Source of the DNA: an uncultured Gammaproteobacteria bacterium
GTDB taxonomy: Bacteria > Patescibacteriota > Patescibacteriia > CAZSQN01
Direction of reading: 5' to 3'
Assembly: GCA_964609095.1 (NCBI GenBank)
Contig: CAZSQN010000001.1
Span: 86,117 to 150,116, forward strand
DNA: 64,000 bases
The position numbers and the translations under genes are program-made. This document shows positions 1-64,000 of this stretch, in pieces; within the stretch, counting starts at the first letter, position 1; each line of letters starts with the position of its first letter. Below the pieces are notes generated by a model. The model had not been told where the DNA came from and ran no database searches. It saw only the letters and a list, made by a program, of their open reading frames with translations.

Positions 1-871
1 GTTTGTTTTTGTCGCTGACTATCATTCCATAACAGCCGACTACAACCCTAAGGAAAAACAGGCGCAAGTATTGCTCCTTGCTTCAGAATTGCTGGCTTTG
101 GGAATTAATCCCAAAAAAGTTGTCTTGTATGTGCAATCAAAAGTTCCGGAAGTTACTGAATTGGCCTGGATTTTTAATACCGTGACGCCGATTTCCTTTT
201 TGGAGCGAATGACGCAGTTTAAGGATAAATCAGAAAGGCAAAAAGAAAATATCAATGTTGGCTTGTTTGATTACCCCGTGCTTCAAGCGGCGGATATTTT
301 AGTGATGAAAGGAATGGCAGTCCCGGTAGGCGCCGACCAGGTTCAGCACGTTGAGCTTACCCGCGATGTTGCCAGATTCTTTAATCGCAGATTCAGCGAA
401 ACATTTTTTGAACCAAAACCTCTTCTGGCTGAAGTGCCGCGCGTGATGTCGCTAATTGATCCGACAAAGAAGATGAGCAAATCCGTGTCGGGGTCTTTTA
501 TTTCGCTTGCCGACGAGCCCGCGGAGATTAGGAATAAACTGCGCGGCGCCGTGACGGATTTGGGGCCCAAAACCGACGGGATGAGCGCCGGCGTTAAGAA
601 TCTTTTTACTTTGCTTAAAGAATTTGGAAGCGGCGCAGACGTTAAAAAAATGGAATCGGCTTACAGCGGCGGGGCGTTAAAATACGTTGAGTTAAAAGAT
701 TTAATCGCGGAGAGAATCGCGGAACATTTTGCTGATTTCCGAAAGCAACGAGCGCAACTGTTAAAAAATCCAACAAAAATTAAAAAGATTTTGCGCGAAG
801 GCGCGGAGCGAGCGCGTCAGATTGCGAAGAAAACAATGGACGAAGTATTAAAAAAGACCGGACTTCGTTAA
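1..871 (+). CDS. trpS: tryptophanyl-tRNA synthetase (C-terminal part; 5' end lies upstream of the window)
   Basis: Open frame runs from base 2 through the listed ORF 71..871. KMSKS motif (PTKKMSKSV) and class I aaRS Rossmann-fold segments (YPVLQAADIL, GADQVQHVELTRDVARFFN) are typical of TrpRS. Confidence 0.85.
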   Translation, partial: FVFVADYHSITADYNPKEKQAQVLLLASELLALGINPKKVVLYVQSKVPEVTELAWIFNTVTPISFLERMTQFKDKSERQKENINVGLFDYPVLQAADILVMKGMAVPVGADQVQHVELTRDVARFFNRRFSETFFEPKPLLAEVPRVMSLIDPTKKMSKSVSGSFISLADEPAEIRNKLRGAVTDLGPKTDGMSAGVKNLFTLLKEFGSGADVKKMESAYSGGALKYVELKDLIAERIAEHFADFRKQRAQLLKNPTKIKKILREGAERARQIAKKTMDEVLKKTGLR

Positions 872-1083
872 TTGTTAGATTGTTGTATTGTCCCGCGTAC
901 GGGATCCCGCTTTGCGGTGATTATATTGGTTTTGCGTTAGATGGCCGGTAGATTGACAAACAGCTTATTTTTTGGTATTATATTTTGTGCATATTTCGTT
1001 CGTTTTCAATAGATTCCGAGTGAGTCGGATGGCTGCCCCCACACCAATCTTAACAACAACTGTGCTTAAAGCACGACTAAAGG

Positions 1084-1534
1084 CGAAGCCGACTTCGTCT
1101 TTATGGGTACTGATATATTAAGTATGTTGTAAAGAATGGTGTGGGGGAGGAAAGTCCGAACATCGCCCCGTAATATACGGGGAAAAGGCAGTCGCTAACG
1201 GCGACGGGCGCAAGGCAAGCGAGAAAAGAGAGGACAGCTGTTCTCTTTTCTCTCCTTGAACGAGGCCACGGATAGTGCAACAGAAAATATACCGCTTGAA
1301 CCCGAGCGAAAGCGAGGGTGAAATCTTGAGCGAAGTCGAAAGACTTCTTCAAGTCAAGTAAGGTTGAAATCGTGAGGTAAGAGCTCACGCGGGACTGTAA
1401 GTGATTACAGCCGTGGAAAACACCTGCCAGATGCAAGGCCAAGAATGGTAGGCCGCACGAGGTATTGAGCAATCAATACCCCAGAGAGATGGTCATCCTT
1501 CGCAGAAATGCGAAGACAGAATTCGGCTTATAGA
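1084..1534 (+). ncRNA. rnpB: RNase P RNA, bacterial type A
   Basis: Conserved blocks GGAGGAAAGTCCG (1146-1160), ACAGAAAATATACCGC, CGAGGGTGAAATC, GGTAAGAGCTCAC and 3' ACAGAATTCGGCTTAT. P1 pairing aagccga(1086-1092)/tcggctt(1521-1527). Overlapping ORF 1101..1472(-) is spurious. Confidence 0.85.
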
Positions 1535-1612
1535 CTCGCTTGGAATTTATTGAGAATGAAATGTGTTTCGCGTTTAGAGTTTTCTAAACCCCAAACCCTA
1601 AACCCTCTTACA

Positions 1613-3013
1613 ATGCGCCGATTAGAGCTTTTCTTTTTGGTAGCGCGCGTTCCGCTTGATTTTGCCGCCATTTTTTTAGCCGCCCTGTCGGCTTATTTTT
1701 TGCGTTTCGGCACCGTATTTGCCGATTGGCGTCCGGCCACGCAGATTATTTCTTTTTCAAATTATTTGGCCGTTTCTTTGTTTGTGTCCGTCATTTGGAC
1801 GGGGATTCTCGCGGCTTCCGGTATTTATGGAACTTCGCGTCCTAAATTTTTAAACGAAATTTTTAAAATCGTCGTCTCCCTTTCCACCGGATTCGCCGCC
1901 GTTATTTTCTTTTTATTTTTTAAGCGGGAATTTTTTGCTTCCAGATTCATACTGCTCGCCGGATGGCTATTGGCGATAATTTTTGTTGTTTTGGCGCACT
2001 TGGCTATGAGATCGGTAAGGAGATATTTTTACAGGCGCGGCATAGGCCTGCGCCGCGCCGCGCTCATCGGAGCCGGGCGCACAGCAGCGATACTCTTAGA
2101 ATCCTTTAAAGCTCATCCGGAGTTGGGAGTGGCCATTGCCTTTAATTTCGCGAAGATTTCCGACAGAGGGTTTTTGAGCGAGATTGATGAAATTATTTAC
2201 GCGGATGAGGTCTGGAACACGGATGCGTTTTCGGAGGTGGCGAAATTGGCGGAGGAAAAACACTTGTCTTTAAAATACGCCGCTGATTTTTGGGAAGGAC
2301 CGCGCTCAAGCGTGGATGTAACCGCGCTTTTTGGAGTTCCTTTGGTGGAGCTTAAAAAGACGCCGCTTGAAGGGTGGGCGCGGGTTGTAAAAAGAATTTT
2401 TGATCTTATTTTAAGCGCGTTTCTTTTAATTTTATTTTCGCCGCTTTTTTTACTTATCGTTCTGGCTGTAAAATTCGGCTCAAAAGGGCCTATAATTTTT
2501 AAGAATACGCGGGTCGGACAGTATGGGAGGATTTTTAATACGCTCAAGTTCCGCACCATGAAGAGCGAGTATTGCATCGGCCCGCAGTTTTCGGATTCAG
2601 AAAAGAATTTAGAATTAGAAAAAGAACTTATAAGCAAACAAGGGATAAAAAATGGGCCGGTTTACAAAATTAAAAATGACCCGCGCGTTACGATGCCCGG
2701 GCGCATGCTCCGCGCGACTTCATTGGATGAATTGCCCCAGCTCTGGAATGTTCTCCGCGGTGAGATGAGCTTGGTCGGCCCGAGGCCGCATCAGCCGCGG
2801 GAGGTGGAAAATTACAATCGCGACCAGAAAAGGATTTTTCTTATCAAGCCGGGCATTACCGGTTTGGCGCAGATTTCCGGGCGTTCGGATTTAAGTTTTG
2901 GCGAGGAATCAAGATTGGATATTTATTATATGGAGCACTGGAGGATTTCTCTTGATCTTATAATCATCTTCAAAACAATTTTAGCCGTTCTGCGCGGCCG
3001 CGGGGCGTATTGA
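1613..3013 (+). CDS. polyprenyl-phosphate glycosyl-1-phosphate transferase (bacterial sugar transferase, WbaP/EpsL-like)
   Basis: C-terminal bacterial sugar transferase domain (LDELPQLWNVLRGEMSLVGPRP ... ITGLAQISGRSDL) with N-terminal TM helices. Start placed at M36 (MRRLELFF) because the ORF's 5' end overlaps rnpB. Confidence 0.8.
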   Translation: MRRLELFFLVARVPLDFAAIFLAALSAYFLRFGTVFADWRPATQIISFSNYLAVSLFVSVIWTGILAASGIYGTSRPKFLNEIFKIVVSLSTGFAAVIFFLFFKREFFASRFILLAGWLLAIIFVVLAHLAMRSVRRYFYRRGIGLRRAALIGAGRTAAILLESFKAHPELGVAIAFNFAKISDRGFLSEIDEIIYADEVWNTDAFSEVAKLAEEKHLSLKYAADFWEGPRSSVDVTALFGVPLVELKKTPLEGWARVVKRIFDLILSAFLLILFSPLFLLIVLAVKFGSKGPIIFKNTRVGQYGRIFNTLKFRTMKSEYCIGPQFSDSEKNLELEKELISKQGIKNGPVYKIKNDPRVTMPGRMLRATSLDELPQLWNVLRGEMSLVGPRPHQPREVENYNRDQKRIFLIKPGITGLAQISGRSDLSFGEESRLDIYYMEHWRISLDLIIIFKTILAVLRGRGAY

Positions 3014-3099
3014 GCTTATAACTTACGGCTTTTAGCTTAAAACATTACCCAAAATCTGGGTTTTCTTTTTATTTACGAATTGTGATACATTTGAGAAGT

Positions 3100-4239
3100 A
3101 TGAAAATGGCTTTGGTTCACGACTACTTAATCCAGGACGGGGGAGCCGAGCGGGTGCTTATGGCCTTGCACGAGATTTGGCCGGAAGCGCCGGTTTATGT
3201 TTTGATGCACGACCGCGGCCGGGCTAATCCCGCCTTTCGTAGCTGGGATATAAGAACTTCTTTTCTGCAGAAGATTCCTTTTGGCATGAGGCGCTATCAA
3301 TGGCTCTTGCCTTTAATGCCTACGGCCACCGAATCGTACAATCTCTCGGAGTATGATGTTGTTATTTCTTCTTCCTCCGCTTTTGCCAAGGGCATCATCA
3401 CTAAGCCGGAAACGCTTCATATTTCCTATTGCCACACGCCAACGCGGTATTTGTGGACGGACAGTTTGAGTTATGTTGAGGAGCTGCGCGCGCCAAAAAT
3501 AATCAAAGGACTCCTGCCGCCAGTGCTCTCGTATCTGCGGCTGTGGGACCGTCTCTCCAGCGACAGGGTAGGGGTCTTTGTGGCTAATTCAGAAACCGTT
3601 GCCGATAGAATCAGAAAGTATTATGGCCGAGATTCGGTCGTGATCCATCCGCCGGTGGAGGTGGAATCGTTTTATGTTTCCAAAGATATTGGAAATTATT
3701 ATCTTATCGGCGGACGATTGGTTTCTTACAAACGGTTTGACATAGCGGTTAAGGCATTTTCGGAGCTGAATATCCCCCTAAAAATTTTTGGCGAAGGTCC
3801 GGAGTTAAATCATTTGCGTTCTCTTGCCAAAGCAAATGTGGAATTTTTGGGACGGATCAGCGAAGAAGAAAAGCGTCGGCTCTACAGCCGCTGCGTCGCC
3901 TTTCTCCATCCGCAGGTTGAGGATTTTGGCATTACGGCCGTTGAAGCCATGGCTTCCGGCAGGCCGGTTATTGCTTATCGCCGCGGCGGCGCGATGGAAA
4001 CGGTTCTTCCGGGCGTGACCGGCGTATTTTTTAACGAGCAGACCTGGGAAAATCTGGCTCATACCATTATCAGATTTAAGCCGGAATTGTTTAACGGAGA
4101 AATTATCCGGCAACACGCTTTTGCTTTTGGCCAAGCCCGTTTTGGGAGCGCTATGAAAGAATTGGTTCAGAAAGAGTGGGCTACTTTTTGCGCCAGACGC
4201 GGCATAGCGGCAGAAAAACAAATAAGCATGCCCGCCTAA
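3100..4239 (+). CDS. glycosyltransferase family 4 (GT-B fold)
   Basis: GT4 architecture with C-terminal E-x7-E-like motif region (FLHPQVEDFGITAVEAMASGRPVIAYRRGG). Start ambiguous between 3082 GTG, 3100 ATG and 3106 ATG. Confidence 0.75.
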   Translation: MKMALVHDYLIQDGGAERVLMALHEIWPEAPVYVLMHDRGRANPAFRSWDIRTSFLQKIPFGMRRYQWLLPLMPTATESYNLSEYDVVISSSSAFAKGIITKPETLHISYCHTPTRYLWTDSLSYVEELRAPKIIKGLLPPVLSYLRLWDRLSSDRVGVFVANSETVADRIRKYYGRDSVVIHPPVEVESFYVSKDIGNYYLIGGRLVSYKRFDIAVKAFSELNIPLKIFGEGPELNHLRSLAKANVEFLGRISEEEKRRLYSRCVAFLHPQVEDFGITAVEAMASGRPVIAYRRGGAMETVLPGVTGVFFNEQTWENLAHTIIRFKPELFNGEIIRQHAFAFGQARFGSAMKELVQKEWATFCARRGIAAEKQISMPA

Positions 4240-4252
4240 ATTTTTTTCGCTT

Positions 4253-5407
4253 ATGTGGATTTGCGTTGACGGACGGGTCTTGCAGGATAAAGTTGGCGGC
4301 GGCGTGCAAAAATACGCTAAGCATCTTATGGATGCTCTTTTTAATTTGGACAAAGAAAATAATTATATTATTTTTACCAATTCTTACGGAGCGAGCGGCA
4401 TCCCGCAATTTTCCTATCACAACGTATTTGAAGCCGCTTTTTCATATCCAAACAAGATTCTTAACGCCCTGATTTTATCGCGCCGGCTATATTTGGATGA
4501 TTTGATTGAAAAAGAAATATCCCGAAAGTTTGGAAAAAAGATTAAATTAGACGCGTTTTGGGCCCCGAATCTGAATTTTGTCAATCTCCGGCCGGAAACT
4601 AAATTTTTGCTCAGCGTTCACGATATCTCCTTTTTGATTGAACCGGAATTTTTTACGCTCAAAGAAAGGATTTGGCATAAATTGGTAAACCCAAAGCTAT
4701 TATTTAATCGGGCCAACGCGCTTTTGCCGGTTTCTTGTTCAACGGCCGCTGATTTAGATAGAATCGGCGCGGAAAAAAACAAAGTATCGGTTATTTATCC
4801 GGGCATAGAACAAAAATATTTTCAAGAAATCAGCGAAGCAGAATTAAAACGGGTTCGGAACAAATATAATTTGCCGGAGAAGTTTATCCTGACTCTGGCG
4901 GCGGCCGGCAAGAGGAAAAATTTTGAAGGAGCAATCAAGGCGTTTCAAAACGGCAATATCGGCAAAGACATAAAATTGGTTATTGCCGGTTTTGGCACGG
5001 GCATAGCGCGCGCTTCTCGCGAGAGAATTATTTTTTTAGGTTCGGTGGATGAAGATGACTTGGCCGCCTTATACAAATCAGCGCAAATTTTTATTTATCC
5101 GTCTTTTTACGAGGGTTTTGGCTTCCCGCCCCTTGAAGCGGCCGCAGTCGGGACGCCGGTCATCGCGGGAAACGCGACTTCTATGCCTGAGGTTTGCGCT
5201 GGAAGCGCGATGCTTGTTAATCCTCATGACGCAAATGAACTTTCTTCGGCCATAACCGCGCTCGCCAATGAGTCCGCGCGGCAAAGTTATCTGTTGAATC
5301 GCGGACAAAATCGCGTTGCTGATTTTTCTTGGGCTGAATCGGCCCGTCTTCTTTTGAAATCATTTGAGAATTTAAAAAAACCGTCTCTTTTTGAGACGGA
5401 ATCTTAA
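4253..5407 (+). CDS. glycosyltransferase family 4
   Basis: GT4 C-terminal motif IYPSFYEGFGFPPLEAAAVGTPVIAGNATSMPEV and the N-terminal GGVQKY motif typical of GT4. Confidence 0.75.
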   Translation: MWICVDGRVLQDKVGGGVQKYAKHLMDALFNLDKENNYIIFTNSYGASGIPQFSYHNVFEAAFSYPNKILNALILSRRLYLDDLIEKEISRKFGKKIKLDAFWAPNLNFVNLRPETKFLLSVHDISFLIEPEFFTLKERIWHKLVNPKLLFNRANALLPVSCSTAADLDRIGAEKNKVSVIYPGIEQKYFQEISEAELKRVRNKYNLPEKFILTLAAAGKRKNFEGAIKAFQNGNIGKDIKLVIAGFGTGIARASRERIIFLGSVDEDDLAALYKSAQIFIYPSFYEGFGFPPLEAAAVGTPVIAGNATSMPEVCAGSAMLVNPHDANELSSAITALANESARQSYLLNRGQNRVADFSWAESARLLLKSFENLKKPSLFETES

Positions 5408-5826
5408 TTTGCGGCCTGTTCTTCTTTTTGCAAAACTTTTAAAGTTTTTTGCAAAGTTTCCATAAGTGCGCGGATTTGCTTGATTTGCAGCTCAAGAGAC
5501 GCGACGGTTGCCTGTATTTTTGGCTCTTGCAGGCGATCCGCCGGATTTTTTTCAACCTTTTCATTCAAAGCCGGCATGGCGAGATCAAGCAAGAAAGTTT
5601 TAATGGCCGCCCCAAGGAGCGCGACTTGTTTTTTGTGTTTGGCTCTGATGTCGTCTATTTCCGTTGCCATCTTCCGGGAGTTGGTATTTCGTTGCCCGAC
5701 AGTTTCCAGGGTCTTGGTTGCGTTTAAAAAGAGCTGTTTTATGACCTGAAATTGCACAGATTCCAGCTTGGCCGATTCTTGGAGCAGAGTAAAATAAAGG
5801 TCAGTTATTCTTTCATATCTGGGCAT
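5404..5826 (-). CDS. hypothetical coiled-coil protein
   Basis: 140-aa ORF between glycosyltransferase genes with Q/K/E-rich heptad-like composition. No recognised domain. Confidence 0.4.
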   Translation of the reverse strand: MPRYERITDLYFTLLQESAKLESVQFQVIKQLFLNATKTLETVGQRNTNSRKMATEIDDIRAKHKKQVALLGAAIKTFLLDLAMPALNEKVEKNPADRLQEPKIQATVASLELQIKQIRALMETLQKTLKVLQKEEQAAN

Positions 5827-5871
5827 CTTTTATCTCCAATCCCATTCATTTTATCATTAAGGAGGAATGCT

Positions 5872-7017
5872 TTGTCAACCTTCACGGCCCTTGATATACT
5901 TTATTATATGATGCGAGTAGGCATTGACGCTCGGTTTTGGGGAACAAACACAGGCATAGGCCGTTATGTGGAAGAACTGGTAAAGGCAATGTTAAAGGAA
6001 GCGGCCGGAGCGGAATTTGTTCTTTTTTTAAGGAAAAATAACTGGGATATGGCTCCGGAGGGGGCGGAGCGCGTTTTGGCCGACTGCCGCTGGTACACCT
6101 TGGGCGAGCAGATTTTATTGCCGCGAATCTTTGACGGCGCGAAGTGCGATTTAATCCATTTTCCGCATTGGAATGTTCCGGTCGGAGTGCGCACGCCTTA
6201 TGTTTTGACGATTCACGACCTGCTCCTTCTTCGGCATCCGTCGGCGCGCGCCACTCTTTTAGGACCGTTGCGTTACGCCGTCAAGAAGATGGGTTTTAAC
6301 TTTGTTTTGCGCAAAGCCGTCTCTAATGCCCGCGCCATTATTTCGCCGTCGGAATTCTCGGCGCGGCGCGTCAGAGAGCATTTTCCAGGTTCGGCTTCAA
6401 AGATTAAGGTTGTTTACGAAGGCCTTCCCGCTCTTAAAAGCGGTCCGGAATTTTCCTCGCTGGAGCAAAGGGGCGCGCGGAAACCATACCTGTTTTATGT
6501 CGGCAACGCTTATCCGCACAAAAATTTGGAAACGCTGATTGCGGCCGCGATTAAATTGCGCGAGAGCGGAGAAGAAATCAATCTGGTTTTAGCCGGAAGA
6601 AAAGACGCTTTTTACGAACGTTTGGAAGATAAATTCGGTTCGGAGAAATCTGTGATTTTTTTTGGCGAGGCAACGGACGAAGAACTGGACACGTTGTACA
6701 AAAATGCCGAGGCCTATGTATTTCCGTCTTTGGAAGAAGGTTTTGGTCTGCCCGGGCTTGAAGCCGTGGCAAGAGGGATTCCGGTTATAGCTTCGGAACG
6801 CGGCGCCTTGCCGGAAATATATGGAAATGCCGCCCTGTATTTTAATCCTGATAAAGTCGGCGAGCTTGCCGGCGCCATTGCCAAAATAAGGCGCGAGAGC
6901 GAGTTTAGAATCAAAATGATTAGAGAGGGCAATGAACGGGTTAAAAGATTTCAGTGGGAAGAAGCGGCTCGCCAAACATTTGATATTTATAAAAACGCGT
7001 TAAATTTCAAACCCTGA
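5872..7017 (+). CDS. glycosyltransferase family 4
   Basis: GT4 motifs (GIGRYVEEL; VFPSLEEGFGLPGLEAVARGIPVIASERGALPE). In-frame TTG at 5872 sits 5 nt after a perfect SD AAGGAGGA (5859-5866). Alternative ATG at 5908. Confidence 0.7.
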   Translation: MSTFTALDILYYMMRVGIDARFWGTNTGIGRYVEELVKAMLKEAAGAEFVLFLRKNNWDMAPEGAERVLADCRWYTLGEQILLPRIFDGAKCDLIHFPHWNVPVGVRTPYVLTIHDLLLLRHPSARATLLGPLRYAVKKMGFNFVLRKAVSNARAIISPSEFSARRVREHFPGSASKIKVVYEGLPALKSGPEFSSLEQRGARKPYLFYVGNAYPHKNLETLIAAAIKLRESGEEINLVLAGRKDAFYERLEDKFGSEKSVIFFGEATDEELDTLYKNAEAYVFPSLEEGFGLPGLEAVARGIPVIASERGALPEIYGNAALYFNPDKVGELAGAIAKIRRESEFRIKMIREGNERVKRFQWEEAARQTFDIYKNALNFKP

Positions 7018-7021
7018 TTTT

Positions 7022-9568
7022 GTGAAGGAAACAAATAAAAAAAAGAACCAGCGGCTTGAGATAGTGGAAGAGGATGAGGCAATAACTCTTAAATTTGATT
7101 TGGGCCCACATGAGAGGTCGCCTCATCTTTTGGATCTTGATTCCATTTCGACCGCGGCGTTTCAGAGCCGCGATGAGCAGGTTAAGGATTTCTGGACGGG
7201 AGCAGTCAAGCCGCCAAGGCCCGGCAGAATGAAAAGATTTATCGCCAATCTGCGCGGCGTTTTTGAAAATGAGCGCGAGCACCGCTTGCTTGCGCCGGGT
7301 AAGCCGCGATTATTGGCCGATCTCTTCGATGAGCTTTTAATCTGCAATCTGTTCGAGATAATATTTATCGGAGCGCGGGCTGTTTTTACAGCTTATTTTT
7401 CGGCGTTGGTTTTTTGCGCCGGGCTTTTGCGCCGGGAAGACAAAATCCAGCCGGAGGCCTCGAGATTGGCAAAAGCGGAAAGTTTTGGGAAAGCGCGCGT
7501 TCCGGTTTTTCTGACCAAGGTTCCGCTTTTACCCGGACTTAGCAGCCGGGTTGTTCCTTTGGCGCGAAAAGATTTAAGTTTTTTGCGTTTTTCCCCTCCG
7601 GTCAGATTTGAACGGGCGCTTGTTTCTTTCGTGCTTCTGGCTTTTGTTTTTATTCTGCCTTTGCGCGTTGCTTCAACCTACGGCGAGGTAAACCGGACGA
7701 AATCAGTTCTGCTTCAAAAAAGCGTGGCCGCTTTTGAGTCGTTGAATAAATCCTGGAGCCAAGTGGGAAATCTTGAGGCCGCGGCCGCCGCTTTTGAAGA
7801 TGCCAGCGAAGGATTTGACGCCGTCCTAAAAGATATTGAAGAAACGCATCAAATTTTGCAGAAAGCCGCCTCTGTTCTGCCCGAAGGAGAACAGCTTGAT
7901 GCCGGAAAATCATTGCTTCTCGCCGGTTCTTTGGTGGCCGCTTCGGCAGAAGTGCTGGCCGGACGGCTCGCCGCTTTAAACGATTCTGCCCTGCCTCCGG
8001 CGGAGCGCGTGCATCAGCTTGGAGAAAGTTTGAATACGGCTTTGCCCTTGTTGCAGAACGCCAGAGAAAAGCTTGATTCAATTTCGGTTGAAGTGATACC
8101 TGCGGAATACAGGAACGGCGCCGCCGCGGCCATGGCTCTGTTGGATCAAGTGATAGAAGGAGTGGAAAGCTCGGAAGCGGCCACTTCTGTTTTAGAATAT
8201 ATCCTTGGCAGGACTGAACCGAGAAGATTTCTTGTTGTTTTTCAAAATAATGCGGAATTGCGGCCGACGGGCGGGTTTATCGGCTCGTTTGCCGAAATTG
8301 ATTTTGCCGCCGGCGATATTACCCGCATGTGGATGCCGGGCGGCGGCTCGTATGAGCTCCAGGGAGGTTTGCGGGCAACAGTCATTCCGCCCGAACCGCT
8401 GCAGCTTATTGCTTCGCGCTGGGAGTTCCAGGACGCCAACTGGTTTCCGGATTTCCCGTCTTCGGCCAGAAAGTTAATGTGGTTTTATGAAAAATCCGGC
8501 GGTCCGACCGTTGACGGCGTTATCGCGCTCACTACTTCCGTGGTTCAAAAATTATTGCAGGTGACCGGGCCGATTGAGATGCCCGAATACGGCAAGATAA
8601 TCACCGCGGATAATTTCTGGCTGGAGACGCAGAAGGCCGTGGAATTGGAATACGATAAGGAGGAAAACAGGCCCAAACAGTTTTTAGCCGATTTGGCGCC
8701 CAAGCTTATCGCGCGCCTTAAAAGCAATGACCCGAAAACATTTTTTGCTTTAGCCAAAGCTCTGGCCGAAACAATCGGAGAGAAACATTTTCAGATTTAT
8801 CTGCGGGACCAATCCGCGCAGGAGAAAATCACGCATTTGGGCTGGGGAGGCGAATGGCGGCCAACTTCCGGCGATTCCTTGGCTATTGTCAATACCAATG
8901 TGGCCGGCGGCAAAACAGATGGAATCATAAGCGAGCACATCAAGCATTCCGCCAAAGTTGATGAGGACGGCTCGACAGTGGTAACGGTTGAGGTAACACG
9001 CGCTCATCAAGGAGTCAAGAATGAACTTTTTAGAGGCGTGCGCAATGTTGATTACGTGAGAATTTATGTTCCCGAGGGTTCTACCCTGCTTGAATCAAGC
9101 GGCTGGAGAAAGCCGGTCCAGTCCCTTTTTAATATTATTGACGAGAACGCTAATCCGGATACGGATCTGATCTCGGCCGATGCCGGCTCGGCCGAAGAAC
9201 CGGCAACGGGCACTAAAATCAGCCATGAATTCGGCAGAACTGTTTTTGGAAATTGGATTATGGTTGATCCCGGAGAGACCGTCACTTACAAGCTGGCATA
9301 CCGTCTGCCGCAGAAGATAACTTTTAGCCAGGCAGAGAACGGATTTTTGGAAAAAATTGGTTTGCGCGAAAAGGATATTCCGCAAGCGTCTTACAGTTTA
9401 TTGCTTTTGAAGCAGGCCGGAACCGTCAATACCACTTTTGAACATTCGGTGGAGCTGCCGGCTGATTGGCAAGTTATTTGGCGCAACGCTCCGGAAGCCG
9501 GCAAGTCCCTGCCTTTGGACAGAGACAGGTTTTTCGGGGTTGTGGCCACGCCGGCCCACGGTTTATGA
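7022..9568 (+). CDS. DUF4012-like large membrane-anchored protein
   Basis: 848 aa, N-terminal TM segment, conserved LVVFQNNAELRPTGGFIGSFAEIDF block recalled from DUF4012 proteins that pair with DUF11-type surface proteins in CPR genomes. GTG start; 4-bp overlap with the next gene. Confidence 0.6.
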   Translation: MKETNKKKNQRLEIVEEDEAITLKFDLGPHERSPHLLDLDSISTAAFQSRDEQVKDFWTGAVKPPRPGRMKRFIANLRGVFENEREHRLLAPGKPRLLADLFDELLICNLFEIIFIGARAVFTAYFSALVFCAGLLRREDKIQPEASRLAKAESFGKARVPVFLTKVPLLPGLSSRVVPLARKDLSFLRFSPPVRFERALVSFVLLAFVFILPLRVASTYGEVNRTKSVLLQKSVAAFESLNKSWSQVGNLEAAAAAFEDASEGFDAVLKDIEETHQILQKAASVLPEGEQLDAGKSLLLAGSLVAASAEVLAGRLAALNDSALPPAERVHQLGESLNTALPLLQNAREKLDSISVEVIPAEYRNGAAAAMALLDQVIEGVESSEAATSVLEYILGRTEPRRFLVVFQNNAELRPTGGFIGSFAEIDFAAGDITRMWMPGGGSYELQGGLRATVIPPEPLQLIASRWEFQDANWFPDFPSSARKLMWFYEKSGGPTVDGVIALTTSVVQKLLQVTGPIEMPEYGKIITADNFWLETQKAVELEYDKEENRPKQFLADLAPKLIARLKSNDPKTFFALAKALAETIGEKHFQIYLRDQSAQEKITHLGWGGEWRPTSGDSLAIVNTNVAGGKTDGIISEHIKHSAKVDEDGSTVVTVEVTRAHQGVKNELFRGVRNVDYVRIYVPEGSTLLESSGWRKPVQSLFNIIDENANPDTDLISADAGSAEEPATGTKISHEFGRTVFGNWIMVDPGETVTYKLAYRLPQKITFSQAENGFLEKIGLREKDIPQASYSLLLLKQAGTVNTTFEHSVELPADWQVIWRNAPEAGKSLPLDRDRFFGVVATPAHGL

Positions 9569-11442
9569 ATCCAGAGGAAAGCCGCGGAAAATCTCAAAGA
9601 GGCCGCGCGCGCCGGCGCTCCGATGAAATAGAAAAAGGACTGCGGGAGATTTATGAAAATCCCGAAGTCGGGTCTCAAGATTTAACCACTTTTACCCGCG
9701 GCCCGGGATTGGGCAGGTGGCTAATGGCGGCGGGGATTATTTTTTTTGTTTTTTTGGCAGCGGCCGCTTGGGCCGGTTTTTATATTTTCCGGCCGGCGGA
9801 AAAATTTGCCGGAGAAAATATTGATTTAACCATTACCGCCGCCGAAGAGCTGACCTCCGGCGCTGTTTCTGAATTTGTCATAAATTACGGCAATCGCGAA
9901 ACAGTGCCGCTGGGCGCGGTGGAGATATCTCTTGCCTATTCCAAAGAATTTAAGCTGATTGAAACGGAACCGGCTTCGCCCGAAGCCAATAGCTGGAGGA
10001 TAGGCAGTCTGCCCAAGGGCGGAGAAGGACATATTAAGCTCTCCGGCGCCATCAATGCCCCCAAGGGAAAAGCAATTGCCGTCTCCGCCTATCTTACTTA
10101 CAAACCGGCGAATTTTAATTCTGAATTTCAAAAAGTGGCGAATGCCTCGTTTAATGTGGCCAAATCAATGCTCGCGCTGGAAGTAGAGGGGCCGGAGCGC
10201 GCCGTGCCCGGAGAAGAAATACAATATCTTGTTAAATATCAAAATAATTCCGGCGCAAAATTGGAAAGAACGGAGATCAGGGCTTTTTACGCGGAGAATT
10301 TTTTTCCAAAAAAGGCCGCGCCCGCTCCCGCGGAGGGGGAAGGGAGATGGCTTCTGCCGGCTCTTGCCGATGGAGAAAAAGGAGAAATTAAGATAACCGG
10401 AAGCTTTTCTTCAACGGCCGAGGGAACGCGCCAGTCCTCTTTTGAAGCGGGAAAGGCGAATGAGGATGGTATTTGGCTCCCTATGGAGAGAGTGGCTTCT
10501 TCGGCGGAGCTTGTTAAAAGCGAACTTAAACTGATTCTTGTCGGGAACGGAGGAGGTGGGGGCGCGGTTAATTTTGGCGACACATTGCGTTATTCTCTTT
10601 TTTTTGAAAATAGAAGCCAAATGGCCTTATCGGATATTATTCTTTCTCTGCGTTTGGAAGGAAGTCCGGCGGTCGGAGGCAGGTCGCCGCTTGTTTGGGA
10701 AACCATTTCCGACGAGGCGGGAGCAAAAAGGACAGGCGATACTCTGACTTGGACAAAAAAGCAAATCAGCGCTTTGGGCCGCCTTGAACCCGGGGAGCAG
10801 GGAACGGCGGATATTGCCATTGAGCTTGTCCCTGTTCCTTTTAGCAAAGGCGGAACCGATTATAAGGTCGTTGCTTTTGGCGAAGCCAAAATAGGAAAGA
10901 TAGGCGGCGCGCGTTCGGACAGAGTCGCGAGAAGCGAGCCGCTGGAGATGAAGCTGTTTTCTGATTTGGTTTTTATTGCCGAAGGCCGGTATTACGATGA
11001 CGATGACAATGCCGTTGGCGCGGGGCCGGCGCCGCCGCGCGTGGGAGAAACCACTTTCTACCGCATTTGGTGGACGCTCGCCAATACCCTGCATGATTTG
11101 GAGGAGCTTAAAGTTGAGAGCGTTTTGCCCCCAGGCGTTAATTTTACCGGCAGGTTTAATTCGGAAGACGCGGGCGAACTTTCGTATGATGAAAAAACGC
11201 GTAAAGTCGTTTGGAAAATAGAAAAATTAAAAGGCGCGAAAGAGCCGGTCCGCGCCGAGTTTGAGGTATCCATTACCCCGGCCGAAGACCAGCTTGGCTC
11301 GACGGTAGTTCTAACGGACCTGGCCAGCGCCTCCGGCCGCGACACGGCTTTGGACGCGCTTATTTTCCGCACGGTGCCGCAGATTACCTCCAACATTGAA
11401 ACCGACCCGAATCTTGCCGGTAAAGGAACAGTGAGGAGATAG
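9565..11442 (+). CDS. DUF11-like repeat surface protein
   Basis: ATGA overlap with the upstream stop. N-terminal TM helix (WLMAAGIIFFVFLAAAAWAGFYIF). Repeated beta-rich modules (GEEIQYLVKYQNNSG, GDTLRYSLFFENRS) resemble DUF11 conserved repeats. Intrinsic terminator follows at 11459-11490. Confidence 0.55.
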   Translation: MNPEESRGKSQRGRARRRSDEIEKGLREIYENPEVGSQDLTTFTRGPGLGRWLMAAGIIFFVFLAAAAWAGFYIFRPAEKFAGENIDLTITAAEELTSGAVSEFVINYGNRETVPLGAVEISLAYSKEFKLIETEPASPEANSWRIGSLPKGGEGHIKLSGAINAPKGKAIAVSAYLTYKPANFNSEFQKVANASFNVAKSMLALEVEGPERAVPGEEIQYLVKYQNNSGAKLERTEIRAFYAENFFPKKAAPAPAEGEGRWLLPALADGEKGEIKITGSFSSTAEGTRQSSFEAGKANEDGIWLPMERVASSAELVKSELKLILVGNGGGGGAVNFGDTLRYSLFFENRSQMALSDIILSLRLEGSPAVGGRSPLVWETISDEAGAKRTGDTLTWTKKQISALGRLEPGEQGTADIAIELVPVPFSKGGTDYKVVAFGEAKIGKIGGARSDRVARSEPLEMKLFSDLVFIAEGRYYDDDDNAVGAGPAPPRVGETTFYRIWWTLANTLHDLEELKVESVLPPGVNFTGRFNSEDAGELSYDEKTRKVVWKIEKLKGAKEPVRAEFEVSITPAEDQLGSTVVLTDLASASGRDTALDALIFRTVPQITSNIETDPNLAGKGTVRR

Positions 11443-11458
11443 AGAGTAAAAAGAAAAA

Positions 11459-11490
11459 GCCCCGCACTTATACATAAGTACGGGGTTTTT
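11459..11490 (+). terminator. rho-independent terminator
   Basis: Hairpin ccccgcactta-tacataagtacgggg followed by TTTTT. Confidence 0.7.
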
Positions 11491-11509
11491 AATAATGAGC
11501 AAGGTGGCT

Positions 11510-11992
11510 TTAGGCAGCTGTGCTTGTAGTCATGAGCGCTTTTAGATCCGCTGGATTTATAAGTTTGAATCGCAAGCCGTGCCATTCCGAGATTTTCTCT
11601 TTCAAGTCACCGAAACGGTCGACTTGATACAACTGGTTACGAGCGATGACATAGCTGGCGTGAGCCGCCACATACTCCGCGCCCGGCGCTTCCGCTTCGG
11701 GCTTTACGGCGCACATGCTGCCAATCGCGCCGTAGCGCGTGACAAAATTCCAGAAAGAGTCCTGTTCGCCAAGGGTGATGAAGAGTTCGCCGTCTTTCAA
11801 CCCTTTGGCAATGCGTCGGAAATCCTTAGCGGTCAGGTCGCCCCAGCCGAGTTTTTCGCCCAGCTTGTTGTACCAGCCGCTGTTGTGGGTCAGCTTGGTC
11901 TTGCCGCCGCGCATCTGCCCGCAATAAAGGCCGAACAGGCCGCCCGTCGGATTGGACTGACTCCCGTACATTCCCTTGGTCAGCTGTGCCAT
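11510..11992 (-). CDS. hypothetical protein (GC-rich islet)
   Basis: 160-aa ORF overlapping by 13 nt with the upstream HIT gene (translational coupling). Local GC is clearly above neighbouring genes. No recognised domain. The antisense ORF 11579..12217(+) is low-complexity and judged spurious. Confidence 0.5.
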   Translation of the reverse strand: MAQLTKGMYGSQSNPTGGLFGLYCGQMRGGKTKLTHNSGWYNKLGEKLGWGDLTAKDFRRIAKGLKDGELFITLGEQDSFWNFVTRYGAIGSMCAVKPEAEAPGAEYVAAHASYVIARNQLYQVDRFGDLKEKISEWHGLRFKLINPADLKALMTTSTAA

Positions 11993-12627
11993 AAGGCGCC
12001 TCCTTCAAGAGGCGGTTTGAGACGGTTAACGGTTTCCTGTCCCAGTTGTTTGTCCAGTTCCGGATCCATGTTGCGCCAATTTCCACGCTCGGGATGGCCA
12101 AGAAGTTCGGCTATGATGAGGCGCAGATATTGCGGCGGCGCTGGCGGATTCCAGCATACCATTGATTTGCCGCTAGGGACGGTCCAAAAAAGATATGGCT
12201 CCGGGCGCTTGCCGTAAAGTTCTTGTAAGTGCGCCGCATACTGCAGCTCTTCAAACTCGGATTCGGGAAAGTCCGCGCGTATCTTTGCGGTCAAGTCAAT
12301 AACTGTTGGCAAGAGATGAAGATGAGCGTGCTTGACGGTCTGTCCAATAATTCCATGTTCAAACACCGTAACGGGATAAGGAGCTGCTGAAGCGCTGTGC
12401 TGGTATTCCAACGAAAGCGCGCGGCACACTCTTTTTGTTATTTTGAGCATCGCTTCCGTTTCACTGCCAGTCAGCGCGCCCATGCACGAGATGTGCGCTT
12501 TTGGAATTACAAGGGCGTATCCACCGATTATTTGGCCAAGCGTAGCGGCTACATACCACCCGCTATTTTCAGCGATGAGACGGTCTCCAAGCTTAATTCG
12601 GTCGCAGAAAACGCAACTGTTGTCCAT
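11980..12627 (-). CDS. HIT (histidine triad) family nucleotide hydrolase/transferase
   Basis: Histidine triad motif HAHLHLLP. N-terminal CxxC (CVFCDRI) as in HIT/GalT-like proteins. ~90-aa C-terminal extension. Confidence 0.7.
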   Translation of the reverse strand: MDNSCVFCDRIKLGDRLIAENSGWYVAATLGQIIGGYALVIPKAHISCMGALTGSETEAMLKITKRVCRALSLEYQHSASAAPYPVTVFEHGIIGQTVKHAHLHLLPTVIDLTAKIRADFPESEFEELQYAAHLQELYGKRPEPYLFWTVPSGKSMVCWNPPAPPQYLRLIIAELLGHPERGNWRNMDPELDKQLGQETVNRLKPPLEGGALWHS

Positions 12628-12766
12628 ATTTTTCCTCCGATTTCAAGGTTCAACGATTCTAATTTAGAGATTAACAGTTCTAATGTTGGGTGTCAAACAA
12701 AAAAACAGCGTTTGGCGCTGTTAATATTAAAATTAAAAATTTTCTTTCTTTACTCCGCCCTTTCTC

Positions 12767-12838
12767 TGCCCCCGCCAAGAATCGAACTTGGATCCCAAGT
12801 TCCGGAAACTTGTATTCTATCCGTTGAACTACAGGGGC
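12767..12838 (-). tRNA. tRNA-Arg (anticodon CCG)
   Basis: Reverse complement folds as a cloverleaf: acceptor GCCCCTG/CGGGGGC, anticodon stem CAAGT/ACTTG with loop TTCCGGA, T-arm CCAAG-TTCGATT-CTTGG. CCA not encoded. Confidence 0.8.
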
Positions 12839-12853
12839 AAGGAAAGAGCGGGG

Positions 12854-12875
12854 TATCCAGCTGAGCTACGGGCGC
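12854..12875 (-). other. orphan 5' tRNA fragment (acceptor + D-arm, GCGCCCGTAGCTCAGCTGGATA)
   Basis: 22 nt identical to a canonical tRNA 5' end, followed by non-tRNA sequence, lying 15 nt from intact tRNA-Arg. Looks like a remnant of a disrupted tRNA gene. Confidence 0.5.
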
Positions 12876-12929
12876 AAGTGAGAAAAAAGTAAAAATTTAT
12901 TTTTATTTTTGGCGAACGCCGCGCCCGAA

Positions 12930-13931
12930 TCAAGCAGAGCGATGATACGGGCGCAGGCGCTTTAAGAGTGAATATATTTTATAAGAAATCGGCCGCAGAG
13001 GCAACTCTATTGCCTCCGGCAGAGCGACGATCTCTCCGCCTCCGCCCGAGGCGGATCCGCCTTGGGTGGAAAAGCCCTTCTTAAATCTAGTAATTCCCGC
13101 CCAGGCGTGACTTGATTCTTGATTCTTGATTCTTGATTCTAAAGGCGGTGCTATGCCCCAAAAATCATAAAAACCATATCCGGCAAATTTTGCGTTTTTC
13201 ATTATTTCCCAATGCAAAAGATACGGCGCCATCAAGTTTCTTTTTTCGTTGGAGGATGCGCCATGGAGGTAAGTGGCAGTATTCCCAAAGAAATTTATAA
13301 TAGCCGCGGCCAGCGGTTCGTTGTTTTGGTAGGCGACAAAGAGCTTAGTATTCGGCAGAATCCTAAGCATCTCGCGATAATAAGATTCCGAGTGAGCGGA
13401 GAATTTATCCCTCGCTGTTGTTTCTTTCATTAATTTTACAAAATCATCTGCAGGCGCGTTTTCTTTTATAGCGACGCCGTGGCGTTCTGCCAGGCGGATA
13501 TTATATCGTGTTTTTTCATGCATTTCAGCGAGCAGGGCTTCTTCATGTTTGCGGATATCAACGATTAGCGTGTGCTGGGGCTGCCTTGATTTAGCTTTTA
13601 GCTTATAGCTTATAGCTTTTAGCCCGTTATTAGATTCAAGGTGTAAAAATATTCCTTTTGTTTTTTTAAGATCGGAAATAATTGTTTCCATAATTCTTGA
13701 TTCTTGATTCTTGATTCCAATAGGTCCGCGATACAGGTTCCATCCAAACATACCGCCCGGCAGCGGATGTGAAACAATTTGCGCAAGCGCGTCCGGAGTT
13801 TCGTACCGTCGTACCTCGCGCCCGATTGATTTTTGAAACTCGCCCCAGCTCCATGATTGCAAAAATAGTCCCGATCGAGATCGGGAGCTATCATTTAATA
13901 TAAATTTATCCCAAGAGCTTTTGTCTGCCAT
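12930..13931 (-). CDS. FemAB-family peptidyltransferase (peptidoglycan interpeptide bridge formation)
   Basis: FemAB/FemX hallmarks (FLQSWSWGEFQK, YRGP, RYNIRLAERHGV, YLHGASSNEKRNLMAPYLLHWEIMKNAKFAGYGFYDFWGI, RFKKGF). Contains three in-frame heptamer-repeat insertions (see findings). Confidence 0.75.
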   Translation of the reverse strand: MADKSSWDKFILNDSSRSRSGLFLQSWSWGEFQKSIGREVRRYETPDALAQIVSHPLPGGMFGWNLYRGPIGIKNQESRIMETIISDLKKTKGIFLHLESNNGLKAISYKLKAKSRQPQHTLIVDIRKHEEALLAEMHEKTRYNIRLAERHGVAIKENAPADDFVKLMKETTARDKFSAHSESYYREMLRILPNTKLFVAYQNNEPLAAAIINFFGNTATYLHGASSNEKRNLMAPYLLHWEIMKNAKFAGYGFYDFWGIAPPLESRIKNQESSHAWAGITRFKKGFSTQGGSASGGGGEIVALPEAIELPLRPISYKIYSLLKRLRPYHRSA

Positions 13932-13955
13932 ATATTAGACATCTTCACAGGATTA

Positions 13956-13984
13956 TTGACAAAAAGCAAGATTTGTGATAAGTT
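13956..13984 (+). promoter_or_regulatory. sigma70-like promoter (TTGACA-N17-TAAGTT) plus conserved ~60-nt leader, copy A
   Basis: TTGACA at 13956-13961. The whole 13950-14043 block is ~85% identical to 22073-22170. Confidence 0.55.
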
Positions 13985-14040
13985 AACTTAATCGTTCCTT
14001 AACTTCAGAATAAGGAAAATCAAGCCAAAAAGGAGCGCAA

Positions 14041-14676
14041 ATGGACAGGAAGCAGGCAAAAACGCAGACAGGCGCATCGGACACTTCCGGCACTTTGGCC
14101 ATAGCTCGCCGCAACTGGTTCATGAACTGGTACCGCGAGCTTGGTTTTTCCCTTCAGATACCAGTTCCTCCTGTTCCAGATGAGGAGTACAAGAGTAGAA
14201 AGGAACAGGGTCAAGACCTGTTCTATCGTCCTCCAACCTCCGAGGTCTCTTACGAGGCCTTGATGAAGGCGGTTGGACAGGGCAAATGTTGGACTGTCGT
14301 GAACGGGAGCGACAGGAAGAAGATCAAGTGGGAACCTACCCAAACCGGCTACTGGTTCTGGGCCGAAGTTTCCCAAGATTGTCCCCGCCTGGGCACATCC
14401 TGGCATGGGCTCACCCGCACCAAAGAGCAGGGACTGGACTTGCTTTCCTTGCTTTCATTGGAAGAGTATGCGCTTGTCTGGTGGGCGCACAAAGCCGCAA
14501 CCAACGCCATACTTGATACCGGAAATTGGTCTTGGCTTCGTACCCGTTTCAGGGATAGCGCTTTGCATGCCAGCGACTGCTATGGCAGGGTCTGCGTGGA
14601 CGGGTGGGATGCGATCAGCATTGCGTACCCTTATGTCAACATGGGCGGCCGCTCCGCGGAAGTGGTCAAGATGTAA
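14041..14676 (+). CDS. hypothetical Trp-rich protein (GC-rich, foreign composition)
   Basis: 211 aa; SD AAAAAGGAG 8 nt upstream; 13 Trp; markedly higher GC than flanking genes. No recognised domain. Confidence 0.55.
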   Translation: MDRKQAKTQTGASDTSGTLAIARRNWFMNWYRELGFSLQIPVPPVPDEEYKSRKEQGQDLFYRPPTSEVSYEALMKAVGQGKCWTVVNGSDRKKIKWEPTQTGYWFWAEVSQDCPRLGTSWHGLTRTKEQGLDLLSLLSLEEYALVWWAHKAATNAILDTGNWSWLRTRFRDSALHASDCYGRVCVDGWDAISIAYPYVNMGGRSAEVVKM

Positions 14677-15390
14677 CTTGAGTCCTGATTGCTTGTTCCC
14701 CCAGTACTAGAACTTTCGAGTTCAGTACGGGGCTTCGCTTTTGCCCTCTTGTACCTTGTCCCGTTAGAAGCCACATTCTAAACGGGTACAACTTTAAAAT
14801 TTCGTAGGAGCTTTCTATGTTTAGAGCTTCTAACGGGACTCGTGTCCCTTCAACTTTGATTGAAGGGACTTTTAATTTATGTTGGGACTGTCGCCAAATA
14901 CCATTTCTACTGCAATTCTCAAATTTCAGCTGCAAATTTCTAAAAACTCCTCCGCTTATACTGCGTATAAACATCGTCGTTTTTATAAATTTTCGCTTTG
15001 AAATTTGAGAATTTCGTGACGAAAGCGCATTTGGCGACAGTCCCAGAATAGCGGAAAAATTTTTAGTTTCAAAAAATACGATTAAATACAATACTGCAAT
15101 ACTGGGAAGTATTGCAGTATTGTATTTCGGATGGTATTGATGGTCATCGGATGGTTGTCATCGGATGGTGTTGATGGTCAGTTGTCTCATGTGTCGGCAG
15201 GATTATGAGGGCAGGATATTGATACGACAAATTGATCCCGCCCCCGAGAATCGGGGGCCCGCACATGCCTCCAAAATTAAATAATAACAAAAATCAGCTA
15301 TAGCTTAAAATTGTTATTTTAAATATTTATGACATGGGCTTTTTTTTACAACAATTTCGCATCGGCCGCATATTTTTGTTGTAAGAGGGG

Positions 15391-15948
15391 TTAGGCACGT
15401 CGTCCAAGCAATTTTAAAGCCTCCCTTAGCCGCGCTTCCGAGGCGGAGAGAGACGGAGAGATTTTGCCGATAGCGCCTTTGGCTTCTTGTTTGGAATATC
15501 CCAGTCGAACTAAGGCGTCAACAACATCATCGCTACCTCCTGCCTCGTCAAACTCTATTTTTCCGCGCAGTTCCAGGATTATTTTTTGCGCGGTTTTGCC
15601 GCCGACGCCCTGCGCTTCGGAAAGAAATTCCGCCCGGCCGGAGGAAATGGCTTTTTTGATGTCAACAAGTTTGCCAAGGTCAAAAAGGCGCATCGCCATT
15701 TTTGGCCCGACGCCGGAGATAGAGATGAGCTTCTTAAAAAAATCCAATTCTTCCCGCGTCCTAAAACCGTAAAGCTCGCGCGAGTCCTCCCTGATGTATT
15801 CATGCGTCCAAAGACCTAAAACGGCTCCGGCGGAGAGTTCGCCGAGCAATGTTTTGGGAGCCGCTATTTCATATCCTATGCCGGTATTTTCTAAAATCAG
15901 CGAATCGCCGTCCACTGCTATAATTGTGCCTCTGATAAAGGAAATCAT
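15391..15948 (-). CDS. ruvA: Holliday junction branch-migration complex subunit RuvA
   Basis: N-terminal OB domain (MISFIRGTI...DGDSLILE), two HhH motifs (ISGVGPKMAMRL; AQGVGGKTAQKIILEL), C-terminal RuvB-interacting domain. Confidence 0.85.
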   Translation of the reverse strand: MISFIRGTIIAVDGDSLILENTGIGYEIAAPKTLLGELSAGAVLGLWTHEYIREDSRELYGFRTREELDFFKKLISISGVGPKMAMRLFDLGKLVDIKKAISSGRAEFLSEAQGVGGKTAQKIILELRGKIEFDEAGGSDDVVDALVRLGYSKQEAKGAIGKISPSLSASEARLREALKLLGRRA

Positions 15949-16087
15949 AGTTAGCTTTCAGCTTTTAGCTTACCAGGTAGTGAAACAAAGTTCTACTACC
16001 TGGCTTATAGCTTTTAGACGAGAGCGTCCAGCCCGACAAAATATAAAAATGCCCCGTACTTTGTTACAAGTACGGGGCAAAGAACAG

Positions 16088-16161
16088 TGGGCACTCCGAG
16101 ATTTGAACTCGGAACGACCCGGTTATGAGCCGGGGGCTCTGACCATTTGAGCTAAGTGCCC
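16088..16161 (-). tRNA. tRNA-Met (anticodon CAT)
   Basis: Reverse complement GGGCACTTAGCTCAAATGGTCAGAGCCCCCGGCTCATAACCGGG...TTCAAATCTCGGAGTGCCCA. Anticodon loop CTCATAA. Confidence 0.8.
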
Positions 16162-16162
16162 G

Positions 16163-16222
16163 GTGCCAGGAAAGGGAGTTGAACCCTCACGGTAGGTGTA
16201 CTACCACAGGATTTTACCTGCC
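16163..16222 (-). pseudogene. tRNA-Leu-like 3' half (anticodon 3' side + long variable arm + T-arm + acceptor 3' strand); no 5' half
   Basis: Aligns segment-by-segment to the 3' half of the adjacent tRNA-Leu(TAA) (AAAATCCTGTGGTAG...GAGGGTTCAACTCCCTT-TCCTGGC-A). The 5' half is replaced by a GC hairpin (16225-16259). Confidence 0.5.
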
Positions 16223-16288
16223 CCGTAGTGAAACGCAAAGCGTTCTACTACGGGGAGTCCCGCGCGCCCCGTACTGAATTTTGATTAG

Positions 16289-16372
16289 TGGGTGAGAAGG
16301 GGATCGAACCCTTACGGTATTGCTACCACGGGATTTTAAATCCCATGCGTCTGCCTATTTCGCCACTCACCC
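16289..16372 (-). tRNA. tRNA-Leu (anticodon TAA), class II with long variable arm
   Basis: Reverse complement GGGTGAGTGGCGAAATAGGCAGACGCATGGGATTTAAAATCCCGTGGTAGCAATACCGTAAGGGTTCGATCCCCTTCTCACCCA. Confidence 0.8.
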
Positions 16373-16474
16373 TTCGGTAAGTCCAAAAGCAAAATTAGTA
16401 CGGGGTAAATCTGCCTGCCTGTCCCGCACAAAGACGAGCTTTGTGCGGGGTTTCGCCATCCACCCTTTTCGCCG

Positions 16475-16753
16475 TTAACCGCTGGAATCAATATTTTGCT
16501 TCCACTTGACGAGCTTGCCATCCGGACCTTGGCGATACCAGACGTAGCCAAGGATGGGATGCTGGTAGTCGTAAACATCCATTATCTTCGCTTGGTGTGT
16601 CTGGACAAGATAATGAATACTGCGGAATCTGGCGGGAGAAGACGGACTGCCACGATACTTTCTCGGTTTGTAGGAAGCCAAGTTGAAGTTGCGCAGAGTT
16701 AGTGGTTTGACCCACTGGACCAATTCCAGGATTCTGATTTTTTCCTGTTCCAT
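16475..16753 (-). CDS. hypothetical small protein (92 aa)
   Basis: ATG preceded by AAGGAG SD (reverse complement of 16756-16761). Sits between the tRNA cluster and tmRNA. No recognised domain. Confidence 0.45.
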   Translation of the reverse strand: MEQEKIRILELVQWVKPLTLRNFNLASYKPRKYRGSPSSPARFRSIHYLVQTHQAKIMDVYDYQHPILGYVWYRQGPDGKLVKWKQNIDSSG

Positions 16754-16829
16754 GTTCGCTCCTTTTTTTGAACAGGTTGGAGGGCGGGGCAACAATCGTC
16801 CAAAATCCGAATTCTGACAATGTTTCGTT

Positions 16830-17170
16830 TGGTGGAGGCGCCGGGAGTCGAACCCGGGTCCAGAAGAAGTATAGCCAATGCCCTACGCGCGTATCCCGGA
16901 TTTATCAAGCCCGGGCGGCTCTAGTCCCGTCTTTCCGGAACAGCCAGGACAGCCGGTCTTGCCTTGGAGTAACTGCCCGACTCTCCAAGGCCAGCTTCCA
17001 TTTTCGTCGCCTGATTCAACCCCTAGGAAGCGGCGGGATTGGCAGACGTCCGCCTTAGGCGGAAAACGTGGCATTAAGCCGCGTTTCTCGGGTTGCCCGT
17101 TTTTACAAGGCCTCGGGCGCCTTGGCGCGCGCATTGGTGTAACTTCCCCTGTCGAAACCGTTTCGCCCCC
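16830..17170 (-). ncRNA. ssrA: tmRNA (transfer-messenger RNA)
   Basis: 5' GGGGGCGAAACGGTTTCGACAGGGG and 3' tRNA-like end GGGTTCGACTCCCGGCGCCTCCACCA. Internal tag ORF reads ...GNPRNAA* (ends Ala-Ala-TAA). Overlapping ORFs 16883..17134(-) and 16878..17228(+) are spurious. Confidence 0.85.
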
Positions 17171-17267
17171 TAAATTTCAGGAGTTTAGCATCTATCTTTA
17201 CTCTTCGTTGTTAACGAACAGTTCTTAGCTGATTTGTATCACAAATGTATTGTTTTGTCAATGACCA

Positions 17268-17296
17268 TTGACAAAATTTAGAAAATCTGATAAAGT
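17268..17296 (+). promoter_or_regulatory. sigma70-like promoter (TTGACA-N17-TAAAGT)
   Basis: Good -35/-10 spacing immediately upstream of small ORF 17316. Confidence 0.5.
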
Positions 17297-17315
17297 ATGT
17301 TTATCGGAGGTAAGA

Positions 17316-17537
17316 ATGGACCCAGGAGAATCAAAACGGCTATTTGAGACAAGCGGTGGTTCGGGCGGGGCCAGCGGTCCCAATGAGCAAATCGGCTCTG
17401 ATGGCTGTAATCATGGCAGAATAATGCTTGGCGCCGGCGGTCTCCATGCTCCAACGCAGGCAAAGATTCGTTTCCTTATTGTTCTTTCACTTCTCGTTGC
17501 TCTCTCGGCTTCGCGCGAAGCCGAGCCAAACGAATAA
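17316..17537 (+). CDS. hypothetical small protein (73 aa) with Gly-rich N-terminal half and C-terminal hydrophobic helix
   Basis: SD GGAGGT 6 nt upstream of ATG. Sequence GGSGGASGPNEQIGSDGCNHGRIMLGAGGLHAP then IRFLIVLSLLVALSA. Followed by a hairpin/T-rich terminator (17540-17600). Confidence 0.45.
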   Translation: MDPGESKRLFETSGGSGGASGPNEQIGSDGCNHGRIMLGAGGLHAPTQAKIRFLIVLSLLVALSASREAEPNE

Positions 17538-17627
17538 AAAAACCGGCCAGTGCGGTCGGGTTCAAATTCTCGGTCCGAACCTTTTACGGTATCGGACCTT
17601 TTTGTTTTCCAAATTAATAGCTAAAAG

Positions 17628-18377
17628 CTAAGAGCCGTATTTAGCTGCCGCTTCCCAGGCCAGTTCAAAAATGGCCCGCACGGTTTGCGCCAACTCCCTG
17701 CTTTCAATCAGCACGCCAACCAATTTGCCTCTGTATGAGAGAAGAGCAACCCTATCGCCATAAGTGGAGACCTCGCCGGAGAAGGGAAATTTGTCTTTTG
17801 GCACGCGCCGGCCCTCCCATTCTTTGGGAATATCGGTTGGAGGAGCGGAACTGGTATAAATAAATCTTTCTTTTGCTTTGCGCTCCAGAAGTTTTTTGCG
17901 GAACGGATCCACGTGCTCTTTATGCAGGACTTTTTGCGCGTCGTCGGCGGAGAAAATGGAAACAACATCAATATCGCTGACTTTGAGCAAATCTCCGTGG
18001 ATTGCTTCCAGTCCTTCGGCTCCCTCGTATAATCTGACCTTTGGCAATTCTGCCGCTCCGGAGAGAGCGCGCAATTCCGGCAAAATATCGTTCAGCCGGT
18101 GTTCCTTATCGTCAATCGCTCTCCTTTGCGAGTGGAAAAGGGCGCGCAGCCGCTCCGGCGCCTCCGCGATAAAATATCTCTTTTTTCCTTTTTCAAATGT
18201 GGAAATCAGCCCCTTTTTTGAAAGAGAGTCAACCATCACATAAGTCGTGGGGCGATTGATTTGCGCGCGTCTGGCAATCTGCTGGACAGAGGCGGGACCA
18301 AGCGCAAGCGAAGCAAGATAAACTCGCGCCTCTTTTGGCGACAGCCCGATTTCAATCAGTTTTTTATCCAATTCCAT
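17628..18377 (-). CDS. TrmB-family transcriptional regulator
   Basis: N-terminal wHTH of TrmB type (LSPKEARVYLASLALGPASVQQIARRAQINRPTTYVMVDSL) plus C-terminal TrmB-like domain. GTG at 18386 is an alternative start. Confidence 0.7.
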   Translation of the reverse strand: MELDKKLIEIGLSPKEARVYLASLALGPASVQQIARRAQINRPTTYVMVDSLSKKGLISTFEKGKKRYFIAEAPERLRALFHSQRRAIDDKEHRLNDILPELRALSGAAELPKVRLYEGAEGLEAIHGDLLKVSDIDVVSIFSADDAQKVLHKEHVDPFRKKLLERKAKERFIYTSSAPPTDIPKEWEGRRVPKDKFPFSGEVSTYGDRVALLSYRGKLVGVLIESRELAQTVRAIFELAWEAAAKYGS

Positions 18378-18540
18378 ACCCCGCACATAATTTGCTTAAC
18401 GCGGCACATAATTTATGTTATGCGCTGTGATAGTTAGACAAACTATATTTTATTATTCTTTTAAGATGTTCTGCCTCGCTTTTGAACTAATAAACGAAAA
18501 CATAAGCAAGTTATGTGCGGGGCATAATAATTACATCTTA

Positions 18541-21500
18541 TCATTTTTTAAGTACGCCGAGCCAGAGCGCTTCTTCGTCCAGTTCCATTTCCTTAAAATG
18601 TTCCGTCTGAATTTTCCCAAGAATTATTTGGGCGGCTTTGGTGTCCGCCTTTAGTTTATCGGAAAAATTTTCAAAAACGGCTAAGATGGCGGGACCGTCG
18701 GTTTCGTAGGCAAGCGCGATTTGGTCTTTGGGAGTCAGGCCGGCGGCTTTGCGCAGGTCGTTGATATGCCTTGATATTTCGCGGACCATTCCCTCCTGCC
18801 GCAGTTCCGGACTGATAACCGTGTCTAAGGCGATACCAAGCCCGTCGGTTTCCGTAAAGATAATTTCTTTTACGTTGATTTCGTTTTTAAGAATTTCCAA
18901 AAGTTCCGTATCCGGTTTTTTCTTTGTTTTTATCTCCAGCTTTGAGAGAATCTGGCGCACGGGAATTTTGGCCGCGGCGCGCTCTTCAAGAGCCATAGAA
19001 GCAAGGCGGCGGATTGTTTCCATTTCTTCAAGCAGAGTATCGTCTATCAGGCGAGCCTCGTAGTTTGGCCAGTCCTCCAAGTGCACGGAGGCCTTGTCGC
19101 GTTCCGTCTTTAGTTCAAGAAAAAGCGATTCGCTTAAAAACGGGACAAACGGCGCCATAATCTTAGAGACGGATATAAGAACCGTTCTTAACGTCGCGGC
19201 GGCTGATTCGTCTCCGGACTTAAATCTCTCCCGGCTTCTTCGCACATACCAGGTTGAAAGATCGGTGATAAAGTCGGATATGGCTCTGCAGGCCTCCGTT
19301 GGCCGATAGTTGTCTAAATCGGCGGTAACATTTTTGATCAGGCGATGAAGCTTGGAGACGATCCATTTGTCCAGCGCGTGAGCTGATTTGGCCTGCCTGG
19401 AGCCGTTTTTGGGCAAATAGGTTTTTCCAAAAATATGGACATTCCACAGAATTATAAATGTTTTTTTCACCATTTCATCCAAAATATTTTCGTCAAAACG
19501 TTTACTCTCCCCGGGATGATTTAGGGAATACATATACCAGCGGACGGCATCGGCGCCGTATTTGTTAATCACTTCCCACGGGTCAACGACATTGCCTTTG
19601 GATTTGGACATTTTTTGTCCAGCCGCATCCAGCACGTGTCCTAAAGAGACCACATTTTTATATGGCTTGCCCGTCTCCAGGGCGGTGGCGACGGCGAGAA
19701 GCGTGTAAAACCAGCCGCGGGTCTGGTCAATGGCCTCGGCAATGTAGTCGGCTGGAAATGATTCGCCTTTGTCTATTTTATTTTTGTTTTCAAACGGATA
19801 ATGCCATTGCGCAAAGGGCATGGCGCCGGAGTCAAACCAGACATCGGCCACCTCCGCCACCCGCGTCATAACTTTGCCGCACTTTTCACAATCAAGAACG
19901 ATAGAGTCAATGTAAGGGCGGTGCAAGTCAGCCAGGCCGTCGGCATTTCTTGGCAGGGTTTTGAGCTTAAGCGAGCGGACTTCGCCTGTTTTAATATAAT
20001 CGCCGGCGTAAAATCTCTGGACGATTTCGCGGTCTCCATAGCCGCGCAGCGCGCCTTCCAGAACCCAGAAGGGGTCGCCGTGTCCGACAAGCAGAATTTT
20101 TTTATCCCCGTATTTTTCTTCAAGTTCGTGGATAAGCCCCATATGGCGGCGTAGCACGTCGGCCAATGTCTCTCCTCCCTGCGGCGCACGGCTCCACCGC
20201 TCAAATTCTCCAAGCGGGAATTTGGACTTGAATTCGGCCACCGGCAGGCCGTCGTCTTCGCCAAATTCCATTTCGCGCAGGCGATGGTCGTAATTGATAT
20301 GGATGTTTAATTCGCGGGAAACAATCTCCGCCGTTTCTTTGGCGCGGGGGAAATCAGAAGCGATGATGAGGTCAATTTTTTCTTTTTTTAATTTTTTGGC
20401 CGCGGCTCCGGCTTCGGCCCGGCCCTGCTCAGTTAAATGGAAATCGCCGTGAATGTTAGAAGAGGCGATGTCGGCGACATTGGTATCCGCTTGGCCGTGG
20501 CGAAGGAAATAATAAGTGTTGCCCGAAGCCGTCTCCGGGAATTCTTCCAATCCGCCGATAACCTTTTTGTTGCCGCAGGAGCAGGTCCAAATGGGTAGCG
20601 GCGTGCCCCAGTAGCGTTCGCGGGAAAATGCCCAATCCTTAACTCCGCGGAGCCATTCGCCAAATCGCCCCTCCTTTATATATTCCGGAACCCAGTTTAT
20701 TTCGCTGTTGGCTTTAATCAGCTTGTCTTGAAGCTCGGACATCTTGATAAACCAGCTTAGGCGGGCGAAATAAAGGAGAGGCGTGTTGCATCTCCAGCAA
20801 AAAGGATATTCATGCTTGATTTCGCCGGATTTATACAAGAGCCCGCGATTTTGCAACTCGTTAATAATTTCCGGGTCGGCTGTTTTTACGAATTTTCCGG
20901 CCCAGGGACTGACTTCCTTGATAAATTTTCCTTCTTCGTCAACGGTTATGATTATTGGAAGTTTGTTTGCTTTGGCCGCAATCAAATCGTCCTCGCCAAA
21001 AGCCGGAGCGATATGCACCATGCCCGTGCCGTCCTCGGTAGAAACAAAATCAGCCGCAATAACGCGATGCGCCTTCTCAATTGGTTTAACGAAAGAATAA
21101 AGCGGCTCGTATTCCATGCCCGCAAGTTCGCGGCCCTTTTTAATCTCCATAATGTCATATTCTCCTTCCAGGACTTCCAGCCGGGATTTGGCCAAAATCA
21201 TAATTTCTTTTTCTGTTTTTACTTTGACATAATCAATATCTTCGCCAACCGCCAGAGCCACGTTCGCGGGCAGCGTCCATGGGGTTGTTGTCCAGACGAG
21301 GAAGAAGGCGGGCAGTTTGTCTTTGCCCTTAATTTTGAACCTTATATATATGGAAGGGTCTGATGTTTCTTTATATCCCTGCGCCACCTCATGCGAGGAA
21401 AGGGCGGTGCCGCAGCGGGCGCAATAAGGCACGATTTTAAAGTCCTGAAACAAAAGCTTCTTTTTCCATACTTCCTTGATAATCCACCACAAGGATTCAA

Positions 21501-21969
21501 TGTAAGGGGTTTCGTAAGTGATATAAGGATGGTCTAAATCAACCCAAAAGCCGACGCGCTTGGTCAGGCGCACCCATTCGTCAAGGTATTTCCAGACGGA
21601 TTCTTTGCACTTTTGGTTAAAGTAGGCGATGGATTCTTCGGGCGAGTCCTTAAGCTCTTCTATCTGCGGTTTGCCGGAAATGCCCAATTCTTTTTCCACT
21701 TGGAGCTCTACCGGCAGCCCATGCGTGTCCCAGCCGGCTTTGCGCTCTACCCTATAGCCAGCCATGGTCTTGTAGCGGGGGATTAAATCTTTAAAAGCGC
21801 GCGCTTCCACATGGTGGATGCCGGGCCTGCCGTTGGCGGTCGGAGGGCCTTCAAAAAACACAAAATTGCCCTTGGGCGCCTCTTTGGCCAAAGTTTGTTC
21901 AAAGATTTTTTCCTTTTCCCAGTATTCAAGCATTTCTTCTTCTTTTTTAGGAAATATTGATTTATTCAT
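18541..21969 (-). CDS. ileS: isoleucyl-tRNA synthetase with inserted histidine-phosphatase (PGAM-like) domain
   Basis: Class I motifs (PPTANGRPGIHHV; KMSKSKGN). CP1/editing and anticodon-binding regions are typical IleRS. About 200 aa (YYFLRHGQADTN ... LLVGHGDPFWVL) are inserted between the WTCSCG and DLHRPYID zinc-knuckle segments. Start ATG 21969 (MNKSIF); upstream in-frame TTG-initiated extension is unlikely. Confidence 0.85.
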   Translation of the reverse strand: MNKSIFPKKEEEMLEYWEKEKIFEQTLAKEAPKGNFVFFEGPPTANGRPGIHHVEARAFKDLIPRYKTMAGYRVERKAGWDTHGLPVELQVEKELGISGKPQIEELKDSPEESIAYFNQKCKESVWKYLDEWVRLTKRVGFWVDLDHPYITYETPYIESLWWIIKEVWKKKLLFQDFKIVPYCARCGTALSSHEVAQGYKETSDPSIYIRFKIKGKDKLPAFFLVWTTTPWTLPANVALAVGEDIDYVKVKTEKEIMILAKSRLEVLEGEYDIMEIKKGRELAGMEYEPLYSFVKPIEKAHRVIAADFVSTEDGTGMVHIAPAFGEDDLIAAKANKLPIIITVDEEGKFIKEVSPWAGKFVKTADPEIINELQNRGLLYKSGEIKHEYPFCWRCNTPLLYFARLSWFIKMSELQDKLIKANSEINWVPEYIKEGRFGEWLRGVKDWAFSRERYWGTPLPIWTCSCGNKKVIGGLEEFPETASGNTYYFLRHGQADTNVADIASSNIHGDFHLTEQGRAEAGAAAKKLKKEKIDLIIASDFPRAKETAEIVSRELNIHINYDHRLREMEFGEDDGLPVAEFKSKFPLGEFERWSRAPQGGETLADVLRRHMGLIHELEEKYGDKKILLVGHGDPFWVLEGALRGYGDREIVQRFYAGDYIKTGEVRSLKLKTLPRNADGLADLHRPYIDSIVLDCEKCGKVMTRVAEVADVWFDSGAMPFAQWHYPFENKNKIDKGESFPADYIAEAIDQTRGWFYTLLAVATALETGKPYKNVVSLGHVLDAAGQKMSKSKGNVVDPWEVINKYGADAVRWYMYSLNHPGESKRFDENILDEMVKKTFIILWNVHIFGKTYLPKNGSRQAKSAHALDKWIVSKLHRLIKNVTADLDNYRPTEACRAISDFITDLSTWYVRRSRERFKSGDESAAATLRTVLISVSKIMAPFVPFLSESLFLELKTERDKASVHLEDWPNYEARLIDDTLLEEMETIRRLASMALEERAAAKIPVRQILSKLEIKTKKKPDTELLEILKNEINVKEIIFTETDGLGIALDTVISPELRQEGMVREISRHINDLRKAAGLTPKDQIALAYETDGPAILAVFENFSDKLKADTKAAQIILGKIQTEHFKEMELDEEALWLGVLKK

Positions 21970-22077
21970 AACACAGATACGAATAACATCCGAATGAGAT
22001 ACGAATGACGCGAATATTCGGATTATTTGGATGCATTCGTATATAATTCGTATTTCTGTTGTATTGTCGCAAAAATA

Positions 22078-22106
22078 TTGACAAAAAGCAAGATTTGTGA
22101 TATTCT
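22078..22106 (+). promoter_or_regulatory. sigma70-like promoter plus conserved leader, copy B
   Basis: TTGACAAAAAGCAAGATTTGTGATA identical to copy A. Leader is conserved up to the SD. Confidence 0.55.
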
Positions 22107-22167
22107 GACTTATTCGTTCCTTAACCTCAAAACAGGGAAAATCAAACAAATAAGGAGGGTAAGAAAG

Positions 22168-22623
22168 ATGGCGCTAAAAGATTCCCCCGGGATCAGCCTC
22201 CCATTGTGGTTTTTCACATTTAGTAGGGCTGGAAATTCAGAGGACACAGAACATGCACGGCTTTTTGCAAATGGTTTTTGCTTTTGGTCCAACACAAACG
22301 ATACCCCGGAGGACATTGAACGATGCAAAACAATGGCCAAGGAAGAGGAAGCAGTGATATACGTTGTTAGTGTCGAATTTGCATCTGTCCTTAAAGAGCT
22401 TGAGCATAGGGTTTCTGAAGAGGCGAGACTGACAAGAAATCTTTTTTTGTACACCAAAGCTTGGAAAGAAAATCAGGCTAAATGGTGTGAAATTAAACAA
22501 CGAATCAAGATTGTTGCGCAAGATGTCGAAGTATGTGTATGCCAAACTGCTTATTCTCGTGGCCCAATGGGTTCCCTGTTGGAGGGATGGGTTTCTATCT
22601 GGGTAAAGGGGCTTTGCCCATAA
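22168..22623 (+). CDS. hypothetical protein (151 aa), foreign codon usage
   Basis: SD AAGGAGGG 7 nt upstream. Cys/Trp-rich. Followed by terminator 22661-22690. No recognised domain. Confidence 0.55.
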   Translation: MALKDSPGISLPLWFFTFSRAGNSEDTEHARLFANGFCFWSNTNDTPEDIERCKTMAKEEEAVIYVVSVEFASVLKELEHRVSEEARLTRNLFLYTKAWKENQAKWCEIKQRIKIVAQDVEVCVCQTAYSRGPMGSLLEGWVSIWVKGLCP

Positions 22624-22660
22624 AGAAGATGTTGTTTACTTTTTTGATTTGATTTCATTA

Positions 22661-22690
22661 TCCCCCGAGGCATATGCCGAGGGGGTTTTG
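22661..22690 (+). terminator. rho-independent terminator
   Basis: cccccgagg-catatg-ccgaggggg + TTTTG. Confidence 0.7.
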
Positions 22691-22819
22691 TAAATCAGGA
22701 AATATTTTATATACTATTAATCGGGCTTTTACAATCGGTTTTATTTTGAAAAGTTAGGAACACCAGTTACTGTTGTTAGGATTTTCTTTTTGTTAATTTT
22801 TCCTTTACAATGTTCATAT

Positions 22820-23266
22820 ATGAATATCTATCTTGGTTCGGACCATGCCGGATATAAATTAAAAGAAAAAGTTAAAGCCTATCTTCTTAAGCGCGGGTTT
22901 GGGGTAAAAGATTTTGGCGCCGATTCGGAGGCGCCGGTTGATTATCCGGATTTCATAATTCCGGCGGCCAAAGCCGCGGCTAAAAATAAGAAGGCCAGAG
23001 CGATTGTTTTCGGCGGTACCGGTTTGGGAGAGTGCGTGGCGGCAAATAAAGTCCGCGGGGCGCGGGCAACAAGTTGTTACGATGCTTATACCGCCAAGAT
23101 GAGCCGCGAGCATAATGACGCCAATGTGCTGTGCTTAGGCGGACGAACCGCAACCAAGAATTGGAATTTAGCCAAAAAGATTTTGGACATCTGGCTTAAG
23201 ACAAAATTTTCTGGCGAAGCAAGGCACGTGAGGAGATTAAAGAAGATTGCTAAAGCAGAAGATTAA
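22820..23266 (+). CDS. rpiB: ribose-5-phosphate isomerase B
   Basis: RpiB/LacAB signature (IYLGSDHAGYKLKE...GGTGLGECVAANKVRGARA...LCLGGR). Confidence 0.85.
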   Translation: MNIYLGSDHAGYKLKEKVKAYLLKRGFGVKDFGADSEAPVDYPDFIIPAAKAAAKNKKARAIVFGGTGLGECVAANKVRGARATSCYDAYTAKMSREHNDANVLCLGGRTATKNWNLAKKILDIWLKTKFSGEARHVRRLKKIAKAED

Positions 23267-23343
23267 AGGGTAAAGGGGACAGGGTATAGGGTATAGTTTT
23301 TAAAAACTATTTTCTAAACCCTAAACCCTAAACCCTAAACCCT

Positions 23344-23976
23344 ATGGTAAAGGTAATCCCTGCAATTCTGGCAAAGACAAAAGAGGAGTTTGAAAGCAAG
23401 GTTAAGACCGCGGCTGATTTTGCGAGCGAAATCCAGCTGGATATAATGGACGGGAAATTCGTGTCCAATATCACCTGGGGCGCGCCTGAAGAAATAAAAA
23501 AAATGAACCTGCCGCCATTTGAAGCGCATTTAATGATCCAAAATCCGGAGCGGGAAGTTAGCAAATGGGCAGAAGCCGGAGCTAAACGAATCATTGCCCA
23601 TATTGAAGCCATAACCGACCTTCCATTATATATAGAAGCGGTGAAAAAAGCGGGATGCGGGGCCGGAGTGGCCATAAACCCGGAAACATCGGTTGAAGCC
23701 GTCTCTGATTTTCTTTCCAATCTTGACGCCGTGTTGGTGATGGGCGTGAACCCCGGCTTTAGCGGGCAGGAATTTAATCCAACGGCGTTAATAAAAGTTG
23801 CGGAATTAAGAAAATTGAATCAGAATATATCTATAGAAGTTGATGGGGGCGTTTCTTTTGTCAACGCAAAAGAATTGGCCGAAGCCGGGGCTGATGGATT
23901 AGTTGTTGCCAACGCTATTTTTAAATCCGATACGCCAAAAGCGGCTTATGAAAAGCTTTTAACCGCGATTAAATAA
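23344..23976 (+). CDS. rpe: ribulose-phosphate 3-epimerase
   Basis: RPE motifs (IPAILAKT, QLDIMDGKFV, AHLMI, VMGVNPGFSGQ). Confidence 0.8.
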   Translation: MVKVIPAILAKTKEEFESKVKTAADFASEIQLDIMDGKFVSNITWGAPEEIKKMNLPPFEAHLMIQNPEREVSKWAEAGAKRIIAHIEAITDLPLYIEAVKKAGCGAGVAINPETSVEAVSDFLSNLDAVLVMGVNPGFSGQEFNPTALIKVAELRKLNQNISIEVDGGVSFVNAKELAEAGADGLVVANAIFKSDTPKAAYEKLLTAIK

Positions 23977-24017
23977 ATATAAATACTAATTTAGATAATT
24001 CGTATTTCGTAAAGCGT

Positions 24018-24236
24018 ATGAAAAACGTAAATTATAATTTAATAAAAATGCTTCACGCGGCCTTGGACGACGCCTGGCGCGTGGAAAAGCACTATCTTCG
24101 CGATGCGCGCGGCGCAAAGTGCAAGGAATGCGAAGCGCTGATGAAGAAACTTTGGAAAAACGCGCAGGAAGCAGCAGGTAATTTGCAAAAGGAGATGAGC
24201 AGGCACATGAAGGCAAGCAAAGGCAAGCTGCGGTAG
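24018..24236 (+). CDS. hypothetical small protein (72 aa)
   Basis: ORF followed by hairpin terminator gagggcattaagccctt + T-run (24254-24282). No domain recognised. Confidence 0.4.
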   Translation: MKNVNYNLIKMLHAALDDAWRVEKHYLRDARGAKCKECEALMKKLWKNAQEAAGNLQKEMSRHMKASKGKLR

Positions 24237-24322
24237 GATTGACAAATTAAAAATGAGGGCATTAAGCCCTTGTTTTTATTTTGGTATAATTCTTAACAGC
24301 TAACAGCTAACAGCTAACAGCG

Positions 24323-25183
24323 ATGCCTCACATCCATGACAAAAAAGTAAAAGAATTGGAAGACAAAGCGAACAGGGTTCGCCAGCTTATTATTGAAAGC
24401 TTGGTGGAAGCCAAGAGCGGGCATTCTGCCGGACCTTTAGGCATGGCCGATATTTTTGCCGCGTTTTATTTTCATCTTCTCCATCACAAGCCAAAGAATC
24501 CCAATTGGGCGGACCGCGACCGGCTGATACTTTCTAACGGCCATATTTGTCCAGTGCGTTACGCAACTATGGCTTTGGCCGGATATTTTCCCATAAAAGA
24601 GCTAAAGACGCTGCGCAAATTCGGTACTCGCCTTCAGGGGCATCCGGAGCGTCTGCGCCTGCCGGGAGTAGAAACAACTTCCGGCCCTTTGGGCTCCGGG
24701 CTTGGACAAGCGGCCGGCCTTGCTTATGCCAGCCGGATGGATGGCAAAAAATGGCGGACATACTGCCTGATGAGCGACGCCGAACAAGCGGCCGGCGTGC
24801 ACTATGAAGCAATGCTTTTTGCCGGACGAAACAAATTATCAAATCTTACCGGCGTAATTGACAGGAACAATATCCAGATTGACGGCGTGACCGAAGATAT
24901 TATGCCCTTGGAGCCGCTGCGCGCCAAATATGAGGCCTGCAATTGGGCCGTGTTGGAAGTCGGCGGGCATAACATTGAACAGTTTGTGGACGCGGTTGAG
25001 GAGGCAAAATCCATTTATGAAAAACCGACGGTGATAATAGCGCACACCATTCCCGGACGAGGCGTTTCCTTTATGGAAAAAAAGTACGAATGGCACGGCA
25101 TTCCGCCCAAACCGGAAGAAGCGGAAATCGCGTTAAAAGAATTAAGAACATTGGGAGGAAAAATAAAAAGCGAACACGAATAA
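24323..25183 (+). CDS. transketolase, N-terminal (thiamine-diphosphate-binding) subunit
   Basis: Split-transketolase N-terminal subunit motifs (GHSAGPLGMADI, LSNGHICPVRYA, GSGLGQAAGLAYA). Confidence 0.85.
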   Translation: MPHIHDKKVKELEDKANRVRQLIIESLVEAKSGHSAGPLGMADIFAAFYFHLLHHKPKNPNWADRDRLILSNGHICPVRYATMALAGYFPIKELKTLRKFGTRLQGHPERLRLPGVETTSGPLGSGLGQAAGLAYASRMDGKKWRTYCLMSDAEQAAGVHYEAMLFAGRNKLSNLTGVIDRNNIQIDGVTEDIMPLEPLRAKYEACNWAVLEVGGHNIEQFVDAVEEAKSIYEKPTVIIAHTIPGRGVSFMEKKYEWHGIPPKPEEAEIALKELRTLGGKIKSEHE

Positions 25184-25191
25184 GCAGAGCT

Positions 25192-25902
25192 ATGCCGGTA
25201 TCAAAGTTTAGAATCTTAAGGTATTTGCTGATAATTGCCGCCTCCATGGCTGCGGCGCTTCTTTTTCCCGTTTTGGAAGAAACGGAATCCAATCCCGATC
25301 CGGCGCTTTGGATTCTGGCTATTTTAATCGCCTTTTTAATTGACAGAGCCATGGAGAGAAAAAGGGCTTTGATGGCCAGCGTGGAAATAGAGCTCTCACG
25401 GATGCGGCGTTTAAGCCATCTTGTTCATGGCCTGGGCGCTTCCCAATGGCGTGAAAAGTTAGAATCCTCCATTTCTTTTTATCATAAAAAAGTCGCGGCA
25501 GATTTTTTTGATTACAAAAACGCGTTAACTGATTTTAGGAAAATAACTCATTTAATTTATAAATTTGAACCGCAAAACGGCCGCGAGGAAATATTGTGGG
25601 AGGAGCTGCTGCAAACCACCCGCGATTTGGCGCTGGAGCGGCAGAATATAAAAGAACATCTTGCAAGGCGGCTTTCATGGTACAGCTGGCTTATCGTGGC
25701 AACCATTGCTTTTTTTGTCGCAATTTTGCTTCTTCTTGGCAGAAGCGATATTTTGGCGTCTCGTTTGACTGCCGGATTGGGCATAGGCAGTTTGCTTTTG
25801 GCTTTGGATCTGCTTGCCTTGGTTAATAAAACATCAAAGATAGAACTTCTGGAGCTTCAGAAGATGTATGAAGACAATCTTTCGTCAATGGAGAGAAAAT
25901 AA
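25192..25902 (+). CDS. hypothetical membrane protein
   Basis: 236 aa with 3-4 predicted TM helices. Start at MPVSKF; the ORF's upstream extension overlaps the tkt N-subunit gene. Confidence 0.5.
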   Translation: MPVSKFRILRYLLIIAASMAAALLFPVLEETESNPDPALWILAILIAFLIDRAMERKRALMASVEIELSRMRRLSHLVHGLGASQWREKLESSISFYHKKVAADFFDYKNALTDFRKITHLIYKFEPQNGREEILWEELLQTTRDLALERQNIKEHLARRLSWYSWLIVATIAFFVAILLLLGRSDILASRLTAGLGIGSLLLALDLLALVNKTSKIELLELQKMYEDNLSSMERK

Positions 25903-26010
25903 ATTTTGAGCAATATGCCCCGTGCCACCATATTATATGGAAAATAGGCAGCACGGAGTAACCGGAGTAAATTATCAATATAATAAAATCTTAATTATTT
26001 AATAAAAATT

Positions 26011-27039
26011 GTGGCATGGGGTATGACAGGCATCAATCCAAAAATGAAACTTGTTTCCAACTGGAATGATTTATCCAAATTGGAGCAGAAGCCGACGCGC
26101 GACGGCTATGGCGAAGGCGTGGTTATTGCCGGAGAAGCTGACAAAAATATTGTCGTGCTCTGCTGCGACCTCACGGAATCAACCCGCTCGCTCGCTTTTA
26201 AGAAAAAATTTCCGGAACGGTTTATTCAGTTGGGTGTCTCCGAACAATCAATGGTGGTGATTGCCGGCGGTTTGGCTTTGGCCGGCAAAGTGCCGTGGAT
26301 TTCTTCTTACACTATGTTCTGCCCGGGCCGCGCTTGGGAGCAGGTGCGCACCAATCTCGCCTTGAATGAGGTCAATGTTAAAATCGCCGGCGCGCACTCC
26401 GGTGTTTCTGTCGGGCCGGATGGCGCCACGCATCAGGCAATAGAAGATATTGCCATTATGCGTTGCATTCCAAAGATGACCGTGGTGGCTCCTTGCGATA
26501 TGATAGAAACGCGAAAAGCCGTTGTCGCCCTCTCTAAGGCGATTGGTCCGGCGCATATCCGTTTTGCGCGGGAGAAGACGCCGGTATTTACGAGCGAAGA
26601 AACGCCATTTATTCTTGGCAAAGCAGAAATTTTCCGCGACCCTTCGATAAACTCAGGGCGAGCGGCAGATGTGGCTATAATTGCTTGCGGGCCGCTCGTA
26701 CATAACGCGCTGCTGGCGGCGGAAGAATTATCCAAAAAGAAAATCCAGTGTATGGTGGTGAATAACCACACCATCAAGCCGATGGATGAGAAAACGATTA
26801 TTTCTGTTGCCAAGCGTTGCGGCGCGGTAGTTACGGTGGAAGAGCATCAGATAATGGGCGGCTTGGGAGGAGCCGTGGCGGAAGTATTGGCGAAAAATTA
26901 TCCCGTGCCAATGGAATTTGTCGGCGTGCAAGACAGATTTGGCGAATCAGGCAACCCCAATGAATTGATTGAGTATTTCGGCATGGGAGTTAGCTCCATA
27001 GTTGAAGCGGTAAAAAAAGTATTAAAACGGAAAAAATAA
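26011..27039 (+). CDS. transketolase, C-terminal (pyrimidine-binding) subunit
   Basis: Transketolase pyrimidine-binding and C-terminal domains (GVSEQSMVVIAGGLALAGKVPW, GPDGATHQAIEDIAIMR). Confidence 0.85.
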   Translation: MAWGMTGINPKMKLVSNWNDLSKLEQKPTRDGYGEGVVIAGEADKNIVVLCCDLTESTRSLAFKKKFPERFIQLGVSEQSMVVIAGGLALAGKVPWISSYTMFCPGRAWEQVRTNLALNEVNVKIAGAHSGVSVGPDGATHQAIEDIAIMRCIPKMTVVAPCDMIETRKAVVALSKAIGPAHIRFAREKTPVFTSEETPFILGKAEIFRDPSINSGRAADVAIIACGPLVHNALLAAEELSKKKIQCMVVNNHTIKPMDEKTIISVAKRCGAVVTVEEHQIMGGLGGAVAEVLAKNYPVPMEFVGVQDRFGESGNPNELIEYFGMGVSSIVEAVKKVLKRKK

Positions 27040-27040
27040 T

Positions 27041-28027
27041 ATGGAAAATCAGCATCATATTCTCTCCATCGGAGATGCGACCATAGACAAATTCGTAAAA
27101 CTCAAAGACGCGAGCGTGCTTTGCACCCTGGAGCGCGAGAAGTGCATGCTCTGTTTGAGTTTTGCCGATAAAATTCCGATTATCCGGCTGGATGAAAAAG
27201 TGGCCGGCAACGCGCTTAATAACGCCGTTGGCTCCGCCCGGTTGGGCCTGGATGCCGCTCTTTATACCGTTTTGGGAAGCGATGATACCGCTAAAAAAGT
27301 GATTGACCGCATGGAAAAAGAAAAAGTCGCCGGAGATTATGTGGTTATCCAAAAAGGAACGAATTCAAATTATTCCGTGGTCCTAAACTATAAAGGAGAA
27401 AGAACGATTTTGGTTTATCATCATCCGCGGCAATATGTCCTGCCCAAGATTAATCATCCGCAATGGATTTATTACACCTCCGTCTGGGCCAAGGGAGCGG
27501 CCAAACTAAACCGGCAATTGGTTGAATACGTGAAAGAGAAAAAGAATTTTTTAACGTTTAATCCGGGCACGCACCAGATAAATGAAGGATTCCGCTCTCT
27601 CTCCCGTCTTCTTAAAGTGACTGATGTTTTTTTCGTAAATAAAGAAGAAGCGCAGGCGCTGATCGGCGACCACAAAAATATCAAGCTTTTAATGAAGGAT
27701 TTGAAACGGCATGTCCCAGGCCGGATTGTGGTTACGGACGGCAGCAAGGGCTCATACACTTACGACGGCGAAAAGTGTTATTTTCTGCCTATTTTTAAAG
27801 CAAGGGTGGTGGAGATGACCGGCGCCGGCGACGCTTATGCCACTGGTTTTATCGCCGCGCTTTTCCATGGCGAAAAGGCGCGGGAGGCCATGCGCTGGGG
27901 AGCCGCCAACAGCGCCAGCGTTATAGAAAAGATCGGACCTCAAGACGGCTTGCTTACTCTTTCCGGCATGAAAAAACGATTGGCTGAAAATAAGGAAATT
28001 AAGCCGCAAGTAATTTTTCGACGATGA
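27041..28027 (+). CDS. PfkB-family carbohydrate/nucleoside kinase
   Basis: Ribokinase-like fold. GG motif region and C-terminal TGAGDAYATGF anion-hole motif. Confidence 0.75.
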   Translation: MENQHHILSIGDATIDKFVKLKDASVLCTLEREKCMLCLSFADKIPIIRLDEKVAGNALNNAVGSARLGLDAALYTVLGSDDTAKKVIDRMEKEKVAGDYVVIQKGTNSNYSVVLNYKGERTILVYHHPRQYVLPKINHPQWIYYTSVWAKGAAKLNRQLVEYVKEKKNFLTFNPGTHQINEGFRSLSRLLKVTDVFFVNKEEAQALIGDHKNIKLLMKDLKRHVPGRIVVTDGSKGSYTYDGEKCYFLPIFKARVVEMTGAGDAYATGFIAALFHGEKAREAMRWGAANSASVIEKIGPQDGLLTLSGMKKRLAENKEIKPQVIFRR

Positions 28028-28030
28028 CAT

Positions 28031-28900
28031 ATGACGCGCTATGACCTCTCTGCTATTTTGCGGCAGGCGTCAACCGAACGCTGGGCGATGCCGCATTTTA
28101 ATGTTTCCAACCTTGAGCAGTTTAGGGGGGTTTGTTTGGCGGCCGCGGCTCTAAGGTCGCCGCTAATGGTGGGCACTTCTCTCGGGGAAAGACAGTTTAT
28201 CGGCTTGCGCCAGAGCGTGGCGTTGATTAAAGCATTTAGAGAGGAGTTTGGCATTCCTCTTTTTTTGAACGCGGATCATACCGCCTCGGTGGAAGCCGCT
28301 TACGCGGCAGTTGATGCGGGTTATGATTCAATCCATATTGATTTGTCTAAAAAATCATTTATGGAAAATATGGCCGGCACAAAAAAAGTCGTGGAATACG
28401 CGCGCAGGGCAAATCCGGCAATCAGCGTGGAAGGCGAGCTGGGATATCTGGTTACGGAATCATCAAAAGTATATAAAAAAAAGATAAAAGTTGACTCGGA
28501 AACATTTACTAAACCGGATGAGGCGGAAAGATTTGCGGAAGAAACCGGCGTGAATAGGTTTGCTCCGGCAGTTGGCAATTTGCACGGCATTGCCGCCAAT
28601 CGGCCGAAATTGGATTTCGCGCTGATTAAAAAGCTTAGAGAAACAATTCCCATGAGCGTGTCTTTGGTCTTGCATGGCGGCTCCGGCAACTCTCCGGCCG
28701 CTTTCAGAAAGAGCATTGATTTAGGGATTAACAATATCCATATTTCCACGGAATTGCGGCTGGCTTATTTTAAGGCGGTGAAGGCGGCGGTGAAAAAAGA
28801 AGAACTGGCTCCCTACAAGCTTATGTCGCCGGCCGTCGCGGCGGTGCAAAAAAAAGCTGAAGAGTTTATTAAAATTTTTCGGGCCAATAACAGGGTATAG
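28031..28900 (+). CDS. class II fructose/tagatose-bisphosphate aldolase family protein
   Basis: Class II aldolase signatures (LNADHT, ISVEGELG, HGGSG). Confidence 0.75.
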   Translation: MTRYDLSAILRQASTERWAMPHFNVSNLEQFRGVCLAAAALRSPLMVGTSLGERQFIGLRQSVALIKAFREEFGIPLFLNADHTASVEAAYAAVDAGYDSIHIDLSKKSFMENMAGTKKVVEYARRANPAISVEGELGYLVTESSKVYKKKIKVDSETFTKPDEAERFAEETGVNRFAPAVGNLHGIAANRPKLDFALIKKLRETIPMSVSLVLHGGSGNSPAAFRKSIDLGINNIHISTELRLAYFKAVKAAVKKEELAPYKLMSPAVAAVQKKAEEFIKIFRANNRV

Positions 28901-28966
28901 GGACTATGGTAAAGGGTATAGAAATTCACTAAACCCTAAACCCTAAACCCTAAACCCTAAACCCTA

Positions 28967-29935
28967 ATGTACGACATAATTACAATCGGCGCGGCAACCA
29001 AAGACGTTTTTTTGGAAAGCGGCAGTTTTAAATTTATCAAATCGCCGGAGTTTGCCGGAGGCACGGGCGAATGCCTTTCATTTGGTTCTAAAAATGAAGT
29101 CAGGAATATCTTTTTTTCAACCGGCGGCGGAGCCACTAATGCCGCCGTCACGTTTTCCCGCCTGGGCCTCTCTGTCGCGGCTCTTACCAGAGTGGGAAGA
29201 GATTCTTTCGGAGATGATATTATTGCCGCTTTAAAAAACGACAATGTTTCCGTAAAGCTGATTCAGCGCGATCCCGCGCTTAAAACCGCTTACTCAACCT
29301 TGCTTATGCAGGGGCCCGGCGAGAGAACGGTGCTTGTTTATCGCGGCTCGTCAGCAAAAATTAACGCGCGGGAGTTGCGGCAGGTGAGGACAAAGTGGAT
29401 TTACGTGACTTCTCTCGGAGGCCAGATTGATTTGCTTCGGAAAATATGGAGCTGGGCTCGTAAAAATAAAGTAAAAATCGCCTGGAATCCCGGAGGAGAA
29501 GAGCTAAAGTCGGGTTTGGAAAAACTTCTGCCTTTTATAAAACAGTGCGAAGTGTTCAATGTTAATCGCGAAGAAGCCGCTAGGGTTACCGGTTGCGGCT
29601 GGAGAGACAGGGAATGTTTGTTTGCCAATCTCTGCGGCAAGGCCACCTATGTTTTGATCACGGACGGAGAGCGCGGGGCGTATTGTTGCGGCGCCGGTGA
29701 GCGTTTTTTCGCTTCGTCGCTTGGCACCAAACCGAAAAATACGACAGGCGCCGGCGACGCCTTTGGCTCCGCCTTTGTGGCCGGCCTTATTTTAAGAAAC
29801 AGTGTTGATTTTGCTCTGCGGCTCGCCATTTTAAACGCCGACTCTGTTATCAGGCAGATGGGGGCTAAGACGGGAATTTTAAAAAAGTTGCCAAGCAAGG
29901 CAGTTTTATCTAAAATAGAAATAAAGAAACTGTAA
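28967..29935 (+). CDS. PfkB-family carbohydrate kinase (second copy)
   Basis: MYDIITIGAATKDVF N-terminus and TGAGDAFGSAF C-terminal motif. Confidence 0.75.
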   Translation: MYDIITIGAATKDVFLESGSFKFIKSPEFAGGTGECLSFGSKNEVRNIFFSTGGGATNAAVTFSRLGLSVAALTRVGRDSFGDDIIAALKNDNVSVKLIQRDPALKTAYSTLLMQGPGERTVLVYRGSSAKINARELRQVRTKWIYVTSLGGQIDLLRKIWSWARKNKVKIAWNPGGEELKSGLEKLLPFIKQCEVFNVNREEAARVTGCGWRDRECLFANLCGKATYVLITDGERGAYCCGAGERFFASSLGTKPKNTTGAGDAFGSAFVAGLILRNSVDFALRLAILNADSVIRQMGAKTGILKKLPSKAVLSKIEIKKL

Positions 29936-29937
29936 AT

Positions 29938-30921
29938 ATGTCAAAAATTTTTGTAACCAGGCCTATTCCCGATCAGGGCATCAAAATGCTTGAAGAAAAG
30001 CGGTATATGATTGATGTTTATGAAAAGGATGAGATTATTCCGCGCGGAGAACTCCTTAAAAGAGCGGCGGGCGTTGACGCGATTCTCTCCATTCTTACCG
30101 ATACCATTGATGAGGAAGTGTTGGGAGTCGCGGGGCCGCAATTAAAAATCGTTGCCAATTACGCCATCGGTTTTGACAATGTTAATGTGGAAGCGGCGAG
30201 AAAAAGAGGAGTAATGGTGGCTAATTCTCCCGGACCGGAGATTGTGGAATCGGTTGCCGAGCATACTTTTGCGCTGATGCTTACTCTTGCCCGGCGCATT
30301 TGCGAAGCGGACCGATTTACCAAAGGCGGGAAATACCGCGGCTGGGGCCCGCAGCTTCTTTTGGGAACCGATGTTTATGGAAAGACCTTGGGCATTGTGG
30401 GGCTGGGGCGGATCGGTTTTGCCGTGGCGCAACGCGCCGTCAAGGGATTTAGAATGAAACTTTTATACAATGACATTAAACAAAATGCCGATTTTGAAAG
30501 GGAATACGGAGCGGAATATGTTTCGCTTGAAGTGCTGCTTAAAAATTCCGACTTTGTTTCGCTTCATGTGCCGCTGCTTACTTCCACCAAGCACTTGATA
30601 TCCAGCGCGCAATTGCTATTAATGAAACGGAGCGCGTTTCTTATTAACACGGCGCGCGGGCCCATTGTTGACGAAAAGGCGCTGCTTAACGCCCTTAATG
30701 AAAAAATAATTGCCGGAGCCGCGCTGGACGTATTTGAATGCGAGCCAGCAATTGACTGCGATCCCTCCGACCATTTAGAATTAAAATCTATGCCCAATGT
30801 GGTGCTCACCCCGCACACGGCTTCCGCCACGATTGAAGCGCGGCAAGCCATGAGCCGGGCCGCGGCGACAAATATTATAGAAGCCCTTGAGGGCAGAACC
30901 CCGCCTAATTTAATTAAATAA
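29938..30921 (+). CDS. D-isomer-specific 2-hydroxyacid dehydrogenase (glycerate/phosphoglycerate dehydrogenase-like)
   Basis: NAD-binding GIVGLGRIGFAVAQRA. Catalytic R/E/H region (INTARG, VLTPH). Confidence 0.8.
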   Translation: MSKIFVTRPIPDQGIKMLEEKRYMIDVYEKDEIIPRGELLKRAAGVDAILSILTDTIDEEVLGVAGPQLKIVANYAIGFDNVNVEAARKRGVMVANSPGPEIVESVAEHTFALMLTLARRICEADRFTKGGKYRGWGPQLLLGTDVYGKTLGIVGLGRIGFAVAQRAVKGFRMKLLYNDIKQNADFEREYGAEYVSLEVLLKNSDFVSLHVPLLTSTKHLISSAQLLLMKRSAFLINTARGPIVDEKALLNALNEKIIAGAALDVFECEPAIDCDPSDHLELKSMPNVVLTPHTASATIEARQAMSRAAATNIIEALEGRTPPNLIK

Positions 30922-30996
30922 ACAATTAAAGCGTTTAGCGATTAGCGTATAGCGTTTAGTTTTTCTAAACCCTATACCCTAAAGTAGAAACTTGTT

Positions 30997-31464
30997 ATGG
31001 ATTTCAAAAAGAAGTGTTTTTGCAAAAAAAATGAAGAAGAATTTAGCTCTAATCGCGGACTGGGCGAGACGGTGGTGACTCAATTTTTTTGTCCGGATTG
31101 CTCTTATCGCGCGCCGGATGAGGCCACGTTGTTTGAAGTTGAAGACGTGCCGGGCAAACTCGGGGTCTACGGTATTGACTGGAATGAGTCGGAGCTGCGC
31201 CGGCTTGATCCGGATTTTAGAAAGGAGCTGGAATATTATGAAGATTTGATTATCTCCAACGGACTTACTTTGGAATGTTTGGCGAAAGAAGAAAAAACCC
31301 CGATATTTTGGGGTTGGAAAAGAGAAGATGACCTGACCGAGGCGCTGGGCGGACGGGATTATTTGCTCGCGGAAGAAGAAATGCCGACTAAATTGCCGAA
31401 GAAAACCAGAAACGGGCCGGATGAGAGCTATCACCCGAAGTCGGGGTATAAAGGACACAGATAA
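30997..31464 (+). CDS. hypothetical protein with CxxC...CxxC zinc-ribbon
   Basis: CFCKK...CPDC pairs. Acidic C-terminal half. No known domain. Confidence 0.45.
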   Translation: MDFKKKCFCKKNEEEFSSNRGLGETVVTQFFCPDCSYRAPDEATLFEVEDVPGKLGVYGIDWNESELRRLDPDFRKELEYYEDLIISNGLTLECLAKEEKTPIFWGWKREDDLTEALGGRDYLLAEEEMPTKLPKKTRNGPDESYHPKSGYKGHR

Positions 31465-31497
31465 AAAATCAGAAATCCGAAGCACGAAATCCGAAAT

Positions 31498-32286
31498 TTA
31501 TTTAATGCTAATCTTCAAACCGTCGTAGGCAAGCTGTACGGGAAACCGGCAGCTTTTTGTTTTAGCGATTTTTTTAAGTTCTCGCTGCGCTTTCTCATGC
31601 GGAGGATAGCTGTGGCCGGATTGAGTGATGAACAGCTTTTTAGGATGTAATTCTTTGGCAAAATTGATTGTGTCCGGAGCGGTAAAATGCCCGCGCAGCC
31701 GTTTTATATTCCAGAAGGCGCCGTCTAAAATAACCGTTTTTGTATTTTTGATTATCCGCCTTGCTCGAGCGGAAGCTCTGTCCATGTCTGAAGCGTAAAA
31801 AAGATCGCGGCCAAAAAGAAAGCCGTAGGTTGGAAGCGGAATCAGACCGTGCCGTACCGGGATAAAAGAAATTTTTTTGCCAAATAAAGTTGTTCGGCTG
31901 AATGGCCGGCTTGGCTTGGGTATGGCGGCGGAAGGAAGAAGCTTTTTTATGTATTTTAGGGTTGAAGAATGGGAAAATACGAGTATTGGCGGATGAGAGT
32001 TTCGGGCAAGCCATTTTTTAAGGTCGGACAGGCCGCCATAGGCATCGTCATGGCCATGGGTAATAAAGACGGCGTCTATCTTTTTAAGACGCGCGCGTTT
32101 TGCCTGTTCCAAAAAATCCGGGGAAACATCAATTAAGATATTTTTTCCGCCGAACTGAAGCATGGCCGAGCTCCTGTGCCTACGGCTTTTTGAACCGGGT
32201 TTGCGCGCCGCGCGGCAAAGCAAGTCCCGGTGCCCGGCTCTTGGTATGGCGCGCGACGGCCCAGAGCCAAGAAAAGTGAGCTGCAT
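31498..32286 (-). CDS. MBL-fold metallo-hydrolase
   Basis: HxHxDH motif (ITHGHDDAYGG). PhnP/ComEC-like beta-lactamase fold. Confidence 0.7.
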   Translation of the reverse strand: MQLTFLGSGPSRAIPRAGHRDLLCRAARKPGSKSRRHRSSAMLQFGGKNILIDVSPDFLEQAKRARLKKIDAVFITHGHDDAYGGLSDLKKWLARNSHPPILVFSHSSTLKYIKKLLPSAAIPKPSRPFSRTTLFGKKISFIPVRHGLIPLPTYGFLFGRDLFYASDMDRASARARRIIKNTKTVILDGAFWNIKRLRGHFTAPDTINFAKELHPKKLFITQSGHSYPPHEKAQRELKKIAKTKSCRFPVQLAYDGLKISIK

Positions 32287-32312
32287 ATCTAACTATTGTA
32301 CCATATGAATTT

Positions 32313-32345
32313 TGACAAAAGAGCAAAAAAATGATATTTTTAGAT
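32313..32345 (+). promoter_or_regulatory. sigma70-like promoter for tRNA-Ala (TTGACA-N17-TATTTT)
   Basis: TTGACAAAAGAGCAAAAAAATGATATTTT ends 8 nt upstream of the tRNA 5' end. Confidence 0.45.
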
Positions 32346-32352
32346 AGTTTAC

Positions 32353-32426
32353 GGGCCATTAGCTTAATGGCAGAGCACCCGGTTTGCATCCGGGAGATGA
32401 GAGTTCGATTCTCTCATGGTCCACCA
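32353..32426 (+). tRNA. tRNA-Ala (anticodon TGC), CCA encoded
   Basis: GGGCCATTAGCTTAATGGCAGAGCACCCGGTTTGCATCCGGGAGATGAGAGTTCGATTCTCTCATGGTCCACCA. Confidence 0.85.
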
Positions 32427-33920
32427 TTTCAGATTTGCCGAAGAAGTTGCCTCGGGGCTTCGCCCCTCGGCATTGGTTTCCGCCAAGAAATTCCAGGGGG
32501 TTTTGAATTCCGCCAAAAGAATTCCCGCCGCAAGTCGGCGGTTCGAGCCGATGGAAACAAGAAAATCTCTCATCAGTGAGGGATTTTCTTGTTTAGAGAG
32601 ATTTACGGCTTGGTTGGCTTCAATAATCCAGTTTCGCATGAGTTCGAGCCAATGATTACCTTTTCGCTCAAAATCAGATAATTTCTCCTCAATTGTTTTC
32701 TTTTCCGCCATTAAAACATTCTTTTTCTCTTGATACTCGGCAAGTTCCAACGCCTCGCCTAAATATGCGTCTGTCAGTCGCTCCAGTCGTATTTTAATGG
32801 CGGAAATACTATCGCGGAGATTTTGAGCGAAAAGGTCTGATGAGTGGCGGGATTCTTTGTTCTCATTTTCCAGTTTTGCCAAAAACTTTTCCCGCCACTC
32901 ATCGGGCAAAGAAACTTTTTGACAAAGATTTTTCACTTGTTCAGTTAGCACTTCTTCCCGCAAAAAGCGATTTTCAGTGCATTGAATAGTTTTGCTCTTG
33001 TGGGTGCAACGATAATAAATGAATTTCAAACCACTTTTCTTGATATGTCGCTCGGCGGTTATGGCGTAGCCACAAACCCCACAAGTAGCAAAACCTAAAA
33101 ACTGAAAATTCTTCGGTCCTCGCTTTTTGCGGGGTTTCCCATTCTGAACAAGCGCCTTTTGTATCTCGTCAAAAAGTTTCTTTGAAATCATTGGCTTATG
33201 CGAACCTTGATGCACCTCGCCACGATATTGAAAATGTCCGTAGTAAAAAGGATTTGTGAGTATGTGTTCAATACTGGCGAGGTGCAAAGGTTTGCCCGTC
33301 TTGCCAACCAAGCCAAGAGAAAACATTTTGCGCTGAATTGCCGTGAGCGTATATTGTCCCGTAGCAAAAGCCTCTAACGCTTCTTTTACTTTACCAAAGG
33401 TCTTTTTGTCTGGCTCAATCGTGCGAAGTCGTGGCTCGTTGAAATATCCGAGAGGGGCTTTTGCCGATAATTCACCACGCCTAATTTTTTGGCGAATACC
33501 ACGCAAAATGTTTTCTCTTAAATTGTCGGTGTAATACTTTGCTTGTCCGAAGGCGACACTCAACATAAATTTTCCTTGGGGTGTCGCCTCGAACCAGAAA
33601 GTAGGGAATTTTAGCGATTGGATTTTGAGTGTATCCACCAAGTAAATGACACGCCCGCCGTCAATCGAGTTACGAGCTAATCTATCGGGGTTCCACGCTA
33701 AAATTCCCTGTGCGGTGCCTTTTTCAATTTCGCCAAGCATTTCGTTAAAAATCTCTCGCCCTGGCTCTTTGGCGGTTTTTGATTCGTAGTATTCACGAGC
33801 AACGAAAAGAGAATTTTGCTTGGCGAAATCACGCAATTCTTGAAGTTGTGCCTCAATACTCAAAACTTGGCGTTCCTCATCCTCACTAGATTTACGACAA
33901 TAGATAAAGTATTTGATCAT
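32364..33920 (-). CDS. large serine recombinase (resolvase/invertase catalytic domain + recombinase domain + zinc ribbon)
   Basis: N-terminal serine-recombinase catalytic motif (YCRKSSEDEERQVLSIEAQ; catalytic Ser in RKSS). Central recombinase domain and Cys pairs (CGVCG...YYRCTH). ORF runs through repeat 'a' and terminates inside tRNA-Ala. Start MIKYF at 33920; the upstream TTG-initiated extension is encoded by repeat a'. Confidence 0.8.
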   Translation of the reverse strand: MIKYFIYCRKSSEDEERQVLSIEAQLQELRDFAKQNSLFVAREYYESKTAKEPGREIFNEMLGEIEKGTAQGILAWNPDRLARNSIDGGRVIYLVDTLKIQSLKFPTFWFEATPQGKFMLSVAFGQAKYYTDNLRENILRGIRQKIRRGELSAKAPLGYFNEPRLRTIEPDKKTFGKVKEALEAFATGQYTLTAIQRKMFSLGLVGKTGKPLHLASIEHILTNPFYYGHFQYRGEVHQGSHKPMISKKLFDEIQKALVQNGKPRKKRGPKNFQFLGFATCGVCGYAITAERHIKKSGLKFIYYRCTHKSKTIQCTENRFLREEVLTEQVKNLCQKVSLPDEWREKFLAKLENENKESRHSSDLFAQNLRDSISAIKIRLERLTDAYLGEALELAEYQEKKNVLMAEKKTIEEKLSDFERKGNHWLELMRNWIIEANQAVNLSKQENPSLMRDFLVSIGSNRRLAAGILLAEFKTPWNFLAETNAEGRSPEATSSANLKWWTMRESNSHLPDANRVLCH

Positions 33921-34409
33921 AGAATTGCGTGATTGAATTGCACCGCACTTACACCGACAATTTCTAAAATCTCTCATCGGCTCTTGCGCCTTTGGCGCAA
34001 TCCAAACTTTGTTTGGGAACCGCCGACTTTCGGCGGGAATGCTTTTGGCGGAATTCAAAACCCCCTGGAATTTCTTGGCGGAAACCAATGCCGAGGGGCG
34101 AAGCCCCGAGGCAACTTCTTCGGCAAATCTGAAATGGTGGTGTTTGTTTGAAAAAGTCAGAACCCATTTTGCGGAGAACCCTGAAAACTAATGCGGACTC
34201 GGCAGGGCGAAACATTTGACTGGGGATATGGATTCGCCCTGCCTCGGCTGATTTCCCGCCCGCAGGAGGGGTCTGGGGAGGAATGCGGGCGGGTTTCGGA
34301 CTGGGGGTTTTCGGAAAAAAATTCTCGGCTACAAAATTGATAAAAGTCCTCATATCTGTTAGTATAATACTACGAACGAAATCAAGCAACAGTTAAATGT
34401 TATCAATAT

Positions 34410-34613
34410 ATGGAAAGTAATCAACTGGGACTGAAAATAAGGAAATTGCGACAGAAACTAGGGCTTTCTCAAGACGATTTTGCTCGTAAGGCGGATGTTG
34501 CCTATACAACGCTTACCAAAATTGAAACTGGTGTTATTAAAAAGCCTTCTGTATTTGTTGTGAGCAAAATCGCCAAAGTCCTAGATGTCGCAATTGAGGA
34601 ATTGATAAAATAA
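34410..34613 (+). CDS. XRE-family helix-turn-helix transcriptional regulator
   Basis: LGLKIRKLRQKLGLSQDDFARKADVAYTTLTKIETG is a canonical HTH_XRE. Confidence 0.8.
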   Translation: MESNQLGLKIRKLRQKLGLSQDDFARKADVAYTTLTKIETGVIKKPSVFVVSKIAKVLDVAIEELIK

Positions 34614-34617
34614 TTTT

Positions 34618-35145
34618 ATGACAGGAACAAACAATAATTCAGTTTCGCTCGCCGGAGAATTTGCGGTTTTGTCGCAACTTGCTCTCCGAGGGTATGACGC
34701 AAATATGACACTTGGGCGAACGAAAAACGTTGATATTTTGGTATCCGATCCAAAGAATTTGAAAATGTATAAACTTGAAGTCAAAACTAATTATCAAAAT
34801 AGCCGAAATAAACCACAAGTTTCAAAAGTTCACGGCAAAATCGTAAGCGGTTGGATTATGAATAAGAAACACGAGGAAATAACAGACCCCGATCTTTTCT
34901 ATTGTTTCGTAAACATTGGAAAGCAAACAAACATTTTCAAATTCTACATTGTTCCAAGTAAAATCGTGGCAAAATATGTTAAGGAGGAACATCAAAATTG
35001 GCTTGAGGAAAAGAAAAAGGAAGCCAAAAAAGTTAAAGATTCAGAAATGAGGATTTTTCGTATCGGACTGAAAATTGAAAAATACGCGGTCAGCACACCG
35101 ACAGCAGAACAATATGAGGATAATTGGGAATTTAAGACATCATAA
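34618..35145 (+). CDS. PD-(D/E)xK nuclease-fold protein (YraN/Hjc-like core) with C-terminal extension
   Basis: Pattern GEFAVLSQLALRGY...VDILVSD...YKLEVKT parallels the bona fide YraN at 39771 (GEEMARKFLIKKGF...IDIVAA...HFVEVKA). 4-nt gap to the upstream HTH gene. Confidence 0.55.
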   Translation: MTGTNNNSVSLAGEFAVLSQLALRGYDANMTLGRTKNVDILVSDPKNLKMYKLEVKTNYQNSRNKPQVSKVHGKIVSGWIMNKKHEEITDPDLFYCFVNIGKQTNIFKFYIVPSKIVAKYVKEEHQNWLEEKKKEAKKVKDSEMRIFRIGLKIEKYAVSTPTAEQYEDNWEFKTS

Positions 35146-35149
35146 AATT

Positions 35150-35770
35150 ATGGAAAATAAAACCACTGATATAAATGATTTAGTTTTACAGCTTGCCGTT
35201 ATGGCAATGAAACCCGTGTTAAACGATGAGGTATGGCAATGCTACGGCTATAAAAAGAAACCGAAACATGGAAGTATATGGGATAAAATTTTCCCTAAAA
35301 TGTTTGCTTTGGATCATTTTATTTCAAAAGAAATTCTCACAATGGGGCTTATTGATGTGCTGAATGGAATTAAGAAATCGGCAGAAACCCCCGACACTAA
35401 ATTAGTAATTTCAATAGGAGTTGTTGATCAATTTCTATCTACCACAAAAAATATGTTTCCGTCAGATTTATTCATGGAAAATCTTTTTTCCACCTACGCT
35501 TCACATTTGAAAAGCGAAAAATCAAAAATCCACGAACCTGTAATATTAAAAGCCAAAGATATTTTGGATAAAAAAGATTTTGCGAAATTTATGGTCGGCA
35601 CTATTAGATTGCTTGCCATGGAACACACCGACGATTTTTTACTGAAAAGTGATTATATCAAGAGTTATGTCGAAAAATCTTCCAAAGACAACAAGCTAAA
35701 TATTTCTATGCCGAATGAAATTTATAAAAAATATTTACCTTTGATAGAGGAAAAAATATTGAAAGCTTAA
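35150..35770 (+). CDS. hypothetical protein (206 aa)
   Basis: Tightly linked (4-nt gap) member of the cargo operon. AT-rich codon usage. No recognised domain. Confidence 0.5.
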   Translation: MENKTTDINDLVLQLAVMAMKPVLNDEVWQCYGYKKKPKHGSIWDKIFPKMFALDHFISKEILTMGLIDVLNGIKKSAETPDTKLVISIGVVDQFLSTTKNMFPSDLFMENLFSTYASHLKSEKSKIHEPVILKAKDILDKKDFAKFMVGTIRLLAMEHTDDFLLKSDYIKSYVEKSSKDNKLNISMPNEIYKKYLPLIEEKILKA

Positions 35771-35780
35771 AATTTTTAAT

Positions 35781-36245
35781 ATGACAAACAACGAAAAAAT
35801 TTTAGAGCTTTCTTGGAACACGAACGACTTGCTATCTCAATATGTCGCAATTCACGATGATGTTTTCAAAACTTCAATTCGCCGCATAATTCCAATTCCA
35901 GGAATTTTTAAGGCGATTGATTTTGGCGAACATTTAAAAAAGATTGAAAACATCATTCCTGAATTAGAGAATTGCGACAAGGAAATAAAATCTATTATTG
36001 GCGATTTAACTAGTGATGAACGACAACACCTTGATTTATTATCCAAGTATGTTGGTGCATTGATTGAGACAGTAAGTCGTTTCAAAATAGTTCTCGGTGC
36101 GCTCTACGCCAAAAGCCAAAGTTTTGCTAATTCAAATTATGACTGGAAGAATTACAAAAATGACCTTGCAAGATACGAAGAGGCGGTACAAAATTATATG
36201 GCTTTTGGCGGGAAATTAAATGATTCTTTCCAGAAGATAAAATAA
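35781..36245 (+). CDS. hypothetical protein (154 aa)
   Basis: Last gene of the cargo operon. Its stop abuts inverted repeat b'. No recognised domain. Confidence 0.5.
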   Translation: MTNNEKILELSWNTNDLLSQYVAIHDDVFKTSIRRIIPIPGIFKAIDFGEHLKKIENIIPELENCDKEIKSIIGDLTSDERQHLDLLSKYVGALIETVSRFKIVLGALYAKSQSFANSNYDWKNYKNDLARYEEAVQNYMAFGGKLNDSFQKIK

Positions 36246-36542
36246 TAGCCGAGAATTTTTTTCCGAAAACCCCCAGTCCGAAACCCGCCCGCATTCCTCC
36301 CCAGACCCCTCCTGCGGGCGGGAAATCAGCCGAGGCAGGGCGAATCCATATCCCCAGTCAAATGTTTCGCCCTGCCGAGTCCGCATTAGTTTTCAGGGTT
36401 CTCCGCAAAATGGGTTCTGACTTTTTCAAACAAACACCACCAAATTGAATTAGTCGCCTCGCTCGGGGCTTCGCCGTTCTTGCGACAATTCAGAGATTGG
36501 CTGACAAGTTTGGCGTGTTAGTTGATGATCTAAAAAATTATT

Positions 36543-36983
36543 ATGGAAAAACAGCTTACAAAAATTGGAGATGGCGTAATCTGCCCGATTGCGGTGATGG
36601 TAAAAGACGGCAAAGTGCTTGCCGGTCACCGCCACTATACAAAAGACAAATGGAAAGATATTTCCGTCTGGACAATTCCTGGCGGCAGGTCTGACGCGGG
36701 CGAAATAATTGAGCAAACTCTGCGGCGAGAAGTCGCCGAGGAAGTCGGCATTACTGAATTTGAGATTGTAGATTTTATTGGTGAAGCGCCCGGGGCAAAG
36801 GATGGTGATACGGTTCTCGTGTTTTACTGCGCAACAAAGCAAGAGGCAAAGCTCATGGAGCCGGAAAAATTTTCCGAATGGCGTTGGGTTCCGATTAAGG
36901 ATTACATTATTGGAGAATCATATAGCGGCTTTAATCCTCTGGCGCGGAGAATGATTACTGATTATCTGTTGAATTTAAAATAA
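36543..36983 (+). CDS. NUDIX hydrolase
   Basis: Nudix box GGRSDAGEIIEQTLRREVAEEVGI. Confidence 0.8.
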   Translation: MEKQLTKIGDGVICPIAVMVKDGKVLAGHRHYTKDKWKDISVWTIPGGRSDAGEIIEQTLRREVAEEVGITEFEIVDFIGEAPGAKDGDTVLVFYCATKQEAKLMEPEKFSEWRWVPIKDYIIGESYSGFNPLARRMITDYLLNLK

Positions 36984-36985
36984 CA

Positions 36986-37750
36986 ATGAAACTTATATCA
37001 TTAAATACATGGGGCGGTCGTGCTGGAAAGGAAAAGCTTCTTGCGTTTTTCGCGAAACACAAAGACGCGGATATTTTTTGTTTGCAAGAAATATGGTCTG
37101 CTCCATATGAACATTTAGAAGGATATTCCGCGGGCGGAATTAATATTAGTCACTCTAATATAATGGTTTATGGAATGCAGGAGATATCCGCTTTACTTCA
37201 TAGCCACACAGCGTATTTTAAACCGCACCATCTGGATAATTACGGTTTAATGATGTTGGTCAAAAAGAATTTAGATGTAATTTCGGAAGGAGATGTGTTT
37301 GTCTATAAAGAAAAAGGACACATACCCGAAGAAGACGTCGGTTTCCATGCGCGGAATGTGCAATATGCGACTATCACAACCCAAAAAGGAAATAGATCGA
37401 TATTGAATTTCCACGGCCTTTGGAACGGCAGAGGAAAAAGCGATAGCGAGGACAGATTATTGCAGTCGGATAAGATCATTCGGTTTATGAAAACTCTATC
37501 CAACCCGTATGTTTTGTGCGGTGATTTTAACCTTTTACCTGATACGCAGAGCATTAAGAAACTGGAGGATTCCGGTCTCCGCAATCTTATTAAGGAATAT
37601 GGAATCACTTCAACGCGCACGAGTTTATACGGCAAAAAAGAGAAATTTGCTGATTATGCTTTGATTAGCGAGGGAATGGCAGTAAATGATTTTAAGGTGC
37701 TGCCAGATGAGGTTTCCGATCACTGTCCTCTTTATTTAGAATTTGAGTAG
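36986..37750 (+). CDS. endonuclease/exonuclease/phosphatase (EEP) family protein
   Basis: EEP motifs (ISLNTWGG, DIFCLQEI, GDFN, SDHCPLYLEF). Confidence 0.75.
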   Translation: MKLISLNTWGGRAGKEKLLAFFAKHKDADIFCLQEIWSAPYEHLEGYSAGGINISHSNIMVYGMQEISALLHSHTAYFKPHHLDNYGLMMLVKKNLDVISEGDVFVYKEKGHIPEEDVGFHARNVQYATITTQKGNRSILNFHGLWNGRGKSDSEDRLLQSDKIIRFMKTLSNPYVLCGDFNLLPDTQSIKKLEDSGLRNLIKEYGITSTRTSLYGKKEKFADYALISEGMAVNDFKVLPDEVSDHCPLYLEFE

Positions 37751-37840
37751 CAATATAAGACATACGGCAATAATCCACAAAAATAAATATCATCAAAACA
37801 AAAACCTCCCTATGGGGGTTTTTGTTTTTAATTATTTTCA

Positions 37841-38248
37841 TTAAAGCGACAAGACAAGCGCGCCGGGACCGGTTGTGAGGAGCGCTAAATTTGCCGCAAG
37901 AAGCATCAAATCAAATTCCCAACCGGTGGCGGTTTGACTGGTGAACGGCGCTTTCCATACTTTGATTTTAAAATAAAGCGCGCCAAGCATGATTATTGCC
38001 AGGCCAAGCGCGGCAAGCTGTGTCCAAAATCCAATAATTAAAGCCAGCGCGGCAAGCGGCTCCGCTATGGATAATAGTTTCATTGTGGAAAGCATTTGCG
38101 CCGGCATTTGCGGATTGGGCTGCATTTTCCACATCGCCCACTTTGCTTTGCCGTGGGCAAAGAAGATAACGCCGACCGCGAGCCGGAGCGCCAGCAGCCC
38201 CCAGTCGAAATAAGAAGTTAATGAGTTAAGAAAATCCATATTGCGCAT
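37841..38248 (-). CDS. DoxX-family membrane protein
   Basis: DoxX signature (LLALRLAVGVIFFAHGKAK). Four TM helices. Confidence 0.7.
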   Translation of the reverse strand: MRNMDFLNSLTSYFDWGLLALRLAVGVIFFAHGKAKWAMWKMQPNPQMPAQMLSTMKLLSIAEPLAALALIIGFWTQLAALGLAIIMLGALYFKIKVWKAPFTSQTATGWEFDLMLLAANLALLTTGPGALVLSL

Positions 38249-38329
38249 TAAACTTAATAATAGTTTCGTGCTATAATTATACCATATTGGGAAAAGCGGA
38301 TTTTGGCGCGAGTGCTATAATATAAGAGT

Positions 38330-38587
38330 ATGCGCATAATTTTGGGGATAATCGGGATAGTTGTCGGTTTTATTATTGTCTGGAAGAGCGAGTGGATGCT
38401 TCGCGCTTTTGGGCGCGTGCCCTGGGCCGAGGCGCATTTGGGATTTGAGGGCGGCTCGCGGCTTTTTTATAAACTTATTGGCGTTTTGGTAATAATCATC
38501 GGCGCTTTTGCCGCCACCAATCTTTTGGGCGGGATTTTGAACGCGATTTTAAGCCCGCTTTTCGGCGGCTTTACCGCAACAGAATAG
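38330..38587 (+). CDS. hypothetical small membrane protein
   Basis: 85 aa with two hydrophobic helices. Confidence 0.45.
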   Translation: MRIILGIIGIVVGFIIVWKSEWMLRAFGRVPWAEAHLGFEGGSRLFYKLIGVLVIIIGAFAATNLLGGILNAILSPLFGGFTATE

Positions 38588-38679
38588 CTTAGAGCTTGTG
38601 GCTCGTGGCTCGTGGCTCGTGGCTTGTGGCTTTTAGAAGTTTTAACTATAAGCTAAAAGCTAACAGCTAAAAGCTATTT

Positions 38680-39216
38680 ATGCCTTATATACCATCAGGC
38701 AGTGAAGTTCTAAATCCAAAGGCGCTTGCGGAAAAAATGGGCGTAGCCGAAGGAATGACCGTGGCCGACCTTGGCTGCGGCACGCAGGGGCATTTTGTAT
38801 TTCCGGCCGCCCACCTTGTCGGGTCCAAAGGAAAAGTGTATGCGGTTGATATTTTAAAATCCGCGCTCTCCGGAGTGGAGAGCCGGGCAAAAGTTGAGGA
38901 AGTGGATAATGTGGAAACCGTCTGGTCTGATTTGGAAGTGTACGGCGGAACAAAAGTGCCGGAACTTGATTTAGCCATGCTCATAAACAATTTGCCCAAA
39001 GAGCCGATGTTAAAAGAAGCGGCCAGAGTTGTTAAAAAGGGCGGCAAGCTCGTCGTGATTGATTGGAAGCCGTCAGCCGCGCCGCTCGGGCCTCCGTCAA
39101 AGGATCGCGTGGACAAAGACCGTATCAAAAATTTGCTGATTTCTTGGAGATTTAGATTAACGGAAGATTTTGAGGCCGGACCGTATCATTTTGGATTGGT
39201 ATTCGTCAAAGAATAG
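38680..39216 (+). CDS. class I SAM-dependent methyltransferase
   Basis: Motif I VADLGCGTQG. Acidic motif II KVYAVDIL. Confidence 0.75.
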   Translation: MPYIPSGSEVLNPKALAEKMGVAEGMTVADLGCGTQGHFVFPAAHLVGSKGKVYAVDILKSALSGVESRAKVEEVDNVETVWSDLEVYGGTKVPELDLAMLINNLPKEPMLKEAARVVKKGGKLVVIDWKPSAAPLGPPSKDRVDKDRIKNLLISWRFRLTEDFEAGPYHFGLVFVKE

Positions 39217-39350
39217 GCGGCATTGCCAAGAGAAAGGTTTTTGTGCTAAAAGAGTAGCAGACATTTTTGTCTGTTTTTATTTTAGCGGTTAGCGGTCAGC
39301 GTCAAGCGTTCAGTAAATTTCTAAACGCTATACGCTATACGCTTGAGATT

Positions 39351-39767
39351 ATGAATCTCGCGGGATACAAAGCATTTCTTACTTTGGGATATTGGTTCAA
39401 TGTCCGGCCTTTGCCTATGCCCAAAACTTGGATTATCGGTTTGGCCATTTTTTTCGCCGTTTATATCGCGGCCGGAATCGTTTTTAATATATTGGCAAAG
39501 CGGAGCGCGCCATTGCTTGCGCGCCGTTTTAAGCCGGTTTCCAGATTTTTCTGGGCCGCCGGGCTTTTGGGATATCTTTGGCTGTTTTTTTCCTACGAAG
39601 AGGCGATTTTGCTTGGCGCGAGATTTTGGTTTCTTTTGATTGCCGCGGCAACCATTGTCAGAGCGGTTTTCACGTTATTGGATTTTAAAAAGAATCTGCC
39701 CAAAGAAGCCGCGGCGCAGGAAGAAAAAAGAAGATTTGAAAGTTATTTGCCGAAAAAGAAAAAATAA
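39351..39767 (+). CDS. hypothetical membrane protein
   Basis: Start moved to ATG 39351 because the ORF's 5' extension covers a heptamer-repeat hairpin (39285-39345). 3-4 TM helices. Confidence 0.45.
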   Translation: MNLAGYKAFLTLGYWFNVRPLPMPKTWIIGLAIFFAVYIAAGIVFNILAKRSAPLLARRFKPVSRFFWAAGLLGYLWLFFSYEEAILLGARFWFLLIAAATIVRAVFTLLDFKKNLPKEAAAQEEKRRFESYLPKKKK

Positions 39768-39770
39768 TTT

Positions 39771-40136
39771 ATGTCAACTCGCGCGCGGGGAAATCTGGGC
39801 GAGGAGATGGCGCGGAAGTTTTTAATCAAAAAGGGCTTCAAGATATTGGAAAACCAGTTTTTCGCGCGCGTGGGCGAGATAGACATTGTGGCCGCCCGCC
39901 GCGGCCGTCTGCATTTTGTGGAGGTTAAGGCAAGAAGCTCGTCCGAGTTTGGCTATCCGGAAGAGGCCCTGACCCGTACTAAAAGCGAGCGCGTGCGCAA
40001 AGCGGTCGGGTTATATCTTCTTAAAAACAGAATAGCGCACCAAAATTATCAGATTGACTTAATAACCGTGGAGCTCGACTGGGTAACGCATCGGGCGCGC
40101 GTGCAATATATTGAAAACGCGGTGGGAGAATGGTAA
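39771..40136 (+). CDS. yraN: YraN-family (UPF0102) endonuclease
   Basis: GNLGEEMARKFLIKKGFKILENQFFARVGEIDIVAA...HFVEVKAR. Confidence 0.75.
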   Translation: MSTRARGNLGEEMARKFLIKKGFKILENQFFARVGEIDIVAARRGRLHFVEVKARSSSEFGYPEEALTRTKSERVRKAVGLYLLKNRIAHQNYQIDLITVELDWVTHRARVQYIENAVGEW

Positions 40137-40158
40137 GGTTGAAACGGAGGAGAAAGAA

Positions 40159-40455
40159 ATGCCCTTTTATATCCTTGGCGCGGTTGGAATGATTGTCGTT
40201 TCCTGGCTTTTGACCGGTTTTGCCGCCAGATGCCTTTTAAAAAATTTTGTTTACGAAATACGGAAAAGATACGGAGGACAATCCGATCCGCCGCCAAAGG
40301 AATTGTGGAGGCGATACGCGGGCAGAGAGCAGTGGAGGATAATTTTAAAGGGTTATTTCGGACTGGTGGAAGTGGAAGATATTTTAAAAGGCGCGGCTAA
40401 GAAAAATGACAACGAGGGCAATCTCCTGACTTGGGAAGACAAGTTCAAGCTTTAG
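40159..40455 (+). CDS. hypothetical small membrane protein
   Basis: SD GGAGGAG upstream. Single N-terminal TM helix. Confidence 0.45.
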   Translation: MPFYILGAVGMIVVSWLLTGFAARCLLKNFVYEIRKRYGGQSDPPPKELWRRYAGREQWRIILKGYFGLVEVEDILKGAAKKNDNEGNLLTWEDKFKL

Positions 40456-40638
40456 GAGCTTGACGATTCCGGTTCGTTGTGTTATAGTATAAATGCAATA
40501 AAGACCTGGGTTAAATACTCTGGTCTTTTTCATTTAATCAAATAAGAATATAATACGAATAATGGTTTTTATGCGAATTCGCGGATATGTGAATTTGCAT
40601 ATTCGCATCATTCGCAACTATTCGCAGATTCGTATCTT

Positions 40639-41913
40639 ATGCCATCAGCAATCATGCAAGCCATAAAACAGATTTCTGACGAAAAGGGGCTGCCATACGA
40701 GAGCGTGCTTGAAACCATTCAAGCCGCTTTGGCCGCCGCTTACAGAAAGGATTTTGGAAAGAAAAACCAAAATATAAGAGTTGAATTTGATCCGGAAACC
40801 AGCAATCTCCGGGCTTTTGACGTAAAAACGGTTGTTTCGGATGAGCTGGCCGCCGCGTACGCGGCCGAAGAGGAAGCCAGGCGTAAGGCCGCCGAAGAGG
40901 CCGCGGAAGAAAAAAGACCGCTGTTTAAAAAAGAAGAAGAAAAGTCAGTTGAGTCAGTTTTAGCGGAAGGCGAAGAAAAAGAGCTCAAATTTAATCCCAA
41001 GCTTCATATTTCTTTAACCGAGGCGCGAATCATAAAGCCGGATGCCGAGGTGGAGGAGGTTATCACCACGGAATTGGAGGTGCCCGGTTCTTTTGGCAGA
41101 ATGGCCGCGCAAACCGCCAAACAAGTAATAATTCAGCGTCTGCGCGAAGCGGAACGGCAGACCGTTTTTGACGAATTCAAAAGCAAAGAACACGAACTTA
41201 TAAACGGAGTAATTCAGCGCCGCGAGGGCAGGGTTGTTTTGGTTGATCTCGGGCGCGCGACCGGCGTCATACTTCCTGACGACCAGATTCCGGGCGAGGT
41301 CTACGCGCCCGGCGCGCGGATGAAAATGTATATTTCTTCCGTGCAAATTACTCAAAGAGGGCCGGAAGTTCTGGTTTCTCGTTCCAGCCCGGAAATGGTC
41401 AGAAAACTTTTTACTCTTGAGATTCCGGAAATTGTTTCCGGCGCGGTTATTATAAATAATATCGCCAGAGAGGCCGGTTCCAGAACCAAGGTGGCGGTTA
41501 GCGCCAGCGCGCCCAATGTTGACCCCATCGGTTCTTGCGTGGGGCAGAGAGGAACGCGCATCCAGACCGTCATTGGTGAACTTGGCGGAGAAAAAGTTGA
41601 TATCATCCAATATGAGGAGGATTACGCCAAATATGTCTCTAACGCGCTTTCGCCGGCCAAAGTCATTTCGGTTAAAGTTGACGAGGCCTCGCAGACCGCC
41701 AATGTGACTGTTTCCCCGGACCAGCTTTCATTGGCCATTGGCCGCGGCGGACAAAATGTGCGGCTCGCGGCCCGGCTTACGGGCTGGAAAATCAACGTGA
41801 TGGAAGCGGGAAAGCCGGAGATTGTCGAAGGCGGAGAAGCGGTTCCGGAAGAATCCGCAAAGGAGGAAATAACGGCAGAAGTTTTAGGAGAAACGGACAA
41901 AGCCAAAGAGTAA
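40639..41913 (+). CDS. nusA: transcription termination/antitermination factor NusA
   Basis: N-terminal NusA domain, S1 and tandem KH domains (VIGELGGEKVDIIQY; GRGGQNVRLAARLTGWKI). Acidic C-terminal tail. Confidence 0.85.
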   Translation: MPSAIMQAIKQISDEKGLPYESVLETIQAALAAAYRKDFGKKNQNIRVEFDPETSNLRAFDVKTVVSDELAAAYAAEEEARRKAAEEAAEEKRPLFKKEEEKSVESVLAEGEEKELKFNPKLHISLTEARIIKPDAEVEEVITTELEVPGSFGRMAAQTAKQVIIQRLREAERQTVFDEFKSKEHELINGVIQRREGRVVLVDLGRATGVILPDDQIPGEVYAPGARMKMYISSVQITQRGPEVLVSRSSPEMVRKLFTLEIPEIVSGAVIINNIAREAGSRTKVAVSASAPNVDPIGSCVGQRGTRIQTVIGELGGEKVDIIQYEEDYAKYVSNALSPAKVISVKVDEASQTANVTVSPDQLSLAIGRGGQNVRLAARLTGWKINVMEAGKPEIVEGGEAVPEESAKEEITAEVLGETDKAKE

Positions 41914-41977
41914 ATTCAGATTAAATTTTAGATTTCTGATTTAAGATTTGAAATCTGAGATTATAAATTTGAAATTC

Positions 41978-42700
41978 ATGAGCATTTACACGACAATTTT
42001 TTACCAGCCGATGTTTAACGCCCTGATCTGGTTTTATAATGTGGTCCCAGGGAAAGACATCGGTCTGGCGATTGTTCTTCTTACGGCGCTGCTTAAGATT
42101 TTGCTTTGGCCGTTTTCCATCCAATCTTTGAAATCGCAAAAGGCGATGACCGAGCTTCAGCCCAAGCTCAAGGAGCTTCAGGAAAAATATAAAGGGAAAA
42201 AAGAGGAGCTGGCCAAAGCCACGATGCTGCTTTATTCAAAAGAAAAGGTAAGCCCCTTTTCTTCCTGTCTGCCGCTTTTGGTTCAGCTTCCTTTTCTTAT
42301 AGCGCTCTATCAAGTGCTTCGCGACGGGCTGGCTTCAAAAAAGTTTGAACTGCTTTATTCTTTTATCAGCAATCCCGGGCAGGTTGACCCGACCTTTTTT
42401 GGGATCTTGAATTTGGCGGCCCCGAATTTTATTTTGGCGCTCTTAGCGGGAGGCGCTCAATTTTTGCAATCAAAAATGCTTTCCACCAGGCGCCCGCCGC
42501 GCTCCGTGGCCGGCAAAGAGGGAAGCAAGGACGAAGATACGATGGCGAGGATGAATAAGCAGATGACTTATATGATGCCGGCGATTACGGTTGTGATTTC
42601 CGCCGGGCTTCCGGCCGGACTCGCGCTTTACTGGCTTATTTCAAGTTTGCTCACCGTTGGCCAGCAGGCGCTCTTCTTAAGAACTCGCCATAAGCCGTAA
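41978..42700 (+). CDS. yidC: membrane protein insertase YidC/Oxa1 (short form)
   Basis: YidC core (LLKILLWPF, MTELQPKLKELQEKYK, MLLYSKEKVSPFSSCLPLLVQLPFLIALYQVL). Confidence 0.8.
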   Translation: MSIYTTIFYQPMFNALIWFYNVVPGKDIGLAIVLLTALLKILLWPFSIQSLKSQKAMTELQPKLKELQEKYKGKKEELAKATMLLYSKEKVSPFSSCLPLLVQLPFLIALYQVLRDGLASKKFELLYSFISNPGQVDPTFFGILNLAAPNFILALLAGGAQFLQSKMLSTRRPPRSVAGKEGSKDEDTMARMNKQMTYMMPAITVVISAGLPAGLALYWLISSLLTVGQQALFLRTRHKP

Positions 42701-42738
42701 GCCATAAGCATACAGCTTAAAGCTTACGGCAAAATATT

Positions 42739-42993
42739 ATGTTAATTCCCTTTCGTGATTTAAAAAAACTTCCCGTCTACACCAGAAGCGGAATTTTTTT
42801 GGGAAAGATTGTCGGTTTTGAACTGGAGGCGGAAGCGCATCTTGTGCGGGTTTATTTTGTCAGAAAGATATTGGGGCCGGAATTAGCCATTTCTCGCGAA
42901 CAAGTGGTTTCCATAACCGCGGAGAAAATGACGGTTGAAGATACTTTTATAAAAGAAACGGCTTATGTCTCCGCTGCGCCAAGCAATTCTTAA
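42739..42993 (+). CDS. hypothetical protein, possibly PRC-barrel-like
   Basis: 84 aa; pattern VYTRSGIFLGKIVGFELE resembles PRC-barrel/YlmC-like proteins. Weak call. Confidence 0.35.
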   Translation: MLIPFRDLKKLPVYTRSGIFLGKIVGFELEAEAHLVRVYFVRKILGPELAISREQVVSITAEKMTVEDTFIKETAYVSAAPSNS

Positions 42994-43864
42994 TACGCTC
43001 GCGTATTTTGACCTTTTTGATTATCCTTTAACCGCAATGGAAGTTTGGCGGTATCTTTACGCGCCGGGAATGGAAAGCATTGATTTTGAAAAGATTTTCG
43101 CCGAATTAAGCTCCCTTTTGGAAGAAAAAAAGATTGAAACCAAAAACGGTTTTTATTTTCTTTGCGGTCGGACGGAGATTGTTCAAATTCGCGCCGAGCG
43201 TTACGCTCTTTCATTTTATAAATATAGGCGCGCCCGATTTATTGCCAAGCTCCTTTCTTTTATTCCCGGAGTAAAAATGATTGCTCTGGGCAACACGGCT
43301 GCCTGGCGGCACAGCCGCAAAGAATCGGATATTGATTTTTTTATCATTACCGCTTCCGGAAGAATATGGACAACGCGGATGCTTTCCGTATTCCCGATTT
43401 CCGCGCTCGGGCTTCGTCCTCAAAAAACAAGTTCGGCAAACGCCGTTTGTTTAAGTTTTTACGCCAGCGAAGACGCGCTTAACCTGCGTCAGCTGATGGT
43501 AGAAGAAGATATCTATTTTCCGTATTGGACAGTAAGCATTGTTCCGCTTTGCGCCGCCTCCGGCATTTATGAAAAATTTAAGGAACAGAATGCGTGGGTT
43601 AGGCAATATCTGCCCAATGTTTCCTTTCGCGAGCCGGCCAAAGGCATAAAAAAAGCTTCTTTAGTTTCAGGGCTCATTATCCCGCAGATTTTTGAGGATA
43701 TGGCAAAAAGAATACAGGCAAAACTATTCCCGCCGCAAATTAAACGGCTTTCTTCCGGCGGCGGGACAGCCGTTATCGCCTCCGACCAATATCTTAAGTT
43801 TCACACGGACGACAGGAGGGCGGAGATTAGAGATAAGTGGAAAGAAAAAATAAATGCTTTTTAA
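42965..43864 (+). CDS. hypothetical protein (299 aa)
   Basis: Long ORF with conserved-looking blocks; possibly a nucleotidyltransferase-fold remnant. No confident domain. Confidence 0.45.
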   Translation: MSPLRQAILNTLAYFDLFDYPLTAMEVWRYLYAPGMESIDFEKIFAELSSLLEEKKIETKNGFYFLCGRTEIVQIRAERYALSFYKYRRARFIAKLLSFIPGVKMIALGNTAAWRHSRKESDIDFFIITASGRIWTTRMLSVFPISALGLRPQKTSSANAVCLSFYASEDALNLRQLMVEEDIYFPYWTVSIVPLCAASGIYEKFKEQNAWVRQYLPNVSFREPAKGIKKASLVSGLIIPQIFEDMAKRIQAKLFPPQIKRLSSGGGTAVIASDQYLKFHTDDRRAEIRDKWKEKINAF

Positions 43865-45140
43865 ACCGCAATTTTTTACCAATCTTCTTTTATTTCTCGT
43901 TTTTCTCCTGCCATGGCAGACGCGGGCTATTATTTCGCGCGCGCGCTTGGGGATTGGCACAAGCGAATACGGTACAATAGCCATCTACGCGGTTGAGGTC
44001 TTGCTTTGGATTGTTTTCGCGATATTTTTAGCAGCCGGCCGCCTGCGTCTGCCAAAAGACATAAAAGGCAGGCGGCTTATTTTAATTTTGTTTGCTTTTC
44101 TTCTTTTTTCTTTTTTTGAAGTTTTTATAAATCCTTTGCCGTTTCAGGGGTTTTTTTCATGGATAAGAATTATTGACGGAGTAATACTTTTTGCGTTGCT
44201 TGCTTTTGGAGGAGTTAAAAATAACCCGTTAATTTATTCGTTTTTGGCCGGCATTATAGTCCAGGCCGGAATCGGTATTTTTCAGTTTTCCGTTCAGGGC
44301 ATTTCTCCTTCAACCTTGTTTGGCATTGCCCGCCATGACCCGGCCTTTTTGGGCGACGCGGTAGTGGAAACAACCGCCGGCCGGTGGCTGCGCGCTTACG
44401 GCGCCCTGCCGCATCCGAACATTTTGGGCGGATACTTGGCAATTGCTTTAATTTTTTTGACAACCATAATCATCTGGCGTAAAAAAAATCAAAAAAAAGA
44501 CATTTTCGCGCTTTTTGGATTGCTTATACTTTCTGCCGCGCTTTTTTTCACTTTTTCGCGCGGAGCCATAATCGCCGCCGGAGCCGGCGGGCTTGTCTTT
44601 TTGTGGAACGCGTTTTTGAAAAATGGAGATGAGCGGTTTCACCGGATTATAAAATTCGGATTGCCGGTCGCGGTTTTGTGGGCAGTTTTAGGATTAACTT
44701 TTGTGCCGCTTCTCCAGGCCAGATTTATGGGTTTAGGGCGAGTGGAGCAAATATCAACGAATGAGAGAATGTATGAATATGGGCAGGCGTTTGAGCTTTT
44801 GCCGCGCTTTGCCGTAGTCGGCGCGGGGATAGGCGCGTACACTAAACGGTTGGAAGAAATTAGCCCCGGACTTCCGGGTTATGCTTACCAGCCGGTGCAC
44901 AATTTATATCTCCTTCTTTTTATAGAACTTGGATTGATTGGCGCTATACTTTTTCTTGTCCTGATTTTAAGTTTTATCCGCGCGCTTAATCCGACCGCGA
45001 GATGGGCCGCGTATCCTATTCTCGCGGCCCTTTTAACTTTGGGATTTTCTGACCATTACTTGTGGTCGCTTGAAGCCGGTATAATGTTATTTTGGACGAC
45101 TTTAGGATTGCTCTATAATTTCCGCGCGACTGAAATTTAA
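43854..45140 (+). CDS. O-antigen ligase-like (Wzy_C) polytopic membrane protein
   Basis: About 10-12 TM helices and a periplasmic loop with FSRGAIIAAGAGG...HNLYLLLF, as in the O-antigen ligase family. Confidence 0.5.
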   Translation: MLFKPQFFTNLLLFLVFLLPWQTRAIISRARLGIGTSEYGTIAIYAVEVLLWIVFAIFLAAGRLRLPKDIKGRRLILILFAFLLFSFFEVFINPLPFQGFFSWIRIIDGVILFALLAFGGVKNNPLIYSFLAGIIVQAGIGIFQFSVQGISPSTLFGIARHDPAFLGDAVVETTAGRWLRAYGALPHPNILGGYLAIALIFLTTIIIWRKKNQKKDIFALFGLLILSAALFFTFSRGAIIAAGAGGLVFLWNAFLKNGDERFHRIIKFGLPVAVLWAVLGLTFVPLLQARFMGLGRVEQISTNERMYEYGQAFELLPRFAVVGAGIGAYTKRLEEISPGLPGYAYQPVHNLYLLLFIELGLIGAILFLVLILSFIRALNPTARWAAYPILAALLTLGFSDHYLWSLEAGIMLFWTTLGLLYNFRATEI

Positions 45141-45291
45141 TTAGCGGTCTTTGACATTTGGAAGAGGGTATAATAAGCTTCATCGTGTTCTTTTGAAGAA
45201 ACCAACCGCGGGCGGGCGCCATGAGGGCAATCCGCTTTTAAACGCAAACCCCAACCCCCCGACTGCGCTCGGGGTAAACAAGGAGCAGGAC

Positions 45292-45534
45292 ATGAGAGTG
45301 GTTCTCGGCATTTTGATGGTTGTCGGCGGTATTGCGCTTGGCGTTTACGTCGGCATTTAGGTTTGTTTTGTCGGCGGCATTGTTGACATCATTGAGCAGG
45401 TTCAGGCCACTCATGTGACGGCAACTACGGTTGCTTGGGGCATTGCCAAGATCTTTTTTGCGGGTCTTTTGGGCTGGCTCTCGGCCCTTATTCTGGTTAT
45501 TCCCGGATTTGCTTTCATCGCCAGCCACGACTAA
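45292..45534 (+). CDS. small hydrophobic protein interrupted by an in-frame TAG (22 aa + 58 aa)
   Basis: SD AAGGAGCAGGA upstream of ATG 45292. TAG at 45358-45360 is in the same frame as the downstream hydrophobic ORF ending at 45534. Terminator 45544-45585 follows. Confidence 0.35.
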
Positions 45535-45543
45535 TTAGAAGCG

Positions 45544-45585
45544 CCCCGTACAAGAGATAAGCTCTTGTGCGGGGTTTTTGTTTTG
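45544..45585 (+). terminator. rho-independent terminator
   Basis: ccccgtacaagag-ataa-gctcttgtgcgggg + TTTTTGTTTT. Confidence 0.7.
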
Positions 45586-45754
45586 ATAAATTTCCATCTT
45601 CAATTGCGCGCTAGGGGCTGTTGTATTATTAGCACTCTTACTTGACAAGTGCTAATGGCCTGTTGTAAGGTTTAAGCAAACAAATGGCTCAGAGCCATTT
45701 TTGTTACCTTAATTATTAAGAGCTGAAAGTTAAAAGCTGACAGCTAATTATTAT

Positions 45755-46042
45755 ATGAATGTACGTCCTCTTGGAGACAGAGTGATTGTGCGGCCTATTA
45801 AGGAGGAAGAGGCCACCAAGGCCGGTATTATTCTCCCCGATACCGCCAAGGAAAAGCCGGAACGCGGCGAAGTTATCGCCGTTGGTCCTGGCAAAATGCT
45901 TGAAAACGGAACGCGCGTGGCGATTTCCGTTAAAGCGGGAGAGAAAGTATTGTTTAAAAAATACAGCCCTGACGAACTTAAGGTCGAAGGTCAGGAGGTC
46001 TATGTGCTGCGGGAGGAGGATTTACTCGCGGTAATCGAATAG
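45755..46042 (+). CDS. groES: co-chaperonin GroES
   Basis: MNVRPLGDRVIVRP...GIILPDTAKEKP. 95 aa. Confidence 0.9.
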   Translation: MNVRPLGDRVIVRPIKEEEATKAGIILPDTAKEKPERGEVIAVGPGKMLENGTRVAISVKAGEKVLFKKYSPDELKVEGQEVYVLREEDLLAVIE

Positions 46043-46106
46043 CCATAAGCCCTAAGCTATATGCCATAAGCATATAGCTTACAGCCTACGGCTTACAGCC
46101 AACACT

Positions 46107-47753
46107 ATGTCTGCTAAACAAATTTTATATGATGTGCACGCGCGGTCAGCTTTAAAGACCGGCGTGGATAAGCTCGCGAACGCGGTTAAAGTGACGCTTG
46201 GCCCAAAAGGCCGACAGGTTGTGATTGATAAAGGATATGGTTCGCCGATGGTAACCAAAGACGGAGTTTCCGTAGCCAAAGAAATTGAACTGGAAGATAA
46301 GATGGAAAATATCGGCGCGGAATTGGTCAAGGAAGTTGCCAGCAAAACCAATGATGTGGCCGGAGACGGCACTACTACCGCCACTCTTCTTGCCCAAGCT
46401 ATTGTTGGCGAGGGTTTGAAAAATGTGACTGCCGGCGCTAATCCGATGCTCTTGAAGCGCGGGCTGGAGCGAGCAGTGGAAGCGGTTGTGGCCGGACTTA
46501 AAAAGGTCTCAAAAGAAGTAAAAACACACGAAGAGATTGAACAGGTGGCGAGTATCTCCGCCAACGACGCGGAAATCGGCAAAACCATTGCCGAAGCAAT
46601 GAAAGAAATTTCCAAAGAAATGCGCGACATCAAGGATGTGGTGATTACGGTGGAAGAGTCGCAGTCATTCGGCTTTTCGCGCGAAGTAGTCAAGGGTATG
46701 CGCTTTGACAAGGGTTATTCTTCTCCTTATATGGTCACTAATGCCGAACGGATGGAAGCGGAATATGCCGACCCTTACATTTTGATTACCGATAAAAAGA
46801 TTTCTTCAGTGCAGGACATTGTGCCGCTTTTGGAAAAAGTGGTGGCTAGCGGCAAAAAGGAATTAGTGATTATTGCCGAAGAGGTTGAAGGCGAGGCCTT
46901 GGCCACGCTGGTGGTTAACAAGCTTCGCGGCACTTTTAACACGTTGGCCGTCAAGGCGCCGGGCTTTGGCGACAGGAGAAAAGAAATGTTAAAAGATATT
47001 GCCGTGCTCACCGGCGGCACAGTGATTACAGAAGAGCTGGGATTAAAGTTAGAAAACGCGTCTCTTAATGATCTTGGCCACGCCAGAAAAGTTGTTTCTA
47101 CCAAAGAGCACACTACGATTGTGGAAGGCGCCGGTGATGAGAAAAATGTTAAAGACCGCGTAGCACAGATTAAAAAAGAATTGGAAGCAGCCACCTCGGA
47201 ATTTGATAAGGAAAAGTTGCAGGAACGGCTGGCCAAGCTGGCCGGAGGCGTGGCTGTCATTAAAGTCGGCGCCGCCACCGAAACCGAAATGAAAGAGAAA
47301 AAGCAAAGGATTGAAGACGCGGTCAATGCCACCAAAGCGGCCGTGGAAGAGGGAATTGTGCCCGGAGGCGGAGTAGCGCTTTTACGCGCCGCCGCGCATA
47401 TTAAAGATTTGCATCTTGAAGGCGACGAGAAAGTCGGAGCTTCCATACTTCTGCGCGCGCTGGAATTCCCTATCCGCCAGATTGCCGAAAATGCCGGAGC
47501 TGACGGCTCCGTGATTGTTGAAGAAGTGAGAAAGCGTGAGGGCAATGTCGGTTACAATGCATTGGAAGACAAGTTTGAGGATATGGTTTCCGCCGGCATT
47601 ATTGACCCGACCAAAGTGACGAGGATCGCGCTCCAAAACGCCTCCTCTATCGCGGCGATGATTCTTACTACCGAGGCCGTAGTTGCCGAAAAGCCGGAGA
47701 AAAAGGAAAAAGCCGCTCACGGCGGACATGGAATGGAAGGAATGGAATACTAA
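46107..47753 (+). CDS. groEL: chaperonin GroEL
   Basis: [27 protein letters not shown]-terminal [10 protein letters not shown] tail. Confidence 0.9.
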
Positions 47754-47853
47754 TTTAGCTTATAGCTTTCAGCTGTTAGCTTTTAGAACAAAACACCTCC
47801 GACTTATCGGGGGTGTTTTTGGTTATGGGCGGGGTTTATGTTAAAATTAAAAT

Positions 47854-48777
47854 ATGAAAATTCTGATCAAACTGCTTGAGTCGTATGTTATCGTGCTGAT
47901 TTTGGCGTTATTTTCTGGGCTTGCGTTCCCCGATTTTGGTTTATATATAGCTCCGGCCAGCACTTTGTTTTTGCAAATCATCTTTTTTCTTTCTTCTCTT
48001 AAACTTGACGCCCGCGCTCTCGCGGTAGAGGCTAAAAGGAAAAGGACGATTGTCTTGGTAAACTTTTACATGCTTATCTTATTTCCCGCGACAGTTTTTT
48101 TGCTTGCTAAATTTTTGGCGCCCCAATACGCGCTTCCGCTCCTGCTTCTTGCGGCTATGCCTGCCGGAATGACTTCGCCGCTTCTCTCCGAGATAGTGGG
48201 AGGCTCGGTTGGGTTCGCGCTCGTTTTAACTATGACGACATCGCTTTTTTCCCCGATTACTATTCCTCTGATGATTAAATTGCTTGCCGGAGCAAGTGTC
48301 GTGGTGCCGATTATGGCGATGTTTAAATCTTTATTCTTTGTGATTGTCGTTCCGTTTGCTTTGGCACAGACCGTCAGGTTGTTTTTTCATGAAAAGATTA
48401 AAGCCACCTTTTTTACCTTTAAGCCGATTTCAATTCTGTTTCTCGGCTTGCTTATATTCGGCATTGTCGCGAAACAGGCGGGGGAGCTTCGCACGCATCT
48501 CGGTTTGTTTTTAGGAGCATTGACTGTTTTGTCAATCTTTTTCTTTCTTTTGCATTTGATCGGATATTGGGGCGTGCCGGGTTTGGCGCGCGCCGAACGT
48601 TTATCAGCAACAATCTGTCTTACTTATATGAACTTTACTCTGGCTATTTTTTTGGCAGGCAAATTTTTTCCACGGCCGGAAGTTCTTATTCCGGTTATTC
48701 TCTCCGTATTTCCTTGGAGCATCGGAATTATACCGTTTAAATTTTTGGCCAATCGCAGACAGAAAAATGGAACTTGA
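47854..48777 (+). CDS. polytopic membrane transporter (BASS/ACR3-like fold, putative)
   Basis: 307 aa with about 9-10 TM helices. Weak resemblance to the bile-acid:sodium symporter superfamily. Confidence 0.4.
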   Translation: MKILIKLLESYVIVLILALFSGLAFPDFGLYIAPASTLFLQIIFFLSSLKLDARALAVEAKRKRTIVLVNFYMLILFPATVFLLAKFLAPQYALPLLLLAAMPAGMTSPLLSEIVGGSVGFALVLTMTTSLFSPITIPLMIKLLAGASVVVPIMAMFKSLFFVIVVPFALAQTVRLFFHEKIKATFFTFKPISILFLGLLIFGIVAKQAGELRTHLGLFLGALTVLSIFFFLLHLIGYWGVPGLARAERLSATICLTYMNFTLAIFLAGKFFPRPEVLIPVILSVFPWSIGIIPFKFLANRRQKNGT

Positions 48778-48965
48778 AACATGGAACATGAAACACTCCC
48801 GCGTTGGGAGTGTTTTAAAGTTGAAAAGGATTTGTAAAAAAAGAGTTTACAACAAAAATAAGCGACCGCTTCAAATTGTTGTAAAATGCGAGATTTTAAT
48901 TTTTGGCCAGCCGTCGCTGCGTACAACCGCTTGCGAAAAGTGAAAATTTTTGGTATAATATAAAC

Positions 48966-49337
48966 ATGGAAAATGAAATGAGCCAGAATGTATTGCAAGA
49001 AGCAAAGCCGGCTCCAACTAAAGACAAAGATATTGAAGACAACAAAATTATTGCCGCCATCTCCTATTTGGGCGTTCTGGCTTTTATTCCTTTGCTTTTG
49101 AAAAAGGATAGTCCGTTTGCCCAGCACCACGCCAGGCAGGGCCTCGCGCTTTTTATGGTCTGGATAGCGTGGGGAATAGTTGGTTTGTTTTTTTCACTGG
49201 CGCAGCTTTCCGCGCTTGTTAATTTGGGCTATTTGACGCTTATCGTCATAATGATTATAGGAATTTCCAAGGCCTGGAAAGGCGAGCTCTGGCAGCTGCC
49301 TATAATCGGCGAGTACGCGAAAAAACTTAAATTTTGA
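48966..49337 (+). CDS. DUF4870-like small membrane protein
   Basis: IIAAISYLGVLAFIPLL...FAQHHARQGLALF is characteristic of the DUF4870 family. Confidence 0.55.
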   Translation: MENEMSQNVLQEAKPAPTKDKDIEDNKIIAAISYLGVLAFIPLLLKKDSPFAQHHARQGLALFMVWIAWGIVGLFFSLAQLSALVNLGYLTLIVIMIIGISKAWKGELWQLPIIGEYAKKLKF

Positions 49338-49446
49338 ACATAATGCGAATTTCGCGAATGAACGCGAATGCCGCAAATATGCAAATACGGTATTCGCACA
49401 TTCGTAGATTGGCATAAAATTCATATTATTCGCGTTATATTTTTTT

Positions 49447-50551
49447 ATGAAAGATCTTATTGCGAAATTAGAAACACTTAAGAGCCGCGTACTCCAAGGC
49501 AGGAGGTTACTTTGACCTGGATAAATTAAAAACAGAAATCAAGGCCTTGGAATGGCAAATGAACCAGAAGGATTTTTGGAACGATACGCGTGTGGCCAAA
49601 GAGGTCGCGACCAAGCACTCGGAGCTTTCCACCGAAGTTTCCAATTGGGAAGAGATACAAAAAAAGGTTGAAGACCTTTTGGAATTCTGCCGCGAAGCGG
49701 AAGAAACCGGCGAGACATCCATCCGTCCGGAAGCGGAAAAACAATACGAAGAATTATTAAAGAACTTTGAGCATTTGGAGTTCTTTCTTTTATTTTCGGA
49801 AAAATACGACGAGGGTAATTGTATCGTATCAATCCATGCCGGCACCGGGGGCACCGAGGCCATGGATTGGGCCGGAATGCTCGCGAGAATGATTTTGCGT
49901 TTTAGCGAACGTCAGGGGTTCCGCGCGGAAATTTTAGACGAGCATCGCGGCGCCGAAGCTGGGTACAAAAGCATAACTATAATGTTTGAAGGCCGATATG
50001 CTTATGGCTACCTTAAATCGGAACACGGCGTGCATCGGCTGGTGCGCATTTCTCCTTTTGACGCGGAAAAAATGCGCCATACTTCTTTCGCGCTTATAGA
50101 AGCGCTGCCGGTTTTGGCTGAAGTTGAAGAAATTAAAATAGACCCCAAGGACTTGCGCGTAGACACGTTTCTTTCTTCCGGACATGGAGGACAATCAGTG
50201 CAGACAACTTACTCGGCTGTGCGCGTCGTGCATCTTCCAACAGGCATTACCGTTTCCGTGCAAAATGAGCGAAGTCAGACGCAAAACAAAGAAACAGCAT
50301 TAAAGATATTGCAGGCCAAACTTCATGCTTTGGCCCAAGCTGAGCGGGCTGAAGAAAAGCAAAAAATCCGCGGTGAATATACGAGCGCCGAGTGGGGGAA
50401 CCAGGCGCGGTCTTATGTTCTGCATCCGTATAAATTGGTCAAAGACCATCGGACAAAATTTGAAACCTCCGATGCCGAATCTGTTTTGGAAGGAAAGTTG
50501 GAGGAGCTGGTGGAGAGTTATTTGAGATGGAAGAAGGTAAAATCAAAATAA
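49447..50551 (+). CDS. prfB: peptide chain release factor 2, with programmed +1 ribosomal frameshift (49447..49512 joined to 49514..50551)
   Basis: Frame-0 ORF MKDLIAKLETLKSRVLQGRRLL stops at TGA 49513. The classic site AGGAGG-TTA-CTT-TGA-C (internal SD + CUU UGA C) is at 49501-49516. The +1 frame continues into RF2 motifs including SPF (RISPFD). Confidence 0.85.
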
Positions 50552-50783
50552 CCAATCCCGAATACCGAAAAAATAACTAATACCCAATAAATATCTAATG
50601 TCTAATTGCTCTAGATAAAGATTAAAGATATAAATCCGAATATCGAAATTCGAAACTCGAAACAATGCTCAAAATCATAATTTTCAAATTCTCAAAACGT
50701 TTTGAACATTTGAACTTTAGATATTTGAATTTGTTTCGGATTTCGGGCTTCGGATTTCGAGTTTTAATTCTTTAAAGTGCGGT

Positions 50784-51374
50784 ATGTTAAAAAATGCTGA
50801 TATCGCTAAAGCAATTTTAATTTTGAGAAAAGGCGGTGTAGTTGCCATTCCCACCGAAACCGCTTATGGACTGGCGGCGGATTCAATGAACCCAAGCGCG
50901 GTTAAAAAGATTTTTTTGATAAAAGGACGTTCTAAAACAAAACCTTTGCCGCTTATCGCCGCCTCGCTTAAAATGGTTAAAAAGTTTTTTTATTTATCCA
51001 AAATTGAAGAAAAATTGGCGCGCGATTTTTGGCCCGGGCCTCTGACCATGCTCTTAAAATCCAAAAGGAAATTTCCTCCGGCGTTAATTCGCGGCAAAAA
51101 GAAAATTGCCGTCAGGGTTTCTTCCTCGCCAGTGGCGGCAGAAATATCCGCGCGTTTGGGACGGCCGATTACTTCCACCTCGGCCAATTTATCCGGCCGC
51201 AATGAGCTTTACAGCGCGGCGGCTGTAGCGGCTGAATTTAAGAATAAAAAGGCAAAACCTGATATGATATTGGATGGCGGCAGATTGCCGCGGAGGAAAC
51301 CGTCCACAATTATAGAATTTCAAAATGGCAGAATAATTATCTTAAGAAAAGGTCAAATAAAATTTAGGAATTAG
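50784..51374 (+). CDS. tsaC: L-threonylcarbamoyladenylate synthase (YrdC/TsaC type)
   Basis: YrdC fold motifs (GGVVAIPTETAYGLAAD; SANLSGR). Confidence 0.8.
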   Translation: MLKNADIAKAILILRKGGVVAIPTETAYGLAADSMNPSAVKKIFLIKGRSKTKPLPLIAASLKMVKKFFYLSKIEEKLARDFWPGPLTMLLKSKRKFPPALIRGKKKIAVRVSSSPVAAEISARLGRPITSTSANLSGRNELYSAAAVAAEFKNKKAKPDMILDGGRLPRRKPSTIIEFQNGRIIILRKGQIKFRN

Positions 51375-51401
51375 AAATTTGAAATTGGAAATTTTCGTGT
51401 T

Positions 51402-52562
51402 ATGCCTCTTCATCCCATAAATTTTTTGCAAAAACATTTTTTCGCCCATCATCTCGCGCGCGAGCTTAAAGAGCTTTACGCCTCTACCGCTATTTTAACT
51501 TTTGCCGCCGCGGCCATTGCCATTTTTGAACCGATTTATTTTATTACTATCGGCTTTACCCTCGCGCAGGTGCTTTTGTTTTACGGCACCGTGTACGTAC
51601 TTTACTTCTTTTTATTGCCGCTCGGCGCAAAGTTTGCTCGTTCCCGCGGCTATGAGCACGGCATTCTTTATTCTTCTCCATTTTTGATTTTGTATTACCT
51701 TTCTCTTTTTGCCATACCGCAGAGCAAGATTTTTGTCGGAGTAGCCGTGCTGGCTTTTGCCATTCAGAAGATTCTTTATTGGCCCAGCTTTCACGCCGAT
51801 ATGGCCCGGTTTGGCAACACCGAGGAGCGCGGGCGCGAATTGGGAGGCATAGAATTGCTTTTGGCCTTTGTCGCTATTTTGGCGCCGGCTTTTGGCGGCT
51901 TGATTATTTCTTTGTTCGGATTCAAGGTCCTTTTTGCCATCGTTTCCGTTTTGATTTTGGCTTCTAATATCCCCTTGCTTTTGACGCCGGAAAATTTTAC
52001 TCCGGTGCCGTTTTCTTATAAAGACGCGATGGCTGATTTGTTTAAAAAAGAAAACGCGAGAAAGACAATTTCCAGATTTGGTTTTGGCGAACAGCTCCTG
52101 ACCGCTATTGCTTGGCCAATTTTCATCTTTGCCATCGTGCCCCAGTTTAGGAAATTGGGCTTAATCGTGTCAGCCACGATTTTGTTCACTTCTCTGACGA
52201 TGCTTATTGTGGGGCGTCTGACCGATACCCGTTATAGAAATTTGCTTATCCGTCTTGGAACAATTTTTACGTTTTTTTCCCATCCGGTGCGTTTGATGGT
52301 TTTAACCCCCTTTGGCGTGCTGGCGGCTGACACTTTTTACGGCATTTCCCGTTCCGTTTTGGGCATACCTTTTACCGCTTCCGTTTACGACGAGGCAAAG
52401 AACGGGAGTATTATGCGCTCGCTTATGCGTCACGAAATGGCGCTGGCCGCCGGCAAGGCCCTGGCCTCTTTTGCCGGCATCGCCTTAATCTTTCTTTTCC
52501 CGCCGGGCTGGGCCGCGCTTTTTATCTTTGGCGCGTTTTTGACCCTGTTTTATTTTTTATAA
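51402..52562 (+). CDS. polytopic membrane protein (possible MFS-like transporter)
   Basis: 386 aa with about 10-12 TM helices. Confidence 0.4.
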   Translation: MPLHPINFLQKHFFAHHLARELKELYASTAILTFAAAAIAIFEPIYFITIGFTLAQVLLFYGTVYVLYFFLLPLGAKFARSRGYEHGILYSSPFLILYYLSLFAIPQSKIFVGVAVLAFAIQKILYWPSFHADMARFGNTEERGRELGGIELLLAFVAILAPAFGGLIISLFGFKVLFAIVSVLILASNIPLLLTPENFTPVPFSYKDAMADLFKKENARKTISRFGFGEQLLTAIAWPIFIFAIVPQFRKLGLIVSATILFTSLTMLIVGRLTDTRYRNLLIRLGTIFTFFSHPVRLMVLTPFGVLAADTFYGISRSVLGIPFTASVYDEAKNGSIMRSLMRHEMALAAGKALASFAGIALIFLFPPGWAALFIFGAFLTLFYFL

Positions 52563-53441
52563 ATGTCTATTCTCTCCTCTAAGAGAATAAAAGAGTTAGT
52601 CGCGGAACTTGGAATATCGCCCCAAAAAACTTTGGGGCAGAATTTTTTAATAGACGAAAATATTTTGCAGAAAATTATTTCCGTCGCCGAACTTACGGAC
52701 AAAGACACTATTTTAGAGATTGGCCCGGGATTGGGAATTTTAACTAAAGAATTAGCCGTTCGCGCGGGTAAAGTGATTGCTATTGAGAAAGACAAAAAGC
52801 TTGTTCATTATCTCCAATCAGCAATGAAGTCACCGCCAAGGCAGGATCCCGCCTTTTCCGCTTTAAATTTTAAAGAGGCGGCGGGACAATATAACAATAT
52901 AACAATCGTGGAGGAAGATTTTTTAAAAATTGATTTATCTAAATTGGGTTTGGGCAAGAGTTATAAGATTGTCGCCAATTTGCCGTATTCAATAACCTCT
53001 GACGCCATAAGAAAGATAATGGAGTCCGATCCGGCGCCAAGCGCGGCAGTGCTGATGGTGCAAAAAGAGGTGGCTGAACGCATCTGCGCCAAACCAGGGG
53101 ATATGAGCTTACTGGCGTTGTCCGTCCAATATTATGGAGTTCCAAGTTTAATGTTTCAGGTCTCAAGAGGAAGTTTTTGGCCAGTGCCCAAAGTTGACAG
53201 CGCGGTTATAAAAATACTTATAGACAAAAAACGCGACTTAAAAGTCGCAGAAGATTTTTTTAGAATCGCGCGCATCGGATTTTCCTCGCCCAGGAAACAA
53301 TTGCAAAATAATTTATCCTCGGGGCTGCATACTTCAAAAGAAAAAACAATTGAACTTTTGAATCGCGCCAAAATCAACCCCAAAGCCCGTCCGGAGGAGC
53401 TGGGAGTCGGCGATTGGGAAAGATTGGCGCAAATGGATTGA
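52563..53441 (+). CDS. rsmA: 16S rRNA (adenine1518/1519-N6)-dimethyltransferase
   Basis: LGQNFLIDENIL, EIGPGLGILT, NLPYSI motifs. Antisense ORF 53156..53818(-) is spurious. Confidence 0.85.
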   Translation: MSILSSKRIKELVAELGISPQKTLGQNFLIDENILQKIISVAELTDKDTILEIGPGLGILTKELAVRAGKVIAIEKDKKLVHYLQSAMKSPPRQDPAFSALNFKEAAGQYNNITIVEEDFLKIDLSKLGLGKSYKIVANLPYSITSDAIRKIMESDPAPSAAVLMVQKEVAERICAKPGDMSLLALSVQYYGVPSLMFQVSRGSFWPVPKVDSAVIKILIDKKRDLKVAEDFFRIARIGFSSPRKQLQNNLSSGLHTSKEKTIELLNRAKINPKARPEELGVGDWERLAQMD

Positions 53442-53527
53442 CGCCAGAAGTTTCTTATAGTATCTTGATTTAACCGTTGGTTCTTTAAATTCAAACAAGA
53501 TAAACCCAACAAACAAGGAGTTAAAAG

Positions 53528-53986
53528 ATGGCTGATAGCGGCTCTGAAAGATTTACTGTTTTCGTAAACTACGACGATCCCCGTTGGGGTAAGTTTGATA
53601 GTGGGCATTATGATTGTCACTTGCATCCAGATTTTGCCGTCGCGCATTTTCCAAGCAATGATCATGGTCTGGCTAAAGTGATCATGTGCTATGTAACTCC
53701 CGATCCCGCGAATCTGACAGATGCTAGAAAAGCTTTGAGTGAGATTAAACAACTTGGACTTCGTCGTCCTGACAGAGCAGAAGCCGAAATGTTTTTTGAA
53801 CAGTATCCCGAGGAGCAAAACAAGTTTCCAATCATTGCTTTGTGTGGATCAATTGTTGGCGATGGCGTTGATAGGCGCGTCGCTTATATCAGCGCACACA
53901 ATGACGAGTTTGCTGTAGGTGAAGTTAAGCTCGGACGCGACGGGTTTCTTAAGTATAGATTTCTCGCCGTCCGCAAGTCCGTCTAA
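53528..53986 (+). CDS. hypothetical protein (152 aa), foreign composition
   Basis: SD CAAGGAG upstream. His/Cys/Asp-rich. No domain recognised. Confidence 0.5.
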   Translation: MADSGSERFTVFVNYDDPRWGKFDSGHYDCHLHPDFAVAHFPSNDHGLAKVIMCYVTPDPANLTDARKALSEIKQLGLRRPDRAEAEMFFEQYPEEQNKFPIIALCGSIVGDGVDRRVAYISAHNDEFAVGEVKLGRDGFLKYRFLAVRKSV

Positions 53987-54133
53987 ATTCTGCAAAGCAA
54001 AACTTTGGTGGACAAGTAACGTTCTTTGAATTTTCGTGCCCTTCCGGCAAATGTCGGAAGGGTTTTATATTTAACACTCATCTTTTTGTCTTGTTGTTAA
54101 ACATATATGTAATACACCGCCGTCTATTTAAAG

Positions 54134-54313
54134 ATGGGAAAATGGTATGTCGGATGTATAGAAGTTCCGGGTGTGAATACACAGGGAAGGACGCTTAAAG
54201 AATTAAAGAATAATCTTAAGGAGGCCTTAGTTTTGGTTTTAAAAGTAGGCAGGTCTATTCTCGCGAAAGAACGGCCTCGGGGAAAAGTCGTTCGTGAGCG
54301 CATTAGACTCTAA
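54134..54313 (+). CDS. HicB-like (UPF0150) antitoxin-fold small protein, orphan
   Basis: 59-aa ORF (below ORF-track cutoff): MGKWYVGCIEVPGVNTQGRTLKELKNNLKEALVLVLKV. No hicA partner found on either strand within 300 bp. Confidence 0.5.
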   Translation: MGKWYVGCIEVPGVNTQGRTLKELKNNLKEALVLVLKVGRSILAKERPRGKVVRERIRL

Positions 54314-54336
54314 AACTTTCTTTAAAACTCTTAAAG

Positions 54337-54370
54337 TCCCTATTACTTGCTATAGCAAGTAATAGGGACT
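54337..54370. promoter_or_regulatory. perfect 34-bp palindrome (GTCCCTATTACTTGCTA|TAGCAAGTAATAGGGAC), putative operator
   Basis: Exact dyad. The same core (ATTACTTGCTATAGCAAGTAAT) recurs at 55061-55082 on the other side of the PaaX-like gene. Confidence 0.55.
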
Positions 54371-54422
54371 ATGATTGTTTTAGCAAATTTGATGTTTAAT
54401 CATTCATATATGATTATGATTT

Positions 54423-54971
54423 ATGACCAAGAAAGGCGAAATCGCATTTAAGATTTTGGCGGCGGTAGGTTTGGCAGGGGTGGTATGCGCGGCAGTTGTC
54501 GCGCCAAATGTTTTCCAATTTCTGCCAAATCCGTACAAAAGAAAATACCCTAAAAGATCTTTAGATAAAGCTCTTCAACGATTGAAAGATCGCGGACTGT
54601 TGAAATTCGCCGCCGGTTCTAATGGCTGGAGAGTTGAACTTACGGAAAAAGGCCGTGAAGAACTTTTTGCGTATGAGACGTGTGAAAAAATGTTTAAGAA
54701 GCCCAAACGATGGGATGGCAAATGGCGGCTTCTCGTGTTTGATATTGAGGAGAAAAGAAAAAGCATCAGAGAAATGGTGCGACAAACACTTGTGCGGCTG
54801 GGATTTTATCGTTTGCAGGATAGCGTTTGGGCACATCCTTATGAATGCGAGGATGTGTTGGAACTTTTGCGCGCTAAATACCGCGTTCGCCATGAGGCGT
54901 TGTATTTACGCGCGGAGTATTTGGCTAAAGATCATTGGCTGCGTAAGCACTTTAATCTTCCTTTAGATTAA
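54423..54971 (+). CDS. PaaX-like transcriptional regulator (short form; N-terminal wHTH, C-terminal WDGKW...LGF...SVW domain)
   Basis: C-terminal block WDGKWRLLVFDIEEKRKSIREMVRQTLVRLGFYRLQDSVWAHP matches my recollection of the PaaX_C signature; it also resembles the Cas2/VapD sequence pattern (similarity noted, fold relationship uncertain). N-terminal LKDRGLLKFAAGSNGWRVELTEKGREEL is wHTH-like. Confidence 0.5.
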   Translation: MTKKGEIAFKILAAVGLAGVVCAAVVAPNVFQFLPNPYKRKYPKRSLDKALQRLKDRGLLKFAAGSNGWRVELTEKGREELFAYETCEKMFKKPKRWDGKWRLLVFDIEEKRKSIREMVRQTLVRLGFYRLQDSVWAHPYECEDVLELLRAKYRVRHEALYLRAEYLAKDHWLRKHFNLPLD

Positions 54972-55060
54972 ATTCGTTTATTTCGTGCAGCTTGCTGCGC
55001 GGAGGTTCATTGCGTTTGAATTAAAAATAATTTTGGAAGGAAAAGATTGTTTGTCCCCCA

Positions 55061-55082
55061 TTACTTGCTATAGCAAGTAATA
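55061..55082. promoter_or_regulatory. second copy of palindromic core ATTACTTGCTATAGCAAGTAAT
   Basis: 22-bp perfect dyad identical to the centre of 54337-54370. Confidence 0.55.
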
Positions 55083-55214
55083 GGAGTATTGGGAATGAAG
55101 TTAATTCTATAAGAAGCGCGGCAATTTTTGATGTTATATAGAAATGATCATGAGGTTAATTTTTTTGATTGTGTTTTAATTGCAAATGAGATAGATTATT
55201 TAATGAATATGTCC

Positions 55215-55988
55215 ATGATTAAAACAGCCGAAGAAATAGAGATAATGCGCCAAGGGGGCGCTATTTTGTCGCGTGTTTTGGGTGAAGTTGTCGCTCGCAT
55301 CGTGCCTGGAGCGATAACATTGGAACTGGACGAATTGGCAGAGCGTAGAATGCGCGAGGCCGGCGGCGAGCCGTCGTTTAAGGGATATAAGACGCGCGGA
55401 GCCAAGACGGCGTTTCCTTCTTCTCTTTGCATATCTATAAATGACGAGGTGGTGCATGCGCCGGCAACTCCGAGCCGCGCGCTTAAAGAAGGTGACATAA
55501 CCGGATTGGATATCGGCGTTCGTTATAAAGGGTATTGCACGGACATGGCCGTAACTATTGGCGTTGGCAAAGTTTCCCGCGAAGCAAAGAGATTAATGTC
55601 CGTGACCCGCGACTCGCTTATGCGCGGGGTCTCCGCGGTCAAGCCGGGGAATTTCGTTTCCGATATCGGCAAAGCCGTGCAGGGCTATGCAGAAAAAAAT
55701 GGATTTTCCATTGTCAGGGATTTGGTCGGGCATGGCGTAGGAAAGGGAGTTCACGAAGAGCCAAAGGTGCCGAATTATTTTGACGAGGATTTGCCGCCGG
55801 TTGAACTTAAACCGGGACTGGTTATTGCCATTGAACCGATGGTGAATGTTGGAGATTGCGAAGTGAGGACTCTTGGCGACGGCTGGACGATAGTCACATC
55901 CGACTGCTCGCTTTCGGCGCATTTTGAAATGACGGTGGCGGTGACAGATATTGGGTATGAGATTTTAACGCCACTACCAAGGTTATAG
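55215..55988 (+). CDS. map: methionine aminopeptidase, type I
   Basis: MIKTAEEIEIMRQGGAIL; metal ligands in the DIGVRYKGYCTDMA, HGVG and EPM motifs. Alternative starts at 55203/55209. Confidence 0.85.
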   Translation: MIKTAEEIEIMRQGGAILSRVLGEVVARIVPGAITLELDELAERRMREAGGEPSFKGYKTRGAKTAFPSSLCISINDEVVHAPATPSRALKEGDITGLDIGVRYKGYCTDMAVTIGVGKVSREAKRLMSVTRDSLMRGVSAVKPGNFVSDIGKAVQGYAEKNGFSIVRDLVGHGVGKGVHEEPKVPNYFDEDLPPVELKPGLVIAIEPMVNVGDCEVRTLGDGWTIVTSDCSLSAHFEMTVAVTDIGYEILTPLPRL

Positions 55989-56033
55989 GGTTTAGGGTAA
56001 ATCTAAACGCTATACGCTAACCGCTAAACGCTT

Positions 56034-56432
56034 ATGAAGTATCTAGGAATTGACCATGGCGGAAAAAGAATAGGTTTAGCCATTGGCGATGACGAAACGC
56101 GCGTCGCCAGCCCGTTAGAAGTGGTTGAAGCGGATTCTAACGAGGAGGCCGTTGCCGCAATTGGTTTGATTATAAAAGAAGAAGGAATTGATAAAATAAT
56201 TTTGGGTCTGCCTCTATCCCTCAAAGGAGAAGAAGGAGCGCAGGCGGCTCGCGTGCGCGAGTTTGGAAACGGATTGAGCAAGCTGTCCAAGATTGACGTT
56301 ATCTATGAGGACGAACGGCTTTCTTCCAAAATGGCAGACGCGCTCCTAAAAGAAGCGTTGCCGGAGAAGCGGGACGCCGTGGCGGCGATGGTGATACTGC
56401 AATCTTATTTAGATAAATTGCGTAAAGTATAA
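56034..56432 (+). CDS. ruvX: Holliday junction resolvase RuvX (YqgF)
   Basis: MKYLGIDHGGKRIGLAIGD...GLPL is RNase H-like YqgF. Confidence 0.8.
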   Translation: MKYLGIDHGGKRIGLAIGDDETRVASPLEVVEADSNEEAVAAIGLIIKEEGIDKIILGLPLSLKGEEGAQAARVREFGNGLSKLSKIDVIYEDERLSSKMADALLKEALPEKRDAVAAMVILQSYLDKLRKV

Positions 56433-56491
56433 AACATGAAACCTGAAACATGATTTGTGTTCTATGTTTCATGCTTCATGCCGTGTGAAAT

Positions 56492-57244
56492 ATGACTTAC
56501 CGAACACTGGGTATTGTCTTGCGCCGCCGCGATGTGCGCGAAGCCGACCGACTTTATACTATTTATACCCGCGAACACGGCAAGATTGAGGCCATCGCGC
56601 GAGGCGGCAGAAAGATGGCCTCAAAATTATCTCCGCATTTGGAAACATTTGCCACGGTGGATTTGTTAATTGCCCGGGGAAGATTGTGGGACCATGTTGC
56701 CGGCGCGGAATGCGCTTTGCGTTTTGGCGAAATCAGCTCACGCTATTTACCCACTGTTGCCGCGTGCTACGGTCTGGAAGCGATTGACGTTTTTACAAAG
56801 CACGGAGCTCGCGATCTCGGGCTTTGGAATTTGCTTCTTGAATATCTGCGCGCGCTGAATACCATCCCCGGCGGCTCATCGGCCGGAATTCTTTTTGGAA
56901 TCACCAGAGCTTACTCTTGCCAGCTGCTTGCCCGTTTGGGAGTCGCGCCGGAATTGGGCAGATGCCATAATTGCAAGACGACGGATTCTCCGTCTTGGGA
57001 ACTTGCTTCCGCCGGGATTCTTTGCTACGGTTGTTCCGGGATAAAGATGAACGAACCGTCAATGCCGCTTGGAAAAGAAGCTCTTTTACTTTTAAAGGCA
57101 TATTGCCAAGAGCCGCTGGATAAATTTCTTTCGCCCTTGGAGGATGGTGGCGGCAATAAGGCGGCTTGGGGAGCCGTTGATTTTCTTTTAAGGACGCAGC
57201 TCGGAGCCAATCTTAAAAGCGAAAAATTTTTGAGCGTCAATTAG
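56492..57244 (+). CDS. recO: DNA repair protein RecO
   Basis: N-terminal OB fold (GIVLRRRDVREADRLYTIYT). C-terminal Cys4 zinc motif (CHNCKT...CYGC). Confidence 0.8.
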   Translation: MTYRTLGIVLRRRDVREADRLYTIYTREHGKIEAIARGGRKMASKLSPHLETFATVDLLIARGRLWDHVAGAECALRFGEISSRYLPTVAACYGLEAIDVFTKHGARDLGLWNLLLEYLRALNTIPGGSSAGILFGITRAYSCQLLARLGVAPELGRCHNCKTTDSPSWELASAGILCYGCSGIKMNEPSMPLGKEALLLLKAYCQEPLDKFLSPLEDGGGNKAAWGAVDFLLRTQLGANLKSEKFLSVN

Positions 57245-57259
57245 CCGGAGGAGAGAGAA

Positions 57260-57550
57260 TTGGGGCAAAAGCCGTCGCGCGTAACCAAGCATGCGATTAA
57301 ACGGTATATGGGCCGCGTGCATAAGGGCCGGAGATTGAGGGAGCGCCACATTGTGGAGCGGATTCGGCAGATGCTAAAGCGCGGCTATCCAGTCGCGACA
57401 ACGCGGAGAAATCAGGCGGTGCTGGAAAGCAAGCTTCACGATGGGCGGGTATTTTACCTTATCTACGGCAATGATTCCGTTATCACTATAGTAACCGCCT
57501 CCATGTTTGAAGAAAGCCTGCGCCGGAGCGACTATCGCCTCATTTCATAA
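57260..57550 (+). CDS. hypothetical small protein (96 aa)
   Basis: Basic N-terminus. No confident domain; loosely DUF4258-like. Confidence 0.4.
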   Translation: MGQKPSRVTKHAIKRYMGRVHKGRRLRERHIVERIRQMLKRGYPVATTRRNQAVLESKLHDGRVFYLIYGNDSVITIVTASMFEESLRRSDYRLIS

Positions 57551-57625
57551 TTCTCGCCTTCCCAAAAGGCGAGATTTTTTTTGGCCGCTTTACTACGGCG
57601 GATATTTGGTATAAATTATTCTTAT

Positions 57626-59017
57626 ATGATTAAAACCAGAACAACCGTGTTAGACGCCGTTTCGCGCGTCGGCGAAGAAATATTGCTCAAAGGATGGGTG
57701 CGCGGCAGGCGAGATATGGGCAAGATTATTTTTATTGATTTGCGCGACCGAAGCGGAATTATGCAAGTGATTTGCGCCGCGCCGGAGGTTGTGGCGACGG
57801 CAAACCAGCTTAGAAGCGAATACGCGGTTGCCATCCGCGGTTTGGTTAAAGAGCGCAGCGCGAAGCAAATAAACGAAAAATTGCCATCCGGCCGGGTGGA
57901 AGTTGAAGCTCTGGAAGTCATCATAATCAATCCCGCAAAAACGCCTCCTTTTGAATTGGACAAAGACACTCGTTTTGTAAATGAGGAAACCAGATTAAGA
58001 TACCGTTATCTTGATTTGAGAAGTGAAAGAATGTTAAAAAATCTGGAATTGCGGCACAGAGTAATTAAATTTTTCCGCGATTTCTTGTCGGACAGAGGAT
58101 TTTTGGAAGTGGAGACCCCGATTTTAACCAAGGGCACGCCGGAGGGGGCGCGCGAATTTATTGTTCCCTCGCGGCTTCATGCGGGCAAGGCCTATGTTTT
58201 GCCGCAATCGCCCCAGCAGTTTAAGCAGCTTCTGATGGTCGCCGGCGTTGAAAAATATTTTCAGGTGGCCAAGGCCTTCCGGGACGAGGACCAGCGCGGA
58301 GACCGCCAGCCGGAGTTTACCCAACTTGATATTGAAATGAGTTTTGTGGAGCAGGAAGATATTTTAAAATTGGGCGAAGAGATGATGAACGCGCTCATTG
58401 ACGCGCTAAACGATGCGGGCGGTGGCTATCGCGTTTCCAAAAATCCGTGGCCGCGCCTTACTTATGCCGAGGCGATGGAAAAATATAAAACCGACAAGCC
58501 GGATTTGCGGGAAGATAAAAATAATCCAAAAGAGCTTGCTTTCGCCTGGGTGGTTGATTTTCCAATGTATGAGCAAGACGCCGAAGGGGCGCTGGCCGCC
58601 GCGCACCATCCTTTTACCAGGCCGCATTCGGAAGACGAGCATTTATTGGAATTGGATCCGTTAAAAGTAAGAGCGCGGTCGTATGATATTGTTTTGAACG
58701 GATATGAAATTTCGTCGGGGTCCATCCGCATCCATGAGCGCGAACTGCAGAACAGGATATTTAAAATTTTAGGGCTCTCGCAGGAAGAAATTAACGCTAA
58801 ATTCGGCCATATGCTGGAAGCGTTTGAATACGGCGCTCCGCCGCACGGCGGATTTGCTCCCGGGTTGGACAGGTTAGTGATGATTTTGGCGGACGAGCCC
58901 AATATCCGCGAAGTTATGGCCTTTCCCAAAACCGGCGACGCGCGCGACCCGATGATGGGCTCTCCCTCTCTAATCGGCGCGAAACAAATGAAAGACGCGC
59001 ATATAAAATGGACTTAA
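57626..59017 (+). CDS. aspS: aspartyl-tRNA synthetase (compact archaeal/CPR-type)
   Basis: N-terminal OB anticodon-binding domain. Class II motifs (FRDEDQRGDRQPEFTQLDIEMSF; GGFAPGLDRLVMIL). Confidence 0.85.
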   Translation: MIKTRTTVLDAVSRVGEEILLKGWVRGRRDMGKIIFIDLRDRSGIMQVICAAPEVVATANQLRSEYAVAIRGLVKERSAKQINEKLPSGRVEVEALEVIIINPAKTPPFELDKDTRFVNEETRLRYRYLDLRSERMLKNLELRHRVIKFFRDFLSDRGFLEVETPILTKGTPEGAREFIVPSRLHAGKAYVLPQSPQQFKQLLMVAGVEKYFQVAKAFRDEDQRGDRQPEFTQLDIEMSFVEQEDILKLGEEMMNALIDALNDAGGGYRVSKNPWPRLTYAEAMEKYKTDKPDLREDKNNPKELAFAWVVDFPMYEQDAEGALAAAHHPFTRPHSEDEHLLELDPLKVRARSYDIVLNGYEISSGSIRIHERELQNRIFKILGLSQEEINAKFGHMLEAFEYGAPPHGGFAPGLDRLVMILADEPNIREVMAFPKTGDARDPMMGSPSLIGAKQMKDAHIKWT

Positions 59018-59049
59018 ATTTTTAACTTTTAACTTTTAATTTAAATTGT

Positions 59050-59565
59050 ATGGCGGCTTCAAAAAAAATTCTAACTCATCTTAAAGCCGGCAAAGTCAAG
59101 TTTGACGTGGTTGAGCACAAGAAAGTTTATACTGCTTATGATTTAGCGCGGACGCTTGGCGAAAAACTGGAAAAAATCGCCAAAACGCTTCTGGTGGAGG
59201 CGGAACTGCCCAAACTGCAGAAAAAAGGAAAAAATTATTTCGTCGTGGTGTTGCCGGCGTCTTACCGACTGGATTTGCAGAAATTAAAAAAAGAATTAAA
59301 GGCAAAAAGCGCGGTTTTGGCGCCGGAGCGCGTGATGAAAAAATTCGGCATCAAGCCGGGAGAGCTGACCCCGTTTGGCTCTTTGCACAAACTTGAGGTG
59401 CTTTTGGACAAGGGATTGGCCAAAACCAAAGAAGTGATTCTTTCCGCCGGAAGTCTAACTGACGCTGTCAGAATGAAGGTAAAAGATTTGCACAAATTGG
59501 AGGGCGCGCGCCTTGTCGGCGCCGGCGCCAAAATTGCGGCCAAAAAAGCTAAAAAAAGAAAATAA
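59050..59565 (+). CDS. YbaK/ProX-like aminoacyl-tRNA deacylase domain protein
   Basis: Pattern VEHKKVYTAYDLA...IAKTLLV...VVVLPASYRLDL...TPFG matches the YbaK/ProRS-associated trans-editing domain. Lys-rich C-terminal tail. Confidence 0.65.
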   Translation: MAASKKILTHLKAGKVKFDVVEHKKVYTAYDLARTLGEKLEKIAKTLLVEAELPKLQKKGKNYFVVVLPASYRLDLQKLKKELKAKSAVLAPERVMKKFGIKPGELTPFGSLHKLEVLLDKGLAKTKEVILSAGSLTDAVRMKVKDLHKLEGARLVGAGAKIAAKKAKKRK

Positions 59566-59573
59566 CCGGGTCA

Positions 59574-60269
59574 ATGCCGTACAAAGTCAGATTGGAAAAA
59601 TTTGAAGGTCCGCTGGATTTATTGCTCCAGCTGATTGAATCGGAAGAGCTGCCCATAACGGAGGTGTCGCTGGCCGAAGTTGCCGAACAATATGTGGCGC
59701 ATCTTCAGGCGATTGAAGAAAAAAATCCGGAGGAACTGGCCGATTTTCTTCTTGTCGCCGCCAAGCTCCTGCTTATAAAATCGCGCGTTCTTTTGCCGTC
59801 TCTGGATTTGAATCTGGAAGAAGATGGCATCAGCTTGGAAGACCAGCTGAAGTTATATAAGGAATACGCCCAAGCGTCAAAAACGGTCCAGGCAATTATC
59901 GGCAAGCGCGCTTTTAGCTGGCCAAGGCAGAAGGCGCCTCTTCAAGCGGGGATATTCACCCCCCCCAAGGGGCTTAATCCCGGGAAATTAGCCGCGGTAT
60001 TTAGGGATATTTTGCGCGCGCTTGCGCCCGTCTCCAAGCTTCCCGGCGCCGCCATTTCCCGCGCCATCTCCATAAAAGAAAAGATAGAAGAGCTGCGTCG
60101 GCTGATTTTGTCTAAAGCGCAGATTAATTTTTCTCAGATTATGCGCGGAGCCAAAAGCAAGACGGAAGTGATTGTCAGCTTTTTGGCTCTTTTGGAGCTT
60201 ATCAAGCAAAAAATAGTCAATGTGTCGCAGAAAGAATTGTTTGAAGATATCAGCGTAAAAAGAATATAG
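59574..60269 (+). CDS. scpA: segregation and condensation protein A
   Basis: LEKFEGPLDLLLQLIESEELPITEVSLAEVAEQY. Confidence 0.8.
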   Translation: MPYKVRLEKFEGPLDLLLQLIESEELPITEVSLAEVAEQYVAHLQAIEEKNPEELADFLLVAAKLLLIKSRVLLPSLDLNLEEDGISLEDQLKLYKEYAQASKTVQAIIGKRAFSWPRQKAPLQAGIFTPPKGLNPGKLAAVFRDILRALAPVSKLPGAAISRAISIKEKIEELRRLILSKAQINFSQIMRGAKSKTEVIVSFLALLELIKQKIVNVSQKELFEDISVKRI

Positions 60270-60293
60270 ATAATACCAATTTAATTCGTTTTT

Positions 60294-60872
60294 GTGGCAA
60301 ATCTGAAACAGAAAATTGAAAGCATTATGTTTGTGGCGACGCATCCCCTGCATCTTAAAAAGATGGCGGAGTTTTTGGACGCGAATGTTTCCAAAGTTGA
60401 AGAGGCAATGGAAGAGCTAAGGCAATACTACAAAGAACGCGGCGGCGGAATGCAGATTTTAAAAAATGGAAAAGAGTATCAGATGGTCACCTCCCCCGAG
60501 TGCTCAAAGACCGTTGAAGAATATGTGCGCAAGGAGGAGACGGGCGAGCTGACGCGCCCCCAGCTTGAAACGCTCACGGTCATTGCTTACCGCGGACCCA
60601 TTAGCAAGCCGGAATTGGACCAGGTCAGGGGCATAAATTCGGCTTTAATTTTGCGCAATTTGATGATCCGCGGACTGGTGCAGGAGGAAGAAGATAAAAA
60701 AACGGGAATGTCCAATTATGCCATCACTATGGATTTTCTCCGGTTTCTGGGTTTGCGGGAGGTAGGGGAACTTCCCGATTATGAGCGGCTTCGCGGAGAT
60801 AAAACAATCAGCGACTTGCTTGAACAGATGAAAAAAAATAAAATCGCGGGAGGCGGCGCGGCGCCGGTATGA
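60294..60872 (+). CDS. scpB: segregation and condensation protein B
   Basis: IESIMFVATHPL...LETLTVIAYRGPISKPELDQVRG. Tandem wHTH. Confidence 0.8.
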   Translation: MANLKQKIESIMFVATHPLHLKKMAEFLDANVSKVEEAMEELRQYYKERGGGMQILKNGKEYQMVTSPECSKTVEEYVRKEETGELTRPQLETLTVIAYRGPISKPELDQVRGINSALILRNLMIRGLVQEEEDKKTGMSNYAITMDFLRFLGLREVGELPDYERLRGDKTISDLLEQMKKNKIAGGGAAPV

Positions 60873-61840
60873 CCGCCATATTGTTTTTTCAAGTTATTTT
60901 TTCTATTATTTTGGCGGCGCTGACGGGGAATCTGCCTTTGTCTTTTTTAGAATCAAAGGCGCGAATGGGCAAATTGGGATTTTTTGAAAAAAGAGACGCT
61001 TCTTTAGAATCCAATTACCTGCCCGCTTCCGCCGACAAGCCGTCTCCGCCAAAGAGAAAGCCAGGAAGCCGTTCCGTGGGCATAGAAATATCAGCCAATG
61101 TGGCCGCGGCGGTTGATATGGTAAGCGGCAAAACGCTTTTTGAAAAAAAAGCCGATTTTGCCATGCCTTTGGCGTCGCTTACCAAACTGATGACCGCGCT
61201 CGTGGCGCTGGAGGCGCCGCCGGAGTGGGAGCGTGAAGTAGTGATAATGGAAAGCGACTTGCGGGAAGGGCCGCGTTCTATGAATGCGGGGGATAAAATT
61301 ACGATTAAAGACCTTTTTTATTCGGCGCTTGTCGCTTCTGAAAATACGGCCGCCGTGGCTCTTAGCCGATCAATGGACATTGCTCCGGATGAATTTATTT
61401 TAAGGATGAACGCAAAGGCGGAAGAATTGGGCATGCTTAATTCAAGCTTTAAGGATGTCACCGGCCTTGATCCCGGCAATATCGCTAACGCGCTTGACGT
61501 GGCGGTTTTGGCGCGCGCCGCTTTTAAGGAAGAAAAAATAAAAAATGCTCTGATGACAAGCTCGTATGAAATAGTGAAATCAAATACGGGCGAGAAGAAG
61601 AATATCAAGAATACCGACCGGTTGCTGGATGGAGTGCTTAATCGCGAACCGTTTAAGATTCAGGGCGGAAAAACAGGCTATATTGACGAAAGCGGATATA
61701 ATTTTGTTTTTGAAGTTAAAGGCGGCAAAAAACAGGATTTGGTGGTTGTTGTTTTTGGCAGCGAAAGCGCGGAGGCGCGCTTCGAAGATGCGAAAAATCT
61801 GGCTTTGTGGGCTTTTGAAAATTTTGATTGGGAAAAATAA
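60869..61840 (+). CDS. D-alanyl-D-alanine carboxypeptidase (serine-type, S11 family)
   Basis: SxxK (ASLTK), SxN (SEN), KTG (GGKTGY). N-terminal signal/TM anchor. Confidence 0.8.
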   Translation: MTAILFFQVIFSIILAALTGNLPLSFLESKARMGKLGFFEKRDASLESNYLPASADKPSPPKRKPGSRSVGIEISANVAAAVDMVSGKTLFEKKADFAMPLASLTKLMTALVALEAPPEWEREVVIMESDLREGPRSMNAGDKITIKDLFYSALVASENTAAVALSRSMDIAPDEFILRMNAKAEELGMLNSSFKDVTGLDPGNIANALDVAVLARAAFKEEKIKNALMTSSYEIVKSNTGEKKNIKNTDRLLDGVLNREPFKIQGGKTGYIDESGYNFVFEVKGGKKQDLVVVVFGSESAEARFEDAKNLALWAFENFDWEK

Positions 61841-61846
61841 TTTTTT

Positions 61847-62329
61847 ATGTTTTTTGAATGGCTTAACAATTTGCCGCACGAGCTTGGAACCGTCGTCATT
61901 GCCATGACGCCGATTTTGGAATTACGCGCTTCCATACCGATAGCGCTCGGCGTTTATAAAATGTCAATTCCTTCGGCGATATTTTTTTCCGCTATCGGCG
62001 ACATGATTCCGGCCGTCATCATCCTTCGCTACGCGGGCGTTATCTCGGAACTGATGAGCAAACATTCGCGATTTTTTGATAACGCGATGAAATGGTGGGC
62101 TAAAAGGACGGAGAAAAAATTTCTGGACGGGTTTGCCAAATACGGTTTGGCGGCGCTTTTTATTTTTGTGGCTGTGCCATTGCCCGGCACCGGCAGCTGG
62201 AGCGGAGCTTTGGCGGCGTTTTTGTTCCGTCTTCCGTTTTTGCCGTCGCTTCTGGCCATAGCCGCGGGAGTGTTTGTCGCGGCTTTTATTGTTGCCGGAG
62301 CCAGCGCCGGAGCGCTTGCTATTTTTTAG
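61847..62329 (+). CDS. small membrane protein (COG2426-like putative small export protein)
   Basis: 160 aa with 4 TM helices. Confidence 0.4.
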   Translation: MFFEWLNNLPHELGTVVIAMTPILELRASIPIALGVYKMSIPSAIFFSAIGDMIPAVIILRYAGVISELMSKHSRFFDNAMKWWAKRTEKKFLDGFAKYGLAALFIFVAVPLPGTGSWSGALAAFLFRLPFLPSLLAIAAGVFVAAFIVAGASAGALAIF

Positions 62330-62401
62330 AATTTAATAGATATTGAAAAATAAAAAGCGGCCATATGCGGCGCTTTTTAGCTGTAAATAATTGTGTTTAA
62401 T

Positions 62402-62478
62402 TGGTAGCGGGGGCCGGAATCGAACCGGCGACCTAGGGCTTATGAGTCCCTCGCTCTAACCGACTGAGCTACCCCGCC
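62402..62478 (-). tRNA. tRNA-Met/fMet (anticodon CAT), CCA encoded
   Basis: Reverse complement GGCGGGGTAGCTCAGTCGGTTAGAGCGAGGGACTCATAAGCCCTAGGTCGCCGGTTCGATTCCGGCCCCCGCTACCA. Three G-C pairs in the anticodon stem suggest the initiator. Confidence 0.75.
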
Positions 62479-62642
62479 GTGCGCTCGCTTACCGACCGCA
62501 CTCTCGTTCATGCTCAATGCTTCGCCTTCACTTTCGTGCAGTCGCCGCTCGCTGTTGCGTCTGTACAACAGAAGCAGCTATATTAGGGTGATTTTAAATT
62601 CTCTGCCCACAACTGTACACACAACGCTGGTTTTGTGCACGG

Positions 62643-62660
62643 TTGCGGGGGTGGGATTTC
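62643..62660 (-). other. orphan copy of a tRNA 3' end (GAAATCCCACCCCCGCAA)
   Basis: Matches T-stem 3' strand + acceptor 3' strand of the tRNA at 62804-62875, 143 bp away, in the same orientation. Confidence 0.45.
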
Positions 62661-62803
62661 TTTCGCTCCGACTCAAGTCCGGGCGCTGCGTACCAGCCCG
62701 ATAACATCGGGCTTACTCGCGTCCTTCAAATCCCGTCCTTGATCCGCGCAACACTGTACAGAAGAAATAGCTTCTGTCCACTGTTGCGGGGGTGGGATTT
62801 GAA

Positions 62804-62875
62804 CCCACGACCTCCAGGTTATGGGCCTGGCGAGCTGCCACTGCTCTACCCCGCTGTATTTACAGTAAATATTAT
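62804..62875 (-). tRNA. tRNA with anticodon CAT (Met or Ile2/lysidine type)
   Basis: Reverse complement AGCGGGGTAGAGCAGTGGCAGCTCGCCAGGCCCATAACCTGGAGGTCGTGGGTTCAAATCCCACCCCCGCA. A1xA72 mismatch; C at position 33. Confidence 0.65.
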
Positions 62876-62912
62876 CATAATTTAGATTTGTTGTCAATTT
62901 GAAAATTTTCTC

Positions 62913-63860
62913 ATGTATATTTCTCTTTTTTACGATGTCATCATCATGGGTTTTCTGCTTTTGACCGGCGCGGGAATTATTTTTCTTGTTTTTTTTAAAT
63001 CAGCGCGCAGCCGCTTTTGGGTGAGGCATAAAAAGCTTTTTGCGGCTGCGCTCTCCGCGCTCGGCCTCATATGGTTTGTTGTTTTTTACGGGTCGTTTAT
63101 CGAACCGCGATTGATAGTTCTGGCAAATTACGAATTTAATTCAAAAAAGGTCAGCCGACCCATGCGCATAGCGGTGGTGTCAGACACGCATGCCGGACCG
63201 GCAAAAGGGAAAAGATTTATTAAAAGATTGGCAAATAAAATAGAGCGCGCTAAACCCGATGCCGTTTTTTTGCTGGGCGATTTAATCTCCGATGATGAAA
63301 GCAATATTCCTTTGCTTGAACCATTGCTGGCGCTCTCCGCGAACACGCCTACTTTTGCCATTTTGGGAAATCATGATTACTTGGGCGTGCCCAATCAGGG
63401 ACAGGTTGTAAAATCATTTTCGCCGCTTGAGCCGTATTTACGCCGATACGGAGTTACGGCGCTCAAAAATGAAAATACTCAAATTGAGCTGAATGGGAAT
63501 AAACTGGCCATTGCCGGAATTGACGATCTTGCTTCCGGAGCGCCGGATATGCGAGCCGCACTTATGGGAATGCCGCCGGAAGCATTGCGCGTTCTTTTAT
63601 CGCACAGTCCCGACGCGGTTTTATATTTAAAACCGGGCGAAGTTGATATGGTTATGTCAGGGCATACGCATGGCGGCCAGATTCGGCTTCCTTTTATCGG
63701 TCCGATTGCGCCAGAACCAACTGTTTTGGGAAGGAAGTTCACGCGCGGATTTTATGTCATAAATAATATCACCCTTTTTATTACCTCCGGGGCTGGGGAA
63801 AGCGGGCCGCGCGCCAGATTGTTTGTGCCGCCGGAGATTGCCATATTTGAAATAAAATAA
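62913..63860 (+). CDS. membrane-anchored metallophosphoesterase (calcineurin-like)
   Basis: Two N-terminal TM helices. Motifs VSDTHAG, GDLISD, GNHDY, GHTHGGQIR. Confidence 0.8.
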   Translation: MYISLFYDVIIMGFLLLTGAGIIFLVFFKSARSRFWVRHKKLFAAALSALGLIWFVVFYGSFIEPRLIVLANYEFNSKKVSRPMRIAVVSDTHAGPAKGKRFIKRLANKIERAKPDAVFLLGDLISDDESNIPLLEPLLALSANTPTFAILGNHDYLGVPNQGQVVKSFSPLEPYLRRYGVTALKNENTQIELNGNKLAIAGIDDLASGAPDMRAALMGMPPEALRVLLSHSPDAVLYLKPGEVDMVMSGHTHGGQIRLPFIGPIAPEPTVLGRKFTRGFYVINNITLFITSGAGESGPRARLFVPPEIAIFEIK

Positions 63861-63885
63861 CCCCGACAAATCGTCGAGGTTGTTT

Positions 63886-64000
63886 TTATTTAGCTTTTGG
63901 TTTGGCGAATTTGGCGGAAACAACGGCTTTGAGGTTGTCTTCGCGAGACGGGTTTGGATTCATGCCATAAATATTCACGTCTACCCAAATCCATCTGGCG
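63886..64000 (-). CDS. 3' end of an unidentified gene (continues beyond the window)
   Basis: Open minus-strand frame ending ...FAKPKAK-TAA at 63886. Only 38 codons visible. Confidence 0.3.
   Translation of the reverse strand, partial: ARWIWVDVNIYGMNPNPSREDNLKAVVSAKFAKPKAK

Follow-up and report, generated by a model that had tools for sequence, protein, structure and literature searches.

Tandem heptanucleotide arrays translated in the loops of a patescibacterial FemAB-family protein: probable coding copies of a lineage-wide repeat class

A stretch of patescibacterial DNA of 64 kb (64,000 nucleotides, hereafter the window, meaning the whole stretch that was analysed) contains a FemAB-family gene in which three arrays of tandem 7-nt units are translated together with the rest of the protein. 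We consider it probable, at roughly 60%, that these arrays are coding copies of a class of short heptanucleotide repeats that is found throughout the lineage, and that they act as loop filler with no switching role. By analogy, they would share their kind, and only their kind, with the STRR of cyanobacteria, the 4x-heptamer elements of Geobacter metallireducens and the TAACTGA repeats of Beggiatoaceae. The copies borne by genes are always in frame, with selection holding their total length at multiples of three, and selection also disrupts any unit that would otherwise put a stop triplet in frame. As for the translated peptides (GIKNQESRI, LKAISYKLKAK and ESRIKNQES), they appear to be tolerated by the protein as mere filler.

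The open reading frame (ORF) that hosts the arrays can be placed by its sequence in the FemAB family, as a predicted aminoacyl-tRNA-dependent peptidyltransferase. It matches Pfam PF02388 (FemAB) with 112.5 bits against a curated cut-off of 24 (E=2.7e-32) as well as Acetyltransf_6 (E=1.3e-11), and it has more than 4000 homologs, those with names being mostly from Patescibacteria. An AF2 model with a mean pLDDT of 88, whose best Foldseek matches in the PDB are FemX 6snr (E=9e-21) and W. viridescens FemX 1ne9 and 4ii9 (TM ~0.7), allows a predicted FemX fold of two GNAT domains to be assigned with confidence. Moreover, the protein keeps 38 of the 38 invariant columns in a family alignment of 25 sequences, and the conserved motifs KTRYN, TATYLHGAS and TRFKKGF are all unbroken. 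Enzymes of this family are cytoplasmic, with lipid II or UDP-MurNAc-peptide and aminoacyl-tRNA as substrates. A second NCBI record (P0121) holds a protein that is identical over 333 aa, which makes an assembly slip an unlikely source of the arrays.

Table 1. Features of the FemAB-family gene, in positions of the window
Feature	Positions	Strand	Description
FemAB/FemX-family gene	12930..13931	-	One unbroken 333-aa ORF hosting sites A-D and possible site E
Site A	13692..13718	-	(AATCAAG)x3.6; residues 72-80 (GIKNQESRI); immediately follows conserved RGPI
Site B	13587..13625	-	CTAAAAG CTATAAG CTATAAG CTAAAAG CTAAA; residues 103-115 (GLKAISYKLKAKS)
Site C	13110..13145	-	(AATCAAG)x4.3 plus lead-in CCTTTAG; residues 263-274 (PLESRIKNQESS); FWGIAP on one side, HAWAGITRFKKGF on the other
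Site D	13041..13070	-	30-nt double hairpin (TCCRCC NNN GGCGGA)x2; residues 288-297 (STQGGSASGG)
Possible site E	13869..13886	-	Hairpin with 8-bp stem, TCCCGATC-GA-GATCGGGA; residues about 16-21 (SRSRSG)

The first-pass annotation had described three heptamer arrays as translated in frame within otherwise conserved FemAB blocks, and their in-frame translation holds, the arrays lying between such blocks. All of them are part of the single ORF of Table 1, they stem from repeats and are not ordinary coding sequence, and Tandem Repeats Finder places them within a few bases of where they had been noticed: ATTCTTG x3.6 at 13693-13717 for site A (100% match), TTTAGCT x4.9 at 13590-13623 for site B (92% match) and CTTGATT x4.3 at 13111-13140 for site C (100% match, peptide LESRIKNQESS). 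On the coding strand the unit of site B is CTAWAAG and the peptide of the array GLKAISYKLKAK; this array is interrupted at two positions, whereas those of sites A and C are perfect repeats. The sequence CTTGATTCTTGATT, with up to two mismatches, is found 7 times where 0.97 would be expected, every exact match being inside the femAB gene, and the window has 9 exact period-7 arrays with 2.6 copies or more, versus 0.0 in shuffles; given these counts, chance is no explanation for the arrays.

In the window gene, the array-bearing loops are found after RGPI, before RQPQ and at both flanks of TRFKKGF. In the AF2 model, the positions of the inserts coincide with 10-residue blocks of low pLDDT and with the segment under 50: mean values are 80 for the block 71-80 (site A), 73 for 101-110 (site B), about 60 for the blocks 261-280 (site C) and 74 for 11-20 (the region of site E), and residues 292-297 of site D fall below 50. 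On this prediction, all inserts sit in loops of low confidence that are poorly ordered and tolerant. The folds of the femAB mRNA at the coding arrays are weak (z=-1.5 for A+B, -0.2 for C and -1.7 for D), and we therefore claim no structural role for them; a search of Rfam gave zero families at any array.

Close orthologs, obtained solely by exact-protein look-ups that are unable to return frameshifted variants, support the claim of insertion for one of the three arrays. Site C is a true insertion of 21 nt, which displaces a conserved ENEPN kept in 8 of 9 close orthologs. In contrast, sites A and B are neither recent nor particular to this gene: heptamer arrays occur at site A in 8 of 10 close orthologs, with units GGAATCY, GGAATWA, GGGTTTA and ACAAGRR, and an array of 4-5 units occurs at site B in all ten, with a length that is constant within one codon even though its unit changes (CTACAAG, CTAAATT, TTTCGGA, CTACAGW, CTAYACC). 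Among 116 femAB genes, 43 bear arrays, again with units that differ between lineages, and the hot spots are residues 71-78 (about 24 arrays, site A), 105-110 (about 29, site B), 155-159 and 268-269. Per kb, femAB has 4.7-9 times more arrays than the other long ORFs of the same loci, counts that inherited sites render non-independent. In a recombinant mosaic gene, site C holds (CTACAAG)x4 in one allele and a GC-rich hairpin element in another allele more than 90% identical to the first. The JGI metagenomes gave zero close relatives above 47% identity, and a scan of genome contigs for relatives gave, among the matches listed, none above 43%.

These arrays are part of a much broader phenomenon. 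Tandem Repeats Finder reports 32 rows of period 7 in the window versus 1 of period 6 and 5 of period 8, and exact arrays of periods 5, 6 and 8 number 2, 1 and 1. In 84 other loci the rows are 306 for period 7, 74 for period 6 and 121 for period 8, or 126, 3 and 11 at scores of at least 40, and period 7 ranks first across 1.7 Mb of further loci, mostly from Patescibacteria, with an excess that is present in every GC class. Most period-7 arrays of the window lie between ORFs, in short intergenic spacers, where they are often inverted pairs and often end at a start codon (those at 23314, 24294, 28929, 38646 and 56003 end a few bases from one). Eight of ten intergenic array sets fold as hairpins (z from -2.8 to -7.2); folding energy favours neither strand consistently, so that a function at the RNA level and one at the DNA level are indistinguishable here. 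Identical units are shared by 6.8% of pairs within a locus versus 0.9% between loci, and the window itself reuses AAACCCT and AAAAGCT three times each and five more units twice each.

Arrays of this class are also translated in other genomes, in the genes for DNA polymerase I, two class I tRNA synthetases, a Mur ligase and TsaD, and further in those for Fpg, UvrB, pyruvate kinase, a GT4 glycosyltransferase and TruB. The imprint of selection is visible at the stop codons. The consensus unit contains a stop triplet in 17 of 54 coding arrays, and all 19 of the stops that would fall in frame in these 17 arrays are broken, by one substitution each. Across the coding arrays, 39% of the deviations from consensus sit in 10% of the positions, and perfect arrays are found for 0 of the 17 with stop-containing units versus 9 of the 37 with stop-free units. 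In site B of the window gene, the alternation of A and T at position 4 of the unit exactly prevents an in-frame TAA. Loci that match from about residue 118 onwards have divergent N-termini that are nevertheless in frame, and the cluster members of 97-145 aa are N- or C-terminal fragments that are not truncated at arrays.

GC-rich hairpins of 15 nt in tandem pairs are a second, smaller repeat class, which behaves like the heptamer arrays. Its representative in the window gene is site D, an inverted-repeat pair (I1) inserted between RFKKGF and GGE, where 8 of 9 close orthologs have no element. Neither this double hairpin nor the spread of period-7 arrays over the whole window had figured in the first-pass annotation. 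Copies of the site-D element with at most 4 substitutions occur at nine distinct loci beyond the window, in three of them in frame within a gene, and they are near-identical even at the loop bases across unrelated genes and genomes. Locus L074 has an in-frame copy inside another gene (STKGGSASGG), L060 has one in femAB at a different site, and copies beyond long ORFs were found in L018, L047, L049, L074 and L103. The two repeat classes also meet: heptamer-like flanks surround the copies in L049 and L074, a double hairpin lies within the site-B array of L087, and heptamer units of L163 have a GC-rich hairpin between them. When tandem 15-nt hairpins were scanned for generically, N runs and AT-rich matches dominated the output, and the GC-rich matches alone were used. 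A lone 15-nt hairpin at 17049-17063 was discarded as a copy of the element, being within the tmRNA gene and probably a native helix of it. Site E may be a fifth replacement, by a hairpin, which is less certain than the other sites; in the codon alignment it takes the place of the EHAPRSG of most orthologs.

A feature of these elements that neutral filler would not lead us to expect is their conservation as DNA. Compared with locus L001, sites A and B together are identical at 58 of 63 positions and at 19 of 21 third codon positions, versus 74% and 54% in the remainder of the gene (p=3e-4). At the other sites, too, the DNA is conserved beyond the level of the surrounding gene: site C, found only in the window and L087, is identical at 30 of 33 positions (69% in the rest of the gene); site D is carried by L088 at the same codon, with 27 of 30 identical (59%); and site E, common only to the window and L085, has 34 of 36 identical (70%). 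Sites C, D and E each recur in one other ortholog of nine, which is never the closest, at exactly the same codon, a recurrence that random insertion does not predict. Recombination tracts were considered as a source of these patchy elements and rejected, as the flanks of site D in the window and in L088 are not unusually similar. In the clade of L089-L091, on the other hand, the arrays are conserved no better than the gene. Overall, the elements are more conserved as DNA than their host gene, which, together with the recurrence at the same codon and the array enrichment of femAB, counts against a reading as neutral filler.

The first-pass annotation had proposed a potential phase-variation switch of a peptidoglycan-bridge enzyme by gain or loss of one 7-nt unit; in such a switch, slipped-strand mispairing would toggle the enzyme in part of the population. 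This proposal has its merits, since a single unit gained or lost does shift the frame, the repeats of sites A and C are perfect, and femAB is not only rich in arrays relative to other ORFs but also, as a cell-envelope gene, a member of the usual class of contingency loci; moreover, the units of an array have stayed alike despite long divergence, which implies that slippage or conversion continues to some degree. However, the arrays have few copies (3.6-4.9) and that of site B is interrupted, essential genes host similar ones, and a tblastn search of all fetched loci with six diverse FemAB queries revealed a frameshift at an array in none of 166 femAB loci, the sole frameshift (L163) being outside the repeats. 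The near-invariant length of site B across ten orthologs, despite the changes of its unit, points the same way, as does, weakly, the identity of the protein in two NCBI records. In NeuO of E. coli K1, a proven heptanucleotide switch that also has its 7-nt unit within coding sequence and is full-length in one of three length classes, the tract ranges from 3 to 53 copies, most often 20, and the gene is OFF in 65.6% of genomes (PMC13001214); unlike NeuO, femAB presents zero OFF alleles in the 166 loci and a stable length among orthologs, and neither a long uninterrupted tract nor copy differences among relatives that are not multiples of three. We thus regard a switch as very improbable. Decay of the gene, also raised at first, or an origin of the repeats as assembly artefacts can be given almost no credit: although repeat-rich genes can be pseudogenes and the data are mostly metagenome assemblies, the ORF is intact and full-length, the invariant residues of the family are kept, the fold model is confident, and to the second record of the protein are added homologous arrays in dozens of independent assemblies.

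Two further explanations grant the repeats a function of their own. The arrays could be sequence-specific elements acting at the DNA or RNA level within the gene, and would then be active miniature mobile elements, not products of passive slippage, for example a site for a single-strand-binding protein of the cold-shock or S1 type with one heptamer per monomer, or the target or product of a dedicated copying enzyme. Such specificity would account for a DNA conservation above the synonymous background, for identical copies at the same codon of non-sister orthologs, for a dispersed 30-nt element that is near-identical including its loop bases, for the GC-rich hairpins inside the heptamer arrays of L087 and L163, and for unit families particular to each genome; the binding of a regulator has in fact been proposed for intergenic heptamer repeats (PMC4679880). 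But quite different units occupy the same site across lineages, and a fixed sequence is therefore not required there; the coding arrays have no significant RNA structure, the intergenic hairpins lack a consistent strand bias in folding energy, and the arrays of L089-L091 enjoy no excess conservation, all of which leaves this explanation unlikely, if worth keeping in mind. Somewhat more doubtful is an adaptive variation of loops, in which repeats would cheaply yield new surface peptides and their turnover would be selected, for instance to escape an inhibitor, a phage or a host factor. The very different hot-spot peptides of close relatives, the distinct site C of the mosaic alleles and the array enrichment of femAB would fit, but FemAB is cytoplasmic, which keeps its loops out of reach of outside agents, polymerases and synthetases host such arrays as well, and the peptides are set by the 7-nt unit in its three frames with no visible preference for particular amino acids.

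Repeats with a step of seven are not new to bacterial genomes. A general excess of heptameric SSRs was reported in 2007, as cited in PMC4692102, and our literature searches found no report of heptanucleotide repeat families in Patescibacteria. Like the cyanobacterial STRR, the arrays described here have a 7-nt unit in few tandem copies per site (at least three in the window, together with the period-7 excess and the recurrence of units), many sites per genome, unit families specific to each genome and a mostly intergenic location with some inverted pairs. The likeness is one of kind and not of sequence, as STRR use a few G-rich units and ours are A/T-rich and varied, and, as a further difference, many copies are translated here, in frame and at conserved loop positions. 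The 4x-heptamer elements of Geobacter metallireducens, likened to ours by their description, also have about four copies and occur within and between genes, several per gene, but they form a single family of GC-rich units proposed as a regulatory RNA element, and the comparative evidence on loops, frame and unit turnover that is given here is absent from that report. The TAACTGA direct repeats of Beggiatoaceae, cyanobacteria and Bacteroidetes also form intergenic arrays of 2-6 copies that end near a start codon, with a TAA in the unit that makes forward copies untranslatable unless altered; they have one fixed unit that is essentially excluded from coding sequence (PMC4679880). In contrast, genes of our dataset do contain units with a TAA, in which the stops that would be in frame have been edited out.

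The parallel with Rickettsia palindromic elements drawn in the first-pass annotation stands for behaviour alone, in that both are found in frame in conserved genes, in tolerated loops and patchily among orthologs, and it holds generally because related genomes carry such arrays in frame in housekeeping genes. Rickettsia elements are selfish palindromes of about 100-150 bp, confined to one genus, that sit in frame in housekeeping genes. In size and palindromy the parallel fails: what we find are tandem arrays of 25-36 nt, direct repeats with no significant structure, and 30-nt hairpin doublets, site D being the only palindromic one. For the latter, the small dispersed repeats of Nostoc (Elhai et al. 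2008, cited in PMC3116915) offer a parallel; they are reportedly of 21-27 nt and associated with stem-loops and heptamer arrays. The site-D element is also shorter than 40 nt, near-identical and dispersed, and hairpins are associated with heptamer arrays here too (L087, L163, L049, L074); unlike the Nostoc repeats, it is a tandem pair of 15-nt hairpins that is often translated.

Returning to the reading we prefer, that of coding copies of a lineage-wide repeat class, the arrays would be made and kept uniform by a process that operates at the DNA level and is blind to coding. Candidates for it are slippage and template switching, either of them with a step of 7 nt, and copying between the arrays of one genome may be an added step. 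We infer that the arrays do not serve as a switch, and the idea of a phase-variable cell-wall enzyme should not be propagated unless read-level evidence supports it.

For annotation, this means that the 7-residue-periodic peptides of patescibacterial proteins are to be taken as translated DNA repeats, and not as functional motifs, coiled-coil heptads or signs of decay. These streamlined genomes, whose spacers are very short, retain a heavy load of heptamer arrays and tiny hairpins, even in essential genes. The excess of DNA conservation and the recurrence at the same codon are hints of active copying. Although we hold it to be rather unlikely, Patescibacteria could carry an active miniature-element system, composed of heptamer arrays and inserting tandem 15-nt hairpins, with a hypothetical dedicated machinery and preferred sites. 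If so, those sites would include the same codon of one housekeeping protein in separate lineages, active copying would explain the lower age, or the stronger constraint, of the elements relative to the genes that host them, and the system would be a phylum-wide generator of loop insertions and a new route to protein insertions in a major and poorly known branch of the bacteria.

The minus-strand gene femAB of the window encodes a 333-aa protein that matches Pfam FemAB (E=2.7e-32) as well as Acetyltransf_6, and its homologs number in the thousands, the named ones coming chiefly from Patescibacteria. The first-pass annotation had noticed three heptamer arrays in this gene (sites A, B and C), and it was correct in calling them in-frame repeat insertions: Tandem Repeats Finder recovers all three, they are translated within the open reading frame, and the identical protein occurs in a second NCBI record. 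The arrays are far beyond chance: shuffled sequence gives 0.0 exact period-7 arrays where the window has nine, and the AATCAAG dimer pattern occurs 7 times against 0.97 expected.

Coordinates of femAB, its repeat elements and related features (in the window unless a locus of another genome, L-number, is named)
Feature	Position	Strand	Remarks
femAB	12930-13931	minus	FemAB/FemX family
Site A	13693-13717		ATTCTTG x3.6, 100% match; coding strand (AATCAAG)n; GIKNQESRI
Site B	13590-13623		TTTAGCT x4.9, 92% match; coding strand (CTAWAAG)n; GLKAISYKLKAK
Site C	13111-13140		CTTGATT x4.3, 100% match; coding strand (AATCAAG)n; LESRIKNQESS
Site D	13041-13070		(TCCRCC NNN GGCGGA)x2; STQGGSASGG
Site E (probable)	13869-13886		8-bp-stem hairpin; SRSRSG in place of EHAPRSG
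tRNA-Arg(CCG)	12766-12839	minus	~90 nt downstream of femAB stop codon
ruvA-femAB gap	13932-15390		~1.45 kb
211-aa ORF	14041-14676	plus	no Pfam match
141-aa ORF	within 13932-15390		no Pfam match
RNase P RNA match	1080-1546	plus	467 nt on a 367-position model
tmRNA	16830-17170	minus	perfect 15-nt hairpin TCCGCCTTAGGCGGA at 17049-17063
Inverted-pair arrays	23267-23344, 28900-28967, 30930-30983, 38594-38676, 39282-39343, 42687-42735, 46041-46100, 50632-50759, 56432-56482		intergenic
Arrays abutting start codons	23314-23344, 24294-24321, 28929-28967, 38646-38676, 56003-56032
CTAAACC arrays	1584-1606, 23314-23344, 28929-28967, 30965-30983		also site A of L089-L091
Mur ligase, L080	4330-5688		three in-frame arrays
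Distant femAB, L142	1798-2985		three arrays, two sharing a unit
Genes with AATTTCC (NFQFPIS), L077	10001-10966 and 17584-19080		twice in femAB, again in pyruvate kinase
Frameshifted femAB, L163	660-830		site A with GC-rich hairpin CCGGCCTCGCCCCGGCTCGACCGAGGGCGGGC flanked by AAATCTC and CAAAACT units
femAB alleles	L166 1005-1913; L092 419-1348		one 90% cluster

Where the upstream region of a close ortholog was recovered, ruvA in most cases adjoins or nearly adjoins femAB; in the window the pair looks interrupted by an insertion holding the 211-aa and 141-aa ORFs.

The history of each element was followed in nine orthologs (55-77% protein identity), whose codons were threaded onto the protein alignment. 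After FWGIAP, eight orthologs and distant homologs retain E-N-E-P-N or similar, and the added (AATCAAG)n block (+21 nt) occurs only in the window and L087 among the ten genes; by this alignment site C is a derived insertion, as the annotation had supposed of all three arrays. Site B (LKAISYKLKAK) fits that description less well. All ten genes carry an array of 4-5 units there, of nearly equal length, with units (CTAWAAG, CTACAAG, CTAAATT, TTTCGGA, CTACAGW, CTAYACC) that mostly share a register and lie 1-2 substitutions apart, and it looks like an old array under concerted evolution rather than ten separate insertions. At site A, after RGPI, arrays of differing units occupy 8/10 genes, so that relatives do carry arrays at sites A and B, in other units. 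Directly after the invariant RFKKGF lies an element that had been overlooked, the tandem pair of 15-nt hairpins of site D, common to the window and L088 only among the orthologs. Site E, shared with L085 only, is a probable, less certain fifth element. In orthologs lacking it (L001, L004, L086-L088, L090), the conserved peptide P-R-S-G-A (codons aligned to window residues 16-22) is coded by a 15-nt hairpin, GCCCCG-AAG-CGGGGC, whose third codon positions are near-invariant in seven genes, third positions elsewhere being ~50% identical.

The protein was modelled with AlphaFold2 from 25 sequences, and the model (mean pLDDT 88) resembles the FemX structures 6snr, 1ne9 and 4ii9 (TM ~0.7). Its low-confidence 10-residue blocks (mean pLDDT 74 at residues 11-20, 80 at 71-80, 73 at 101-110, ~60 at 261-280 and 54 at 291-300, with 292-297 below 50) coincide with the five inserts, the C-terminal tail excepted (78 at 321-330, residues 330-333 below 50). 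The inserts are predicted chiefly between secondary-structure elements, site A extending into the start of helix 77-88.

Successive copies of a 7-nt unit are read in different frames, three copies covering all of them, and a stop triplet within the unit therefore comes into frame once per three units. The consensus unit contains a stop in 17 of the 54 coding arrays, and all 19 would-be in-frame stops in these 17 are broken by one substitution each; such fixes fall in 10% of the positions yet make up 39% of the deviations from consensus, and perfect arrays number 0/17 with a stop-containing unit against 9/37 with a stop-free one. The order at site B of the window (CTAAAAG / CTATAAG / CTATAAG / CTAAAAG) is exactly the one in which no TAA falls in frame, and L085 has changed TTCTAA to TTTCAA at its sole dangerous position. 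The arrays are thus DNA-level repeats that translation shaped afterwards.

Heptamer arrays are not peculiar to femAB. In the window, 32 tandem-repeat rows have period 7, against one of period 6 and five of period 8; their units include CTAAACC, AGCGTTT, GCTCGTG, AAATCCG, CTAAAAG and AAACATG, and an overlay of long ORFs places nearly all arrays outside femAB in short intergenic spacers. The 84 other loci, fetched via FemAB homologs and mostly from Patescibacteria, gave 306 rows of period 7, 74 of period 6 and 121 of period 8 (126, 3 and 11 at score >=40), an excess present in every GC class; of the three loci from Chloroflexi and Anaerolineales, one has two period-7 arrays and the others lack them. 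A unit tends to recur at several sites of its locus, identical units forming 6.8% of within-locus array pairs versus 0.9% of between-locus pairs. At least one array occurs in 43/116 full-length femAB genes, clustering at window-protein residues 71-78, 105-110, 155-159 and 268-269, and distant femAB genes (L142, L143; ~30% identity) have three each. Array density per 10 kb is 5.6 for femAB, 1.2 for the remaining long ORFs and 7.05 for sequence outside ORFs (3.95, 0.44 and 2.57 at score >=40), the femAB excess being partly inheritance of old sites, so that these counts are non-independent. In other genomes, in-frame arrays occur in genes for DNA polymerase I, two class I aminoacyl-tRNA synthetases, Mur ligase, TsaD, Fpg, UvrB, pyruvate kinase, a GT4 glycosyltransferase and TruB.

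Many intergenic arrays of the window are inverted pairs of different, partly complementary units, such as AGGGTAT with CTAAACC. Eight of ten spacer sets form long hairpins with stems of heptamer units (z -2.8 to -7.2) and one mismatch per seven bases, and no consistent strand preference in folding was found among the ten. At least five arrays stop 0-3 bases short of the next start codon, no Shine-Dalgarno sequence being visible; their units carry TAA, so three copies give a stop in all three frames directly before ATG. By analogy with TAACTGA repeats, they could act in termination-reinitiation or protein binding. CTAAACC, among the two commonest units of the window and among the commonest across the other loci, equals the plant-type telomere repeat (CCCTAAA / TTTAGGG), probably by coincidence. 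One CTAAACC array follows the RNase P RNA match, whose length implies ~100 nt of extra sequence in that gene.

The 30-nt double hairpin of site D is likewise dispersed. L074 has an in-frame copy in a gene other than femAB (STKGGSASGG, 29/30 identical to the window copy, loop bases the same), L060 has one in femAB at a different site, and copies outside long ORFs occur in L018, L047, L049, L074 and L103. GC-rich hairpins interrupt heptamer arrays in L087 and L163. The tmRNA hairpin has exactly the form of one half of site D, and is probably a native helix.

In DNA, the elements are better conserved than their host gene exactly in the pairs that share them. Between the window and L001, sites A and B match at 58/63 positions (rest of the gene 74%) and 19/21 third positions (54%; p = 3e-4 over all positions); the figures are 30/33 (69%) and 10/11 (49%; p = 0.003) for site C with L087, 27/30 (59%) and 9/10 (33%; p = 3e-4) for site D with L088, and 34/36 (70%) and 10/12 (51%; p = 5e-4) for site E with L085. 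Sites C, D and E are each common to the window and one ortholog that is not its closest, at the same codon position. In the L089-L091 clade the arrays are conserved no better than the gene. A simple recombination tract is unlikely for site D, as its flanks show no unusual similarity between the window and L088. Another species-level cluster, with alleles >90% identical, has a mosaic recombinant gene with (CTACAAG)x4 or a GC-rich hairpin at site C: L166 and L092 show no difference in nt 1-419 or in the final ~75 nt (from ~nt 854), are ~85% identical between these stretches, and differ at site C in having the array or the hairpin. Reciprocal mosaics are seen in two more members of the cluster, a sign of recombination within the population. 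These data leave room for nucleotide-level constraint or active site-preferring copying.

The annotation had also proposed that gain or loss of one unit would shift the frame of femAB and serve as a phase-variation switch. The arithmetic is right. However, the comparative data do not support a switch: the arrays are short, one of them interrupted, site-B length stays within one codon across the ten orthologs, the same arrays lie in essential genes, and 0/166 femAB loci are frameshifted at an array, a count blind to frameshifted variants among close orthologs, which came from exact-protein look-ups. The sole frameshifted gene, in L163, is shifted near nt 670-690, outside the repeats. In contrast, NeuO of E. 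coli K1, an established heptanucleotide switch, ranges from 3 to 53 copies and is OFF in 65.6% of 64 genomes (PMC13001214). Nor is the gene decaying, the annotation's other suggestion, since all 38 invariant family columns are intact.

That heptameric repeats are in excess in many bacteria is already on record, as are the cyanobacterial STRR sequences (PMC4692102). A four-heptamer element of Geobacter metallireducens occupies 49 intergenic and intragenic sites, at times several per gene (PMC2700814), and the window arrays resemble it in lying within and between genes, several in one gene. In Beggiatoaceae and cyanobacteria, TAACTGA repeats, proposed as regulator binding sites, directly precede start codons (PMC4679880), as do the start-abutting arrays of the window. 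The femAB arrays thus belong to a known kind of repeat. Literature searches found no earlier report of such repeats in Patescibacteria, which is not proof of absence; three features appear to be undescribed, namely conserved in-frame hot spots whose units turn over, systematic edits that avoid stops, and the hairpin doublets that accompany the arrays. With a probability of roughly 0.6, the femAB arrays would be tolerated coding copies of a lineage-wide class of heptamer repeats, accompanied by a miniature hairpin element.

Follow-up and report, generated by a model that had tools for sequence, protein, structure and literature searches.

In nature, targeted hypermutation of proteins is known only from diversity-generating retroelements (DGRs), which are particularly frequent among CPR bacteria. 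Mtd (Bordetella phage BPP-1) and TvpA (Treponema denticola) are the prototype targets, and the defining signature of the system is that mismatches between template and variable repeats occur at template adenines only. The expression of CPR DGR target genes is, as far as we know, essentially unstudied, and we know of no description of a shared 5' promoter-leader unit for DGR targets. Two other kinds of system bear on the present case as well, namely paralogous families of the contingency or antigenic-variation type, in which a common promoter and 5' UTR are kept as the coding body diverges or is swapped, and leaders that sequester the ribosome-binding site, such as fourU and ROSE-type RNA thermometers and anti-SD leaders. 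The DGRs of CPR/Patescibacteria form a 'clade 2' in a DGR survey (PMC8144416), which reports CPR targets without recognisable domains, describes targets as modular with intragenic recombination proposed, and notes remote targets; the word 'promoter' is absent from this survey.

Within the 64-kb stretch of DNA analysed here (the window), a repeat search revealed a 96-nt direct repeat, positions 13945-14040 and 22067-22162, with 81% ungapped identity (84% mean column identity after alignment with MAFFT). By exact-protein look-up, the window belongs to a metagenome-assembled genome of Candidatus Uhrbacteria (CPR), GCA_016181485.1. The original prediction had proposed a repeat of ~95 bp in this place, comprising a promoter and a 5' leader ahead of mutually unrelated small genes; the repeat is indeed present, at 81-85% identity, and its description as a promoter-leader unit held up. 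The similarity between the two copies, A and B, begins ~11 nt 5' of the -35 box and ends at most ~5 nt past the ATG. A local duplication including coding sequence, raised in the same prediction as a competing explanation, is at odds with this arrangement, because the similarity stops at the start codon. A 25-mer covering the -35 box and the spacer, TTGACAAAAAGCAAGATTTGTGATA, is shared exactly by copies A and B. With as many as 3 mismatches allowed, it matched nothing else in the window and nothing in any of 100 shuffles; a 32-nt leader core behaved likewise.

Both copies, on the plus strand, carry a sigma-70-type promoter, identified by consensus match, with 17-nt spacing, followed by a leader with a pyrimidine-rich box and a ribosome-binding site. 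Copy A (13945-14040) lies in the divergent intergenic region between a FemAB-family gene (12930-13931, minus strand) and gene A, and consists of a -35 box TTGACA (13956-13961), a 17-nt spacer with a TGTG motif, a -10 box TAAGTT (13979-13984), the box CGTTCCTT (13993-14000) and the ribosome-binding site AAGGAG (14030-14035). Copy B (22067-22167) is situated in the divergent intergenic region between the isoleucyl-tRNA synthetase gene (18541-21969, minus strand) and gene B, with rpiB 3' of gene B. Its -35 box TTGACA (22078-22083) and -10 box TATTCT (22101-22106) match the consensus at 10/12 positions plus the TG, and its leader contains the same box CGTTCCTT (22115-22122) and the ribosome-binding site AAGGAGG (22152-22158).

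Scanning the window with an nhmmer leader profile built from eight copies gave a match at 53468-53510, which belongs to a third, more diverged copy (copy C, 53438-53527, plus strand) upstream of gene C. The original prediction had overlooked it, so that its two copies stand as such and not as the total for the window. The -35 box of copy C, TTGACG (53438-53443), overlaps the stop codon of rsmA (rRNA dimethylase) and is followed, after a 17-nt spacer, by the -10 box TATCTT (53461-53466), the box GGTTCTTT (53479-53486), the ribosome-binding site AAGGAG (53515-53520) and the start codon at 53528. Local alignment of copy C with copy B gave a score of 24, as compared to a shuffle maximum of 16 (n=1000; z=10.6), and z values of 9.4 and 6.7 were obtained against the leader of a homologous locus (L034) and copy A, respectively. 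The three copies are thus homologous.

Gene A (14041-14676, plus strand), which follows copy A, encodes a 211-residue protein of a family that we refer to as family A. When examined for a C-type-lectin (CLec/FGE-like) fold, it was found to have one, and its variable region corresponds to approximately 14545-14662. The protein is a short form lacking the ~45-residue N-terminal extension of most of its homologues (n=29), which come from Candidatus Uhrbacteria wherever a source name is given. Family-A alignments exhibit a well-conserved body, a hypervariable C-terminus and a conserved closing GGRxAEVVK motif. In two homologue loci (L009, L012), a bAvd gene and an RVT_1 reverse transcriptase (RT) gene lie 3' of the family-A gene; in another (L010), the RT is found in this place and adjoins an Asn-rich TR ORF, which matches window positions 14545-14670 (tblastn, 2e-7). 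Mismatches between template and variable repeats fall on template adenines in 17/17 cases in L009 and in 12/12 cases in L010, and the variable region in the window (14545-14662) is 73-75% identical to the template repeats of these two loci.

Gene C (53528-53986, plus strand) encodes a 152-residue protein with a hypervariable C-terminus and a conserved FLAVRK end. In an alignment of its homologues (n=10; family C), ~25 C-terminal residues ahead of FLAVRK are hypervariable. Genes for bAvd and RVT_1 lie 3' of the gene for one homologue (P0038, locus L035), and this locus contains a variable region (6459-6592) and a template repeat (6983-7116) that share 86% identity; 18/19 of their mismatches fall on template adenines (47/48 across L009, L010 and L035). 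Based on the Avd/RT pair and the adenine-specific repeat pair in L035, family C is a second DGR target family; families A and C are unrelated in sequence. Judging by these sequence signatures, both families are hypermutated by DGRs in related groundwater bacteria.

The genes in the window resemble the CPR DGR targets of the survey (PMC8144416) in that they are small and lack Pfam domains. Further points of likeness are the C-type-lectin fold of gene A with its variable residues at the C-terminus, and the fact that homologues of genes A and C adjoin an RT and a template repeat, mostly also Avd, with adenine-specific mismatches. Comparison of genes A, B and C to PADLOC, PHROGs and Pfam yielded sub-threshold noise only. 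In contrast to typical DGR targets, however, the three genes lack an RT, Avd and a template repeat anywhere in the 64 kb. When the RT and Avd proteins of L009, L010 and L012 were compared to the window by tblastn, nothing better than E=0.27 was found, and neither a template repeat nor an RT for gene C is present in the window. As a template repeat for the gene A variable region is likewise found nowhere in the window, while the orthologues of the gene qualify as DGR targets, gene A is a family-A DGR variable protein by homology and as such a candidate target only. In a look-up by exact identity, genes A and C were each found alone in their 90%-identity clusters, and no variable-region variants were seen, which is weak evidence on DGR activity given this kind of look-up.

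Downstream of gene A, a 3' flank (14698-14881, plus strand) comprises a TTCG-loop hairpin at approximately 14699-14732 and a hairpin element at 14842-14881, which is 85-91% identical to L009, L010, L014, L015 and L033 over 32-42 nt; orthologues carry this element roughly 20-50 nt past the stop codon. Strong terminators had been predicted behind both genes A and B. For gene B this proved correct, with a canonical CCCCC...GGGGG hairpin followed by TTTT (22662-22689, plus strand), whereas the hairpins behind gene A lack a clean T-run. An intrinsic terminator of gene C, CCCTTCCG...CGGAAGGG followed by TTTT (54039-54066, plus strand), was, like that of gene B, read from the sequence. The description of the genes behind the repeat as compositionally foreign was overstated, given a GC content of 54-56% for gene A and ~41% for gene B in a local background of ~38-58% (mostly 43-53%).

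Gene B (22168-22623, plus strand; 151 residues) is an ORFan, which is tied to genes A and C through the shared cassette only. Among 5.8e9 clustered proteins and 1.84e9 representatives, including an exhaustive HMMER search, it matched only itself, and its 90%-identity cluster contains, besides the protein itself, only an alternative annotation with a TTG start. An AlphaFold2 model computed from the single sequence was uninformative (pLDDT 35.8), and no template repeat for the gene was found in the window. In agreement with the claim that proteins A and B are unrelated, hhalign returned a probability of 0.2% and tblastn an E>0.7; against families A and C, the hhalign probability was at most 0.2%. 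We considered whether gene B might be a decayed family-A or family-C gene, and rejected this idea after tblastn in all frames, blastn and hhalign were negative. An N-terminal resemblance (MALKDSPGISL vs MGHRDTKGIHL) was also dismissed, as it scores no better than random local matches.

The architecture of copy A recurs in orthologous loci from other metagenomes (L009, L014, L015, L033 and L034), where the upstream regions of the family-A genes contain TTGACA, a 17-nt spacer, TAYTCT, YTATTCGYTCTTTGTAACCTCAAAAY, an A/C-rich stretch and AAGGAG. Altogether, eight other contigs carry this promoter and leader ahead of a family-A gene; in L010 and L032, an extra 5' hairpin is inserted ahead of the box. 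L014 is a syntenic ortholog with FemAB upstream, which encodes a protein 62% identical to that of gene A and shares with copy A 29 identical nucleotides, from upstream of the -35 box to the middle of the spacer. Copy B is nearer to the family consensus than copy A and is 77% identical to the L015 leader over 106 nt, through ATG+5. Where copy A differs from the foreign leaders, copy B agrees with them (TATTCT, CCTCAAAAC, GAAAGATG), indicating that copy B is not a recent copy of A.

Pattern scans of larger collections were in line with this distribution. A 596-Gb genome collection, which does not include the source genome, contained no true copy; its matches, a Parcubacteria pilin promoter (forced part of the pattern only) and one chance match, were rejected. 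One full copy was recovered from a metagenome collection (contig L026), where the leader precedes a protein composed of the ~45-residue N-terminal domain of long family-A proteins and a family-C body. Several other CPR promoters (L022, L027, L023/L025 and L024) exhibit only a generic strong promoter plus TTCGTTC..TTAAC and were not counted as full copies, and L028-L031 look like chance matches. By eye, the genes in L022 and L027 appear to encode ribosomal protein S16 and CsrA, respectively. In viral contigs, the DNA pattern gave four chance matches lacking a promoter and the family-A protein gave none. The further copies anticipated by the original prediction thus exist, one in the window and others in other genomes, and in the whole-collection scans, the genes behind full cassettes belong to DGR target families only. 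Across the window and the homologue loci, 11/25 strong promoters have a G[CT]TC[CT]TT motif no more than 35 nt from the -10 box, with 0.4 expected, an enrichment that does not represent independent events, since the family-A leader copies share descent; 10 of the 11 motif-bearing promoters precede family-A genes, family-C genes or gene B.

The leaders are ~55-60 nt long and open with a CGTTCYTT box at the 5' side, followed by a strong ribosome-binding site; between the two, they are A/C-rich and G-poor by eye, as would be expected of an unstructured, efficiently translated leader. The original prediction had invoked a riboswitch-like element or structured riboregulator, and several lines of evidence speak against it. 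In Rfam 15, no match in the window reached the gathering score, the best hits over copies A and B, searched at E<=10, being noise (E>=0.77), and seven homologue loci were without a match at E<=0.1. RNAalifold found 0 consensus pairs in ten leaders, in an alignment that is imperfect around the ribosome-binding site; a search for conserved structure was thus negative. Minimum free energies of the leaders range from -4 to -9 kcal/mol, and the folding z-scores are largely near 0 (-1.15, -0.20, +0.45, -3.2, -0.12, +0.58, -0.87, +0.06). Complementarity between the box and the ribosome-binding site was not above that of 32 control genes of the window (Mann-Whitney p=0.93), the control being imperfect because the control upstream regions include GC-richer coding sequence. 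Together, these results reveal no stable or conserved RNA fold in the cassette. Two distant paralogues with long leaders (L012, L013) do share a bipartite hairpin with two compensatory pairs, which, coming from two sequences, is a lead rather than proof. A CsrA-type double GGA site seen in copies A and B is not kept in the orthologues and was discarded.

Based on these observations, we suggest, with a probability of roughly 0.6, that the repeat is a 5' expression module of DGR variable-protein genes in the Candidatus Uhrbacteria lineage. Such a module would consist of a near-consensus sigma-70 promoter (TTGACA, a 17-nt spacer with a TGTG -16 motif, TAYTCT) and an essentially unstructured leader of ~55-60 nt, opening with the CGTTCYTT box and ending in a strong ribosome-binding site. 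It probably predates the species and is often better conserved than the coding sequence across family-A targets, as if kept under purifying selection, and it appears to have been joined to protein bodies of both families, to the A/C hybrid of L026 and to the ORFan gene B. We infer that genes were duplicated and that the part beyond the start codon was then recombined or replaced, and that the module would provide a common, probably strong start of transcription and translation, allowing co-expression of dispersed DGR-diversified genes. This reading agrees with the modular targets and the domain-less CPR targets of the survey (PMC8144416). As RT, Avd and template repeat are missing from the 64 kb, genes A, B and C would be remote or orphan targets. 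Two points stand against the module reading: gene B shows no trace of a family-A or family-C body in any frame, and the promoter spacer (AAAAGCAAGAT, five loci) and the 5' box are more strongly conserved than an ordinary strong promoter would need, a hint of some specific regulator.

Shared post-transcriptional control could also explain a conserved leader, if the leader acted in cis as a translational regulator in which the CU-rich box (CGUUCCUU or GUUCUUU) sequesters AAGGAG until released by temperature, a protein or a small RNA. In the minimum-free-energy fold of copy A, CGUUCCUU indeed pairs with AAGGAGCG, and for copy A, L034, L026 and L012 the ribosome-binding site is predicted to be occluded at 0.93-1.00, a level reached by only 1-7% of shuffles. 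A box/ribosome-binding-site duplex of 5-10 bp is possible in every copy, the corresponding helix is retained between L012 and L013 with one compensatory and two one-sided changes, and no other leader element is as well conserved across families A and C as the box. However, occlusion is at the shuffle level in copy B and in L009, L010, L013, L014, L015 and L033, the pairing register of the box varies among copies, and CU-rich runs are trivially complementary to any ribosome-binding site. As the RNAalifold result, the z-scores near 0 and the comparison to the 32 control genes also count against it, we regard such a regulator as unlikely. In a related scenario at the DNA level, a transcription factor would read the spacer (AAAAGCAAGATTTG) and/or the box past the start site, switching DGR targets jointly. 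In its favour, little or no variation of the spacer is seen among copies A and B, L014, L015 and L034, with proteins only 55-67% identical, the 29-nt identity between copy A and L014 persists despite 62% protein identity, and a box at +5 to +20 occupies a typical repressor position. Yet a second spacer type, TTTTTCTTAAATT, accompanies the same leader in L009, L033 and L032; the sole dyad discerned by eye in the spacer, ACAAA-N8-TTTGT, is lost in L014 and L015; position and spacing of the box are variable, with hairpins inserted ahead of it in L010 and L032; and a candidate regulator gene is linked to no copy. Moreover, part of the spacer conservation can be accounted for by TGTG-N-TA as an ordinary promoter element, which we take to be the extended -10/-16 element of Gram-positive promoters. 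We therefore consider joint switching by such a factor doubtful. The same holds for its most far-reaching form, a dedicated regulon of DGR-diversified proteins in CPR, controlled by a factor acting via the spacer and the CGTTCYTT box, with gene B being either an unrecognised class of DGR target or a gene newborn behind a duplicated target promoter. As the template repeat of L009, L010 and L035 follows the target in the same orientation, the promoter could in this case also supply template RNA by read-through, which would, if true, couple target expression to mutagenesis.

According to the original prediction, the unit might be a promoter-capture cassette for horizontally acquired genes, that is, a mobile or capturable promoter such as the outward promoter of a MITE or IS or an integron-like platform. 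It does precede three mutually unrelated proteins, one of them an ORFan with a GC content slightly below that of its surroundings. But terminal inverted or direct repeats flank no copy, the similarity is bounded by the promoter and the start codon rather than by transposon ends, viral contigs are without a match, and the position of copy A is syntenic in another species (L014). The full cassette is found only with DGR target families, and the collections yielded no true copy in 596 Gb of genomes and, in metagenomes, one convincing copy, at a gene of the DGR-target type. It is thus very improbable that the unit is mobile. Even less credible is a functionally meaningless similarity, due to chance or to a trivial recent local duplication. 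Such an origin might be suspected from the distance of only 8 kb between the two most similar copies, A and B, but copy B is like the L015 and L026 leaders where copy A differs, the third copy lies 31 kb from copy B, and species with proteins of 55-67% identity have kept the unit, with zero chance matches expected. On this evidence, a trivial duplication can be all but excluded, as can a mobile promoter-capture element.

Viewed as a 5' expression module of DGR variable-protein genes, the repeat shares features with each of the systems introduced above. Like families of the antigenic-variation type, it presents a conserved 5' unit on divergent bodies, with a sharp limit at the start codon or an N-terminal module; in contrast to them, there is no evidence here of silent cassettes, a recombinase or inversion, and it is a retroelement that diversifies the 3' end of the gene. 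As in RNA thermometers and anti-SD leaders, a 5' pyrimidine run complements the ribosome-binding site and the folds predicted for some copies include a long-range hairpin, but the cassette lacks a conserved register, covariation, excess stability and an Rfam match, and its complementarity does not exceed that of controls. Finally, multi-target DGRs are normally linked by a 3' variable region or recognition sequence, whereas the genes described here are linked by a shared 5' promoter and leader. CPR DGR targets as well as ordinary promoters and leaders are known; what appears to be new is a 5' regulatory module shared, at dispersed loci, between an ORFan and two target families of unrelated sequence.

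The value of this finding lies not in a new mechanism, of which none is demonstrated, but in a marker for orphan targets and an entry to target regulation. Because it is common to two unrelated target families and an ORFan, the module may serve as a handle for remote or orphan DGR targets that are overlooked by RT-centred searches. The CGTTCYTT box, at the 5' end of the leader, might have a part in target regulation. The module also makes it possible to ask whether the diversified proteins are co-regulated, and it may represent a case in which new target architectures originate by exchange behind a 5' module.

In relatives, the interval corresponding to that between gene A, one of the window's orphan DGR target genes, and ruvA is the place of the template repeat, Avd and RT. 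Here, it holds a 163-nt imperfect palindrome (window 14883-15045) and a 44-nt perfect hairpin (15084-15127), possibly left behind when a DGR was lost.

Longer leaders of about 120 nt precede two family-A paralogues in GCA_030688135.1 (L012, 2880-3003, and L013, 2886-3003). The two leaders have in common a bipartite hairpin, in which two base pairs differ by compensatory changes, and a helix that pairs the box with the ribosome-binding site; an Rfam search returned no match.

A repeat search of the window also showed that short heptamer tandem runs recur at many, mostly intergenic, sites (repeat families D1, D3-D5, D17, I3, I9 and I21; 13115-13142, 13693-13720, 21975-22060, 23295-23344, 24298-24324, 28924-28973, 38641-38677, 42687-42730 and 46035-46106). 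The heptamer differs from site to site (CTAAACC, AGCTAAC/AGCTAAA, GCCATAA, ATTCTTG, ATACGAA-like), and some runs form inverted pairs. Comparable AGCTTTT/AGCTTAA runs lie upstream of the promoter at L015, a cassette-bearing family-A locus of another genome.

Larger repeats adjoin tRNA genes. Next to the tRNA gene at 32353-32423, a 124-nt inverted repeat (32421-32544/34017-34140, 98% complementarity) and a 197-nt inverted repeat (34135-34331/36246-36442, 100% complementarity) enclose stretches of roughly 1.5 and 1.9 kb, which could be invertible or recently duplicated. Further downstream, a 58-nt direct repeat (62602-62659 and 62743-62800, 74% identity) adjoins two minus-strand tRNA genes (62405-62478 and 62784-62855); one of these genes overlaps at its end with the second copy of the repeat, an arrangement that suggests duplicated tRNA flanks.

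The isoleucyl-tRNA synthetase (18541-21969, minus strand) carries a whole histidine-phosphatase domain (His_Phos_1) inserted at residues 487-643, which separates the catalytic halves. The gene at 54423-54971, whose 182-aa product contains a PaaX central Cas2-like domain, is flanked on each side by a 29-nt perfect palindrome (54338-54367 and 55056-55084), the two being almost identical: CCCTATTACTTGCTATAGCAAGTAATAGG.

Elements resembling parts of the cassette, the repeated promoter-leader unit, were found elsewhere. On a metagenome contig (L025, 2467-3131; also L023), a tandem pair of small paralogous genes encodes proteins of 72 and 61 aa with the common motif FITP..C..ED.I.I.D, and a separate copy of a cassette-like promoter and leader (TTGACAAAA..TTTGTG.TA..TATTCGTTCATT) stands before each gene; these copies share with the cassette only a generic strong promoter and TTCGTTC..TTAAC. 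Within the window, ATTTCGTTCGT follows two promoters (953-1010 and, on the minus strand, 34379-34424), one of which precedes the RNase P RNA gene. Given the similarity of ATTTCGTTCGT to the 5' box of the cassette, promoters of this organism may in general carry a weaker form of this box close to where transcription begins.

Follow-up and report, generated by a model that had tools for sequence, protein, structure and literature searches.

The window, i.e., the whole 64-kb stretch of DNA analyzed here, belongs to a genome that is also represented by the MAG contig JACOZF010000010.1 (assembly GCA_016181485.1) of Candidatus Uhrbacteria (CPR/Patescibacteria), and it encodes the RNase P RNA, the tmRNA and tRNAs. 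Within this stretch, a gap of 714 nt (14677-15390) separates two convergent genes, one encoding a protein of 211 aa (14041-14676, plus strand) and the other being ruvA (15391-15948, minus strand). The preliminary description of this DNA had found no credible ORF in the gap, and the small ORFs that can be read in it indeed have no Pfam match. The gene order IleRS-TrmB-tmRNA/tRNAs-RuvA-FemAB-...-DUF4012 is common to the window and three related loci (L044, L047, and L052), which feature RuvA identities of 80, 72, and 77%, respectively. In these relatives, only 2-8 nt are located between the ruvA stop and the femAB start, compared to 1,459 bp in the window (13932-15390, bounded by the femAB start at 13931 and the ruvA stop at 15391, both genes being on the minus strand). 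The comparison of these junctions demonstrates that the gene and the gap together form a lineage-specific insertion between ruvA and femAB. The GTDB representative genomes yielded no usable synteny in the respective scan, with the best RuvA being only 45% identical.

A spacer between ruvA and femAB was found to be likewise expanded in another Uhrbacteria MAG (L051), where the spacer comprises tandem repeats of 9 nt and a foldback of 135 nt that is unrelated in sequence. Since this spacer is expanded too, the ruvA-femAB junction seems to be tolerant of such insertions, which hints at neutral accumulation instead of a function at this site.

The 211-aa protein has no Pfam match, and the same applies to all of its homologs (0/29 with a Pfam domain; 37-67% identity), which share with it a C-terminal block that is hypervariable and bordered by conserved residues. 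In L018 and L024, the homologous gene is followed by a template repeat (TR), an opposite-strand bAvd gene and an RVT_1 reverse transcriptase (RT) gene, whereby the homologs are recognizable as variable (target) proteins of a DGR and the window's gene as their putative orphan paralog; L019/L020 carry truncated versions of avd and RT. Compared to the DGR prototype, this CPR clade differs by the opposite-strand orientation of avd and by about 255 nt of conserved non-coding sequence before the TR. The variable-protein gene of the window is preceded by a promoter-like sequence (TTGACA-17-TAAGTT, 13956-13984, plus strand), which is kept in L028, L048, L019, L041, L042, and L043. Cassette homology starts right at the -35 box of this sequence (TTGACA, 13956), the flanks further upstream being unrelated in all genomes, and stops at 14881, also when the genome's own intact DGR is used for comparison. 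The alignments thereby demonstrate that a DGR variable-protein cassette, copied from promoter to terminator, is located between ruvA and femAB. Related cassettes follow murG, uvrC, IleRS or the gene of a pyrophosphatase, precede that of a LysM peptidase or adjoin ruvB, and as this context differs in each contig, the cassette moves or is gained repeatedly.

A complete DGR is located elsewhere in the same genome. Searching with the RT of L018 led to an RT of 82% identity (HYT45_01645) with the locus-tag prefix of the window, encoded on contig JACOZF010000008.1 (L048) of the same assembly as the window's contig. The order of genes in L048 comprises a murG-like gene, a 242-aa target, the TR, avd on the minus strand (bAvd, 9515-9931) and the RT (RVT_1, 10001-10987), so that a DGR-clade RT and Avd are present in the genome, outside the window. 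Between the TR (9353-9470) and the VR of this cognate target (8882-8999), 18/18 differences are at TR adenines, likewise 17/17 in L018 and 12/12 in L019. Moreover, the MAG version and the Logan assembly version of the cognate target are identical in residues 1-203 and feature 17 differences, all of them in the VR. As the two versions differ in the VR only, the DGR of L048 has been active, and from these comparisons it is evidently both intact and active. The window protein shows 67% identity to this cognate target.

The alignment with six other cassettes revealed that the 3' flank of the target gene has a conserved order, comprising a GC-rich element, the motif TGGTCAAGATGTAA-CTTGAGTCCTGAYYGCTTG, a pyrimidine-rich spacer and a hairpin with a T-run. 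In the window, the VR-homologous region (14545-14662, plus strand; defined by comparison with the L048 TR at 9353-9470) ends in the GC-rich element GGCGGCCGCTCCGCGGAAG (14644-14662), followed by the IMH-like stretch TGGTCAAGATGTAACTTGAGTCCTGATTGCTTG (14663-14700, plus strand), which differs from the TR, is kept among the target cassettes and shows 96% identity to the cognate target over 23 nt, the 26 nt next to the GC element being identical in the two. Directly after the GC element, the targets carry the conserved TGGTCAAGATGTAACTTGAGTCCTGA, whereas the TR carries CAATTCAAGAAGC; TGGTCAAGATGTAA-CTTGAGTCCTGAYYGCTTG is thus common to the targets and different in the TR, in the manner of IMH and IMH*. 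The conserved hairpin of the flank has a stem of 10-11 bp and a UUCG-type loop. Its counterpart in the window (14844-14879, plus strand) features a 10-bp stem and a T-run, is intrinsic-terminator-like according to the terminator scan and shares 80-87% identity with L018, L019, L021, L041, L042, and L048, with the loop of the hairpin itself (14844-14869) being changed from CTTCGG to CTTTGA. It is possibly a DGR target hairpin or a plain terminator.

Two stretches of this flank are specific to the window and missing in 6/6 other cassettes. The first insertion (about 39 nt, 14701-14739, plus strand) consists of a hairpin with a UUCG loop (14699-14732) and a T-rich tail, while the second (about 84 nt, 14751-14839, plus strand, with boundaries of ±10 nt) contains a perfect 14-bp inverted repeat (14758-14771 and 14826-14839). 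Owing to both, the distance from the stop codon to the conserved hairpin has grown from about 45 nt in intact cassettes to 168 nt. Three short GC hairpins had been listed for this part of the gap; those at 14699-14732 and 14844-14869 are present, while the middle one corresponds more exactly to the 14-bp repeat. As demonstrated by the alignment, 14677-14881 represents the 3' flank of the cassette itself, with the two hairpin-forming insertions splitting it.

This arrangement resembles the target boundary of known DGRs (BPP-1; Guo et al., 2011, PMC3240598; Wu et al., 2018, PMC5758913) in a C-terminal VR whose end is a GC-rich element also found in the TR, in the divergence of target and TR past this element (IMH vs. 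IMH*), in the 10-11-bp hairpin with a 4-nt loop downstream in the intact relatives and in the presence of an intact RT/Avd/TR set within the window's genome. It differs in that the window copy has no adjoining TR, avd or RT, its VR mismatches the TR at non-adenine positions, and the hairpin is T-tailed, terminator-like and in the window located 168 nt from the stop.

At its right end, the cassette homology meets a palindromic sequence of about 170 nt (14878-15050), termed foldback repeat in the following, which forms a whole-length hairpin with the termini GGGWCTGTYKCCAAAT and whose sense strand is, according to alignment and folding, probably the minus strand. Its outer inverted repeat GGGACTGTCGCCAAAT (14884-14899 and 15029-15044) had been given as 17 bp in length; 16 bp are perfect and the 17th base is mismatched, and with 83% identity the repeat extends to arms of 30 nt (14878-14907 and 15021-15050). 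The nested inverted repeat, previously noted with 14 bp, is in fact perfect over 15 bp (14914-14928 and 14999-15013). The left end of the foldback lies within 3 nt of the end of cassette homology (14881), and past the foldback the pre-TR region does not resume. Since the left end coincides with the end of homology and the pre-TR region is absent beyond it, the foldback marks a truncation point and not a simple insertion. It may have caused the truncation or landed at a pre-existing breakpoint. No remains of a DGR were detected in 14870-15390, where Smith-Waterman scores for TR, pre-TR, avd, and RT equaled those of shuffled sequences; tblastn did not reveal a decayed TR, avd or RT in the gap either.

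The foldback belongs to a small family, which was first traced from a weak BLAST match to L028, a contig with a target homolog. L028 carries one complete copy upstream of its target gene (L028a, 158-327) and a second one in the opposite orientation, which starts at the end of the conserved pre-TR region and runs to the contig end (L028b, 1548-1655+), so that the target gene is bracketed by two inverted copies with only about 75% identity to each other. A further copy was found in L029 (6764-6933) by nhmmer with E=2.6e-17, although L029 was absent from the model; it starts about 8 nt past the stop of a co-oriented TP_methylase gene, beside thiI and 2.7 kb from the target gene of this contig. 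In total, there are four copies in three genomes and in differing contexts (window, twice in L028, L029), with lengths of 167-173 nt, terminal inverted repeats and ORFs without a Pfam match. The termini GGGWCTGTYKCCAAAT and ATTTGGMRACAGWCCC are conserved in all copies, while the interior differs yet stays paired. With the covariance model, 336 kb of related loci including 85 kb of the window's genome (window and L048) gave no additional copy, so that the genome holds a single copy in these roughly 85 kb. A search for copies of the unit 14884-15045 had been proposed earlier; it yielded none elsewhere in these own 85 kb, but relatives in L028 and L029. Viral contigs, phages and plasmids contained no relative of the foldback, and for the gap as a whole they gave just one chance-level match of 45 nt; the termini had no match in viral contigs that could indicate a parent element. 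The inverted repeats at 32658, 33315, and 34754 of the window were considered as like elements and rejected, as they are located inside coding regions and are unrelated.

The whole 714-nt region folds far more stably than dinucleotide shuffles (z=-10.65 on each strand). Accordingly, the repeats and hairpins listed in the preliminary description are real and beyond chance, with small corrections of coordinates and counts. As the segment 15128-15342 alone scores weakly (z=-2.7 and -1.1), the excess of folding is confined to 14699-15127. One explanation is that the foldback encodes a functional minus-strand RNA acting as an RNase III substrate, as a 3'-UTR stabilizer or as an antisense regulator acting on the 3' end of the variable-protein gene, with the neighboring hairpins being part of the same transcript. 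In favor of this, it is the same homologous strand that yields the more stable RNA fold, by 14-20 kcal/mol, in 3/3 full copies (MFE in the window -79.3 on the minus vs. -63.1 on the plus strand), and G-U pairs are distributed unequally between the strands in L028a (5 vs. 0) and L029 (4 vs. 0), whereas the window copy has 3 on either strand. In the comparison of the three sequences, 92% of the cells are paired and 22/67 pairs show compensatory changes, a value reached in 0/500 shuffles and opposed to 1-5 in slid controls. Nevertheless, this covariation among only three sequences is no proof of function, because co-evolution of the arms can occur at the DNA level and complementarity persists in palindromic DNA without RNA. 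The position of the L029 copy shortly behind the TP_methylase gene as well as the location of the window and L028b copies downstream of and antisense to the target gene would suit a transcribed element; on the other hand, placement and orientation relative to genes vary between copies, and a conserved promoter or terminator is absent from them. The suggested Rfam scan of 14677-15390 did not return any family at gathering level, and a permissive scan by E-value retrieved only long-hairpin miRNA-precursor models with at most 43 bits, far under their thresholds of 72-195. Altogether, we consider a functional RNA of this kind unlikely.

Three terminator-like sites were identified between the convergent genes by the terminator scan, namely 14844-14869 with a T-run, 14699-14732 with a T-rich tail and 15084-15127 with a U-run on the minus strand. 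Hairpins with such tails between convergent genes are reminiscent of intrinsic terminators. However, the hairpins of the gap are many more and far longer than termination requires, the 20-bp stem at 15084-15127 is AT-rich with its U-run starting 8 nt past the stem, and the hairpin at the ruvA stop has no U-tract.

The features of the foldback rather resemble the ERIC repeats of Yersinia and E. coli, the NEMIS/Correia repeats of Neisseria and the Ype/Efa families (PMC1590033), which are likewise imperfect palindromes of 100-170 bp forming a single long hairpin, intergenic and non-coding, found in varied contexts between genomes and subject to orientation-dependent RNA folding. Repeats of the ERIC/NEMIS type are co-transcribed, forming hairpins at the RNA level (PMC1590033). 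The foldback differs from ERIC and NEMIS by its very few copies and its reduced CPR host, and neither a TA or other target duplication nor a parent transposase or IS was identified for it. No consistent target-site duplication surrounds the copies: the window copy has none, and the L029 copy is flanked by AAATAAA on either side, albeit in low-complexity sequence. A MITE-like element had been among the possibilities named before, and this reading is partly borne out by the conserved termini, the whole-length hairpin and the copies in L028 and L029, but not by a second copy in the 85 kb of the own genome or a consistent duplication. From these features, we infer a palindromic, non-autonomous element of the MITE-like (ERIC/NEMIS-like) type for the foldback.

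CPR genomes are usually held to be poor in mobile repeats, and a full-text literature search found no description of a MITE family in Patescibacteria. DGRs have been described before, and so have orphan or non-adjacent targets as well as palindromic repeats between genes; the foldback family, with no Rfam match and no described MITE counterpart in Patescibacteria, is therefore best filed as an addition to known classes. A further-reaching idea arises from the target gene of L028 that is bracketed by inverted foldbacks and from the window copy located right at the breakpoint of a transposed cassette. Such repeats could delimit and mobilize DGR target cassettes, from promoter to terminator, in CPR bacteria, or else give rise to a long-hairpin RNA of one strand by which these genes are regulated in antisense. 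This idea is quite doubtful. If the first variant were true, foldbacks would be an undescribed vehicle that spreads, but also truncates and silences, genes of hypervariable proteins.

The VR of the window gene has diverged from the TR of the genome, and not at adenines only. Among the 31 differences, 16 are at adenines, 13 at non-adenines and 2 are indels, in contrast to the adenine-only differences between the TR and VR of a DGR pair; additionally, the GC element GGCGGCCGCTCCGCGGAAG matches that of the TR in just 16/19 bases. Neither an RT nor an Avd, a TR or another TR-like copy was found within the 64-kb window. The window protein forms a singleton cluster at 90%, and the identical protein was assembled in NCBI and Logan contigs of at least eight samples, with no VR variation between these assemblies. 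Breaks of Logan contigs were considered as VR variation and rejected, as the break at 14684 results from a k-mer shared with the IMH of the paralog and the one at 14964 from the center of the palindrome.

It is still conceivable that the gene is a live remote target of the genome's DGR, in which case 14644-14879 would be a candidate recognition region used in trans and comprising the GC element, the IMH and the hairpin. An intact and evidently active DGR does exist on another contig of the genome, the IMH-like stretch after the GC element matches the one of the cognate target, the hairpin is kept, and DGRs are able to act on non-adjacent targets (PMC5758913). A non-adjacent target is, however, only accepted if the differences are of the A-to-N type (Wu et al., 2018, PMC5758913), against which the 13 non-adenine differences and the indels stand. 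Moreover, 3/19 bases of the GC element are changed, the two insertions added about 123 nt between IMH and hairpin, and the loop of the hairpin is altered. In BPP-1, efficient retrohoming needs a hairpin of the right size and at the right distance past the IMH, and with longer spacer insertions retrohoming is lowered step by step (PMC3240598). The window protein is also invariant in at least eight samples, whereas the cognate target varies. Ongoing diversification from a distance is therefore very unlikely, and the gene rather appears to be a frozen, orphaned paralog of a DGR target.

The remaining right part of the gap (15051-15390) has no relatives in the window, in 336 kb of related loci or in phage and plasmid collections. 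It begins with a perfect AT-rich hairpin of 20 bp with a 4-nt loop (15084-15127), terminator-like on the minus strand, for which no copy exists in the window or the related loci; it had been recorded as a perfect 19-bp hairpin at 15079-15125, i.e., shorter by one pair and shifted by about 5 nt. A short tandem array without a detectable homolog follows (15127-15180), consisting of TCGGATGGT(NTTGATGGT)CA units with five GATGGT motifs and CATCSGATG near-palindromes, for which TRF reported a period of 14 nt and 3 copies. GATGGT occurs five times within 49 nt, compared to 23 other copies on both strands of the 64 kb. The earlier counts for this array were somewhat too high, as the GATGGT cluster comprises five and not six copies, and two of the three direct repeats are exact copies of CATCGGATGGT (15145 and 15159), with the third being only partial. 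The two GGCAGGAT units described before were found at 15196 and 15210 as part of two direct repeats of 13-14 nt (GGCAGGAT(T)AT(T)GA, 15196-15222), and the GC-clamp hairpin was recovered as a GC-rich hairpin of 8 bp with a 3-nt loop (15240-15258). An AT-rich imperfect palindrome (15283-15318) is embedded in an AT-rich stretch (15262-15345), and a 9-bp hairpin with T8/A8 flanks is located directly past the ruvA stop codon (15346-15384, minus strand), being a canonical terminator on neither strand.

The arrangement of these repeats gave reason to consider a protein-binding cluster, i.e., an iteron origin, a partition site or an operator array formed by the repeats at 15127-15222, the AT-rich stretch and the hairpins. 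Five GATGGT motifs with a spacing of 9-14 nt, two exact CATCGGATG near-palindromes 14 nt apart, two GGCAGGAT units likewise 14 nt apart and the adjoining AT-rich segment (15262-15345) would be consistent with this, and iteron origins of plasmids and phages likewise feature at least three direct repeats with a spacing of 14-20 nt by an AT-rich stretch and inverted repeats. In contrast to such origins, the gap has no initiator gene, DnaA boxes or skew change, is chromosomal among housekeeping genes and carries repeats that are unique. In particular, no rep, par or regulator gene is adjacent (the neighbors being ruvA and the DGR target paralog), 0 DnaA boxes are present in the gap at up to one mismatch, and the cumulative GC skew shows no inflection there. 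The motif was found nowhere else in the window or in the 336 kb of related loci and had no match in plasmid and phage collections, and slippage readily yields short tandem arrays of this size. The formerly suggested iteron cluster is hence not supported, and a protein-binding role of these repeats is highly improbable. A chromosomal replication origin was rejected on the skew, which does not switch, and on the DnaA boxes, of which there are none in the gap.

Further candidates were dismissed. The GGAUGG repeats bear some resemblance to a CsrA-like GGA sponge, but the motifs are outside the loops in the predicted folds. A retron does not fit since no RT is adjacent to the hairpins, and an integron attC site is contradicted by the motifs GTTAGAA/TTCTAAC, which deviate from the attC R'/R'' consensus.

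Taken together, the gap can with reasonable probability be regarded as a non-coding mosaic located where an orphan DGR target-gene cassette was truncated at its 3' end. What the preliminary description had missed is, according to the alignments, that the gap flanks a DGR paralog, that its first 205 nt are the 3' end of the cassette and that the whole segment is inserted. The truncation of the cassette would have gone along with the insertion of the foldback or with recombination at the foldback. The longer spacing between IMH and hairpin and the diverged GC element would have added to the loss of retrohoming. The stack of hairpins, i.e., insertion 1, the conserved terminator, the foldback and the 20-bp hairpin, would mainly provide transcription stops and 3'-end protection and would separate the convergent transcripts of the variable-protein gene and ruvA. 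The last 340 nt of the gap, to which the GATGGT array belongs, would be filler made by slippage or imported from elsewhere.

These results leave current concepts unchanged and add members to known classes. A repeat family of the foldback type is documented in CPR genomes, with one copy sitting at the breakpoint of a cassette. What would have been annotated as a hypothetical protein plus an odd intergenic region becomes readable as an apparently frozen copy of a DGR target, with an evidently active DGR elsewhere in the genome. Spacer insertions between IMH and hairpin, a diverged GC element and the lost TR outline a possible route by which target recognition may be lost. Within a single organism, a diversified paralog may here be compared directly with one that is not diversified.

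Several short-read contigs end within the region between the 211-aa gene and ruvA. Two of them (L016 and L017), from assemblies of several samples, stop at window position 14684, at the IMH-like stretch (14663-14700) which is common to the 211-aa gene and its paralog, the target of the diversity-generating retroelement (DGR). Another one (L015), from a short-read assembly of the same organism, terminates at 14964, at the centre of the foldback (14878-15050). These breaks are an assembly effect caused by the IMH-like stretch and the foldback.

Repeats and hairpins were likewise found in the wider ruvA-femAB neighbourhood and in its relatives. Upstream of ruvA, a 31-nt hairpin (CCAGGTAGT...ACTACCTGG; window 15964-16006) is flanked by AGCTTTTAGCTT repeats, which recur 5' of a target gene in contig L042 (150-215). 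The hairpin is kept in the closest relative, L044, but at another position (4779-4820). A HIT-family gene located between tRNA-Arg and a 160-aa gene in the window (11980-12627) is missing from the corresponding position in L044, which represents a second indel difference in this neighbourhood. In a further Uhrbacteria MAG, the ruvA-femAB spacer (L051 10811-11158) features five 9-nt tandem repeats resembling GGAGCTAGA and a 135-nt foldback, the sequence of which is unrelated to that of the window foldback; in the same neighbourhood of this MAG, a DGR-target paralog lies between IleRS and TrmB.

Elsewhere in the window, a large serine recombinase with Resolvase, Recombinase and Zn_ribbon_recom domains is encoded on the minus strand (32364-34088). 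It is bracketed by 124-nt inverted repeats of 98% complementarity (32421-32544 and 34017-34140) that begin at the 3' end of tRNA-Ala, and the whole segment (32353-34146) may thereby represent an element that is invertible or has integrated here. In addition, a coarse scan of 160-nt windows with eight shuffles each revealed strong folding at 39201-39360, 40481-40640 and 54241-54480 (z about -7 to -11 versus shuffles), with the last stretch containing a 60-nt palindrome (54323-54382).

An intact DGR is present in the same genome on contig JACOZF010000008.1 (L048 8285-10987). Its layout is unusual, as the target is followed by a conserved, roughly 255-nt non-coding stretch, the template repeat (TR), avd on the opposite strand and the reverse transcriptase (RT) gene. 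The DGR-target contigs L018, L019, L024 and L028 were considered together with this locus. The non-coding stretch preceding the TR is kept in four contigs and may belong to the DGR RNA as a structured segment. In L019 (6255-7185) and L020, the DGR genes are shortened, with a deletion fusing a truncated avd to a truncated RT (192 aa). Still, all differences between TR and variable region (VR) in L019 (12/12) are located at adenines, and the persistence of this adenine-only pattern despite both truncations suggests a recent inactivation of the element. The cognate target of the intact DGR on L048 is available in two versions from different sources of the same organism (P0002 and P0209). Residues 1-203 are identical in both, and all 17 differences between them fall within the VR. 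These VR-confined differences are direct evidence that the target was diversified between samples.
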